Part shown: one piece after another, positions 1 to 35,963 of the stretch | Position numbering within the stretch: position 1 is the first letter of the stretch | How the letters are laid out: each line of letters starts with the position of its first letter | NCBI GenBank assembly: GCA_002412645.1 | Contig: DHVL01000020.1 | Coordinates: 1-35,963, forward strand | From: Candidatus Dojkabacteria bacterium UBA5209 | GTDB lineage: Bacteria > Patescibacteriota > Dojkabacteria > SC72 | Reading direction: 5' to 3' | DNA length: 35,963 nucleotides | Program-made: the position numbers and the translations under genes | The notes under the pieces: model-generated | What the model was told of the DNA's origin: nothing | The model's input: the letters and a program-made list of their open reading frames with translations, nothing else | Database searches by the model: none

Positions 1-20
1 ATTTGGCCTTATACCAGTAT

Positions 21-60
21 AAAAGGGGGAGAAGTACATGTCAATTGTATTCTACCCCCT
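21..60 (-). terminator. Rho-independent terminator candidate downstream of the 70..1086 gene
   Basis: On the minus strand GGGGGTAGAA (59..50) pairs with TTCTCCCCC (33..25) with one bulged T. The loop is 16 nt and the stem is followed by TTTT (24..21). Confidence 0.55.
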
Positions 61-69
61 ATAATTGCT

Positions 70-1086
70 TTAAGCTTGAGGTTCTTGGATAGGTGGTGGA
101 GTTGGTGCAGAAGCTTGGCTTTGCATCTCCATTGCCTTTTTAATTATTTGTTTTTTGTAAGACTTTACAATCAATACTATTAGTAATATCAATACTAATA
201 TTGCAGCTCCAGCTATTGCTATTTCTTTGATAGGAAGTACCCAGAATGTAAGTTCACTTGAGACATACTTGTCTGAATTCTCTCCGTAGTTAAGAGTTAG
301 TAATGCACTGTACCTACCAACTGTTAAACCATCTCTCTCCCACTGCTCTGTAAACTTTCTAGAGGACTCTGGCAGTACATTACCACCTGCTTCATTTACT
401 ACAAATTCATCAACTACTTTACCAAATATATTACTAATCTCTATCTTTCCAACAGGCTTAACATGGATATTACCAGTATTTTGAAGAGATATTTCAAAAT
501 CTACAGGAGGATATTGATACATATCACTACCTGTTTTAAATTCTGTAATAGTAGCAGACTCCGTAGTCTCTCCCGCTATTCTAACAAGCATAATGGAACC
601 AGATTTGGCACCTAGTGCTACTACATTACCACTATCTGTAGGATCAATTGGTTGATTACTTAGAAGTATTGCAGCATATCTACCACCAGGTTCTGCATCT
701 AATGGTACATTAATTGTAAAAGGTAATACTACACTCTCTAAAGGTTGAATCTCTAAATTGTTAACAGCGATTGTAACCCACTGTGCAAGAGAGTATGTTT
801 TGTTCTCTTCATCATCTTCTATGAATTCTTGTCCTCCATCTTCTCCTAATGCCTTAAATGAAAGAATCTGTGGATACAGAGTAATACTCTTTGTTTCATT
901 TAGGTTAGTGAATTTGATAAAATCACTGTATGAGCTACCTGGCTCTACTGTAATTTCTAAGACTGGAGGAGAAACTCTTAATTGTAAACCACTCTCTTGA
1001 GCACTGATATCCTTTACAAAAAACATACTTAAACCAAAGACCAAAAGAAAGGTTAAGAGTTTAGTAATAGGCAGATTGTTTTTCAT
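70..1086 (-). CDS. Tail-anchored cell-surface protein, CscA-like (DUF916/DUF3324-style architecture)
   Basis: Has an N-terminal signal peptide (LLVFGLSMFFVKDISAQ) and a beta-rich ectodomain starting LQLRVSPPVLEITVEPGSS. A second beta-sandwich-like half follows (GKIEISNIFGKVV...VLPESSRKFTEQWE...GRYSALLTL). The C-terminus is a TM helix plus a basic tail (KSYKKQ). It is a paralogue of 2220..3164. Confidence 0.6.
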   Translation of the reverse strand: MKNNLPITKLLTFLLVFGLSMFFVKDISAQESGLQLRVSPPVLEITVEPGSSYSDFIKFTNLNETKSITLYPQILSFKALGEDGGQEFIEDDEENKTYSLAQWVTIAVNNLEIQPLESVVLPFTINVPLDAEPGGRYAAILLSNQPIDPTDSGNVVALGAKSGSIMLVRIAGETTESATITEFKTGSDMYQYPPVDFEISLQNTGNIHVKPVGKIEISNIFGKVVDEFVVNEAGGNVLPESSRKFTEQWERDGLTVGRYSALLTLNYGENSDKYVSSELTFWVLPIKEIAIAGAAILVLILLIVLIVKSYKKQIIKKAMEMQSQASAPTPPPIQEPQA

Positions 1087-1108
1087 TACCTTAAAAATAA
1101 ATTTAATA

Positions 1109-2170
1109 TTAATAGTTAGCAGTCACAACTATTGTAGCAACCTGAGCATAACTACCTGCAGGTGTAGCACCAGATACTGATGCTAAATGGCACATAGTTG
1201 TCACATCGGAACTAATAGGGCCAGTAGCAGATGCAAACCGTTGAGCAGATGTACTTAATGCAGATGCTGGTTGTGAAGTACCAGTATCATTATCTGTACA
1301 AGCAGTATTTTGAACAATTGTTTGACCTGATTTAGAGGTACCAACTCCATACTCCTCAGCTCCTTTTACTACTGTACCACTAGCAGCATTAGCAATTGAG
1401 TTAACAGAATTTCTTAATTGACCATCAGCAACAATAGTTGAAAGATATCCATTCAAAGCATTCGTTGAAACTGTTACATTGTATTGACAAGTCTGTATAT
1501 ATGTAGAGGAAAGAACTCCAAGTGCACATGTATTAGAACTGATTACAACATCTAATGTAGGATCTACAGAAGCTGAGATATCAATCTGATCATCAGACAC
1601 TATCACTACAGCAGCGCTACCTGTATCACCAAATGTTCCTGTAATACCGATATCATATGTACCAGCTGATGCAGGATTGGTAATTTGGTTTATACCACCC
1701 GAAGCATGAGTACCAATTAATACTCTTACACATCTCCCTGCTGCAATCTCACCTGTTGTTGCATTTGTTGGAGCAGTTAGGGTAATTGTACCAGCACCAT
1801 TGTTAACAGCAACCCCCCAAACAGAGGCTCCTGCTGCTGATGCTAATGTTTTACTTGTAGGTGTACCTGTACAAACTCCAGTATTATATACAAGTAAATC
1901 AATATCCCCAAAAACAATATTAGTTAAACCAAAATTAGGAGAAGCAGTATTAAAACCTAATACAACTGTCTGAGATGCACTATTTACACCCGTAGGTGTT
2001 ACAAATTCAATTGTATGATTTGCAGCAACACCCTGCTGTATTCTACTTAATGTATCAGATATACCACTTAAAAATCCTGCGTTTGCATCTTTAGTGAAAT
2101 ATGTAATACCAATTGCAAATACAAAAATGCCTAGTAATATTGTAGGTAAAAAGAAAAATTTGTTTCTCAT
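1109..2170 (-). CDS. Secreted Thr/Ser/Gly/Ala-rich beta-rich protein (putative surface or fibre subunit)
   Basis: Signal peptide ends ...YFTKDANA. The protein has no other TM segment and a low-complexity, beta-prone composition. The C-terminal strand is AGSYAQVATIVVTANY. The central stretch VSTNALNGYLSTIV parallels SSGAAHGYVVTVY in 3146..3910. Confidence 0.5.
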   Translation of the reverse strand: MRNKFFFLPTILLGIFVFAIGITYFTKDANAGFLSGISDTLSRIQQGVAANHTIEFVTPTGVNSASQTVVLGFNTASPNFGLTNIVFGDIDLLVYNTGVCTGTPTSKTLASAAGASVWGVAVNNGAGTITLTAPTNATTGEIAAGRCVRVLIGTHASGGINQITNPASAGTYDIGITGTFGDTGSAAVVIVSDDQIDISASVDPTLDVVISSNTCALGVLSSTYIQTCQYNVTVSTNALNGYLSTIVADGQLRNSVNSIANAASGTVVKGAEEYGVGTSKSGQTIVQNTACTDNDTGTSQPASALSTSAQRFASATGPISSDVTTMCHLASVSGATPAGSYAQVATIVVTANY

Positions 2171-2219
2171 ATGTGTTTAATAATAAATATATCTATTTTA
2201 ATTTACCGATATAAGATTT

Positions 2220-3164
2220 CTAAGTCAAGCTTTTAGGCTTCTTTCTTAACAAAAAGATTATAAAAATTAAACATATTAATATGAGAGTACCCAAGAGATA
2301 AATATTGATATATACAAAGTAGAAAGGATTACTACTAGTTAGCACTTGGGCATTAACATCTTCAAAATACATATCATATATATCTACCTGTGCTTTGTAT
2401 ACACCAAAAATAGACTCACTCTCCCAAGATATTAGGCTATCACCAGTATAGAAACCGTATTCATCCATAATTACACGAGAGGACTGAGCGAGAATATTTT
2501 GTGGTACTAATTCTCTAAAATACTCTTTTTGAGTAATAATGTTTTTAATTTCTACTTTACCAAAGGATTTAATCTTTCTAAAACCAGTATTCTCAATCTC
2601 TAGTTTAAATTTAATAGGATTAAACATATTGAAACGATTACCACTAAACTCCTTAACTTGAGCTTGCATCTGAGGAAGAGCTCCATCCATTACAGAAATA
2701 AGCAGGGGTATTTCTATTGCACCAGATACTGCGGCTCCCCTCTGCTCTTCACTTGCTTTCTCTAGTGCAACAGTAAGGTAGTAATCTCCTAAACTTACAT
2801 CTTCGGGAATATCTACCACTATCTTCACTTTCTTTTCTGTATCTAGTTCAAAAGAGAACTCGTTAGGTTCAAAAGATATCCAATCTAGAGCAATCTCATC
2901 ATCCATGGAGGATGCAAATCTACCATACTCATCTAATATGTTTAGACCATATACCTTAAGTGTATATGGTTGACCTCCTGTTCCCCTTAGTACTATCTGA
3001 TGCTCTATTCTTTCTCCTGGTTTACTCTCTATTTCTAATATCGCAGGAAATATCTGGAAATCAATCGTATTAGCATATACCCCTCCCTTACTAAGAGTAA
3101 GTATTAAGAGTAGTACTAGTATCTGTAATATATATTTTTTCATATTTAAAATGTTCCTGTACAT
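2220..3164 (-). CDS. Tail-anchored cell-surface protein, CscA-like paralogue
   Basis: Has a signal peptide and an ectodomain starting FQIFPAILEIESKPGERIEHQIVL. A second half follows (GKVEIKNIITQKEY...ILAQSSRVIMDEY...GVYKAQVDI). The C-terminus is a TM helix plus RKKPKSLT. The layout matches 70..1086. Confidence 0.6.
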   Translation of the reverse strand: MYRNILNMKKYILQILVLLLILTLSKGGVYANTIDFQIFPAILEIESKPGERIEHQIVLRGTGGQPYTLKVYGLNILDEYGRFASSMDDEIALDWISFEPNEFSFELDTEKKVKIVVDIPEDVSLGDYYLTVALEKASEEQRGAAVSGAIEIPLLISVMDGALPQMQAQVKEFSGNRFNMFNPIKFKLEIENTGFRKIKSFGKVEIKNIITQKEYFRELVPQNILAQSSRVIMDEYGFYTGDSLISWESESIFGVYKAQVDIYDMYFEDVNAQVLTSSNPFYFVYINIYLLGTLILICLIFIIFLLRKKPKSLT

Positions 3165-3910
3165 CTAAAAACAATACCGTTACCGTAGTAACCGGAGTCT
3201 TGCATAGAACCAATATTAACTTTGTAATACAATCTTGCAGAAGAGCTACGAGTAACACCACTGTTTTGCATAATAGGTTGAGGATCTTCACCATTAGACA
3301 TATCTGCAAACTGCTTATACCCACTTGTAAAAGTTGCATCTGTACCTACTAGATTACTCATCCTATATCCAAATCCATATGTAGTACTTAATTCCCACAT
3401 ACCTGCTTGAGAGTATGTAATATCACTATTATCCCCAACTGTATCCTCTATATACTGCCCAGGAGTATCAAGATTCTCTAACTTCTTAGTCTCATATACA
3501 GTCACTACATACCCATGAGCAGCACCAGAGCTTACCACTAGGTCTGTATATGCCATTTGAGGAACATTGTTTACCAGTGAGCTGAAATTAAAACTAATAG
3601 GTGAATCTATCGTAAAACTAAAGGGTATTAAACTGTAGTAATATCCAAAACCAGCTAATATTTTGTAATTTTCAGAAGTATATACATCTGTGCCTAACTG
3701 TCCTCCTGTATCTACCATATAGAAGGATTCAGAAGAGGATGTATCTGCAAAGTTGTTTACAGTTCCCCATCCTAACTTAGCACTTTCACTAATAGCTTCA
3801 AATGAGTATGTACTGTTAGATGAGAGTAATACCAAAAGAAAAGAGATTAGAAATATTGGTAGTAGATACATATTTTTAAAGACTTTTGAGCTTTGAATAC
3901 CATTAATCAT
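3146..3910 (-). CDS. Secreted beta-rich protein (putative surface subunit)
   Basis: Has a signal peptide (LLVLLSSNSTYS) and an aromatic/Gly/Ser/Thr-rich sequence. It contains one W-x-L tripeptide (MWELSTTYGFGY) and ends YYGNGIVFRCTGTF. It overlaps the next gene by 19 nt. An alternative start at Met14 is possible. Confidence 0.5.
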   Translation of the reverse strand: MINGIQSSKVFKNMYLLPIFLISFLLVLLSSNSTYSFEAISESAKLGWGTVNNFADTSSSESFYMVDTGGQLGTDVYTSENYKILAGFGYYYSLIPFSFTIDSPISFNFSSLVNNVPQMAYTDLVVSSGAAHGYVVTVYETKKLENLDTPGQYIEDTVGDNSDITYSQAGMWELSTTYGFGYRMSNLVGTDATFTSGYKQFADMSNGEDPQPIMQNSGVTRSSSARLYYKVNIGSMQDSGYYGNGIVFRCTGTF

Positions 3911-3991
3911 ATCTACAGTTTATCACAACTATCTCTCACCAATATATTTAAATATGTTAAACTAAAATATTAATATCTTTTTTGAATAAAT

Positions 3992-4168
3992 ATGAGCAGA
4001 ACAAAAGATGCATCAAGCAATGCCGTATATGGATTAGGATTCATAGGAGCTGCAATATATTACATATCAACTGCTACTACATTCTGGATTGGAGTAGTTG
4101 GTTTACTTAAAGCAATGGTATGGCCAGCATTCTTAGTATATGAACTCTTGAAATATCTAGTAGGTTAA
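3992..4168 (+). CDS. Small (58 aa) two-TM membrane protein, not in the supplied ORF track
   Basis: My own translation is MSRTKDASSNAVYGLGFIGAAIYYISTATTFWIGVVGLLKAMVWPAFLVYELLKYLVG*. It has two hydrophobic helices. The YGLGFIGA...FW.G..G.LKA.VWPAFLVY pattern resembles a small conserved bacterial membrane-protein family, recalled from memory only. Confidence 0.45.
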   Translation: MSRTKDASSNAVYGLGFIGAAIYYISTATTFWIGVVGLLKAMVWPAFLVYELLKYLVG

Positions 4169-4274
4169 AAGTATAAAAATTAATAGAGTACTTAGAAATG
4201 ATACTACTCGCTGGTACATCCTTACTTGGCATCTTAGAAATTAACCATGTAATATTAGCTTTAATCCCATATCT

Positions 4275-4670
4275 ATGAAAAGAACAGTAATAATAGTAGT
4301 AATATCTATAATAGTAATACCAGTAGTAATACTAATATCACAAATACTACCAGCAAAAAGTGATGGACAACTTTACACCCCAATACAACAACCAGAGGTA
4401 CAAGAAGAAAGAGAGTACGAAACTAAAACAATACACATCTCTATAATAGGATACGCATACTCACCATCACAAGTAATCATAAACAAAGGTGATAGGGTGG
4501 TATGGACTAATCAAGATAGTGTAAGGCATGATGTAAATGGTGATGGTATAGAAGGCCCATTACTTTCAAAAGGAGAAACATTCAGCTATACATTCACAGA
4601 AGCAGGTACATACAACTATATATGTACACCACATCCATACATGAAAGGTTTAATCATTGTAGTTGAGTAG
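4275..4670 (+). CDS. Membrane-anchored type-1 blue copper protein, amicyanin-like cupredoxin
   Basis: Has an N-terminal TM anchor. An upstream His ligand candidate sits in DSVRHDV. The C-terminal ligand loop GTYNYICTPHPYMKGLIIVVE has Cys-x2-His-x2-Met spacing, as in amicyanin (CTPHPFM). Confidence 0.8.
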   Translation: MKRTVIIVVISIIVIPVVILISQILPAKSDGQLYTPIQQPEVQEEREYETKTIHISIIGYAYSPSQVIINKGDRVVWTNQDSVRHDVNGDGIEGPLLSKGETFSYTFTEAGTYNYICTPHPYMKGLIIVVE

Positions 4671-4673
4671 GAT

Positions 4674-5348
4674 TTAATACACAGCCTTACTAAATACATC
4701 CCCTACTTCAGGTAGTGAAGCACCAAACTCTCCACTTACAAATTGAAGCTGAGTCTTCTGTTCATCTAAATACTTAAACTGTAAGTTGATCTGCTCCTCT
4801 AATCTAAGATCTTCACCAGAGAAAGTGAAATACAAATTTTCACCACTCTCTACAAAAACACCACTTACAACAGTTTCTCCATAAGGGAGTGTAACTTGCA
4901 TATTAAAAAGCTCTTTCCCCCTATCCAACTCTATCTTTAATTCCTTAAAACCTAAGAATATATCATTAGCATCATACAGCTCTCTACTGTTTACAAATAT
5001 CTCTGCTTTTTCTACATCTACACTCTCTACAACAGGAGTATCATCCATTTGTATCTGTTCATTCTCTACCTTAGTACCTTTAGAAAATGGATTCTCTACT
5101 CCAACAACTAACCTGTCTGTAAAGAAAAGGAATATGAAAAGAGAGATCATTACGAAGACCATAACTAAAAGGACCATATTTAGAAGCTTCGCTCTCTTTA
5201 ACTCTTTCATATCAGCACCCTCCAAGACTTCCTCTTGTTCAATCTCTACATCTACAGTAGGAACAGATTCTAACTCCCCTTCTGTATTACTGTCACTCTC
5301 CAGAGTTCCTTCTTGAGCTTTTCTTAGTTTTTCAAATTTGTCTTCCAT
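4674..5348 (-). CDS. Single-pass membrane protein with acidic N-terminus, unknown function
   Basis: Long ORF with an acidic cytoplasmic head, one TM helix (LLNMVLLVMVFVMISLFIFLFF) and a ~140-aa C-terminal domain. I recognise no motif. Confidence 0.55.
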   Translation of the reverse strand: MEDKFEKLRKAQEGTLESDSNTEGELESVPTVDVEIEQEEVLEGADMKELKRAKLLNMVLLVMVFVMISLFIFLFFTDRLVVGVENPFSKGTKVENEQIQMDDTPVVESVDVEKAEIFVNSRELYDANDIFLGFKELKIELDRGKELFNMQVTLPYGETVVSGVFVESGENLYFTFSGEDLRLEEQINLQFKYLDEQKTQLQFVSGEFGASLPEVGDVFSKAVY

Positions 5349-5521
5349 ACGAAAAGGATATCAAATAAGAATATGAACGACAATATTACTATACTAATGC
5401 AGTATAGCTAGATATTACATACTCTTTCTTCAACCTTCTGTGTACTCATAGAAAATTTCCCTTGTTATTTAGCCCTTAAAGACATATCATGTGTAATATA
5501 TATTTTTAGTACAAAAACGAT

Positions 5522-6025
5522 ATGAGAATATTCTCAAACGATAACGATAAATACTCTGGAAGAAGAAAAAGTAGATTCGATAATGATAATAGGGGAAGAT
5601 CAAATAGATCTGACAGAGGTTCTGTGACAATGTATGACGCAGTTTGCGATGAATGTGGCAAAGACTGTAAAGTACCATTTAGACCAAGTGGAGAGAAACC
5701 AATATATTGTAGTAGCTGTTTTGAAAAACAGGGTAATGGTATACCTAGGGGAAATAACAGAGATTCAAGAGATTTCCAAAATAAAGAGATGTTCAGTGCA
5801 GTATGTGATGATTGTGGTAATGATTGTAAAGTACCTTTTAGACCAAGTAATGATAAACCAATATATTGTAGTAGCTGTTTTGAAAAGAGAGGAAACTCTC
5901 ATGAGGGTGGAAGTGGTCCTAAGAGTAATCTTCAACTAGAGGAAGTAAATGAGAAACTAGATAGGATCTTAAAGCTTTTAGAGAGTAAACCTGTAAAGAA
6001 AGTTGAAGAAGTAATAGAAGAATAG
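5522..6025 (+). CDS. Tandem CxxC-x17-CxxC zinc-finger protein with Arg/Ser/Asn-rich N-terminus
   Basis: CDECGKDCKVPFRPSGEKPIYCSSCF and CDDCGNDCKVPFRPSNDKPIYCSSCF each have exactly CxxC-17-CxxC spacing. The two copies are 159 nt apart, starting at 5630 and 5789. The N-terminal RRKSRFDNDNRGRSNRSDRG looks like a nucleic-acid-binding tail. Confidence 0.8.
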   Translation: MRIFSNDNDKYSGRRKSRFDNDNRGRSNRSDRGSVTMYDAVCDECGKDCKVPFRPSGEKPIYCSSCFEKQGNGIPRGNNRDSRDFQNKEMFSAVCDDCGNDCKVPFRPSNDKPIYCSSCFEKRGNSHEGGSGPKSNLQLEEVNEKLDRILKLLESKPVKKVEEVIEE

Positions 6026-6036
6026 TCTTTACAATA

Positions 6037-6738
6037 TTACGATATTAATTCTGTATAACTAGATACTACGCTATCAGCTAAAGTATATACAAAATCATCA
6101 TTCCAACCCTCATTTAAAATACCTACAGTAAATAAACCAGCACCCTTAGCAGATTGTAAACCATAGAAGGAATCCTCAAAAGCTAAACACTCATCCTTAC
6201 CTAAACCAGTATATTCAATACCCTTGAGAAAAGCTTCCGGATTTGGTTTACCCTTAATAACCATATTTCTGTCAAAGACGGTTTCAAAGTAATCAAATAT
6301 TTTAAAATGAGTAAGCATTCTTTCTACATGCTCTGCACGAGATGATGTCACAACAATATTTCTCTTACCACTATCCTTAAAATGTTTCAAGAATTCTTCA
6401 ATACCAGGAATTAAGTAAACCTCTTCTTCTAGTTTCTCCTCTATTAATCTCTTTTTGTTTTCATAGAAGAGAGTATTAATCTCTTTGGGAGAAAAATCAT
6501 TAATACCATGAGCACCTAAATACTCTGTTAAACCATTTACAGACCCTCTACCTGATACATATTTCATAAAGTCCTCTCTAGTAAAATCTAGATTAAACAT
6601 CTGTTTAAAAACAATTGCAAAAGCATCAACATTCAACATATCCAAATTTACTAATGTACCATCAAAATCAAACAAAAAGGCTTTTGTATTAAGTATTCTT
6701 TCTTTTACTATTTCTGGACTAACCCTACTCTCTCTCAT
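6037..6738 (-). CDS. HAD-superfamily hydrolase (beta-phosphoglucomutase/phosphatase-like)
   Basis: Motif I is FLFDFDGTLVN, motif II is VVTSS, motif III is KGKPNPEAF and motif IV is FEDSFYGLQSAKGAG. Confidence 0.85.
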   Translation of the reverse strand: MRESRVSPEIVKERILNTKAFLFDFDGTLVNLDMLNVDAFAIVFKQMFNLDFTREDFMKYVSGRGSVNGLTEYLGAHGINDFSPKEINTLFYENKKRLIEEKLEEEVYLIPGIEEFLKHFKDSGKRNIVVTSSRAEHVERMLTHFKIFDYFETVFDRNMVIKGKPNPEAFLKGIEYTGLGKDECLAFEDSFYGLQSAKGAGLFTVGILNEGWNDDFVYTLADSVVSSYTELIS

Positions 6739-6832
6739 ATATATGTATCTATTAACTAATTCCTACATCTTACTATCTAAGCTAATACCTATCAACCTTA
6801 GTATAAAAAAGAGTGCATATCTAAGGGATATT

Positions 6833-6841
6833 TGGTATAAT
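6833..6841 (+). promoter_or_regulatory. Extended -10 promoter element TGGTATAAT
   Basis: An exact TGnTATAAT sits in the intergenic region. It overlaps the first ATG (6840) of the 6840..7166 ORF, so the next in-frame ATG at 6873 is the more plausible start. Confidence 0.4.
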
Positions 6842-6872
6842 GAAGTTCATTTTAGTTTTTAAATATATCGAT

Positions 6873-7166
6873 ATGCCAATGCTATATACACAAACGGGGA
6901 AACAAATATGGTATCCTACAGAATCTACACCACCAACATGTGGAGGTACAAAACAAACACAGGAGCAAAAGCTTCAAATTAGACAGGATAAAACCATAGA
7001 AGCTACAGCAAGAGCTATGACATTTGGATTAAGTGAAGAAGAAATAAATGAGGTAATCCAAAAGAATGCACAGTGTGTAGAAATGGATCCTTCTGAACTA
7101 GAATCTTTAGCAAAAGGATACCTTGAATATATGGAGAGTGAGAAGAACTCCATAGAGAGAGAGTAA
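6873..7166 (+). CDS. Small hypothetical protein (97 aa from the second in-frame ATG)
   Basis: This is an ORF in an otherwise empty interval with no recognisable motif. I moved the start from 6840 to 6873 because of the overlapping -10 box. Confidence 0.35.
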   Translation: MPMLYTQTGKQIWYPTESTPPTCGGTKQTQEQKLQIRQDKTIEATARAMTFGLSEEEINEVIQKNAQCVEMDPSELESLAKGYLEYMESEKNSIERE

Positions 7167-7194
7167 GAATATATTAGGTATTCTAGGCAATAGG

Positions 7195-7203
7195 TGGTAT
7201 AAT
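7195..7203 (+). promoter_or_regulatory. Extended -10 promoter element TGGTATAAT upstream of the DEAD-box helicase
   Basis: An exact TGnTATAAT lies about 113 nt upstream of the ATG at 7317, implying a long 5' UTR. Confidence 0.4.
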
Positions 7204-7316
7204 CAATCTTGTTTGATAGATTTAAACGAAATAATCGCCCCATATCCATTAAAAGGTTAAATATTTTATTTTCGGTTACCTCTATAAACTGAAGATAAAA
7301 TTAAATATTAACTAAC

Positions 7317-8537
7317 ATGGAAAATAATTCCAGAAGAAATTACGGCTCAAATAGTCGTTACAACAGAAGAAGACCTTCGTATAGAAGCTCCTCATACAGC
7401 AATAGCAGAAGAGGTGGTGGATATAATAGAAGAGGTAGCACAATCAATGTTAACCAATTGATTGCTAAAGCAGTATATGAAGATTTACCAAGTATATATG
7501 TATTAGATCATAATCTCTTAGAGTTTAATCTAACAAAAGAGCTTAAGAAGAATATTACATACAAAAAATATACAAGCCCTACTAAGATTCAATATGAGGC
7601 AATACCTCATATATTGAATGGTAGAGATATCTTAGGTATGGCAAGCACAGGTTCAGGTAAAACTGCTGCTTTCTTAATACCAATGATAAACAAGGGAGTA
7701 CATGATAGAAGTCAGAGATTCCTAATAGTAGTACCTACTAGAGAATTAGCTATGCAAATTCAAGAGGAATTCATGCAGTTAGCTAGAAATACAGGTCTTA
7801 GATCTGTGTTAGTAATAGGAGGTAATAGTATAGGAGCACAAATAGGAATACTTAGAAGAGATCCCGATTTTGTTATTGCTACACCGGGAAGATTAAAAGA
7901 TTTAACAGAAAGAAAGGCCATCAACCTATCAAAAATAAATAATGTCGTTTTAGACGAAGTGGATAGGATGCTTGATATGGGTTTCATTGATGATATACGA
8001 TTTATAACTTCCCAGTTAAGTGATAATAAACAATCTCTCTTCTTCTCTGCAACTATGAATAGAAAGTCCGAAGAGATAGCAAACACACTACTTAAAAACC
8101 CTGTAAGGATAGAAGTAGAGAAACAATCTCCAGGAAAGAATGTAGATCAAGATGTTGTAAGATTAAAAGAGGGAGAAAACAAATTCAATGTACTTTGTGA
8201 ATATCTAAGCAAAGATGAATTTAAAAAGGTATTACTCTTTACAAGAACAAAGAGAGAAGCAGAGAATCTCTCTAGGAAGCTTTTTGACAAAGGAGTAAAA
8301 GTAAATGCATTACACGGAGATAAGAGACAAGCACAAAGAACAAGGATAATAGATGCCTTTAAAAAAGATAACCTTAATATACTAGTAGCTACAGATGTAG
8401 CATCAAGAGGATTGGACGTAAATAACATAACACACGTAATAAATTACGATATTCCAGAAAACTACGATGATTACATCCATAGAATTGGTAGAACAGGTAG
8501 AGCAGGTAAAAAAGGAATAGCACTTACCTTTGTTTAA
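7317..8537 (+). CDS. DEAD-box ATP-dependent RNA helicase with RS/RGG-rich N-terminal extension
   Basis: Q motif PTKIQYEAIP, motif I ASTGSGKT, Ia PTRELA, II DEVD, III SAT, V ARGLDV, VI HRIGRTGRAG. The N-terminus is RRNYGSNSRYNRRRPSYRSSSYSNSRRGGGYNRRG. Confidence 0.92.
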   Translation: MENNSRRNYGSNSRYNRRRPSYRSSSYSNSRRGGGYNRRGSTINVNQLIAKAVYEDLPSIYVLDHNLLEFNLTKELKKNITYKKYTSPTKIQYEAIPHILNGRDILGMASTGSGKTAAFLIPMINKGVHDRSQRFLIVVPTRELAMQIQEEFMQLARNTGLRSVLVIGGNSIGAQIGILRRDPDFVIATPGRLKDLTERKAINLSKINNVVLDEVDRMLDMGFIDDIRFITSQLSDNKQSLFFSATMNRKSEEIANTLLKNPVRIEVEKQSPGKNVDQDVVRLKEGENKFNVLCEYLSKDEFKKVLLFTRTKREAENLSRKLFDKGVKVNALHGDKRQAQRTRIIDAFKKDNLNILVATDVASRGLDVNNITHVINYDIPENYDDYIHRIGRTGRAGKKGIALTFV

Positions 8538-9634
8538 ACGAAATATTTAAACATATACTCCACTAATTCATCAGAACCTTTAATAGGAGAAATGTAGGGC
8601 TGTACCTTCTTACTTAACAGTCCCCCTATCTCCTTTTCCATTAAAGCATACTTATTACCAACATACACAAAATTAGGATTTCTGAGTAAGTAATCTACAT
8701 TACCCCACTCCTGATATCCTACAGGTCGAGTAAAGATTGCTTTCTTACCCATTTTCTCTATCTCAAGTAAAGTAGCTGGTCCAGGCTTAGCAATTACTAA
8801 ATCTGAGATAGCAAAAAGATCTAATATATTAGAAGTATATCCTTTTACTACAACATTACTACAACATTTAAATATTTCAGAAAGATCACTCTTTAACCCT
8901 TCATCTCTTCCAGTGAGGATAATAAACTGATAACCAGAAGATTTAACAAAAGATATTAAATTCTTCACAATCTCTCTAGTAGCTAATCCACAACCAGTAA
9001 TAAGAATTGTTGGGATATTTTCTTTGAAAGAATACTCTGTAAAAATTTCTCTCTTTAGTTTTACTACTTCCTCTTCACTGTACTTCTTAATACGTCTTAA
9101 AGGATAGTAACCAGAAATATACTTACACTTACTACAGTACTTACTCAATATCTCCTCTACTTCAGGAATAGGACAAAAAATTAAATCTGAATTAATATCA
9201 GCCCACCATCTAGAAACAGAAAGAAGATCTGGAACAGTAATTACATATCTAAAATCATATTTTTCTTTACACTTACTAAGCACTGTTGCAACAGGAGCAT
9301 TGTTACATATTACTAAATCAGGATCTTTCTCTTTTAGCATCTTTAATGTTGGTTTTACCAAATATACCGTATTAAAAAAGATAGCTATCCTATTAACAAC
9401 CCCACTCCTATCTATCAACCAATATCCAATATTAAAAAGCTTCTCCACCAACCTATACCTACTAACTAGGTAATAGAAGTAATCATAGTTTTGGGTAAAC
9501 TTAGAGAGTTTAAAAATATCTACAATTTCAATATCTAAGCAAGAGTCTTTTCTTAGAAGGGCTGATTTAATAGCATTTGCACAAGCAATATGTCCTCCTC
9601 CTGCATCCCCTATCGCTATCAATATCTTTTTCAT
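8534..9634 (-). CDS. Glycosyltransferase, GT28 / MGDG-synthase-like (diacylglycerol glycosyltransferase type)
   Basis: The N-terminus KKILIAIGDAGGGHIACANAIKSAL is typical of the MurG/MGDG-synthase fold. The C-terminal half has VIAKPGPATLLEIEKMGKKAIF. Its stop overlaps the helicase stop in a shared TTAA (8534..8537). Confidence 0.65.
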   Translation of the reverse strand: MKKILIAIGDAGGGHIACANAIKSALLRKDSCLDIEIVDIFKLSKFTQNYDYFYYLVSRYRLVEKLFNIGYWLIDRSGVVNRIAIFFNTVYLVKPTLKMLKEKDPDLVICNNAPVATVLSKCKEKYDFRYVITVPDLLSVSRWWADINSDLIFCPIPEVEEILSKYCSKCKYISGYYPLRRIKKYSEEEVVKLKREIFTEYSFKENIPTILITGCGLATREIVKNLISFVKSSGYQFIILTGRDEGLKSDLSEIFKCCSNVVVKGYTSNILDLFAISDLVIAKPGPATLLEIEKMGKKAIFTRPVGYQEWGNVDYLLRNPNFVYVGNKYALMEKEIGGLLSKKVQPYISPIKGSDELVEYMFKYFV

Positions 9635-9713
9635 ATCTATGAGAATTAGACCAAGAAAATCACTTTATTGCAAATATCTTAATATATTGATATGTACTGA
9701 ATATTTTGATTAA

Positions 9714-10304
9714 ATGTATTTAGTGATAACTGCCAATATACAAACGATTAAAAATATATTTAAATACACCTTTATATATACAATCCTAGGTATATACTTA
9801 CTTTGTAGTAAAGATATATATGCACAAGACATTCTTTACACACCACATCCTAATCTAGACTATATTGCTGTTAACAATGATGTCGTTGGTAAAGATCAAG
9901 AAGGATTCTTGAAGATATATAAACAGGATACTGTTAAGATTGCTGGTATTGGTTCTCCCAATGATACCGTTAAAATCTCTTTTGATGAGTATGAATATAC
10001 TGCTCATATGGATGAATATGGTAATTGGTTTGTAGTTTTCTCTGTGCAAGATTTAGAAAAAGGTAGCTACCCTGTCTCTATTCAGTTTAATGATGGTAAA
10101 CAGGAGCATCTTAATACTTTAGTCATACAAGGTGGTGATACTATGCAAGTTAGTGATTACAGTACTCCTCAGGAAGATACAGAAGAGGTTGTAGAAGAGA
10201 AAGAAGGTTTCAATACGATGTATATACCTATTGCGATATCAATTCCTGTTTTACTCGTTATTGGAGCTTTTAGTGGTATGTATATATCTAAGAGGAAGAA
10301 GTAG
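9714..10304 (+). CDS. Tail-anchored surface protein with one Ig-like domain
   Basis: Has a signal-like segment (YTILGIYLLCSKDIYAQ) and an Ig-like stretch VKIAGIGSPNDTVKISF...DEYGNWFVVFSV...GSYPVSIQF. An acidic linker follows, then a C-terminal TM helix plus KRKK. It sits immediately upstream of the giant gene with a 5-nt gap. Confidence 0.55.
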   Translation: MYLVITANIQTIKNIFKYTFIYTILGIYLLCSKDIYAQDILYTPHPNLDYIAVNNDVVGKDQEGFLKIYKQDTVKIAGIGSPNDTVKISFDEYEYTAHMDEYGNWFVVFSVQDLEKGSYPVSIQFNDGKQEHLNTLVIQGGDTMQVSDYSTPQEDTEEVVEEKEGFNTMYIPIAISIPVLLVIGAFSGMYISKRKK

Positions 10305-10309
10305 GGGTT

Positions 10310-13300
10310 ATGAATAAAAAGAAAGAAAATTTCTTGGTTTTAAAAATTGAGAGAAAAAAAATATTAAAATCTTTAGGAATAGTTCTCTTCGCGTTTTTCT
10401 TCTTTGGATATTTTGTTCTTGCCCAAAAAGATACAACACCTATTGCATATGCTGCTTGTAACTTAACATATTGTAAACAGCAGCCAAATGGTGCCTGTAC
10501 TGGTCCAAATGGATGCTTAGGAGATTGTCCTTGTGGAGGTAATCTCTACTGCTATTCGGGGTTTATATGTTGTGATAGGGGCCCTTGTATAAGCTGTGCG
10601 CCCCCCTCATGTGATGCTAATTATTCAGAAACATCAACCAGCTGTGGGTCATATAACGAAACATGTACAAAAAGGGATTGTCCAGGAGATGCTTGTGGTA
10701 CTAATACAAGAACCTGCTTCCTTGTTACCAAAACTGTTACATACAGTGCTAATGGGGGTAGTTGTAGTGTAGGTAGCCGTACTGTTTGTTACAATACCAC
10801 CTCTGCTTCTCCTGGCTGTACTAGAACAGGATACACATTAACTTCATATACACGTACATACCTAGAGTCAGGAGGAGGGGGAACCTTAAATACTTCTACA
10901 GGTGCCGTAACTAATGTTACTGGTCATCAAACAATACAGGCTAACTGGGCAATAAATACATATACAGTCTCATATCCTGGAAATGGAGGTACATGCGACC
11001 CAACATCTCGCGTAGTAAACTATGGCTCCGCTGCTGCTGCACCATCATGTACAAGAACGGGATATCATACAACAAGTTTTTCCATTACTAGTGGAGCTTG
11101 TGCTGGTACCTTCACTGCATCTACAGGAGCATGCAGTAGTGTTACACAAGCAATAACCATACAGCCTAACTGGGAATTAAGTAATCAAATACCAACTGCT
11201 CCAACAAATCTAAGAGTAGAAAATGCTGAAAATCCAGTAGGTATAACAGATACTACTCCAGAGTTTAAGGCTGAATTTCAAGACCCTGACATTGGAAATA
11301 CAGGTGTTTACTACCAAATACAAGTAAATACAAACTCTTCCTTTACTGGAACTACCATGTGGGACAGTGGTCAAACATCAATGCCTGCAACAGCGATAGG
11401 GGCATATAATAATCCTGACATAACATACGGTGCTACACCCCTTGCTCTAGATGGAGCTACCTACTACTGGAGGATTAGGTTTACAGACAACAATGGTGGT
11501 GTGGGAGCCTGGTCTGCTACTGCGAACTTTAAGATGAACAGTACACCTGGGCAACCATCAGGACTACAAGCAGAAGGAGCAAGCAACCCAATTGGCGTCA
11601 CAAATACAACACCCGAGTTTAGTGCAATTTTTAATGACTCAGATACAGGAGATACAGCCACTTACTATGAAATAGAGGTAAATACCAATTCCTCATTTAC
11701 TGGAACTGTAATGTGGGACAGTGGACAAACATCAATGACTGCTCTTGCAATTGGCTCTAGATCACCGGAGATCTCATATGCTGGAACAGCTTTAAGCTTA
11801 GATGGTACCACATACTACTGGAGAATTAGATTTACAGATAACAGAGGGACTGTAGGAGCTTGGTCTGCTACTGCTAACTTCACTATGAATACTCCGCCAT
11901 CAGCACCAACATCTCTACTTACTGAAGGAGTAAGTAATCCAACCAGAGTCATAGACACATATCCAGAATTTAGTGCAATATTTAATGACCCTAACGGAAG
12001 TGATACAGCAACAAAATATGATTTAGATGTAAATACCAATTCCTCCTTTACGGGAACAATGGTATGGAGTGCAAGTGATATACCAATGAGTGCAGTTTCC
12101 AATGGTGCTAGAACAGCAGATATCTCATATGCAGGTTCTACCCTTTCTTTAAATGGTACTACCTACTACTGGAGAATTAGATTTACTGACAATTACGGAA
12201 CTAAGGGAGTATGGTCTTCTACTGCTAATTTTAGAATGAATACACCTCCTAATGTACCAGGTTCGCTACAAACAGATGGGCAGATTAACCCAACGGGAAT
12301 TACCGATACAACTCCAATATTTAGTGCTCTACATACAGATCCAGATACAGATAGTGCAACACACTACCAAATACAAGTAAATACAAACTCTTCATTTACA
12401 GGGACTGTAATGTGGGAGAGTAACCAAACAGCAATGAGTACTACTGCGAACAACAGTAGAACTCCAGATATTACCTACAACGGTACTTCCCTTACCTTAG
12501 ACGGCTCTACCTACTACTGGAGAATGAGAGTATGGGACAGTAGTGGTACAGCAAGTGGATGGTCTGATACTGCTAACTTCCAAATGAATACAACTCCAGA
12601 TCAACCATATCAACTTCAAACAAACGGGTTAGAGGACCCTACTGCTTTACAAGATTTAACACCTGAATTTAGTGCAATATTTAATGATTCAGATATTTCT
12701 GATACAGCTACACATTACGAAGTAGAGGTTAATATAAATAATACATTTAGCGGAACTGTGATGTGGGATAGTAATAAGACGATATTTACTACTCCAGTAG
12801 TAAATGGAGGTAGAAGTGAACAGATACTGTACCAAGGAATACCATTAGAACAAAATGGTCAAACATTCTACTGGAGAATTAGATTGTGGGATTCAAATGA
12901 CACTCCAAGTGCATGGTCTCCTACTGCATCCTTTAGAATGTTAGATATTCCAGGAGCTGCTACAAATTTAACAGCAGTAGCTCTCTCTACCACATCAATA
13001 AGGTGGGAATTTGAGGATAATGCAACAGGAGAAGAGGGAGTAATGCTGTATGATGAAACAGATACTTTACAAAAAATCTGCATTGGTGAAAACCTTACCT
13101 TCTGTGTAGAAGAAAATCTAGATGAAAATACACAATATACAAGATATGCAGTTATTTACAACAGTGAAGCAGAAAGCCAACCATCTAATAGTGACAGTAT
13201 ATATACATTAATATCTACTCCTACACTACTTTTCTCTGGAGTAAAAACTGATACCTCAATTGGACTACTAAGTTCACAACCAGCAAACTCAGGAGAGCTT

Positions 13301-16300
13301 TACTTTGACTGTGTAGAAGGATGTGGAGACAATATTAATGTATGGACTTTAGACAATAATCCAACAGTTACTGCCTTACAAAACAACACCCCATATACCT
13401 TTAGAGTAAAAGCTAGAAATGGAGACAACGTAGAAAGTGCATACTCAGGCTCAACAATGATATATACCCAAACTCCAGTACCAACTCTTTCTGCAGGAGC
13501 TCTCTCTACTACATCAATCTCTCTTACTGCTTTGGGAGTAAACAATCTTTCTACAGGAGACTCTGGACTTTACTTTGAATGTACAGGTACAAGTTGTAAT
13601 AGTGGTATACAAGAATGGATTAAATCTACATCAGATGCAGTGATAGGTCTACAACCAAATACACAGTATACATTTAGAGTAAAAGCTAGAAACTTTGATG
13701 CTCAAGAAAGTGCTTACTCAACGGAGATAACAAAATATACACTAGCAGAGATACCATCACTTACCGATGTACACGCTACAAGCAGTACACAAATTTCTCT
13801 TAGAATATTAAGCGGCCTTAATCCATCTAATACAGAATTTTTAGTACAGGAAACAGTGACAGGTAAATACGTAAACCTAACAACAGGAGAACTACAACCT
13901 ACAGAAGATTGGCAATTAAATGGTACTCCCATTACAATCTCAGGACTTAATTCTGGTACCACATATACTTTCAAAGTAAAAGCTAGAAATGGAGAAAATA
14001 TTGAAAGTGACTTCTCCTCTTCTGCTTCTGCAACAACACTACTTTCATCAATTACAGCACTTACACCACAAGTAGATTCTAGTTCCCAAATTACTTGGAA
14101 GATATCTAGTCCTCAAGACAGTATCCTTGGAATTAAACTGTATGACAATGATGGGACTTTACTTAAAACATGTGTAGGAAGTGATATAACGGAGTGTACA
14201 GAGTCCTCTCTTTCTCCAAACACAACATATACAAGAAAATTTAGGGTATACAACAGTATTGCAGAGAGTGAATTTAGTAACAGTGTACCAGCAACTACAT
14301 TTGCTAATGTACCTGCTTTTGAAAGTATCTCTACTCAAGATTACACATCTGAGAGTGTTCTTTTGAAAGTAGATGTCAATGGTAATCCCTCTAATACTAC
14401 ATATTTAATTGTAGAAGAGAATACTAATAGATATTTCAATTCTGATATTGGGATATTACAAAATGATCCATACTACTCTACATATACTCAATTGGAAGAA
14501 AGTGAAGGAGCAACTGTGTACGGTCTCTCTCCAAACTCTGTTTACAGTTTTAAGATTAAGGCATTAAATTCTGATTCGGTAGAAAGTGCATACAGCTCGG
14601 CATTAGGATTTACTACTTTAGCAGCACAGCCAAGTGTAGTTTCTGTAAATGCAGTAGATAGTAGTAGCGTAAAAGTACTAATTAGTAATGGAGAGAACCA
14701 CTCTCTTACACAGTTTAGTCTAATTGAAACAAAGAGTAATCTTAATGTAAATAGTGGGACTAAGGTACTTGATACCAATGTACAATGGAAGCCATATCAA
14801 GACTTCGGTGGTAGTAGCGGTATAATACTTTCTAATCTACAACCTAATACACAATACTCATTCTGTGTAAAAGCAAGAAATTCTGAAAATATTGAAACAG
14901 GTTGTTCACAAGTAGTTTCTGCATATACATATGCTAAGAGTGCTTCACTAAGTACAAGAGTGGTTAACTCCTCAAGTATTGAAGTAAATGTAAACAAGAA
15001 TGGCAATCCTACAAATACTAGATATCAAATAATGGATACATTAACTAATGGGAATATTGATAACGATGGGAAATTTACAAGTAGTACAGTTTTACACAGT
15101 GACAGTAGAGTAAGTAGTAATTTCTTAATTACAAACTTACCTCCTAATACTACCTACTCCTTTAAGATTAGATCTGTTAACAGCGATACTTTGTATTCTG
15201 GATGGTCAGAGAATATCACAGTCACAACATGGGCAAATTCACCAAAAGACTTAGTTTTTGAAATAGTGGGAGGAAGTAGTGCAAGACTTAAGTTTGATAG
15301 GAATGGGAACCCATCTTCTACTAGATATGCAATACAAGAAAGTAATACTGGAAAATATGTAGACTACACAACCTCAAAATTGGTAGATAATGTGGTATGG
15401 GGTACATATACCTCTTGGGGTAATACTAATGGATTACTTATAACTTCACTTGATCCTGGGGCTCAATATCTATTTAGAATAAAGGCAATAAACAGTGCAA
15501 ATGTTGAAACAAACTTTGTAGAGGGTAATACAGGTAAAACATATTCGATAATATTGAATAAACCAGAGAGTATTAATACTGTATTAGCAGATAACACAAT
15601 TGTTGATGTAAGTAATATAGATGGAGCACAAACAGGAGAACAGAATATAAGAATCCTACAGGATGAATATATTGTTGCTGACATACCAATCTCTTTTGAA
15701 CAGAATAGAGATTGGAGTAATGTAATAATAGAGACTTCAATATTAGAAGGAAAAACTGTCATCAAATTAGATGATTCCCATGGTCTTACTGATAGCTTTA
15801 CAATGTATGTTGTAAAGAATGAAAAAGATAATAGCTTTAGAATATGCCCTCAAGCAAAGAGCTTGGAAGAAGTAAGTCCTACCTGTCCTCAAGGAGTCCT
15901 GTATACAGGAACTTTCCCAAAGAAATTAAAAGTTGAAAAAGAAGATGTGACAGTCTCACAAGCAGCAATCTCTGGAGTGACATACTGGATTGCGGATGGT
16001 ATTACAGGTACTGGGGGACAGGGAGAATATATTGAAGAGAGGAAACTAATTCCTACAACTAATTTTGTATCTCGTATTACTCAGTCTGTAGAAGGAGTTG
16101 TGACAACAGCCATGGACAGACTAGAAAATACAGCTTTAGGGAATATACCACAAGAGAATTTAACTACTGTTTCTGCAACAGCAACAGCAGTAACAGTTAC
16201 TGTTGGTTTAGCATCCCTACTCTCAGGTATGAGCCAAGTAGGATACGGTATCTCCCAGGTTGTTATCAATATTTTTAGTACTCTTGGTTTTAGAAGAAAG

Positions 16301-17068
16301 AGACATAGTGCGGGATATATATATGATTCAATTACAAGAGCACCAATACAGCAGGCAATAGTTAGAATATATGATCTTTCAAAGAAATTAATAGATACAA
16401 GTGTGACAGATGGATATGGATACTTTAGAACATCTGTACCTTCTGGAGAGTATATTTTGGATATTAAGAAAAGAGATTATACATTCCCATCATCTCTAAT
16501 ACTTGGCAAAGAGGATTACCCATTAACAGATATATATCATGGTGAAAAGATTTATATTAAAGAGGGAGATACGAATATTGTAGTACCTCTCGACCCAGAG
16601 ACAGATATTTCTACAAAGAGAATAGTTACAATATTTAGAAGTCTCTTTTCTTCTCTACTTCCAATATTAAACATTGTACTTTTTGTAGGAGGAGCATTAG
16701 TAGCTTTGTATGTATATCAGAAAGATAGTAATTTAGTAAATCTCTTAATCTTACTTCTTTACATACCTACTACATATCTTGTACTAAAAAATATCTTCAA
16801 CCTTAGGGAGAGATATGGGAAGGTAGAATATACAGATGGTAAACCAGCAGTAAACATCACTCTACATCTTAAAGAGAAAGACTTTGACAAGGTTGTAGCA
16901 AAAAGAGTTACAGATAGTAAGGGTAGATACTCTTTTGATATTTTGGAGAAGGGTGAATATGTAATAGAGAGTGCAGATACAGGGATAAAGATTGTAGATG
17001 GAGAAGTACAAATTCTTGCAAAGAAAAAAGAAAGTGTATATAATAGGCTTATAGTAGAGAAAGTATAG
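10310..17068 (+). CDS. Giant (2252 aa) multidomain surface/adhesin-like protein
   Basis: Uninterrupted ORF with an N-terminal signal anchor. A ~90-aa region holds more than 20 Cys. Two Listeria-Bacteroides-repeat-like units follow (TVTYSANGG...RTGYTL...IQANW and YTVSYPGNGG...RTGYHT...IQPNW). Then come five ~117-aa tandem repeats, about nine FN3-like domains (Y-[ST]-F-[RK]-[VI]-K-A-[RL]-N...ES.[YF]S), and a C-terminal TM/CarboxypepD_reg-like module. Confidence 0.9.
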   Translation: MNKKKENFLVLKIERKKILKSLGIVLFAFFFFGYFVLAQKDTTPIAYAACNLTYCKQQPNGACTGPNGCLGDCPCGGNLYCYSGFICCDRGPCISCAPPSCDANYSETSTSCGSYNETCTKRDCPGDACGTNTRTCFLVTKTVTYSANGGSCSVGSRTVCYNTTSASPGCTRTGYTLTSYTRTYLESGGGGTLNTSTGAVTNVTGHQTIQANWAINTYTVSYPGNGGTCDPTSRVVNYGSAAAAPSCTRTGYHTTSFSITSGACAGTFTASTGACSSVTQAITIQPNWELSNQIPTAPTNLRVENAENPVGITDTTPEFKAEFQDPDIGNTGVYYQIQVNTNSSFTGTTMWDSGQTSMPATAIGAYNNPDITYGATPLALDGATYYWRIRFTDNNGGVGAWSATANFKMNSTPGQPSGLQAEGASNPIGVTNTTPEFSAIFNDSDTGDTATYYEIEVNTNSSFTGTVMWDSGQTSMTALAIGSRSPEISYAGTALSLDGTTYYWRIRFTDNRGTVGAWSATANFTMNTPPSAPTSLLTEGVSNPTRVIDTYPEFSAIFNDPNGSDTATKYDLDVNTNSSFTGTMVWSASDIPMSAVSNGARTADISYAGSTLSLNGTTYYWRIRFTDNYGTKGVWSSTANFRMNTPPNVPGSLQTDGQINPTGITDTTPIFSALHTDPDTDSATHYQIQVNTNSSFTGTVMWESNQTAMSTTANNSRTPDITYNGTSLTLDGSTYYWRMRVWDSSGTASGWSDTANFQMNTTPDQPYQLQTNGLEDPTALQDLTPEFSAIFNDSDISDTATHYEVEVNINNTFSGTVMWDSNKTIFTTPVVNGGRSEQILYQGIPLEQNGQTFYWRIRLWDSNDTPSAWSPTASFRMLDIPGAATNLTAVALSTTSIRWEFEDNATGEEGVMLYDETDTLQKICIGENLTFCVEENLDENTQYTRYAVIYNSEAESQPSNSDSIYTLISTPTLLFSGVKTDTSIGLLSSQPANSGELYFDCVEGCGDNINVWTLDNNPTVTALQNNTPYTFRVKARNGDNVESAYSGSTMIYTQTPVPTLSAGALSTTSISLTALGVNNLSTGDSGLYFECTGTSCNSGIQEWIKSTSDAVIGLQPNTQYTFRVKARNFDAQESAYSTEITKYTLAEIPSLTDVHATSSTQISLRILSGLNPSNTEFLVQETVTGKYVNLTTGELQPTEDWQLNGTPITISGLNSGTTYTFKVKARNGENIESDFSSSASATTLLSSITALTPQVDSSSQITWKISSPQDSILGIKLYDNDGTLLKTCVGSDITECTESSLSPNTTYTRKFRVYNSIAESEFSNSVPATTFANVPAFESISTQDYTSESVLLKVDVNGNPSNTTYLIVEENTNRYFNSDIGILQNDPYYSTYTQLEESEGATVYGLSPNSVYSFKIKALNSDSVESAYSSALGFTTLAAQPSVVSVNAVDSSSVKVLISNGENHSLTQFSLIETKSNLNVNSGTKVLDTNVQWKPYQDFGGSSGIILSNLQPNTQYSFCVKARNSENIETGCSQVVSAYTYAKSASLSTRVVNSSSIEVNVNKNGNPTNTRYQIMDTLTNGNIDNDGKFTSSTVLHSDSRVSSNFLITNLPPNTTYSFKIRSVNSDTLYSGWSENITVTTWANSPKDLVFEIVGGSSARLKFDRNGNPSSTRYAIQESNTGKYVDYTTSKLVDNVVWGTYTSWGNTNGLLITSLDPGAQYLFRIKAINSANVETNFVEGNTGKTYSIILNKPESINTVLADNTIVDVSNIDGAQTGEQNIRILQDEYIVADIPISFEQNRDWSNVIIETSILEGKTVIKLDDSHGLTDSFTMYVVKNEKDNSFRICPQAKSLEEVSPTCPQGVLYTGTFPKKLKVEKEDVTVSQAAISGVTYWIADGITGTGGQGEYIEERKLIPTTNFVSRITQSVEGVVTTAMDRLENTALGNIPQENLTTVSATATAVTVTVGLASLLSGMSQVGYGISQVVINIFSTLGFRRKRHSAGYIYDSITRAPIQQAIVRIYDLSKKLIDTSVTDGYGYFRTSVPSGEYILDIKKRDYTFPSSLILGKEDYPLTDIYHGEKIYIKEGDTNIVVPLDPETDISTKRIVTIFRSLFSSLLPILNIVLFVGGALVALYVYQKDSNLVNLLILLLYIPTTYLVLKNIFNLRERYGKVEYTDGKPAVNITLHLKEKDFDKVVAKRVTDSKGRYSFDILEKGEYVIESADTGIKIVDGEVQILAKKKESVYNRLIVEKV
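11192..12940 (+). repeat. Five in-frame tandem repeats, period about 351 nt (~117 aa), inside the giant CDS
   Basis: The recurrent block is NP.G[IV]TDTTPEFSAIFND.D..DTAT.Y.[IV].VNTNSSFTGTVMWDSGQTSM...G.R.P.I.Y.G..L.LDG.TYYWRIRF.DN.G..GAWS.TANF.MNT.P. The YYWR codons recur near 11465, 11815, 12166, 12515 and 12870. Nucleotide identity is high enough that spurious antisense ORFs end in the same ...LLSVNLILQ. Confidence 0.9.
12941..15540 (+). repeat. Array of about nine divergent FN3-like domains inside the giant CDS
   Basis: The signatures are YTRYAVIYNSEAESQPS, YTFRVKARNGDNVESAYS, YTFRVKARNFDAQESAYS, YTFKVKARNGENIESDFS, YTRKFRVYNSIAESEFS, YSFKIKALNSDSVESAYS, YSFCVKARNSENIETGCS, YSFKIRSVNSDTLYSGWS and YLFRIKAINSANVETNF. 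They recur at spacings of roughly 90-100 aa. Confidence 0.8.
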
Positions 17069-17099
17069 TTAATCGTTAAACTCAACACATACTAAATAC

Positions 17100-19091
17100 A
17101 TGATAGAGAAAGCCTCTAGAGCAATAGAATTTGCTACAGCAGCATCCTTAGTTGGTTCTTCAATAGCTGGATGTTCACCAACTCCTAATAGCCAATCCAC
17201 ATACGAAAACACCCCTATTCCTAAGGAACCAAGTGCAGCTGAGATCGTAGACAGTAACATTGAAGACATTAGCTATCATACAGAAAGAATTGATACCCAA
17301 GCTCAAGAGAGAGTTGAAGAAAAAAATGAGATACCTGAATTTTTTGCAGAACAAAAAGCTTTTGATTTTGAGATATTAAATATCTCTGATTGGAGTAATT
17401 TTGAATTAGAGGAAATAGAAGAGAAAGAAGCTGGATATGGTATTGATGTGACAAAGGAAACCTCTATGTTCATGATTCCACTTAAAAGTGATAACTTCTT
17501 TGATGACAAGAAAGAGGTGAAAGAGATTCTAGCCCCAAGTGGAAGCACTTTTGAGATAGCAGAAGTTAGAACACTCGTTGGTCCTAAAGGAGAAAAGATT
17601 AAGATAGGTAATATTGCGAATACCTACGGGGCTAATGTTCTTTCTACAGTTGTTTTAGAAGCTGAAGATAGTAATGGAATAAAAGAAGTATTTACAGAAG
17701 AAAGAGAGAGAAATGAAAAAACTGTCTCATACGTTGCAACAGAAGATTTCATATATCCAAACAAAGTCGAAAATATCTTACTTGCTCTAAGAAATATATC
17801 CTCTTTTCAGGAAGAAAACGGAGGTTTAAAAAAAGGAGAAGAGTATTCATATATAGATATGGTTGGATTAAAAGAGAAGAGCTACGAATATAGAAGTGGT
17901 TTAACCTCTACTGGAGGAATTGTTAGAGGTGGTGGTGTTTGTGCTATATCTACAGGTGTTTCTTCCTTAATACATGTTCAGGATTCAGATGAGTACAAAG
18001 TTTTAGAAAGATGGGCAGAACCAGAAAGATACTTTCAAGGACCCTTTAGTCCTTCAGAATATATCGTAGACTCAAGCGTTGACTATAATGAATCGAATAC
18101 TTACGACCTTAGATGGATACAGGGGGAGGATAAATATATACATATTAATATATTTCTCTCTCCTTCAGATATTCCTTTTGAACAAACAAATCAAGATGGT
18201 GTAGGAGGAATTTCTGATGTAATAATGGTTGTATCACTTTCATTCGAAGACAATGCACAAGAGGATCAAACGGAGTATATATCTGAAATATTAAGACAGT
18301 ATGAAGGGTATAGAGATTCCAATCATGCAACAAAGCTAAACCCCTTACAAATGGAGGTAAATATTCTTAATCATCCCGTTAGTCCAGAAATTTTTGATGC
18401 TATAGAACTCCTCTATAATGTAGAAGATATTAGAGAATTTGAGACAAGAATTGAAGAGAAAGTTGACTTCCAAAACATACTTAAATTACAAGAAGCAGTT
18501 AACAGTTACGATGAAGAATCTGGAATTCCTTTGAAAATATATCTCAAGGAAACAGAGTGGTATAAACAGTTTAAAGACGAAGAGAGTCAGAAAAATGCAG
18601 ATAGGATACTGCAATTAGCAACGATTAGTAGAGTCCCAGGACAGCCTTTACAGTGTGTAGGGTTTGTAATGGTTGCCTCATGGCTATACCCAGAGCTCTC
18701 TATTCCATACGTTGGTGGTGCTCAAGTAACAACTGCAAGAGAGTTAGTACCGCCCGAACTTAGAGGATACAATTACAGTGAGGTTCGTAGATGGTATACC
18801 AACTATGGAGGTTCAGTAGCTCTTGGAGGGAAATTAACTATTGATATGTATGAACCAGGAGATTTGTTCATTAGAACAGATGGAGCAAAAGCTGCTTCAA
18901 CACAAAAACCAACAGGTCATATAGGATTCATAATGGATAAAATTGTAAAAGAAAATGGAGAAATAGTACTACTCGTTGCAGATTCTAATAGATACAACGA
19001 TGGGAAGATAAGAGTCTTTACTGTAGATGAAAGTAATATGGAAGAAGTTCTTGGAACAACACAAAGATATCTTGTAAGATCTTCGAATTAA
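17100..19091 (+). CDS. Putative lipoprotein with VanW-like and C-terminal CHAP/NlpC-P60-like cysteine peptidase domains
   Basis: Lipobox-like SSIAGC follows a short basic N-terminus. The VanW-like core is KKGEEYSYIDMVG...GGIVRGGGVCAISTGVSS...VDYNESNTYDLRWIQGEDKYIHINI. The C-terminal papain-like pair is PLQCVGFVMVASW and PTGHIGFIMDK...LLVADSN. Confidence 0.55.
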   Translation: MIEKASRAIEFATAASLVGSSIAGCSPTPNSQSTYENTPIPKEPSAAEIVDSNIEDISYHTERIDTQAQERVEEKNEIPEFFAEQKAFDFEILNISDWSNFELEEIEEKEAGYGIDVTKETSMFMIPLKSDNFFDDKKEVKEILAPSGSTFEIAEVRTLVGPKGEKIKIGNIANTYGANVLSTVVLEAEDSNGIKEVFTEERERNEKTVSYVATEDFIYPNKVENILLALRNISSFQEENGGLKKGEEYSYIDMVGLKEKSYEYRSGLTSTGGIVRGGGVCAISTGVSSLIHVQDSDEYKVLERWAEPERYFQGPFSPSEYIVDSSVDYNESNTYDLRWIQGEDKYIHINIFLSPSDIPFEQTNQDGVGGISDVIMVVSLSFEDNAQEDQTEYISEILRQYEGYRDSNHATKLNPLQMEVNILNHPVSPEIFDAIELLYNVEDIREFETRIEEKVDFQNILKLQEAVNSYDEESGIPLKIYLKETEWYKQFKDEESQKNADRILQLATISRVPGQPLQCVGFVMVASWLYPELSIPYVGGAQVTTARELVPPELRGYNYSEVRRWYTNYGGSVALGGKLTIDMYEPGDLFIRTDGAKAASTQKPTGHIGFIMDKIVKENGEIVLLVADSNRYNDGKIRVFTVDESNMEEVLGTTQRYLVRSSN

Positions 19092-20095
19092 ATATACATC
19101 ATCCCCATTAACTCTCTTACCTCTTTAAGAGTTTCTTGAGCATTCTTTTTAGCAATCTCATTGTCTTCCTGTATCTTCTTAACAATATCTTCTTCCTTAA
19201 TCTGTGACTTTCTCTCTTGGAAGTCTCTTAGATATTTCTCTAAAGATATATTAATTACAGATTTAAGCTCACCCATTACATTCTCACCCTTAAAATGCCT
19301 ATTCATGATATTAGAGATTTCTCCTTCCTCATCTTCATTACCAACAAACTCCCCTATCAATACCAATGCCTCTAATGTATCAGAATTCTCACCTGCAAAT
19401 GCAGTTTGTGCTTTCTGTATTTTCTTTAAGGAAATATCTATAGGGTCATCAAGAAGTATTGCACCATTTGAATCTGTTTTACTCATCTTCCCATTACCAT
19501 TTAAAGACTTAACTCTAACAGGTTTACCCAATGACAAAACCTTTGGTATTGGGAATACATTCCCATATTTTTTGTTAAACTTCTGAGCAAGTAATCTTGT
19601 AATCTCAATATGTACTACCTGATCTTCTCCTACAGGAACATACTCTGATTTTTGTAAAAGAATATCAGCAGCCATCATTATCGGATACATAGCTAAAAGG
19701 ACATTAGCATTAGTTTCATTTTGACCTTTCTTAATCTTTTCTTTTAATGTAGGTATTCTCATTAACTCTGCTAATGTAAGTAATCTTGAAAGATATATCG
19801 TTAACTCTGATACTTCACTTACAAGTGCTGATTGTACAAATATCCTGTTTTTTTGAGGATCTAAACCTAGTGCAATGTAATCTTTCACGACCTCCATTAC
19901 ATTCTTCTGACTCTCTTTTGGTTCAGCATCAGTTAATGCATGTAAATCTGCAACAAATACCATACTCTCCTTTATTTGATTTTCATTCTGAAGCATAACA
20001 ATTGGATTTACCCCCCCTATTGCATTTGCAATAGTTAAACCACCAGATGGCCTAATACCTGTAAAAACTTCTGTTTTGTACTCTAAATTTTTCAT
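19088..20095 (-). CDS. trpS: Tryptophan--tRNA ligase
   Basis: FTGIRPSGGLTIANAIGG is a class-I HIGH-equivalent, comparable to E. coli TrpRS TIGN. ADLHALTD and the KMSKS-type loop GKMSKTD are also present. Confidence 0.9.
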   Translation of the reverse strand: MKNLEYKTEVFTGIRPSGGLTIANAIGGVNPIVMLQNENQIKESMVFVADLHALTDAEPKESQKNVMEVVKDYIALGLDPQKNRIFVQSALVSEVSELTIYLSRLLTLAELMRIPTLKEKIKKGQNETNANVLLAMYPIMMAADILLQKSEYVPVGEDQVVHIEITRLLAQKFNKKYGNVFPIPKVLSLGKPVRVKSLNGNGKMSKTDSNGAILLDDPIDISLKKIQKAQTAFAGENSDTLEALVLIGEFVGNEDEEGEISNIMNRHFKGENVMGELKSVINISLEKYLRDFQERKSQIKEEDIVKKIQEDNEIAKKNAQETLKEVRELMGMMYI

Positions 20096-20141
20096 ACTCT
20101 TTTCTTTAAACTAACTCCCTGATTATATCATTAATTTAAAC

Positions 20142-20150
20142 TGATATAAT
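20142..20150 (+). promoter_or_regulatory. Extended -10 promoter element TGATATAAT upstream of the UDG gene
   Basis: A TGnTATAAT ends 9 nt before the ATG at 20159. This implies a very short leader or none. Confidence 0.35.
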
Positions 20151-20158
20151 ATGGGAAT

Positions 20159-20809
20159 ATGAAGATAGAGAATTTTAGGAGTTTAAAAGAGATTCATGAA
20201 TACTTTGCAGTAAATAATAGGTGTGGCTTAAAAAAAACTGCTACACAACCTGTATATGAAATAACCCCACCAAGTTCTGGAATAGTTTTCATTGGTGAAG
20301 CACCAGGATTAAATGAAGACAAACAGGGAAAACCATTTGTAGGTGCAGCAGGTAAACTACTCGATGAACTACTCTCAATTGTTAATTACTCAAGGAAGGA
20401 TGTATATGTAACAAATGTCGTTAAGTACAGACCTCCTAACAACAGAGACCCACTTCCTGAAGAAAAGGATGCTTGTAGAGCATGGGTAAATGCAGAGCTC
20501 ATATTCATTAAACCTAGGGTGATAATTCCACTTGGTAAACATGCATTAGAAAGGTTTCTACCAGATCTTAAGATCTCTTTTGCACACGGCCAAGCATATG
20601 AACACAGTACAGGCATACCAATCTTCGCTATGTATCACCCTGCAGTAGCACTTTACAATCCCACATTAAAATCTACATTAGAAAAAGATTTCCAAATACT
20701 TAAAGATTTTCTAGATGGAAAAGTAGAGATACAAAAAACCAAACCTAATGAAGATACCATACTAAGCAAAGAGAAACAATCTCTCGTAGATGACTTACTA
20801 AATCTCTAA
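20159..20809 (+). CDS. Uracil-DNA glycosylase, family 4 type
   Basis: Motif A is FIGEAPGLNEDKQGKPFVGAAGKLLDELL and motif B is AMYHPAVALYNP. The four-Cys Fe-S pattern common in family 4 is not evident. Confidence 0.85.
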   Translation: MKIENFRSLKEIHEYFAVNNRCGLKKTATQPVYEITPPSSGIVFIGEAPGLNEDKQGKPFVGAAGKLLDELLSIVNYSRKDVYVTNVVKYRPPNNRDPLPEEKDACRAWVNAELIFIKPRVIIPLGKHALERFLPDLKISFAHGQAYEHSTGIPIFAMYHPAVALYNPTLKSTLEKDFQILKDFLDGKVEIQKTKPNEDTILSKEKQSLVDDLLNL

Positions 20810-21402
20810 TTACTCCAACCTACATCGTAGAAGATTTTTTCTGCTGCAGTCTCGTAATCCATAATCTCGGTTGCATTAAACCAAAGACCAATTTCTCTCT
20901 GGGCATTCTCCTCACTGTCAGAAGCATGAACCATACTTCTAGTGACCCTACCCTGTTCATCAGCAAGTGCAAATGAATCCAAAGAGAAATCAGCTCGGAT
21001 TGTTCCTACATCACCATCGGCAGGACTAGTACTACCTAACATCTTCCTTACACCACTAATTACGCCAAACCCCTGTAATACAATTGCTAAAACAGGTCCA
21101 CATGTAAGGTAATGAATATTAGATTCTCTAATCCACTTACCCCTAGCTAATGAATCCCAATTACTCACATCCTCACCTCTTGCAATAGCACCCTTCTTTG
21201 CTTTCTCACCCGTTTCCATTAAGTACTCCTCTCTGTCTTCATAGTGCTTACCTACAAGCTCAGGACTAGGAATTAACATCTTCATAGCTACAATCTTAAA
21301 ACCTTTCCTCTCAAACCTAGAAATTAACTCACCAACAATCTGTCTCTGAATTACATCTGGTTTAAATATTACTAAACTCTTTTCTTTGTTCTTAGCTAGC
21401 AT
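20806..21402 (-). CDS. ndk: Nucleoside-diphosphate kinase (long form with internal insertion)
   Basis: Carries EKSLVIFKPDVIQRQIVGELISRFERKGFKIVAMKM and the catalytic His in SMVHASDSEENAQREIGLWF. An insertion of about 50 aa follows the first beta-alpha-beta unit. Confidence 0.88.
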   Translation of the reverse strand: MLAKNKEKSLVIFKPDVIQRQIVGELISRFERKGFKIVAMKMLIPSPELVGKHYEDREEYLMETGEKAKKGAIARGEDVSNWDSLARGKWIRESNIHYLTCGPVLAIVLQGFGVISGVRKMLGSTSPADGDVGTIRADFSLDSFALADEQGRVTRSMVHASDSEENAQREIGLWFNATEIMDYETAAEKIFYDVGWSN

Positions 21403-21441
21403 ATCAGTACTGTTTAATTTACATACCCATATTCTACAAGT

Positions 21442-21461
21442 TTAAGATTTTAAATAAAATA
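21442..21461. repeat. Left copy of a 20-nt direct repeat (TTAAGATTTTAAATAAAATA)
   Basis: 19 of 20 positions are identical to 21682..21701 (TTGAGATTTTAAATAAAATA). The copies are exactly 240 nt apart. Confidence 0.85.
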
Positions 21462-21690
21462 GATGAAACTCACACTCACAGCAAAGGTGTGTCCCTGATA
21501 TGTCCCTCTGTTTTGCCTCAATAAGACCATCCAACAAAGTTCGTGGGCTCTCTTTTGTTTTGGTCTATGCTAAAAAAAGCGGCCGAGAAGTACAAAAAGG
21601 GCTGCTCTTTCCTGATCTTGTGGGGACAGACCTAGGACAGACCTCTGGGATTTCTAGGACAGACCTCTGGGATCTGGAGTGTTGAGATTT
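21462..21690. other. GC-enriched, apparently structured intergenic element (candidate ncRNA or relic insertion), identity unknown
   Basis: This stretch is markedly more G+C-rich than its surroundings. The ends can pair: AAACTCACACTCACAG (about 21466..21481) with CTGGAGTGTTGAGATTT (about 21674..21690), about 15 bp with three bulges. There is an internal imperfect hairpin AGACCA...TGGTCT. I found no tmRNA, RNase P or SRP signature motifs. Confidence 0.35.
21624..21673. repeat. Tandem 19-nt repeat TAGGACAGACCTCTGGGAT x2 (period 22 nt) preceded by a partial copy GGACAGACC
   Basis: The exact copies are at 21633..21651 and 21655..21673, with the partial copy at 21624..21632. Each unit contains the small dyad CAGA-CC-TCTG. 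Confidence 0.85.
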
Positions 21691-21701
21691 TAAATAAAAT
21701 A
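21682..21701. repeat. Right copy of the 20-nt direct repeat
   Basis: TTGAGATTTTAAATAAAATA, see 21442..21461. Confidence 0.85.
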
Positions 21702-21762
21702 CCCCACCCCTTTAAGTCTGTACTTCTGTAAAGCTCTTTTTGTAGGATACAGGCTACCGGTT

Positions 21763-21771
21763 TGGTATAAT
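21763..21771 (+). promoter_or_regulatory. Extended -10 promoter element TGGTATAAT abutting the flavoprotein start codon
   Basis: An exact TGnTATAAT ends 6 nt before the ATG at 21777. This is consistent with a leaderless transcript. Confidence 0.4.
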
Positions 21772-21776
21772 GCACG

Positions 21777-23006
21777 ATGATATATGACACGATAATAATT
21801 GGGGGAGGAGCAGCGGGTTTACTTGCGGGAGTAGAGTGTAAAAGATTGGGAGAGTCTTTTTTAATCATAGAGAGGAATCCTAGAGTGGGTAAAAAGCTCG
21901 TGATAACGGGTAAGGGTAGATGTAATATAACTACATACAATACTAATCTAGATGATTTAATTTCTAAATACCAAAGAAATGGAAAATTTCTCTACGGTGC
22001 TTTTTCAAGATTTACTGTTGAAGATACAATAAAATATTTTGAGGAGGTTTTGAATATTCCGCTAAAAGTGGAAAGGGGGAAAAGAGTATTTCCCAAAAGC
22101 AACAGAGCCGTAGATGTAATATATGCGCTACAAAATGAAATAGGAGAGAACATATTACCCAATACATCTGTTTTGAAATTTAACCTAAATGGAAACAGTA
22201 TTAGCTCAGTATCTACTTACAAAGGGGATTTCCAAGCTAAAAGATATATTTTAGCAACAGGCGGAAAATCATTTCCCATTACTGGTTCAAATGGTGATGG
22301 ATATACATTAGCAAAAGATATAGGGCATACGATAGTGAAACCTAAACCAGCGTTGGTACCAATAATATGTGAAGAGAAATGGGTTAAAGATCTTGCGGGT
22401 CTCTCACTTAAATATGTAACCATATCTGCATATCAAGAGAAGAAGAAAGTTGTTAGTGGATTTGGTGAGGCTCTCTTTACACACGAAGGTCTTAGTGGAC
22501 CAATTGTAATAGATATGTCTAGAGAAGTTGGTGATACACTTGAGAAAGGTAATGTATCTTTAAGTATAGATTTTAAACCTGCAATACCAAGAGAAGAATT
22601 AGACCAAAGACTACAAACAGATTTAAAAAGTTTAGCAAAAAAGAACCTAAGAACATTTCTCAAAGGATATCTCCCCTCCTCTCTAATTCCTGTCTTCATT
22701 GAGCTAACCAAGATCTCTCCATCTACACAATCATGTGATATTACAAAAGACCAAAGAGAAACAATTTTAAACTTACTTAAAGATTTTAGATTAACAGTAA
22801 AAGAGATTGGTACATGGGACAAAGCAATTGTCACTTCTGGTGGTGTAAGTATTAAAGAGATAGATCCAAAGAGTATGAAATCTAAAATAGTAGAGAATCT
22901 CTACTTTGCAGGTGAGATAATGGATGTATATGGTCCTACTGGTGGATACAACTTACAAATATGTTGGAGTAGTGCTATATTAGCAGCAAGAGATACACAT
23001 CTTTAA
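21777..23006 (+). CDS. NAD(P)/FAD-dependent oxidoreductase, HI0933/BaiN-like flavoprotein
   Basis: Has YDTIIIGGGAAGLLAG (dinucleotide fold), TGKGRCNIT, ATGGKSFPITGSNGDGYTLA and the C-terminal VTSGGVSIKEIDPKSM...LYFAGEIMDVYGPTGGYNLQ. Confidence 0.85.
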   Translation: MIYDTIIIGGGAAGLLAGVECKRLGESFLIIERNPRVGKKLVITGKGRCNITTYNTNLDDLISKYQRNGKFLYGAFSRFTVEDTIKYFEEVLNIPLKVERGKRVFPKSNRAVDVIYALQNEIGENILPNTSVLKFNLNGNSISSVSTYKGDFQAKRYILATGGKSFPITGSNGDGYTLAKDIGHTIVKPKPALVPIICEEKWVKDLAGLSLKYVTISAYQEKKKVVSGFGEALFTHEGLSGPIVIDMSREVGDTLEKGNVSLSIDFKPAIPREELDQRLQTDLKSLAKKNLRTFLKGYLPSSLIPVFIELTKISPSTQSCDITKDQRETILNLLKDFRLTVKEIGTWDKAIVTSGGVSIKEIDPKSMKSKIVENLYFAGEIMDVYGPTGGYNLQICWSSAILAARDTHL

Positions 23007-23023
23007 CTTAATATATATCCCAT

Positions 23024-24619
23024 ATGTCTTTGATATCAATTTTTGAGAAAATAGAAGAGGTTAAAACATGGAGAGAGAACTCTCTTCAAACAATTCTTAA
23101 GAAATTTCCTAAAGATGGTAAGGGATTGTATAGGCATGATGAGTTGGTAAGTGCATATAAAGAGTTGGTAAAAGATGGAAAACTTAAACCTAGTAAAACA
23201 GTAGAGGAAAGAATTAGAATGAAGCCTACTAGAACTCAGTCTGGTGTTGCTACTGTAGCAGTACTCATGAAGCCCTTTGCATGCCCTGGCCAGTGTATTT
23301 TCTGTCCAAATGATATAAGAATGCCAAAGTCATATATTGCTAGTGAGCCAGGAGCACAGAGAGCCTTAAAGAATGAGTTTGATCCTTTTAATCAAACATA
23401 CAATCGTATTAAAGCTTTACAAAATATTGGTCATAATACGGATAAGATTGAGTTAATAATACTTGGTGGTACATGCTCCTTCTACCCACAGGAGTATCAA
23501 ATATGGTTTATAAAAAGATGCTTTGACGCTATGAATAGCTTTGGTACAGACAGCTATAACAACAATGACGATGGTATTAATGATATCTCATGGGAAAAAC
23601 TTCTTGAAGTCCAAAGAATAAATGAAACTGCTGTATGTAGAAATGTAGGTTTAGTTTTAGAAACTAGACCTGACTACATAACAGAGCAAGAGGTAATAAG
23701 ACTTCGTAAACTAGGAGCAACTAAAATACAAATCGGTATTCAGAGTCTAGATGACAAAATCTTAGAATTAAACAGGAGAGGTCATGGAACAAGAGAGAGT
23801 AAAAAAGCTTTTGAATTACTTAGATTAGCAGGTTTTAAAATACATGCCCATTGGATGCCTAACCTTTACGGTAGTGATGTAAAGAAAGATATTAAAGATT
23901 ACAAAAAACTCTGGGATAAAGAGTACTCTCCTGATGAATTAAAAATATATCCTACATCAGTAATTAAAGATACCTTACTAGAAACATATTACAACCAAGG
24001 TAAATATACACCATATACCCATGAAGACCTAATGACACTGTTTACTAATATATTACCCACTACTCCTAGATACTGTAGATTAACAAGGATCGTGCGAGAT
24101 ATCCCCTCTACTGAAATACTAGTTGGTAACAAGAGTAGTAACTTTAGACAGATAGCGGAGGCAGAAATATCTAAACAGGGTAAAAAGATAGAAGATATTA
24201 GAAGTAGAGAAATTAAGGGAGAGAGTATTACATGGGATGATATACAGTTAGAAACTATTAAATATGATACTACTGTTTCTAAAGAGTATTTCATCTCTTA
24301 CAAAACTAAAAAAACAGATAGAATATGTTCCTTCTTAAGACTTTCTTTACCTAAAAAAAACTCCTTCATAGATGAAATTAAAGGAATGGCTATGATAAGG
24401 GAAGTACATGTATATGGTACTGTAGTAAATATTGGTAGTGATAGTTCAGGAGAATCCCAACACTTAGGTCTAGGTAAGAAGATGATAGAGATAGCAGAGG
24501 AAATATCTTTGAAAGAAGGTTTTAACAATATTGCAGTTATTACAGCTATAGGGACTAAAGAGTATTACAAAAAAAGAGGGTTTATTAAAAACCCTCTTTA
24601 CATGACTAAAAAGTTATAA
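23024..24619 (+). CDS. elp3: Elp3-type radical-SAM / GNAT tRNA wobble-uridine modification enzyme homologue
   Basis: PTRTQSGVATVAVLMKPFACPGQCIFCPN contains the CxxxCxxC radical-SAM cluster motif in the Elp3 context. The TIM-barrel region has ELIILGGT...VGLVLETRPDYI...IQIGIQSLDD. The C-terminal GNAT acetyl-CoA motif is QHLGLGKKMIEIAEEIS. Confidence 0.85.
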   Translation: MSLISIFEKIEEVKTWRENSLQTILKKFPKDGKGLYRHDELVSAYKELVKDGKLKPSKTVEERIRMKPTRTQSGVATVAVLMKPFACPGQCIFCPNDIRMPKSYIASEPGAQRALKNEFDPFNQTYNRIKALQNIGHNTDKIELIILGGTCSFYPQEYQIWFIKRCFDAMNSFGTDSYNNNDDGINDISWEKLLEVQRINETAVCRNVGLVLETRPDYITEQEVIRLRKLGATKIQIGIQSLDDKILELNRRGHGTRESKKAFELLRLAGFKIHAHWMPNLYGSDVKKDIKDYKKLWDKEYSPDELKIYPTSVIKDTLLETYYNQGKYTPYTHEDLMTLFTNILPTTPRYCRLTRIVRDIPSTEILVGNKSSNFRQIAEAEISKQGKKIEDIRSREIKGESITWDDIQLETIKYDTTVSKEYFISYKTKKTDRICSFLRLSLPKKNSFIDEIKGMAMIREVHVYGTVVNIGSDSSGESQHLGLGKKMIEIAEEISLKEGFNNIAVITAIGTKEYYKKRGFIKNPLYMTKKL

Positions 24620-24887
24620 TAATTCGTTTACTTACCAAAAGTAAAAGAATCTAATACTTTTACACTCTCCTGATATGAATCACTTGGAGTCTTACTCTGG
24701 AAATATAATACTGTGTAAACATAGCTATCATTAACTACAACATATCCATTCCACATACCACTATCCGAAGTAGATGTCTGGGTGTATGAGTTACATACAT
24801 ATGAGACTCATACAATTAATTAACAATCCCCATAGTACATGATACAATAATTTACTCCCCAAGTTATTTTCTATACATCTTAACAAT

Positions 24888-26447
24888 ATGGTTAATATTG
24901 AGTCTGAAGATATATATACAGGAGAAATACCCCCAAACAAGGAAATTGCTCGTCCTGAATATGATGTAATCGATAAGGTTAAGGATATAATGGATTCTAC
25001 TTGTGACTCTAGACTCACAATAGACATGGTTAGGGATGAGTTTGGTAAAAATTTTGGAGCATTATACCCAGAAGAACAGAAATTCATTGTACACGCACTA
25101 CACTGGTTAATGCCTACAGTAAAATCTAATAAACGAAGAATATGTGAATATAACTCTCTCTCATACATGTCTCATATCTGTGATGAACCTGAATTGGCAT
25201 ATGAATATGCAAAAAAATCTACAGATTTGGTTTTAAATACTCCTATAGATTCAGATCCTACAAAGCAGTATGAATCTTGGGAAGATACTAGAGAAAACAA
25301 TCTCACTCAACATATACTTGCTCTTCAAAATTGTGTCTATACAAACTATGAAGAAGGAGCACATAAAATAGCATCAAAAATATCTTCCAATTTTTTAACA
25401 ACTTTTAAAGCATCTGACATCCCTATTCCCGAAGAACCTGCAAGCTATTACTCAGAAGATAAAACCCCTGCCAAAGTTTGGAGATATCGTTCTTTTCTTT
25501 TTAATAAAGATACGCTAAATCCAGAAATAATTCCTACCTTTGGTGACCAATATACTGTTTATCAAATATTTAAAGCTGTCTTCCCAACTACACAAACTTC
25601 CTATGAATTTACTGATGGTACTAGATATTTTCATATTAAGAAAGAAATAACAGATCTCTCTAGGAAGATATTAATACAAATGGCAAAAGATTTAGATAAA
25701 GAAAATAATTGGTATTTAAGTAAGTTCTTCTGGGAAGGCTCAAATGCATATAGAGAGATGATATTGAATGATAAAGAGATAATGGATTCTCTTTCTGATA
25801 TGAATAAATCTCTACTGTATTCTCTTTCATATTTTAATAAGGAAGATGCAGAATGGAAAGTCCAAGATATTCCAAAGAGTTTGAAACTTGAATACTTAAA
25901 TAAAGCCCTTAAACTTACTAATAATATAAAAGATGATTCTTTTAGGGCAAACACATTACTTTCGCTAGTAGCTCCACTAAAAGAAGAAGATAATATTAAT
26001 TTAATAAAAGAAATATTAGTAGAAACTAAAGAGATATCTGAAAATATATCTAACCCTTATGAGACTTTCCGTATAAAAAGGAAAATCGCACGAGGATGGA
26101 AATATATTGGAGAGATAGAGAAAGCTTCAGAAGTCACAATAGAGATTGTTAGGGATACAATGGAGGGTTTTGATTCTAGTAGATCTCAAGTAAATGCTTT
26201 ATATATTCTCGCGGAGTTCTCAAAGAGAGAGATAGGGAATAAGGAACTAGCATATACTCTTGCTTGGCATGCAGTTCAGATACTTGTATTTGAGAGATTT
26301 CATAAACATCCTGAAATTGATCATACTTTAAAGGACTTCCATTTTTATGAACTTGTTAAGATATTAAGAGGTTCTGAGTACTTCACTAAAGCAAGAGATC
26401 TATTTTATGATTTCTCTCATATGAAATTAAGAAAGGGAGAAGAATAA
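24888..26447 (+). CDS. Hypothetical cytoplasmic protein (519 aa), no recognisable motif
   Basis: Long uninterrupted ORF with coding-like composition and no TM segment or signal peptide. It is predicted helical by eye. The start is uncertain. Confidence 0.6.
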   Translation: MVNIESEDIYTGEIPPNKEIARPEYDVIDKVKDIMDSTCDSRLTIDMVRDEFGKNFGALYPEEQKFIVHALHWLMPTVKSNKRRICEYNSLSYMSHICDEPELAYEYAKKSTDLVLNTPIDSDPTKQYESWEDTRENNLTQHILALQNCVYTNYEEGAHKIASKISSNFLTTFKASDIPIPEEPASYYSEDKTPAKVWRYRSFLFNKDTLNPEIIPTFGDQYTVYQIFKAVFPTTQTSYEFTDGTRYFHIKKEITDLSRKILIQMAKDLDKENNWYLSKFFWEGSNAYREMILNDKEIMDSLSDMNKSLLYSLSYFNKEDAEWKVQDIPKSLKLEYLNKALKLTNNIKDDSFRANTLLSLVAPLKEEDNINLIKEILVETKEISENISNPYETFRIKRKIARGWKYIGEIEKASEVTIEIVRDTMEGFDSSRSQVNALYILAEFSKREIGNKELAYTLAWHAVQILVFERFHKHPEIDHTLKDFHFYELVKILRGSEYFTKARDLFYDFSHMKLRKGEE

Positions 26448-26452
26448 TTGAA

Positions 26453-26480
26453 ATGGGGGTGCAGGGATGGATGTCGAACC
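26453..26480. repeat. Repeat A: degenerate tRNA-3'-end-like sequence
   Basis: ATGGGGGTGCAGGGATGGATGTCGAACC matches repeat B at 23 of 28 positions. On the minus strand it reads GGTTCGACATCCATCCCTGCACCCCCAT, resembling a T-loop, 3' T-stem and 3' acceptor strand. Compare the tRNA-Lys 3' end GGTTCGAATCCCTGTACACCCA. Confidence 0.7.
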
Positions 26481-26482
26481 AA

Positions 26483-26953
26483 TTACTTCTTCTCTCTAAT
26501 CTCCTTGCGGACCTCCATCCATAATTTTCCTAACATGTTTTCTCCTTTTCTATCTTCACCCCAACCCCAATAACTATCTCTCCACGAATCTTCTACTATT
26601 TCCCTATCTCCTGATTGTAATAGTTTCTTCATAACATACTCATGCTGATTTACTTTACATATTAGAATCTCTTTCATAATCTTAAGCTTAATATCATCCC
26701 AATTCTTTTCCCTTTTGCTCCTATTTGCCTCAGCCAATTTAAAAGCCTCATGGGCAGATTTTGCATTCTTTATTTTCTCAGCTAATTCAGAGTCTGTATT
26801 AACAAATTTTGAAGACTGATATGCATGTTCAGATGTAGGATATACTTTCCCTTTGTAATCTACCTGAAAAGAAGCAAAATTATCAAAGACATAGTATTCT
26901 GGAGGATAGAAGAATATTTTACCTTCAATTGATGGCTCTTGTGGATGATACAT
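26483..26953 (-). CDS. NADAR (YbiA/DUF1768-like) domain protein
   Basis: Contains FDNFASFQVDYKGKVYPTSEHAYQSSKF, the KNW...IMKEILICKVNQH helix and EDSWRDSYWGWGEDRKGENMLGKLWMEVR. These match the hallmark EHaYQ..KF and D..WG.G..G.N.LG..L..vR motifs. Confidence 0.8.
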   Translation of the reverse strand: MYHPQEPSIEGKIFFYPPEYYVFDNFASFQVDYKGKVYPTSEHAYQSSKFVNTDSELAEKIKNAKSAHEAFKLAEANRSKREKNWDDIKLKIMKEILICKVNQHEYVMKKLLQSGDREIVEDSWRDSYWGWGEDRKGENMLGKLWMEVRKEIREKK

Positions 26954-27005
26954 TTATTCAAAAATTAAAGTTATTCCTGAATTATATCACTAAGAAGAAA
27001 ACGGT

Positions 27006-27033
27006 ATGGGGGTGCAGAGTAAAATGTCGAACC
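27006..27033. repeat. Repeat B: degenerate tRNA-3'-end-like sequence
   Basis: ATGGGGGTGCAGAGTAAAATGTCGAACC is in the same orientation as repeat A and 553 nt from it. Weaker similarity extends into both flanks: AGAAGAA on the left and CTCT.CAAT.TC on the right. Confidence 0.7.
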
Positions 27034-27134
27034 TACAGAAAATACTCTTCAATATCTCAGATCTATTGTCTTAGTATTACTTTCTATGCGTTTTTGTGTA
27101 TAATATGCCAACCTAATTAAACCCTTTCGGTTTT

Positions 27135-27617
27135 ATGGCAAATAAAAGTTCTGGATTTGGAACTGCCTTATTTATATTTCTTGCACTATTTGGCATTAGC
27201 GCATTATTGGGCGGTATGGTAGAAATTCCCACAAATGACACCCCCTCAGCCATTACTCCTTCAAACATTAACTACGAGAATTCAGAAGAAACAACCCCTT
27301 ATTACGAGCAAATTGTTAACTGTAATTTAGGTATATGTGGAGCTAAAGAACTCACAAGAGACCAATGTTCAACCTATGTATGTTGCAAAGTTGGCTCAAG
27401 TTACTCTGTAGCGTTTAGTCAAACTTCTTGCACTGCACAACAACAAGCTTATATTGAAAGCATAACACCACCTGCCCCTACCTATTATCCTCCTTCTTAC
27501 AATACAACAACCACAACCTGTTGTAAGGTTTGCAATAAGGGAAAAGCGTGTGGAGATAGTTGTATAAATAGAAGCTATACATGCCATCAACCACCTGGAT
27601 GTGCATGTGATGGTTAA
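27135..27617 (+). CDS. Small secreted/anchored Cys-rich protein
   Basis: Has an N-terminal hydrophobic segment (ALFIFLALFGISALLGG). Two Cys-rich blocks follow: CNLGICGAKELTRDQCSTYVCCKVG and CCKVCNKGKACGDSCINRSYTCHQPPGCACDG. Confidence 0.6.
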   Translation: MANKSSGFGTALFIFLALFGISALLGGMVEIPTNDTPSAITPSNINYENSEETTPYYEQIVNCNLGICGAKELTRDQCSTYVCCKVGSSYSVAFSQTSCTAQQQAYIESITPPAPTYYPPSYNTTTTTCCKVCNKGKACGDSCINRSYTCHQPPGCACDG

Positions 27618-27638
27618 TTAATATATAAAATTTATTCA

Positions 27639-28052
27639 ATGACTAACATTGTTTGTCCAAACTGTGAAGAAGAATTTGAAATATATCAGAGAGAAGATAG
27701 TTATATTTGTCCAGAATGTGAGCATGAGTTTGAAGAAGATGAGATAGAAAACAAAAATAGTAGCAGTAATATTTTTGGCCTAATTATATTGCTAGTTATT
27801 GGATACTTTTTGTTTCAATGGCTATCTGGACCCAAATGGACTCTCTTAGTATGTGAGGATTTGTTGAACTCTAATTACAGATATGAATGCCGTGATGTTG
27901 CTCTCTCTTTAGAAGACACTTATAAAGACTTGAATGATTGTCGTGTAGCTGGAGAACGTTATTTAAACTCATATCCTGGTTATGAATGTGGATATAAATG
28001 TAAATATGACACCTCATGGATGGGTTGGGTATGCAAAAGAATCAATGAATAG
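27639..28052 (+). CDS. Zinc-ribbon / single-TM / Cys-containing ectodomain protein
   Basis: The N-terminus has CPNCEEEF...CPECEHEF (CxxC-x17-CxxC by my count). One TM helix follows (IFGLIILLVIGYFLFQWL). The C-terminal domain has six Cys. Confidence 0.55.
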   Translation: MTNIVCPNCEEEFEIYQREDSYICPECEHEFEEDEIENKNSSSNIFGLIILLVIGYFLFQWLSGPKWTLLVCEDLLNSNYRYECRDVALSLEDTYKDLNDCRVAGERYLNSYPGYECGYKCKYDTSWMGWVCKRINE

Positions 28053-28057
28053 TAAAA

Positions 28058-28130
28058 TGGGTGTACAGGGATTCGAACCCTGAACCTAACGGTTAAGAGC
28101 CGTTTGCTCTACCAATTGAGCTATACACCC
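28058..28130 (-). tRNA. tRNA-Lys (anticodon CUU)
   Basis: The minus strand reads GGGTGTA-TA-GCTC-AATTGGTA-GAGC-A-AACGG-CTCTTAA-CCGTT-AGGTT-CAGGG-TTCGAAT-CCCTG-TACACCC-A. This gives a canonical cloverleaf with anticodon loop CT-CTT-AA. No CCA is encoded. Confidence 0.93.
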
Positions 28131-28178
28131 AGGTTCAAACAAAGAATAATACCAGTAGACAAGAGATTTTTCAATACA

Positions 28179-30257
28179 TTACTCTTTTAAAAGAATATCC
28201 CTAGTAATTAATGTCTCCTTTCTAGTAAACACCTCATTACCATCCTCAATGTCCTCTACTACATAATTACGATCCAATATCTCAATATAATATCTACCCT
28301 CACCAACAAAAAACCTGTATCTACCCATAGAATCAGTAACCCTTTTAGCTACAATCTTGTCAAACTCAGCCTCTCTCAAACCAACAGCAACACCCTCCAC
28401 CCTATTCCCCTGCGTATCCTTAACAACACCATAGATATCCCTACTAAAGAATATATTACGAAGAACAAGGAAGAATGTTGGAACAAACAGAAGTAAAACA
28501 ATCAATGAAAGAGAAGTAGGATTACTGTAATAAGTGTAGAAAGCCAAAGTTAAACCAACTAAGAAAAGAAGAATATGTAAAAGATGAACAATGAATTTAG
28601 TTCTAGTCCAAAAAGCCTCTAACCTTACTCTCAACTGAGACTCCTCTAAAGGATCTAAAGGAATAGAGAAATTAATCTCTCTGTTTTCCCCAACCTCAAA
28701 CACCTCACCATGATACACATTTGTAATAGGGGCATCATCCTTACCAAACACAACCTTAGAAGGAAACTCATACCTAGAAGCCCTCACCTCCAACCTGTAT
28801 CTGCCAGACTTTAACCTCGCAGTAAAATACCCATTGCCATCTGTTACATCAGTCCATACCATGTGCTCCTCTTCATCATATATTCTAATAATAGCTTGAG
28901 CAATAGGGGCTTTGCTTACTGAATCATATACATACCCAACAGGCTTTGCTCCCTTTCTAAAGCCAAGTAATGAAAGAAGATTTAAGAATAGCTGAAGGAG
29001 AAAGTAAGGAACTGTTGCAAAAGTACCAGCAGCAACAACAATAGCTGAAGTAGCAGTCACAACAGAAGTAGCAGTAGTTACTCTCTCCAAGTCAGAAGGA
29101 TCTAATTTACCAACAGTATCATCTAAGATAACGGTAATATCATCAATAACCTTCTCAATATCATTTACAACAGGTGGAGGAGGAGTTACAGGAATAGGAG
29201 GTTTCTCCTCTTCTACCTCCTCAAGAGGGATATTTAAAATAATATCGCAGTACCTAATCACATTACCAGCAACATCATCTGCCTCTACACAGAACTTATA
29301 ACTCTCTCTCAAATATATATCAGAAACCTTCTCTAAATCCCCTAACTTAATCTTCACAGTTAACAAATCTCCTTCCAAAGAGTAGTTGTTTGTACAAGTC
29401 TCTAAATCACCTCCAGAACTAAGACAGAAAAACTTAGCCTCATTTAACTGCAAGTTATCTGTCACCCTAATTAAAAAAATTAATTCATAGTTAGGATCCC
29501 ACTCTGTAGTAGTATTCTCACCAATATTACCCATATCCAAAACCTCAATAGAAGGAGCCTGAGCATCTTGAACACTATAAGTAATATTAGACCACGCACT
29601 AAGACCACCATATGGATTCTGAGCCCTTACTCTGTAAAAATACATCTTACCATTCTCTAAATTAGTAAATTCAAAAGAAGTACTAGTCATATACCCAGCC
29701 TCAGCCTTAACACTTCTAAAATCAGAAAACTCACTAACCTGTACATTGTATTTGTAATTAGCACCCAAACTCTCCCACATAACCATATTGGTAAAACCTT
29801 TCGTATATTGAGGCTCAGGAAGCATAGTTGGTACAGGAACAGGAACAACATACAAAGTATTACAATTTTGGATAAAAATATCATACCCAAAAGTAGTATC
29901 CTTAGCACAAACAGTATATGTACCAGGAACAGTAGAAGAAACAGAACCAAAAGCCCTACCAGTAGCATCAGTTAAAGCAAGAGGTTGAACTACATCTAAA
30001 CCAGTACCATATATCACAATCTGCCTACCAGGAATACCTACTCCACTAGGAGAAAGAACCCTTACTTCAACATTACTAGGTTGATATATCTCAACAGTAT
30101 TAGGACTTACAGAAACAGTGGAATATAAATCAACATTAATATATGCACTAACTGTCACAGAATCATTACTAGGATCTAGCTGTGCATAAACAGAAGGTAC
30201 AAAAAGAAATATAGCTAGAAAAACAATCACACTTGTTAAGGCAGTTTTAATTTTCAT
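28179..30257 (-). CDS. Surface protein (692 aa): Big-like plus FN3 plus Ig-like ectodomain with the same C-terminal membrane module as the giant protein
   Basis: Has a signal peptide (FLFVPSVYAQ) and an invasin-type Ig stretch (VEVRVLSPSGVGIPGRQIVIYG...TDATGRAFGSVSSTVPGTYTV). An FN3 domain follows (YKYNVQVSEF...KMYFYRVRAQNPYGGLSAWS), then a PPIPVTPPPP linker. The C-terminal about 300 aa are homologous to residues ~1950-2252 of the 10310..17068 product. Confidence 0.85.
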   Translation of the reverse strand: MKIKTALTSVIVFLAIFLFVPSVYAQLDPSNDSVTVSAYINVDLYSTVSVSPNTVEIYQPSNVEVRVLSPSGVGIPGRQIVIYGTGLDVVQPLALTDATGRAFGSVSSTVPGTYTVCAKDTTFGYDIFIQNCNTLYVVPVPVPTMLPEPQYTKGFTNMVMWESLGANYKYNVQVSEFSDFRSVKAEAGYMTSTSFEFTNLENGKMYFYRVRAQNPYGGLSAWSNITYSVQDAQAPSIEVLDMGNIGENTTTEWDPNYELIFLIRVTDNLQLNEAKFFCLSSGGDLETCTNNYSLEGDLLTVKIKLGDLEKVSDIYLRESYKFCVEADDVAGNVIRYCDIILNIPLEEVEEEKPPIPVTPPPPVVNDIEKVIDDITVILDDTVGKLDPSDLERVTTATSVVTATSAIVVAAGTFATVPYFLLQLFLNLLSLLGFRKGAKPVGYVYDSVSKAPIAQAIIRIYDEEEHMVWTDVTDGNGYFTARLKSGRYRLEVRASRYEFPSKVVFGKDDAPITNVYHGEVFEVGENREINFSIPLDPLEESQLRVRLEAFWTRTKFIVHLLHILLFLVGLTLAFYTYYSNPTSLSLIVLLLFVPTFFLVLRNIFFSRDIYGVVKDTQGNRVEGVAVGLREAEFDKIVAKRVTDSMGRYRFFVGEGRYYIEILDRNYVVEDIEDGNEVFTRKETLITRDILLKE

Positions 30258-30260
30258 CCT

Positions 30261-30875
30261 CTATATCTCCTCAATTACTCTTTTTACATACATATCTAAA
30301 GCCTCTGAAAAAAAATCCTCACGGTATGGATTCTTCCCTAACGCTATACATTTTCCACTACTACTGTAGCAGTTTTTACACAGGAGAGCAAAATGTAAAA
30401 CATCAATATATTCCAATTTACCATCCCCCCCACACTTACTACACTTAGAAAAATCATCTAAAAAACCCATCTCTTTTAAGAAGATAACCCTGAATCTATT
30501 TGTAGCCTCCGTACTAAAATCTTTCTCTAAAACACTCCTTAACATATCAAACACTTTTTCATTAGGATCATACTCAGCAAGAATACGATTAAGCATAACT
30601 AAAACCCTTTTTAGATTCTCTACTCTGTTCTTTAATACATCTGTATTAGGAGCATATACCAAAGAAGACTCAGTCAAAACAGGTAATCCCTTACCCTCAT
30701 AAAAAGAGATTTCACTAATACACAAAGTCTGCATATTCCCCCTGTTCTTACTATTAATCTTCCTAATACCCTTAGCAAACAAAGCAAACTTACCCAACTC
30801 CTTACCAAAAACAGTAAGCACCTTGTCTGCTTCAGAATAGTTAACAGATTTTACAACCACAACCACATCTTTCAT
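30261..30875 (-). CDS. recO: DNA repair protein RecO
   Basis: The N-terminal OB-fold pattern is VVKSVNYSEADKVLTVFGKELGKFALFAKGIRKINSKNRG. The C-terminal zinc motif is CSKCGG...CKNC. Confidence 0.8.
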   Translation of the reverse strand: MKDVVVVVKSVNYSEADKVLTVFGKELGKFALFAKGIRKINSKNRGNMQTLCISEISFYEGKGLPVLTESSLVYAPNTDVLKNRVENLKRVLVMLNRILAEYDPNEKVFDMLRSVLEKDFSTEATNRFRVIFLKEMGFLDDFSKCSKCGGDGKLEYIDVLHFALLCKNCYSSSGKCIALGKNPYREDFFSEALDMYVKRVIEEI

Positions 30876-30946
30876 GGTAGATTACAGGCTACTAAAATAT
30901 TGTTAAGGCAAGGTAATCAAACAGACCTGGGGTAAAATACTTAATT

Positions 30947-31573
30947 TTAAACAGCCCCCTTTCTTGTAAGAACTACCCACGGAGTTTTCAAAAGTATATA
31001 TATATCATTAAGTATACATGGATTAAGAGCATATTGGCTCTCCATTTGTAATCTCTTTCTAAAATGGATCTCATTTCTACCAGATACCTGCCATATACCA
31101 GTTAATCCAGGCTTAACAGTAAAGATATCATTAAAATATCTCTCATCAGTAGGATACTGCTCTAAATGATGCTTAATCTCTTCCTTGTAGTAAGGCCTAG
31201 GACCAACCATACTCATATGACCAAGAATTACATTAATTAACTGAGGAAGCTCATCTAAATCAGTACTACGAAGTATTTTACCAATCCTAGTCACACGAAC
31301 ATCCCCCTTAATCTTGTGATTACCAAGTAAACTCTCCTTTATTTCACCATTACCCATTGCAATCTCATGAGCATTAGGAACCATTGTACGAAATTTGTAC
31401 ATAAAGAAAGACTTACCATCTAACCCATACCTAACAGGAGTACCAACAAACACCTCTCCACCATCAGAAAGCTTAATTACAAGTGCGATAGTCAACATTA
31501 ATGGAGAAGTAATTACCCAAAGAAGAATAGAAAGTAATAAATCAAAAAATCTTTTAACTATTCTGTATAACAT
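30947..31573 (-). CDS. Small monotopic polyprenyl-phosphate sugar-phosphate transferase (bacterial sugar transferase family)
   Basis: Has KRFFDLLLSILLWVITSPLMLTIALVIKL (re-entrant helix), YKFRTM and DELPQLINVILGHMSMVGPRP. Confidence 0.88.
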   Translation of the reverse strand: MLYRIVKRFFDLLLSILLWVITSPLMLTIALVIKLSDGGEVFVGTPVRYGLDGKSFFMYKFRTMVPNAHEIAMGNGEIKESLLGNHKIKGDVRVTRIGKILRSTDLDELPQLINVILGHMSMVGPRPYYKEEIKHHLEQYPTDERYFNDIFTVKPGLTGIWQVSGRNEIHFRKRLQMESQYALNPCILNDIYILLKTPWVVLTRKGAV

Positions 31574-32726
31574 CTTCTACGTATCTCTGAAGTTTGTAAA
31601 TAAAGATCTCTACGGCAAACTCACTAGCCTGTTTCCTACAGTTATCAGCCTTGTACTGCCTACCATCAAAATTCTTAAGTATCTTTGCTAAAGATTTGTA
31701 ATCATACTTTGTAAAAAACTCACCACTCTTAGGATTAATATTAGAAATAGTTTCGATAACACCACCATCTCTATATGCAATAACAGGAGTACCAGCAGCA
31801 TTAGCCTCTACAGGAACAATACCAAAGTCCTCACCCCTAACAGGAAAGATTAAAGCCTTAGCCTTAGAAAGCAACTCTAACTTCTCCTCCTCAGAAACAA
31901 AACCCAAAAATTTTACATATCCCTTAGCATTTAATTCCTTAACTAAATCTTTCATCCTATTCAAATCATCCCCTATACCAGCAATCTTAAGAGGAACCTT
32001 AGCATCATGTGCAGCCCTAATAGCTAGCTCTACACCCTTGTATGTCTCTACCCTACCTAAATACAAAAACCAATTCTCCTTCCTATTTACCTTAGTGACA
32101 TCCTGAATAGCTTTCACCTCAACAGGTGGATATATTACATCACTCTCTCTTTTGTAATACTTCTTAATACGCTTCTGTACAGCTTTAGAGATAGCAATCA
32201 TCCTATCTACCCTCTGAGCAGCAGCTCTATCCCATCCCTTCCAAATATCCTCTAAGAATGTATTCATAAAGAATGAATAGAAATTAAAAAGTACCCTATT
32301 TATCCCCTTCAACTGACTACTCTCTTTCAAAGACCTACCATCTTTCTCCCAGAAAAACTTAGTAGGAGACATACATATATTTACATGAGGAATATTACCC
32401 TTTGTATATTTAGCAAAAGCAATGGATATGGACACTATTGCATCATACCCTTTGTATCTAAAAGAACGATATGCAAGAGGCTGTAAAAGCTGTAAGAAAT
32501 ATCTAAACTTAAACTTACCAGGAATATATTGCATGAAAGAGGTTTTAACCTCTACATTAGGAAAATACTTTTTAACAAACTCCCTATCACAAAATGCAGT
32601 AAAAAGCGTACTATTAGGAAAAGCTCTTAAAATATCTCCCAAATGTTTCTCTGCTCCACCATACTTAAAAAGAGGATCAGCAACCACCGCTATCTTGTAT
32701 CTCTTACTTATATCTTTCTGTGTCAT
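31554..32726 (-). CDS. Glycosyltransferase family 4 (GT-B)
   Basis: Carries the EX7E-region GEDFGIVPVEANAAGTPVIAYRDGGVIETI. It overlaps the downstream gene by 20 nt. Confidence 0.85.
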   Translation of the reverse strand: MTQKDISKRYKIAVVADPLFKYGGAEKHLGDILRAFPNSTLFTAFCDREFVKKYFPNVEVKTSFMQYIPGKFKFRYFLQLLQPLAYRSFRYKGYDAIVSISIAFAKYTKGNIPHVNICMSPTKFFWEKDGRSLKESSQLKGINRVLFNFYSFFMNTFLEDIWKGWDRAAAQRVDRMIAISKAVQKRIKKYYKRESDVIYPPVEVKAIQDVTKVNRKENWFLYLGRVETYKGVELAIRAAHDAKVPLKIAGIGDDLNRMKDLVKELNAKGYVKFLGFVSEEEKLELLSKAKALIFPVRGEDFGIVPVEANAAGTPVIAYRDGGVIETISNINPKSGEFFTKYDYKSLAKILKNFDGRQYKADNCRKQASEFAVEIFIYKLQRYVEDVIQNS

Positions 32727-33852
32727 ATACCTTTTTAATATATTCTTCCAAGTTATCTAAGAATTTCTCTTCAGTAAATTCCATAGCCCTTTTAGAAATC
32801 TCTCTAGGATTATACCCTCTATTACTAAATTTCTTAAGTAGTTTAACCAATTCTTTCTCATTTTTAAAAAATTCACCACATACTCCCCTCTTAACAGTCT
32901 CTAAAACACCACCCTGCTCATATGCAAAAACAGGTGTACCCTGTGCCATAGCCTCTACAGGAACTAAACCAAAATCCTCTACACCACAGAAAAGTAAAAC
33001 ATCAGCCATATTGTAAAACACTCTAACATCGCTATCATCATTAACAAAACCTAAAAACTTTACCAAAGCATTACCATTAGCAACCATCTTTAAATATCTC
33101 ATATCAGGACCCTCACCAATGATTACTAACTGCTTACCGCTGTGTATACATGAACGTATTGCCCAATCTACTCTCTTGTAATCATAAAGACGGGATACAA
33201 CCAATACAAAGTCCCCCTCTATACCATACTTCTGCCTAACCTCTCTCTTTCTTTCTTCAGAGATATTCTCAAAGCTCTCTTTTGAAATACCCGGATATAT
33301 TACAGTAGCATCTACTCCATATCTCTTTTTAATCTTTTTAGCAATATATTTAGAATTAGCCGTCCAGTAATCTACACGTTTAGAAATACTTAAATCCCAT
33401 ATACGCATATATGTATTTAGAAATACAGAAATTGGTTTGTACAATCTCTTAAATCTAGAACCTCTTACATTAAGCTCATTGTCCCAAAGACTTCGAGGAG
33501 GAGTCATTACCATTGCAATATGGGGTTGATATATACCAGTAATTACACCCCTTGCTGGACCAGCGGAGATACTAATTACAAGATCATACTTTCTTAAATC
33601 AAAACTCTCATATGCAAATGGGGTAAGAACTTTAAGATGTCTGTAGAAACTTTTTGGTTTAGGAATCCTTTGTACAAAGCTAGTATATACCCTGTTTTTT
33701 AAATTAGGATATTTCCCTTTATCAAAAGCAACAGTAAAAATATCAGCATTAGGAAAAAGCTTTAACATTGAAAACATCTCCCTATCAGCACCACCAAAGG
33801 AAGTCATCTGATCAGCAATAAAAGCAACTCGTTTGAAGTATTTACTCTGCAT
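32704..33852 (-). CDS. Glycosyltransferase family 4 (GT-B)
   Basis: Carries VEDFGLVPVEAMAQGTPVFAYEQGGVLETV. It overlaps the downstream gene by 23 nt. Its start is coupled to the upstream stop in a TAATG. Confidence 0.85.
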   Translation of the reverse strand: MQSKYFKRVAFIADQMTSFGGADREMFSMLKLFPNADIFTVAFDKGKYPNLKNRVYTSFVQRIPKPKSFYRHLKVLTPFAYESFDLRKYDLVISISAGPARGVITGIYQPHIAMVMTPPRSLWDNELNVRGSRFKRLYKPISVFLNTYMRIWDLSISKRVDYWTANSKYIAKKIKKRYGVDATVIYPGISKESFENISEERKREVRQKYGIEGDFVLVVSRLYDYKRVDWAIRSCIHSGKQLVIIGEGPDMRYLKMVANGNALVKFLGFVNDDSDVRVFYNMADVLLFCGVEDFGLVPVEAMAQGTPVFAYEQGGVLETVKRGVCGEFFKNEKELVKLLKKFSNRGYNPREISKRAMEFTEEKFLDNLEEYIKKVYDTERYK

Positions 33853-34343
33853 TAAAGCTCTGGAAGACCCTCTTCCCCTAAGTCATCTGCTAGTGGGAAG
33901 TCGTCATCCTCTTCCTTATCTAATTCTGCAACAATATCGTCTAAATCTGTTAGACCCTCTTGGGCAGAAGAGGAAACTTTCTCGTCATCATCATCAGGAA
34001 ATATATCTCCCAATGTATCAACACCATCATCAACAACAGCACCATCATCTAAAGAATCTTCATCAGAAAGAACAATTACATTTGGCTGCTCATCTTCATC
34101 CACACTAACCAAATCATCTTTCTTAAGAGCACCATTCTCTATCCTCTCTTTAATCTTTTTAAGAAATACATCTGCATCATCACCAAACTTCTCAACTACA
34201 TCTATTACTCTCATTGGTTTCGAACAATCAGGACAGAGTTGGATATGTTCAGTTTCTTCACCACAATCAGGACAGGAGAAAAAAACAACATGTACACTTT
34301 GCCTCTGGGTAACTACCTTCTTTGTATTTTCATGATTCAACAT
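33852..34343 (-). CDS. Zinc-ribbon protein with long polyacidic C-terminal tail
   Basis: Has CPDCGEETEHIQLCPDCSKPM (CxxC-x11-CxxC). The following ~80 aa are very rich in Asp/Glu (DEDEQ..., DDGAVVDDGVD..., DDDDEK..., KEEDDD...). Function is unknown. Confidence 0.55.
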   Translation of the reverse strand: MLNHENTKKVVTQRQSVHVVFFSCPDCGEETEHIQLCPDCSKPMRVIDVVEKFGDDADVFLKKIKERIENGALKKDDLVSVDEDEQPNVIVLSDEDSLDDGAVVDDGVDTLGDIFPDDDDEKVSSSAQEGLTDLDDIVAELDKEEDDDFPLADDLGEEGLPEL

Positions 34344-34421
34344 AATTATTAACCGATAACTGATTACGTAATCTAGGATATTACAATTAAGAGAGATAGG
34401 TCAATAAACCCATAATAATAG

Positions 34422-35963
34422 CTATTCAAACTTAGGATAACAGCACTTCTTGTACTTCTTACCACTACCACATGGACATGGATCATTACGCCCTACCTTA
34501 GCACCTTTCTTAACAGTTTGTTGCTTACTAACATTCCCCGGCCTATTGTCAGTAAGACTCTGTATCTGATCCTTTTGAGTTTGTATTGGAGCTTGCAAAG
34601 GACTCTGATTTCTTACAACTCTTACTTTAAAGAATCTAGTTACTGTATTTTCATCAATACTTCTAAGCATACTATCAAACAACCTGAACCCCTCATTCTT
34701 GTATTCTACCAGTGGATCTCTTTGGGCAAGATTACGCAAAGAAATACCCTCTCTTAAATCCTGCATATTATCCAAATGCTCCATCCAATACCTATCAATC
34801 CCCTGAAGTATGAGAACCTTAGAAAGCTCTCTCATTGGTTCTACACCAATTGTATATATATGTTGTATATATGATACAAAGATTAATCTTTTTAATTCCC
34901 TACTAATATCAACAACACCCTTACCCTCTAAGTCCCTAAAAAACTCCACACTATTTTTAAAACCTAAATCCTTTACTCCCTGTTCAAAGATATCTTCCGT
35001 AAGTAAGTTCTTAACCTGAATATACAGATTTCTCTCCTCCACATTATCTATCTCCATATCATCTTCCAATTGAGACCCAACAAGCATATCAATATGTTCA
35101 AGTAGTTTCTTTAATATTGATATATCTAAAGGACTTAGCTTAAATTTAAGACCATCTAATAAATCAATACCCCAAGAATCTCTCTTTGTCACTGCAAAAC
35201 CATCTAACATATCCTGAAGGCTTTCAATATCCAAATCCTTTACATACTTAATATCATCCTTTAAAGAAATATCTTTAGCATCTACCCTCTCACTAGCAAT
35301 CTCTAAAACCTTAGCTCTAAGGTCATATATGATGTTTCTCTGTTTGTTTAATACATCATCATACTCAACCAATCTCTTACGAATATCATAGTTGTGAGAC
35401 TCTACTTTCTTTTGTGCATTCTCTATAGTCTTACCTAATATACCCATTGATATTGGCATATCATCATCTAGTCCAGCTTGAGACATAATCATTTGCATCC
35501 TCTCTCCACCAAACAATCTCATTAGTTCATCTTCGAAAGATACAAAGAACCTGCTCTCCCCAGGATCTCCCTGTCTACCTGCTCTACCTCTCAGCTGGTT
35601 ATCTATTCTTCTAGACTCATGCCTTTCAGAACCAATGATATACAACCCTCCTAACTCCTTAACACCATCTTCTAGTGCAATGTCTGTACCTCTACCAGCC
35701 ATGTTAGTAGCAATGGTGACTGCACCTTTCTTACCCGCATCTGAAACGATTTTAGCCTCTCTCTCGTGATGTTTAGCATTTAAGACCTCATGAGCGATAC
35801 CCTCCTTGGAAAGCATCATAGAGAGGACCTCAGACTTCTCAACAGATGTAGTACCAACTAATACTGGCTGACCCTTAGCATTGTGCTCTTTAATATCTTC
35901 TACAATAGCTTGGAACTTACCCATCATTGTTCTGTAAACTACATCATTGTAATCCTTTCTTAC
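34422..35963 (-). CDS. secA: Preprotein translocase ATPase SecA, C-terminal part (5' end lies beyond the window)
   Basis: The reading frame is open to the window edge (VRKDYNDVVYRTMMGKF...). It has GQPVLVGTTSVEKSE, TIATNMAGRGTDI, GLYIIGSERHESRRIDNQLRGRAGRQGDPG and the C-terminal zinc motif CPCGSGKKYKKCC. Confidence 0.93.
   Translation of the reverse strand, partial: VRKDYNDVVYRTMMGKFQAIVEDIKEHNAKGQPVLVGTTSVEKSEVLSMMLSKEGIAHEVLNAKHHEREAKIVSDAGKKGAVTIATNMAGRGTDIALEDGVKELGGLYIIGSERHESRRIDNQLRGRAGRQGDPGESRFFVSFEDELMRLFGGERMQMIMSQAGLDDDMPISMGILGKTIENAQKKVESHNYDIRKRLVEYDDVLNKQRNIIYDLRAKVLEIASERVDAKDISLKDDIKYVKDLDIESLQDMLDGFAVTKRDSWGIDLLDGLKFKLSPLDISILKKLLEHIDMLVGSQLEDDMEIDNVEERNLYIQVKNLLTEDIFEQGVKDLGFKNSVEFFRDLEGKGVVDISRELKRLIFVSYIQHIYTIGVEPMRELSKVLILQGIDRYWMEHLDNMQDLREGISLRNLAQRDPLVEYKNEGFRLFDSMLRSIDENTVTRFFKVRVVRNQSPLQAPIQTQKDQIQSLTDNRPGNVSKQQTVKKGAKVGRNDPCPCGSGKKYKKCCYPKFE

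What the first reader, a model, noticed from the sequence alone, without database searches (positions are those of the whole stretch)
70..3910. Four-gene secreted/tail-anchored cluster resembling a Csc/WxL-type cell-surface complex in a non-Firmicute-looking genome
Four co-directional genes have gaps of 22, 49 and -19 nt and are closed by a terminator at 21..60. They alternate between two protein types. Type 1 (338 aa and 314 aa) has a signal peptide, two beta-sandwich-like halves and a C-terminal TM helix with a basic tail. That is the architecture of DUF916/DUF3324 (CscA) proteins of Gram-positive WxL loci. Type 2 (353 aa and 254 aa) is a secreted, Thr/Ser/Gly-rich, beta-prone protein. The two type-2 proteins share a central ...N/G-[AG]-x-x-G-Y-[LV]-x-T-[IV]... 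stretch and a terminal G-[SY]-Y...T-x-[YF] strand. This strand recalls the last strand of WxL domains or pilin-type subunits, but canonical WxL motifs are absent. No sortase, LPXTG protein, usher or pilus ATPase is adjacent. This may be an undescribed surface-fibre or adhesion complex, and it is the most coherent unknown-function operon in the window.
Basis: partly seen in the sequence, partly recalled or inferred. Interest (0 to 1): 0.7.

Follow-up and report, generated by a model that had tools for sequence, protein, structure and literature searches.

The report
Pam-type pilus operon in Dojkabacteria
The four genes are a compact version of the recently described "Pam" pilus system of ultrasmall CPR bacteria (two fibre subunits plus two membrane-tethered chaperones), and its chaperones prove to be relatives of the WxL-interacting proteins of Gram-positive bacteria, a link not made in any paper I could search.

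Summary
Four co-directional minus-strand genes (254, 314, 353 and 338 aa) alternate secreted beta-rich proteins with signal-peptide/C-terminal-TM proteins, and a hairpin plus U-tract at 21-60 closes the cluster. The window is from a Candidatus Dojkabacteria (CPR) MAG.

The cluster is no longer undescribed. The 353-aa protein's family matches NCBIfam CPR_Pam_pilin_C (104/109 members), and the 254-aa protein's family matches PamT. The two share a C-terminal domain (hhalign 98.6%). The 338/314-aa proteins fold as two beta-sandwiches plus a TM helix. Their closest solved structures are E. faecium WxLIP, then chaperone-usher chaperones. In Saccharimonadia, members of this family sit between curated Pam pilins and PamR. 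The most likely function is an usher-less donor-strand-exchange pilus.

A pilin-domain/WxL link is only suggestive: the score exceeds all controls, but probability is about 10%.

The operon lacks the PamR anchor, and its own proteins score below the curated cutoffs. It is best filed as a new, streamlined member of a known kind. The novel angle is a Pam-WxLIP evolutionary link.

The parts
3146..3910 (-). T2b: small secreted pilin-like subunit (254 aa; 241 aa if it starts at 3871). It is PamT-like and is the candidate tip or initiator subunit. Residues ~96-254 form the Pam-type C-terminal acceptor domain, which ends in ...CTGTF.
   Evidence: ORF. The family has 22 relatives, of which 21/23 hit NF058581 and 18/23 hit NF058579 PamT, best E 1.1e-17. 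Family member P0256 matches PamT profile 4-127 and Pam_pilin_C 2-148. hhalign to the T2a C-domain gives 98.6-99.2%. The T2a-CTD HMM hits it at 5e-13. The window protein itself has no NCBIfam or Pfam hit.
2220..3164 (-). T1b: membrane-tethered WxLIP/PapD-like chaperone paralogue (314 aa; more likely 307 aa from the ATG at 3143). It has a signal peptide, two beta-sandwich domains and a C-terminal TM (aa 280-310) with an RKKPK tail.
   Evidence: BLASTP to T1a gives E 2e-9. The T1 HMM hits at 8e-34 and the Firmicute WxLIP HMM at 4e-4. Orthologues sit in the same position in L001 and L003.
1109..2170 (-). T2a: major two-domain Pam-type pilin (353 aa). The signal peptide has probable cleavage at ANA|G after aa 31. 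It has 6 Cys.
   Evidence: NF058581 CPR_Pam_pilin_C hits at E 6.7e-10, 39.2 bits (cutoff 55), aa 211-353 covering profile 2-148/148. 104/109 relatives hit that model, best 3.3e-43. The AF2 model has pLDDT 93.7. The family has 5,860 cluster representatives at E<=1e-3.
1598..2077 (-). T2a N-terminal beta-sandwich domain (aa ~32-191).
   Evidence: AF2 strands span 35-191. The domain HMM also hits a 754-aa neighbour in L016 and is reiterated in a 3077-aa protein.
1556..1597 (-). T2a inter-domain linker (aa ~192-205, DDQIDISASVDPT). It is the candidate donor strand.
   Evidence: The AF2 monomer assigns it no secondary structure, and the 191-200 block has pLDDT 85. DQIDISASVDPT is among the four most conserved 12-residue windows of the family. 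In PamA/PamB the linker strand is the donated strand (preprint). The donor role here is inferred.
1112..1555 (-). T2a C-terminal Pam-type acceptor domain (aa ~206-353), ending in ...VTANY.
   Evidence: All 109 family members end in the same alignment column on F or Y.
70..1086 (-). T1a: membrane-tethered WxLIP/PapD-like chaperone (338 aa). The signal peptide has an ISA|Q site. Domain 1 is aa ~36-143. A lower-confidence loop at 144-160 is followed by the conserved strand GSIMLVRI (163-170). Domain 2 is aa ~178-283. The TM helix spans 286-~315, followed by a basic, Pro-rich tail.
   Evidence: AF2 pLDDT is 92.1. Foldseek puts WxLIP 9i1y/9i25 on top (E 9e-12), then CfaA, CsuC, DraB, Caf1M, FimC and EcpB (E 1e-8 to 4e-7, TMt 0.5-0.56). 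The family profile hits EfmWxLIP1 at E 1.2e-6. hhalign to the WxLIP alignment gives 99.1%. It scores 169 bits against the gene between the Pam pilin and PamR in Saccharimonadia locus L020.
21..60 (-). Terminator-like hairpin (GGGGG...CCCCC) followed by UUUU, 9 nt after the T1a stop.
   Evidence: Sequence. The fold is -21.1 kcal/mol, z -2.2. The consensus scanner did not call it. The next gene on the contig begins about 57 nt beyond the window edge.
3911..3991 (-). AT-rich intergenic stretch that must hold the operon's promoter. This is inferred. It is bounded by a divergent 58-aa ORF at 3992-4168 (+).
   Evidence: No convincing sigma-70 consensus match was found here.

Best explanation
The cluster is a streamlined Pam-type pilus operon of a Candidatus Dojkabacteria (CPR/Patescibacteria) bacterium.

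All four products are exported by Sec. T2a is the polymerising subunit. [quoted passage not shown] The groove of that domain is filled by the linker strand of the next subunit (donor-strand exchange). T2b is a PamT-like small subunit carrying the same acceptor domain, and it probably caps or nucleates the distal end.

T1a and T1b are two anciently diverged two-domain chaperones of the WxLIP/PapD type. They stay tethered to the outer face of the cytoplasmic membrane by a C-terminal TM helix. They transiently complement the acceptor groove of newly exported subunits. The likely complementing element is the loop and strand at aa ~144-170. They then hand the subunits to the growing fibre base, so no usher, sortase or ATPase is needed.

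No PamR-like anchor is present, so the fibre is probably held to the cell by its last subunit remaining bound to a tethered chaperone.

Shown here: gene content, topology, folds, homologies and conserved synteny. Inferred: polymerisation, the donor-strand identity, chaperone-pilin pairing, tip position and anchoring.
For: Pilins:
- T2a hits NF058581 over the whole profile, E 6.7e-10.
- 104/109 relatives hit that model, best 3.3e-43.
- For the T2b family, 21/23 hit NF058581 and 18/23 hit PamT.
- T2a and T2b share the C-domain at 98.6-99.2% probability.
- The AF2 two-domain model has pLDDT 93.7.
- The linker is among the most conserved stretches, and the C-terminal aromatic residue is fixed in 109/109 and 22/23 family members.
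- T2a has 6 Cys, and the preprint reports three Cys pairs in PamB.

Chaperones:
- The AF2 model has pLDDT 92.1.
- Foldseek returns WxLIP and then many chaperone-usher chaperones.
- The TM helix and basic tail are present, as described for PamC/PamD.

Direct link to the type system:
- In Saccharimonadia loci L020/L022 the T1a-class gene lies between a pilin scoring 159-163 bits on NF058581 (cutoff 55) and a PamR homologue (E 1e-50).
- A second T1 gene and a small pilin lie alongside. The window's T1a scores 169 bits against that gene.

Synteny:
- The T2b-T1b-T2a-T1a order is kept at 74% and 38% identity.
- T1-pilin adjacency is found in all CPR loci sampled.
- A tail-fibre-like neighbour, as reported for pam operons, lies just beyond the window edge (preprint).

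The filament structure and the donor-strand mechanism were solved for PamA/PamB by cryo-EM (preprint).
Against: - The window's own proteins fall below NCBIfam's curated cutoffs. T2a scores 39.2 bits against a cutoff of 55, and T2b and both T1 proteins have no hit.
- No PamR-like terminator or anchor and no distinct PamE were found in the window, on its contig, or in the other non-Saccharimonadia loci.
- Only one major pilin is present, against PamA plus PamB in the type system.
- The chaperone role of PamC/PamD is itself only an AlphaFold-based proposal in the preprint.
- I could not compare directly with the M. amalyticus sequences or with the PamA/PamB structures. They are absent from the PDB copy.
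- I could not run multimer predictions.
- No expression or imaging data exist for this organism.
Confidence: 0.78

Rival explanations
1. A WxL-cluster-like, non-polymerising surface display complex. The membrane-anchored WxLIP-like T1 proteins bind T2 proteins one-to-one by strand insertion and hold them permanently at the cell surface as adhesins, as proposed for WxLIP-WxL in enterococci and lactobacilli. No fibre is formed.
For: T1 is a full-length homologue of Firmicute WxLIP. The cluster composition parallels the typical WxL cluster, which has a small domain-only protein, a larger protein with N-terminal domains, and a TM-anchored WxLIP (PMC10599100). No PamR anchor is present. The T2 C-domain versus WxL domain comparison scores above all controls.
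Against: The T2 C-domains match the Pam pilin model, whose members were seen polymerised by cryo-EM (preprint). T2a has the Pam two-domain architecture with a highly conserved inter-domain linker. There are no W-x-L motifs and no significant WxL homology. There is no LPXTG partner.
Confidence: 0.15
2. A cell-surface enzyme or substrate-capture complex, as in the original proposal for csc clusters as carbohydrate-utilisation complexes, or an envelope/S-layer-like coat unrelated to pili.
For: The neighbourhood is rich in giant Ig/fn3 surface proteins and glycosyltransferases. The T2a N-domain also occurs as a module in very large surface proteins.
Against: No catalytic or carbohydrate-binding domain was detected in any of the four proteins. 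The homology to structurally solved pilins and to pilus chaperones is specific.
Confidence: 0.04
3. Four unrelated secreted or membrane proteins that happen to be adjacent. There is no functional unit.
For: None beyond the lack of direct experimental data.
Against: The order is conserved at 74% and 38% identity. T1-pilin adjacency is found in 7 CPR and 3 Saccharimonadia loci. The spacing is tight and a single terminator-like hairpin closes the cluster.
Confidence: 0.01

Closest known systems
Pam pilus system of Candidatus Mycosynbacter amalyticus (Saccharimonadia). Source: bioRxiv 10.64898/2026.03.03.709456. NCBIfam models: NF058578 PamR, NF058579 PamT, NF058581 Pam_pilin_C.
   Same: It is Sec-exported. 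The pilins have an N-terminal beta-sandwich, a linker and a C-terminal incomplete Ig-like domain. A PamT-like small subunit is present. There are two two-domain chaperones with a C-terminal TM helix. There is no usher, sortase or ATPase. The host is a CPR bacterium and a tail-fibre-like gene is a neighbour. The same chaperone family sits inside Saccharimonadia operons that carry curated Pam pilins and PamR.
   Different: It has four genes only: one major pilin instead of PamA, PamB and PamE, and no PamR anchor or terminator. There are no ATP-synthase neighbours in the 36-kb window. The host is Dojkabacteria, a lineage the preprint does not mention. The sequences are divergent enough to fall below NCBIfam cutoffs.
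WxL / Csc cell-surface clusters of Bacillota (CscA = WxLIP = DUF916 + DUF3324 + TM helix). Sources: PMC10599100 and PDB 9i1y/9i25.
   Same: The T1 proteins are homologues of WxLIP over both domains and share its signal peptide and TM architecture. The partner genes are a small and a larger secreted beta-rich protein encoded next to it. WxLIP is predicted to complete the partner's beta-sandwich by strand insertion, which is the logic of donor-strand complementation.
   Different: The partners lack W-x-L motifs. The equivalent positions read G-Y-x-V and I-x-[YF]-x-[CA]. They give no significant WxL hit. They end exactly on an aromatic residue, whereas WxL proteins have variable tails. The conserved WxLIP N-terminal NQIDKxxxYFDLK segment is absent from T1, where the hhalign shows an 11-column gap. 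There is no LPXTG CscD protein. There are two WxLIP-like genes instead of one. The host is not a Firmicute.
Classical and archaic chaperone-usher pili (Pap, Fim, Caf1, Csu, CFA/I).
   Same: The chaperone has the same two-domain fold (Foldseek E 1e-8 to 4e-7, TMt 0.5-0.56 to CfaA, CsuC, DraB, Caf1M, FimC, EcpB). The acceptor is an incomplete Ig-like domain, with donor-strand logic. The pilin C-terminus is strictly conserved.
   Different: There is no outer membrane and no usher. The chaperones are membrane-anchored, not soluble. The pilins have two domains, and the donor is thought to be an internal linker rather than an N-terminal extension. There is no sequence-level relationship.
TasA / archaeal bundling pili and archaeal threads (usher-less donor-strand fibres).
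   Same: These are extracellular fibres assembled by strand complementation without an usher in organisms lacking an outer membrane.
   Different: Neither pilin family has a TasA/camelysin (Peptidase_M73) hit. Those systems have no WxLIP/PapD-like chaperone. This comparison rests on my general knowledge of those systems, not on a structural test here.

Membership tests
Pam pilus system (CPR) | Pilin carrying the C-terminal Pam pilin domain (NF058581), at the level of homology. | tested here: met
   T2a aa 211-353 covers profile 2-148/148 at E 6.7e-10. 104/109 T2a relatives and 21/23 T2b relatives hit the model. The T2b C-domain is homologous to the T2a C-domain.
Pam pilus system (CPR) | The window's own proteins reach NCBIfam's curated score cutoffs. 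| tested here: not met
   T2a scores 39.2 bits against a cutoff of 55. PamT scores 19.9 against 240. T2b has no hit. So current pipelines would not name these proteins, and all four are 'hypothetical protein' in the sources.
Pam pilus system (CPR) | Two-domain pilin: N-terminal beta-sandwich, single linker strand, C-terminal incomplete Ig-like domain. | tested here: met
   The AF2 model has pLDDT 93.7. The N-terminal domain has strands 35-191, residues 192-205 have no secondary structure, and the C-terminal domain has strands 206-351. The linker is highly conserved.
Pam pilus system (CPR) | PamT-like single-domain subunit that accepts but does not donate a strand. | tested here: inconclusive
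   18/23 T2b relatives hit the PamT model (best 1.1e-17), and P0256 matches both halves of it. The window protein itself gives no hit.
Pam pilus system (CPR) | PapD/FimC-like two-domain chaperones with a C-terminal TM helix (PamC/PamD). | tested here: met
   See the AF2 model, the Foldseek hits to chaperone-usher chaperones and the TM segments. The same family lies between a curated Pam pilin and PamR in Saccharimonadia. Direct comparison with M. amalyticus PamC/PamD was not possible.
Pam pilus system (CPR) | RbmA-like, TM-anchored PamR terminator/anchor in the operon. | tested here: not met
   An HMM built from three Saccharimonadia PamR homologues finds nothing at E<=1 in the window, its contig extension L005, or L001, L003 and L016-L019.
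Pam pilus system (CPR) | Subunits polymerise into a filament by donor-strand exchange. | not testable with these tools
   This needs multimer prediction or cryo-EM. It is known only for PamA/PamB (preprint).
WxL / Csc cluster (Bacillota) | WxLIP protein: DUF916 (PGBD) + DUF3324 (HBD) + TM helix. | tested here: met
   hhalign A1 versus A5 gives 99.1%, E 5e-19, over 298 columns. Domain 1 alone gives 97.7% and domain 2 alone 39.8%. The PDB profile hit to EfmWxLIP1 is E 1.2e-6. WxLIP is the top Foldseek hit. 68/120 relatives hit PF06030. The window's T1a and T1b themselves have no Pfam hit.
WxL / Csc cluster (Bacillota) | At least two adjacent WxL-domain proteins with the dual Trp-x-Leu motif. | tested here: not met
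   There is no Pfam WxL hit in T2a, T2b or their families. A WxL HMM hits no CPR pilin. hhalign probability is 3-12%. The motif positions read Y-x-V/T and [YF]-x-[CA].
WxL / Csc cluster (Bacillota) | Conserved NQIDKxxxYFDLK segment at the start of the PGBD. | tested here: not met
   In the hhalign the T1 family has an 11-column gap opposite this segment.
WxL / Csc cluster (Bacillota) | Small LPXTG-anchored CscD protein, and a sortase in the genome. | tested here: not met
   There is no LPXTG protein or sortase among the window ORFs. Both are present in the Firmicute loci fetched for comparison.
Chaperone-usher pili | PapD-like periplasmic chaperone fold. | tested here: met
   Foldseek gives E 1e-8 to 4e-7 and TMt 0.5-0.56 to CfaA, CsuC, DraB, Caf1M, FimC, EcpB and CupB2. 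This holds at fold level only.
Chaperone-usher pili | Outer-membrane usher and fimbrial-family pilins. | tested here: not met
   There are no usher or Fimbrial Pfam hits in the window or in the pilin families.
TasA/camelysin fibres | Peptidase_M73/TasA-type subunit. | tested here: not met
   Neither the four proteins nor the 132 family members give such a hit.

The most novel reading that the evidence does not exclude
The Pam pili of CPR bacteria and the WxL/Csc surface clusters of Bacillota are two branches of one ancient, usher-less, membrane-tethered-chaperone system of bacteria lacking an outer membrane. On this reading WxLIP (DUF916/DUF3324) is the counterpart of PamC/PamD, and the WxL domain is the counterpart of the Pam pilin C-terminal acceptor domain, with the two W-x-L motifs corresponding to G-Y-x-V and I-x-[YF]-x-[CA].

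This would mean three things. Pam is not CPR-exclusive in origin. WxLIP acts as a donor-strand chaperone. WxL proteins might themselves be able to form strand-exchanged oligomers.

The chaperone half is essentially shown here. The pilin/WxL half is only suggestive: hhalign scores 24-25 and P about 0.003, against 11.8-14.3 for ten unrelated beta-domain controls and 28 for a genuinely homologous divergent domain pair, with three motif blocks colinear end to end. The papers on the two systems do not cite each other's system, and no paper in the searchable library links them.
Probability: 0.5. Interest if true: 0.75.

Novelty: new member of a known kind. Interest (0 to 1): 0.5.

Why it matters
CPR bacteria are thought to live attached to host cells, and the Pam fibre is the only non-type-IV pilus known in them. 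This locus has three implications.

First, the system extends well beyond the two classes emphasised so far. Relatives were named from Dojkabacteria, CPR3, Woykebacteria, Uhrbacteria, Andersenbacteria, Paceibacterota, Nomurabacteria and Gracilibacteria. About 5,900 50%-identity clusters match the pilin profile.

Second, a four-gene core (cap, pilin and two tethered chaperones, with no PamR) may be sufficient. That would be a convenient minimal system for reconstitution.

Third, the chaperones are homologues of the WxL-interacting proteins of enterococci, listeriae and lactobacilli. This offers a mechanistic hypothesis, donor-strand chaperoning, for a virulence- and colonisation-associated Firmicute surface system whose mode of action is still debated. 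It also questions the claim that Pam machinery is unique to CPR.

Current annotation pipelines leave all four genes as 'hypothetical protein'.

Tried and rejected
- Single-sequence Pfam and PDB searches on the four proteins gave nothing useful.
- Foldseek with the full-length T2a model returned only generic tandem-Ig hits (integrin calf domains, PrgB, MSCRAMMs; TM <0.3). No PamA/PamB or WxL chain appeared. The model could not be cropped to single domains, and PamA/PamB are not in this PDB copy.
- Profiles of the T2a and T2b families against PDB sequences gave nothing.
I replaced it with neighbourhood look-ups around individual homologues and one scan seeded with a Saccharibacteria homologue. 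That scan reached Saccharimonadia but not M. amalyticus itself.
- The consensus terminator and promoter scan found neither the terminator nor a convincing promoter.
- The PamR HMM search was negative outside Saccharimonadia.
- For the T2 C-domain versus WxL domain I tried whole-protein, domain-trimmed, global, relaxed-MAC and merged profiles. None reached significance, so I do not claim homology.
- I rejected TasA/camelysin, fimbrial, sortase-pilus and LPXTG readings for lack of any hit.
- I rejected the idea that the 99% T1-WxLIP probability comes only from the signal peptide and TM helix, because domain 1 alone gives 97.7%.
- Whether Dojkabacteria T1b is orthologous to the second Saccharimonadia chaperone could not be resolved.

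Full report
**1. Observation**

The window carries four consecutive minus-strand ORFs: 3146-3910 (254 aa, 'T2b'), 2220-3164 (314 aa, 'T1b'), 1109-2170 (353 aa, 'T2a') and 70-1086 (338 aa, 'T1a'). The spacings are -19, 49 and 22 nt.

The NCBI gene calls on the source contig (GCA_002347525.1, DDWU01000044.1) start T1b at the ATG at 3143. This gives 307 aa, beginning 2 nt after the T2b stop. They start T2b at 3871, giving 241 aa. The overlap is therefore uncertain.

Nine nucleotides after the T1a stop, a GGGGG...CCCCC hairpin is followed by UUUU at 60-21. The consensus scanner missed it because the stem is bulged.

Hydropathy shows an N-terminal signal-like segment in all four proteins. Only T1a and T1b have a C-terminal TM segment with a basic tail.

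**2. Source organism**

The nearest relatives of all the proteins searched are from Candidatus Dojkabacteria (72-74% identity). On a 724-kb contig they carry locus tags ACOX0X_00625, _00630 and _00640. More distant relatives come from many other CPR/Patescibacteria lineages. All four window proteins are 'hypothetical protein' in every source.

**3. Type 2 proteins are Pam-type pilins**

Pfam finds nothing for either protein. NCBIfam matches T2a residues 211-353 to the whole CPR_Pam_pilin_C model (NF058581) at E 6.7e-10 and 39.2 bits, below the curated 55 bits.

- At family level, 104 of 109 T2a relatives hit this model (best 3.3e-43), and 72 hit PamT.
- Of 23 T2b-family sequences, 21 hit Pam_pilin_C and 18 hit PamT, best 1.1e-17.
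- One T2b relative, P0256, matches the N-terminal half of PamT and the whole pilin C-domain.

T2a and T2b are not similar by BLASTP. Their family profiles nevertheless align over the C-terminal ~145 residues at 98.6-99.2% probability.

AlphaFold2 with the family alignment gives a confident two-domain model of T2a: pLDDT 93.7, strands 35-191 and 206-351, joined by a segment without secondary structure. That linker, DQIDISASVDPT, is among the four most conserved stretches. All 109 family members end in the same column on Phe or Tyr. T2a has six cysteines.

These features correspond to the cryo-EM description of PamA/PamB in bioRxiv 10.64898/2026.03.03.709456. That description includes a nine-strand N-terminal sandwich, a linker strand donated to the open C-terminal Ig-like domain of the neighbour, conserved linker and groove, and paired cysteines.

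The family is large. It has 5,860 cluster representatives at E<=1e-3 and 924 at E<=1e-30. Nearly all are 330-390 aa and match end to end.

**4. Type 1 proteins are membrane-tethered WxLIP/PapD-type chaperones**

T1a and T1b are paralogues (E 2e-9). The T1a model (pLDDT 92.1) has two beta-sandwich domains, a lower-confidence loop at ~144-160, and a long C-terminal helix.

- Foldseek against the PDB puts the E. faecium WxLIP structures first: 9i1y, and 9i25 'bound to long WxL', E 9e-12.
- Next comes a long run of chaperone-usher chaperones: CfaA, CsuC, DraB, Caf1M, FimC, EcpB and CupB2, at E 1e-8 to 4e-7 and TMt 0.5-0.56.
- The T1 family profile finds EfmWxLIP1 as its only significant PDB sequence hit, E 1.2e-6.
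- 68 of 120 relatives hit PF06030, the former DUF916, now named 'WxLIP_PGBD'.

I fetched nine plasmid-borne WxL loci from Enterococcus, Lactiplantibacillus, Lactococcus and Vagococcus and aligned their WxLIPs.

- The CPR profile aligns with this alignment at 99.1% probability, E 5e-19, over 298 columns.
- Domain 1 alone gives 97.7% (E 2e-12), and domain 2 alone gives 39.8%.
- An HMM built only from CPR sequences hits 8 of 9 Firmicute WxLIPs (E 4e-5 to 3e-18), and the reverse search also gives hits.

This holds even though the window's own proteins give no Pfam hit.

**5. Link to the type Pam system**

The preprint describes PamC and PamD as FimC/PapD-like chaperones with a C-terminal TM helix. 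I could not obtain their sequences. I did reach three Saccharimonadia loci through a Saccharibacteria T1 homologue.

In L020 and L022, a T1a-class gene (E 1e-102 to 1e-105 to my T1 HMM) lies between two genes:
- a pilin scoring 159-163 bits on NF058581, well above the cutoff;
- a PamR homologue (NF058578, E 1e-50 and 2.5e-48).

A second T1 gene and a small pilin lie next to these.

The window's T1a scores 169 bits against that Saccharimonadia gene, but only 44 bits against its own paralogue T1b. The two chaperone classes therefore diverged long ago. NCBIfam apparently has no model that recognises these chaperones.

**6. Conservation of the cluster**

| Locus | Gene order |
|---|---|
| L001 (Dojkabacteria relative) | T2b-T1b-T2a-T1a |
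| L003 (38%-identity relative) | T2b-T1b-T2a-T2a-T1a |
| L016 | small pilin-T2a-T1 |
| L017 | T2b-T2a-T2a-T1, with another T1 nearby |
| L018 | T1-T2b-like |
| L019 (Gracilibacteria) | small pilin-T1 |

Nothing else in the 36-kb window belongs to these families.

No PamR-like gene was found outside Saccharimonadia.

The gene just beyond the window's left edge is an N-terminally anchored 1041-aa protein. It is 73% identical over 536 residues to a Gp34_trimer/Peptidase_S74 'tail-fibre-like' protein at the same position in L001. The preprint names such a gene as a conserved pam neighbour.

The rest of the window is housekeeping plus large Ig/fn3 surface proteins and glycosyltransferases. No ATP synthase, sortase, usher or pilus ATPase is present.

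**7. Mechanism**

The best-supported reading is an usher-less donor-strand-exchange fibre.

- T2a polymerises through its linker strand.
- T2b, which is PamT-like, caps or nucleates the fibre.
- T1a and T1b hold newly exported subunits at the membrane surface by complementing the acceptor groove.

The lower-confidence loop and conserved strand of T1a (aa ~144-170) align with the WxLIP hairpin. AlphaFold predicts that this hairpin becomes a strand completing the WxL sandwich. I infer it is the complementing element.

The invariant C-terminal aromatic residue of the pilins recalls the carboxylate anchoring of chaperone-usher subunits. This point rests on established knowledge of PapD/FimC, and applying it here is an inference.

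Without PamR, anchoring is unexplained. I suggest retention of the basal subunit by a tethered chaperone. None of these steps was tested here.

**8. Is the pilin C-domain a WxL domain?**

Whole-protein and domain-trimmed profile comparisons are not significant: probability 3-12%, P 0.0025-0.03. Three observations still point towards a relationship.

- The relaxed alignment is colinear from first to last strand, with three motif blocks in register. These are 'sFtIdS..s.dF' with 'L.Idyasn..Fg'; 'LtVtsG.aahGY.Vta' with 'VqVtD.RG...GW.Ltv'; and 'YKvNIg..Q.aG.Y.n.I.y.c' with 'L.VPg.....a..YttTi.WnL'.
- The score of 23-25 exceeds 60 of 60 column shuffles in each of two tests (null maxima 21.8 and 13.3), reversed profiles (<=15.5), and ten unrelated beta-domain pairs (11.8-14.3).
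- It approaches the 28.0 of the genuinely homologous T1 domain 2 / WxLIP domain 2 pair.

Two further points apply. The partner proteins are firmly homologous. The cluster architecture is parallel: a small domain-only protein, a larger protein with N-terminal domains, and a TM-anchored partner. Together these make common ancestry of the whole system plausible (about 50%) but unproven.

Neither the Pam preprint nor the WxLIP paper mentions the other system. No paper in the searchable library links them.

**9. Verdict**

The finding is real and coherent, and it now has an explanation. It is a streamlined, divergent member of the Pam pilus system in Dojkabacteria.

It is not a categorically new system.

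Three things remain of interest: the minimal four-gene composition without PamR, the much wider distribution than published, and the demonstrated homology of the Pam-type chaperones to Firmicute WxLIP.

Noticed in passing
just beyond window position 1 (L005:11144-14269, + in L005): A 1041-aa, N-terminally membrane-anchored protein lies immediately downstream of the operon. It is 73% identical over 536 aa to a 1371-aa Gp34_trimer + Peptidase_S74 'tail-fibre-like' protein at the same position in a related Dojkabacteria genome. The C-terminal halves differ. The Pam preprint lists such a gene as a conserved pam neighbour.
   Followed up: partly
window 10310-17068 (+); also L001:1-2882 and L003:1-3611: A giant 2252-aa surface protein (5 Ig_Rha78A_N stretches, 3 fn3, CarboxypepD_reg) lies about 6 kb from the operon. 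Giant DUF2341-containing proteins lie near the orthologous operons in two other CPR genomes, suggesting a conserved surface-protein neighbourhood.
   Followed up: no
protein P0286; L016:8171-10435: The pilin's N-terminal domain is a mobile module. It is matched in nine separate stretches in a 3077-aa protein. It also occurs in a 754-aa fn3-containing protein encoded right after the chaperone gene in L016. A few 1,100-aa proteins carry a complete pilin at their C-terminus.
   Followed up: no
window 3992-4168 (+) and 4275-4670 (+): A 58-aa hydrophobic small ORF (called as a gene on the source contig) and a 131-aa membrane-anchored cupredoxin/plastocyanin-like protein lie divergent from the operon. 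A copper protein is unusual in a CPR genome, since such genomes are thought to lack respiratory chains.
   Followed up: no
window 5522-6025 (+): A 167-aa protein contains two near-identical CxxC...CxxC zinc-ribbon modules (DxCGxDCKVPFRPSxxKPIYCSSCFEK), with a Pfam zf_Tbcl_2 hit in the precomputed annotation. Its function is unknown.
   Followed up: no
window 30947-33852 (-) and 28179-30257 (-): A Bac_transf sugar transferase and two GT4 glycosyltransferases lie next to a 692-aa Big_1/CarboxypepD_reg surface protein. This is a possible surface-glycosylation cluster. PamA carries a post-translational modification on a serine, so pilin glycosylation by these enzymes is conceivable but untested.
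   Followed up: no
plasmid CP069367.1 (hit H1): The best plasmid match to the EfmWxLIP1 fragment (52% identity) is on a record labelled Klebsiella pneumoniae, with no annotated feature under it. This is an odd host for a Firmicute WxL locus. It may be a mislabelled or contaminant record, or a transfer.
   Followed up: no
protein P0022: A T1 homologue (40% identity, 385 aa) is deposited as 'Candidatus Nanoarchaeia archaeon'. This is either mis-binning of a CPR contig or a Pam-type gene in a DPANN archaeon.
   Followed up: no
L018:8861-10474: In a Paceibacterota locus, the gene after the T2b-like pilin encodes a 537-aa protein that weakly hits the Firmicute WxLIP HMM (6e-4) but not the CPR T1 HMM. 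It may be a third, divergent chaperone class.
   Followed up: no

Follow-up and report, generated by a model that had tools for sequence, protein, structure and literature searches.

A C-terminal membrane module shared by surface proteins of Dojkabacteria: a candidate multi-pass anchor

Members of the Patescibacteria/CPR are believed to live on the surface of host cells, with their large surface proteins as the foremost candidates for recognising the host. How these large surface proteins stay on the cell is a question raised by the DNA analysed here, a 35,963-nucleotide stretch from Candidatus Dojkabacteria bacterium UBA5209 (hereafter, the window), in which two otherwise different surface proteins had been noted in a first-pass annotation to end in a similar C-terminal tail that might act as an anchor, as a secretion or sorting tag, or as a signalling device. 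Large surface proteins have been reported in another lineage as well (PMC13059738). Here, we ask what this tail is made of, how widely it occurs, and which of these roles it could fill. The two genes lie on opposite strands of the window:

10310..17068, plus strand: gene of the giant surface protein, 2252 aa (ORF list and translation)
28179..30257, minus strand: gene of the 692-aa surface protein (ORF list, translation and Pfam)

The same ~330-residue membrane module ends both of these predicted exported proteins, which otherwise differ. The giant protein runs from a signal-peptide-like N-terminus through a Cys-rich head, Listeria-Bacteroides repeats, five Rha78A-type Ig domains and many fn3 domains to the module (Pfam: Ig_Rha78A_N, 4.8e-82, 5 stretches; fn3, 4.3e-31, 8 stretches), and its orthologues in L053, L110 and P0024 showed 60-62% identity across 1750-1965 aa. 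The 692-aa protein carries a signal peptide, a Big_1-like domain, an fn3 domain, a third beta domain and a linker ahead of the module. The two tails aligned block by block, as had been claimed, with 99 identities over 239 aa (41%; 63% positives, 2 gaps; BLASTP, E=3e-62), and the four peptide pairs that had been quoted are present verbatim in the translations. When searched against the whole window by tblastn, each tail found only the other one (E~1e-57 to 1e-59); the window holds exactly two copies and no third, the next best matches having E>0.3. Chance or low-complexity similarity is ruled out by the BLASTP E value and these purely reciprocal matches. From the profile alignment, the module extends over aa 1920-2252 of the giant protein (16067..17065) and aa 364-691 of the 692-aa protein (28185..29168), so that the earlier coordinates had the location right but were slightly short on the 5' side.

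From the N- to the C-terminal end, the module consists of an amphipathic acidic pre-helix, a ~43-aa weakly hydrophobic region (region 1), an Arg/Lys cluster, a CarboxypepD_reg beta-sandwich, a robust two-helix TM hairpin, a second Arg/Lys cluster and a second, homologous beta-sandwich:

16067..16162, plus strand: giant protein, acidic amphipathic pre-helix/linker, aa 1920-1951 (profile positions 1-27; AF2 helix; predicted outside the membrane)
16163..16291, plus strand: giant protein, hydrophobic region 1, aa 1952-1994 (h1a, an uncharged Thr/Ala/Val-rich 22-mer; junction; h1b, an 18-mer)
16292..16306, plus strand: giant protein, basic cluster RRKRH, a stop-transfer-like signal (family positions 71-73 Lys/Arg)
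16307..16606, plus strand: giant protein, beta-sandwich 1, aa 2000-2099 (PF13620; AF2 strands with pLDDT 82-96; Foldseek)
16634..16804, plus strand: giant protein, TM hairpin, aa 2109-2165, loop YQKDSNL (Hessa-scale dG, KD19, AF2)
16814..17065, plus strand: giant protein, beta-sandwich 2, aa 2169-2252, to the protein end (PF13620 best stretch 2170-2240; CarboxypepD_reg-like)
29088..29168, minus strand: 692-aa protein, acidic amphipathic pre-helix, aa 364-390 (profile alignment, periodicity)
28959..29087, minus strand: 692-aa protein, hydrophobic region 1, aa 391-433 (h1a VTTATSVVTATSAIVVAAGTFA; junction VP-Y; h1b YFLLQLFLNLLSLLGF)
28944..28958, minus strand: 692-aa protein, basic cluster RKGAK (family profile)
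28641..28943, minus strand: 692-aa protein, beta-sandwich 1, aa 439-539 (PF13620 E=3.4e-17, best stretch 441-497; AF2)
28443..28613, minus strand: 692-aa protein, TM hairpin, aa 549-605, loop YSNPTS (dG, AF2, profile)
28185..28433, minus strand: 692-aa protein, beta-sandwich 2, aa 609-691 (SdrD_B and CarboxypepD_reg matches at 612-661; AF2 pLDDT 87-94)

The AF2 model of the module reached a pLDDT of 84.5 overall and of 82-96 in the sandwiches and hairpin, at a pTM of only 0.52. The pre-helix displayed a hydrophobic periodicity that peaked at 3.6 residues and, across the family, a net charge of about -1.7. Region 1 had been described as a long Thr/Ala/Val-rich hydrophobic segment followed by basic residues; this is correct, and the segment could be refined to two halves that meet at a conserved Pro-Tyr junction (Pro in 48% of members, else Ser, Ala or Gly). 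Neither half is more than marginally hydrophobic (medians of the summed Hessa-scale dG, +2.6 for h1a and +5.2 for h1b), and AF2 modelled them as two helices, H24-50 and H52-67, broken at the junction; when evaluated as an in-plane amphipathic helix, h1b had a hydrophobic moment muH of 0.25 (z 0.76). The cluster that follows is Lys or Arg at family positions 71-73 in 88-91% of members. The hairpin helices are robust, with dG medians of -0.2 and -0.8, KD19 values of 2.3 and 2.4 in 95-96% of members, and an AF2 pLDDT of 84-96. Sandwich 1 contains a conserved family-specific insertion, FPS...DYP..N.YHGE...IPLDP, with residues that are invariant among members only 25-36% identical. The two sandwiches are homologous to each other (hhalign probability 98%, E 1e-12 to 5e-14), and the unit of helix, basic cluster and sandwich is duplicated within the module, while no homology of region 1 to the TM hairpin was detected (hhalign probability 1%).

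The globular pieces had been likened to CarboxypepD_reg/transthyretin-like domains, and the family models agree: PF13620 matched two stretches in each tail (52.2 bits in the giant and 63.9 bits in the 692-aa protein, against a gathering threshold of 32.3) and was found in 25 of 25 diverse members (best E=4e-21). The modelled sandwiches are all-beta, with the seven-strand transthyretin-like fold of the CarboxypepD_reg family, and Foldseek placed them at TM-scores to target of 0.70-0.79 with CnaB2 (8bdw) and the carboxypeptidase D transthyretin-like domain (5aq0), with SdrD B also matched. Of the residue types that make up the isopeptide triad of CnaB/SpaA-type domains (Lys, Asn/Asp and a catalytic Glu/Asp), sandwich 1 has a Lys that is near-invariant (TKEP) and an Asp that is invariant (IPxDP), and matches to SpaA/SdrD_B ranged from sub-threshold to threshold. 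Both sandwiches hence share the fold of the CarboxypepD_reg/transthyretin-like (prealbumin-like) domains (PF13620, PF13715; SdrD_B, PF17210; SpaA/CnaB, PF17802). Families of the PF13620 type, however, are single soluble domains that are usually extracellular, whereas the module has two copies wired between membrane helices, with an Arg/Lys cluster before each, and a Lys/Arg content 4-6 times that of extracellular repeats with the same fold.

The composite architecture matched nothing in the databases searched. Two Foldseek searches of the PDB gave no whole-architecture match (best TMq 0.25), comparison of the profile with PDB sequences yielded only single-domain matches, none of which spanned the helices and both sandwiches, and neither Pfam nor NCBIfam holds an entry for the module, their matches again being to single domains. 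An already described family was ruled out on these grounds. A sub-cutoff match of BCHF (PF07284) to the TM hairpin (E 0.003-0.008) was taken as hydrophobic-composition noise. A weak likeness in sequence and fold was to NOMO (of the BOS complex) and EMC7, in which transthyretin-like sandwiches are likewise attached to a TM helix: NOMO2 (9c7v_B) was matched by the profile at E=6e-11 over one domain, 9c7u_B was found by Foldseek, and NOMO1-like Pfam matches occurred in 9 of 25 members. These proteins differ in being eukaryotic and ER-lumenal with a single C-terminal TM helix, and the likeness is confined to one sandwich (whole-model TMq <=0.25). Full-text literature searches found no published description of the module, and a preprint on giant genes, which concerns Omnitrophota, makes no mention of it (10.1101/2023.11.21.568195).

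An exhaustive profile (HMM) search returned 1236 matches at E<=1e-30, and it is on this search that the distribution rests, k-mer-indexed homologue searches having given only 10-18 matches. The whole module was present in 129 of 160 proteins examined; in these, whose lengths range over 275-3662 aa, it invariably occupied the extreme C-terminus, with a median of 2 aa left to the end. In distant members, the tails beyond sandwich 2 are charged, Glu/Lys/Arg/Gln-rich and of low complexity. Together with genome and metagenome scans, the profile search ruled out that the module is restricted to the two paralogues of the window. The wide occurrence and varied adhesin-type cargo that had been anticipated were thus found, but a CPR-wide spread was not: the taxonomic labels recovered were essentially Dojkabacteria or generic Patescibacteria(/Saccharibacteria), with a single 'Microgenomates' label, and the genome of one distant member was placed in Dojkabacteria via its BipA. 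Current protein labels read 'carboxypeptidase regulatory-like domain-containing' or 'hypothetical', with only the two sandwiches recognised. Signal-peptide-like N-termini were seen in 79 of 104 Met-starting members, in addition to both window proteins, and the cargo consisted of extracellular adhesin-type domains (fn3 in 16 of 30, DUF2341 in 9, Ig_Rha78A_N in 7), with Laminin_G_3, NHL/SBBP propellers, cadherin-like domains and beta-helices among the others. As judged from these profile matches, the module is an undescribed, Dojkabacteria-wide tail on hundreds of predicted adhesin-like proteins.

The gene of the 692-aa protein belongs to the syntenic core of Dojkabacteria, with orthologues of 680-734 aa in about 100 loci (genome and metagenome scans). 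One conserved flank of this gene comprises SecA, a 163-aa protein, two GT4 enzymes, Bac_transf and RecO; the opposite flank comprises a radical SAM protein, UDG and NDK. The VanW-like gene located 3' of the giant gene showed conservation at no more than 3 loci. Synteny revealed no dedicated protease, transporter, regulator or partner gene adjoining the module genes, whose neighbours are housekeeping or glycosylation genes; the co-occurring protease or transporter that the first-pass annotation had looked to was not found there.

On which side of the membrane do the sandwiches lie? A cytoplasmic location had been suggested from the positive-inside rule, and this argument held over the 82 family members for which charge bias was computed. 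The net charge flanking region 1 was -1.7 before and +2.8 after it (mean K+R 3.7), K+R around the hairpin was 3.1 before, 0.7 in the loop and 3.5 after, and the Lys/Arg totals came to about 10 on the sandwich side versus about 2 on the cargo side. Composition gave independent support: K+R made up 5.0% of cargo (754 windows, maximum 15%), 2.9% of extracellular same-fold repeats (571) and 15.4% of cytoplasmic housekeeping proteins, as compared with 10.8% of sandwich 1 and 17.7% of sandwich 2, a median that 0 of 754 cargo windows reached. Relative to its own cargo, sandwich 2 had 19% versus 5.3% in the giant and 16.9% versus 6.1% in the 692-aa protein; sandwich 1 is intermediate in composition, with only 37% of members classed as cytoplasm-like. 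Charge distribution and amino-acid composition thus favour a cytoplasmic location of both sandwiches, which we judge likely; the placement stays a prediction because region 1 could be either one span or a hairpin.

Were region 1 a helical hairpin, the module would be an anchor with four spans and with both sandwiches outside as the membrane-proximal base of a stalk, where they would perhaps bind the cell wall or S-layer, and only two tiny loops would face the cytoplasm. At ~43 aa, region 1 is long enough for this; it has a central Pro-Tyr or small-residue break, AF2 draws two helices, and a long hydrophobic stretch with such a break can form a helical hairpin, as known from turn-propensity work. 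CarboxypepD_reg, CnaB and SdrD-B sandwiches are typically extracytoplasmic, the intermediate composition of sandwich 1 fits such a location, and the stretches h1b-RKK-S1 and TMc-KR-S2 align with each other, as would fit a module built of two equivalent units of hairpin plus sandwich. However, about 10 Lys/Arg in three TM-flanking clusters would then have to be translocated while the cytoplasmic loops carry about 0.9, a strong violation of the positive-inside rule, and sandwich 2 would be exposed outside at a K+R content higher than in all 754 cargo windows and about 6 times that of the extracellular same-fold repeats. Furthermore, h1b offers only ~11 apolar residues between polar position 59 (94% polar, 19% charged) and RKK, which is short for a span, and the flanks of region 1 are opposite in charge, whereas those of the true hairpin are both basic. 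We hence regard an entirely external module as rather doubtful.

A different possibility is that the module serves as a sorting or secretion tag, which a dedicated machine (with sortase, exosortase or T9SS-like logic) would recognise and remove or process at surface display. As in tripartite sorting signals (LPXTG; PEP-CTERM, PGF-CTERM), the module is invariably at the extreme C-terminus of varied exported cargo, and it starts with a small-residue/Thr-rich stretch, a hydrophobic segment and a basic cluster. It differs from them in having no signature motif, no linked processing enzyme that we could see, and ~260 further conserved residues with two domains and two TM helices. Neither window protein contains an LPXTG-like pentapeptide (regex LP.[TSA][GAS]), in agreement with the earlier remark that no sortase signal is present, and instead of the hydrophobic segment and short basic tail (about 30-40 aa) with which LPXTG/sortase substrates end, about 260 residues follow RKK. 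No PEP-CTERM/PGF-CTERM-type NCBIfam/TIGRFAM model matched, both tails having only sub-threshold, domain-level matches (NikL, 29 bits against a cutoff of 100). The T9SS C-terminal domain (Por_Secre_tail type) had no Pfam/NCBIfam match at E<=1, and it is a single beta-sandwich without TM helices, as opposed to the two robust TM helices and region 1 found here. The sorting tags known to us do not exceed 40 aa, or else consist of one beta domain of ~80-100 aa that lacks TM helices, as against a module of ~330 aa with two well-conserved folded domains and an extra TM hairpin beyond the basic cluster. The evidence favours an anchor over a cleaved sorting tag, which we hold to be highly improbable.

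Of the three roles originally entertained, it is thus anchoring that we favour, and the module would on balance probably be a lineage-wide C-terminal multi-pass stop-transfer anchor with cytoplasmic "stopper" or docking domains on Sec-exported surface proteins. Besides charge and composition, this reading draws on the constant C-terminal position, the signal-peptide-like N-termini, the adhesin-type cargo, the charged extensions of distant members and the duplicated unit of helix, basic cluster and sandwich. Here, the N-terminal signal peptide would direct the long, acidic, Lys/Arg-poor cargo across the membrane until transfer is halted by the amphipathic pre-helix, region 1 and the Arg/Lys cluster, so that sandwich 1 would be kept and folded in the cytoplasm. 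The two strongly hydrophobic helices would then insert as a hairpin with an outside loop of 6-8 residues, and sandwich 2 would fold in the cytoplasm too. The outcome would be a three-crossing tether, with h1b interfacial or packed within the bundle, whose two folded inner-face domains could not be pulled through the bilayer and might, by way of their conserved surfaces, dock with a partner or with one another.

Functional analogies to such an anchor exist among known adhesins. In giant RTX adhesins (LapA, MpIBP type), a retention module with a folded domain inside the membrane barrier tethers a very long adhesin, and an inner folded domain would likewise hold the giant adhesin on the cell here; those retention modules, however, are N-terminal and plug the TolC-like outer-membrane pore of a type 1 secretion system in diderm bacteria, while the Dojkabacteria module is C-terminal, predicted to be integral to the cytoplasmic membrane, and unrelated in sequence. 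Mycoplasma cytadhesins, integrins and cadherins are type I membrane adhesins whose cytoplasmic portion can couple to intracellular structures. They offer the analogy of a large ectodomain, a C-terminal span and a cytoplasmic portion, along with reduced genomes and a host-attached lifestyle, but they have a single span and mostly unstructured tails, compared with three or four membrane helices and two folded beta-sandwiches in the module.

Could the module signal as well as hold? Binding or tension at the ectodomain might pass via the helices to the cytoplasmic sandwiches and alter their interaction with an intracellular partner, as in integrins or mycoplasma adhesins. The charge and composition data that point to a cytoplasmic-domain anchor apply equally to this proposal, the highly conserved loop insertion of sandwich 1 suggests a binding surface, and the conserved amphipathic pre-helix continues into h1a. 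In addition, and as counts for the stop-transfer anchor too, other predicted exported ORFs of the window end in a plain TM helix with a basic tail, and since such plain anchors are available, the extra ~260 aa of the module would do more than retain a protein in the membrane. Against signalling stand the lack of a recognisable enzymatic or output domain, the absence of an identified partner or of a conserved neighbouring regulator in the synteny data, and the similar conservation, with no clear difference, of ectodomain and module within orthologues. We accordingly view a signalling device as very unlikely. As a tentative and rather improbable extension of the stop-transfer anchor, the cytoplasmic sandwiches might form a docking platform that couples the giant-adhesin repertoire to an intracellular partner, or the adhesins to each other via the pre-helix, as a CPR-specific outside-in system. 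If true, this would be analogous to integrin or mycoplasma terminal-organelle coupling, made from a fold that is otherwise used outside cells.

For the Dojkabacteria, the module profile provides a sequence handle with which the anchored surface proteome can be listed straight from metagenomes. Because only the two sandwiches are recognised at present and the proteins are labelled generically, the module is a candidate for a curated Pfam/NCBIfam model. It also makes it possible to test whether a beta-sandwich fold that normally lies outside cells is used here on the cytoplasmic face of the membrane. Should the sandwiches have a binding partner, the module would open a way into the cell-surface organisation of an uncultured lineage.

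Two otherwise different surface proteins of the window end in the same membrane tail of ~330 residues, as the first-pass annotation had proposed: formal alignment of both tails spanned 239 aa with 41% identity, 63% positives, and two gaps (E = 3e-62), and in a tblastn search of the six-frame window with either tail, the sole match was the other one (E about 1e-57; next E > 0.3). The peptide pairs that the annotation had quoted were all found in the translations, and it had located the module correctly, but its extents (16150-17068 and 28179..29090) proved slightly too short against the profile alignment:

10310..17068, + strand: giant protein gene, 2252 aa
16067..17065, + strand: module, giant copy (profile alignment)
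28179..30257, - strand: gene of the 692-aa protein
28185..29168, - strand: module, copy in the 692-aa protein (profile alignment)

Both proteins start with signal-peptide-like sequences (MNKKK...SLGIVLFAFFFFGYFVLAQKD in the giant, MKIKTALTSVIVFLAIFLFVPSVYAQ in the 692-aa protein), and Pfam finds their N-terminal parts unlike each other. The exported part, or cargo, of the giant comprises a Cys-rich head, Listeria-Bacteroides repeats, five Rha78A-type Ig domains, and at least eight fn3 domains, while that of the 692-aa protein consists of a Big_1-like domain, one fn3, and a third beta domain. The giant's head (window 10450..10830, aa ~48-170; CNLTYC...CTGPNGCLGDCPCGG...CCDRGPCISCAPPSC...) has no Pfam assignment; in contrast to it, Cys is scarce in the C-terminal module (0.1-0.2%).

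We examined the module's anatomy in 82 full-length family members aligned to the profile and in an AlphaFold2 model built from a 25-sequence alignment (mean pLDDT 84.5, pTM 0.52), and found seven parts:

(a) acidic amphipathic helix, with a hydrophobic periodicity maximum at 3.6 residues
(b) hydrophobic region 1, about 43 aa, made of h1a, a junction, and h1b
h1a: uncharged 21-22-mer rich in Thr/Val/Ala/Ser/Gly
junction: [S/G][S/Q]-L-[P]-Y, with Pro in 48% of members
h1b: 18-mer with a polar stripe at 59/63/66/69; position 59 is 94% polar and 19% charged
(c) Arg/Lys cluster, positions 71-73 being 88-91% K/R
(d) beta-sandwich 1, about 100 aa: CarboxypepD_reg domain plus the conserved insertion FPS...DYP..N.YHGE...IPLDP
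(e) hairpin of two strongly hydrophobic helices with a 6-8-aa loop between them
(f) second basic stretch, ..KR.KYG
(g) beta-sandwich 2, about 85 aa, the protein's C-terminal end

Each sandwich of both window tails passed the Pfam threshold for PF13620, which all 25 members tested also matched. Profile-profile comparison revealed homology between the sandwiches (probability 98%, E 1e-12 to 5e-14), and because their alignment reaches back past the basic cluster to the helix before it, the module holds a duplicated unit of helix, basic cluster, and sandwich; the same comparison detected no similarity between region 1 and the hairpin themselves. Sandwich 1 (28641..28943 and 16307..16606) also carries a near-invariant Lys (TKEP), an invariant Asp (IPxDP), and a conserved YHGE motif, and its closest PDB fold matches include CnaB2, the TIE protein, and pilins, which together with the Lys/Asp pair raises the idea of a putative intradomain isopeptide-like lock.

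The sandwiches belong to the CarboxypepD_reg/transthyretin-like superfamily, and matches to the composite in Pfam and NCBIfam were limited to them; PDB sequence and fold searches returned single-domain matches alone (TMq <= 0.25), and literature searches found no description of the composite. NCBI labels its relatives "carboxypeptidase-like regulatory domain-containing protein" or "hypothetical." The module thus apparently lies outside described anchor families and is so far undescribed. Its function is similar to that of C-terminal anchors in general; RTX adhesin retention modules offer a functional analogy and mycoplasma cytadhesins an analogy in their arrangement of TM plus cytoplasmic tail, but the module is a member of neither family.

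The annotation had also called for a search for further carriers, and these proved abundant. An exhaustive search of 1.84 billion cluster representatives with a ten-sequence profile gave 7652 matches at E <= 1e-3 and 1236 at E <= 1e-30. Of 160 proteins examined, 129 matched the module across more than 250 positions of the profile; their lengths range from 275 to 3662 aa, and in every one the module sits at the very C-terminal end (median distance to the last residue, 2). Pairwise identity between modules has a median of 34% and a minimum of 25%. A basic-then-hydrophobic N-terminus was present in 79 of the 104 Met-starting members. The cargo varies and consists of adhesin-type extracellular domains: a Pfam census of 30 representatives counted fn3 in 16, DUF2341 in 9, Ig_Rha78A_N in 7, and Laminin_G_3, Gly_rich_2, and Big_1 in 3 each, along with NHL/SBBP propellers, cadherin-like domains, and a beta-helix. 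About 20 strong matches (P0012-P0014 and about 17 others) differ from the module, being giants of 2000-6300 aa with 14-56 tandem CarboxypepD_reg repeats, very low Lys/Arg (2.9%), and an unrelated architecture; they served solely as an extracellular same-fold control. A scan with one genome per GTDB species yielded 63 module loci, nearly all labeled Dojkabacteria/WS6, generic Patescibacteria, or "uncultured Saccharibacteria" MAG, and one "Microgenomates"; for one distant member (P0039, 3474 aa), BipA of the same genome was closest to named Dojkabacteria proteins. The composite C-terminal module of Dojkabacteria surface proteins is real, highly significant, and widely distributed.

The two genes of the window are conserved and did not arise by recent duplication. 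Orthologues of the giant share 60-62% identity across 1750-1965 aa, and those of the 692-aa protein (680-734 aa) occur in about 100 loci. The latter gene closes a block (window 28179..35963, -) of SecA, a 163-aa protein, GT4, GT4, Bac_transf, and RecO, neighbors kept in 34-56 of 63 Dojkabacteria loci, while a radical SAM gene, UDG, and NDK occupy the opposite flank in 32-40. The 163-aa protein is Zn-ribbon-like and acidic, and Bac_transf is an initiating sugar transferase; with sugar-transferase genes so close to the gene of a core surface protein, the envelope or proteins could be glycosylated. The window's only tRNA, tRNA-Lys (CTT; 28057..28131, -), lies directly downstream of the 692-aa gene. 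In at least eight assemblies besides the window, two module genes share a single contig, so that a genome has two of them at minimum, and the cluster count hints at a larger number:

L001, L005, L014, L066 (scan loci)
PHAO01000001.1, via L006 and L053
Ga0209728_1000019, Ga0209373_10000326
L065, genes adjacent

The L065 genes (7854..15704; 480 and 2047 aa) are more distant, with nearly identical modules and a ~75-aa charged, acidic-ended extension (…DDMHEDFYDLDSID) beyond sandwich 2 in both proteins.

Several other window loci encode exported or unassigned proteins. At 70..3910 (-), four ORFs in a row (338, 353, 314, and 254 aa), each with a signal-peptide-like N-terminus and without a Pfam match, resemble a small gene cluster for surface proteins or a pilus-like structure; ORFs one and three are distantly paralogous (23% identity, E 1e-8), and ORF three terminates in a TM and an RKKPK tail. 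Just 5 nt separate the giant gene from the end of a preceding 196-aa ORF (9714..10304, +), with which it is probably co-transcribed. This ORF encodes a signal peptide, a simple C-terminal TM, and an SKRKK tail, has no Pfam match, and lacks conservation at the other loci that were examined. Downstream of the giant gene by 32 nt, a 663-aa protein (17100..19091, +) has a lipoprotein-like N-terminus (..SSIAGCSP), a weak VanW-like match (E 1.6e-4, below cutoff), and homologues in just 3 other loci. A 519-aa ORF (24888..26447, +) amid conserved housekeeping genes had no Pfam match and no homologue in related loci, and 4275..4670 (+) encodes a 131-aa plastocyanin/azurin-type cupredoxin.

The hairpin helices are clear TM segments (KD19 >= 1.6 in 95-96% of members), with median dG values of -0.2 and -0.8 against marginal medians of +2.6 and +5.2 for the halves of region 1, all being crude sums of central-position Hessa-scale values and not the output of the full predictor. 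Since two robust TM helices separate the sandwiches, both must lie on the same side of the membrane. Basic TM flanks lie on the cytoplasmic side according to the positive-inside rule, by which the annotation had read the sandwiches as possibly cytoplasmic. Among the aligned members, net charge is -1.7 before region 1 and +2.8 after it (K+R 3.7), and around the hairpin K+R is 3.1 before, 0.7 in the loop, and 3.5 after; under this rule, the asymmetry places the cargo outside and both sandwiches inside. Composition agrees independently: K+R is 5.0% across 754 cargo windows (maximum 15%), 2.9% in extracellular same-fold repeats, and 15.4% in cytoplasmic housekeeping proteins of the same loci, whereas the figure for sandwich 1 is 10.8%, near the 96th percentile of cargo windows, and that for sandwich 2, 17.7%, exceeds the value of any cargo window. 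Classified by composition (cross-validated accuracy 0.98), sandwich 2 came out as cytoplasm-like in 94% of members but sandwich 1 in just 37%. In distant members, the charged tails that follow sandwich 2, rich in Glu/Lys/Arg/Gln, point to the same placement.

Region 1 might instead form a helical hairpin that leaves everything outside. A hydrophobic segment of ~43 aa with Pro near its middle is typical of such hairpins, and AF2 renders this one as two helices; yet h1b has only about 11 apolar residues from polar position 59 to the RKK cluster, and the flanks of region 1 are opposite in net charge, which the flanks of the true hairpin are not, making this arrangement rather unlikely. Judged from charge distribution and composition, the sandwiches are probably cytoplasmic, which would be an unusual feature for CarboxypepD_reg domains.

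We conclude with high confidence that the module is a stop-transfer membrane anchor of Sec-exported surface proteins. Other exported ORFs of the window manage with a plain TM and basic tail, so the module's extra ~260 conserved residues must add something:

9714..10304, + strand: plain TM + basic tail anchor, ending ...IGAFSGMYISKRKK
2220..3164, - strand: plain TM + basic tail anchor, ending ...IFIIFLLRKKPKSLT

A cleaved sorting tag is unlikely given the module's size, its conserved folded domains, the lack of a signature motif in both window proteins and of a match to NCBIfam signal models, and the absence of a linked processing gene, such as the dedicated protease or transporter that the annotation had suggested seeking, among the neighbors of 692-aa orthologues at 63 loci. 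A signaling role is conceivable but improbable, conservation being the argument in its favor. We class its role as membrane anchoring of surface proteins, and in our preferred reading it would act as a mechanically secure "rivet," with three membrane crossings and two folded inner-face domains that would be impossible to drag through the bilayer, the conserved loop of sandwich 1 perhaps providing a docking surface for the other sandwich or a partner.
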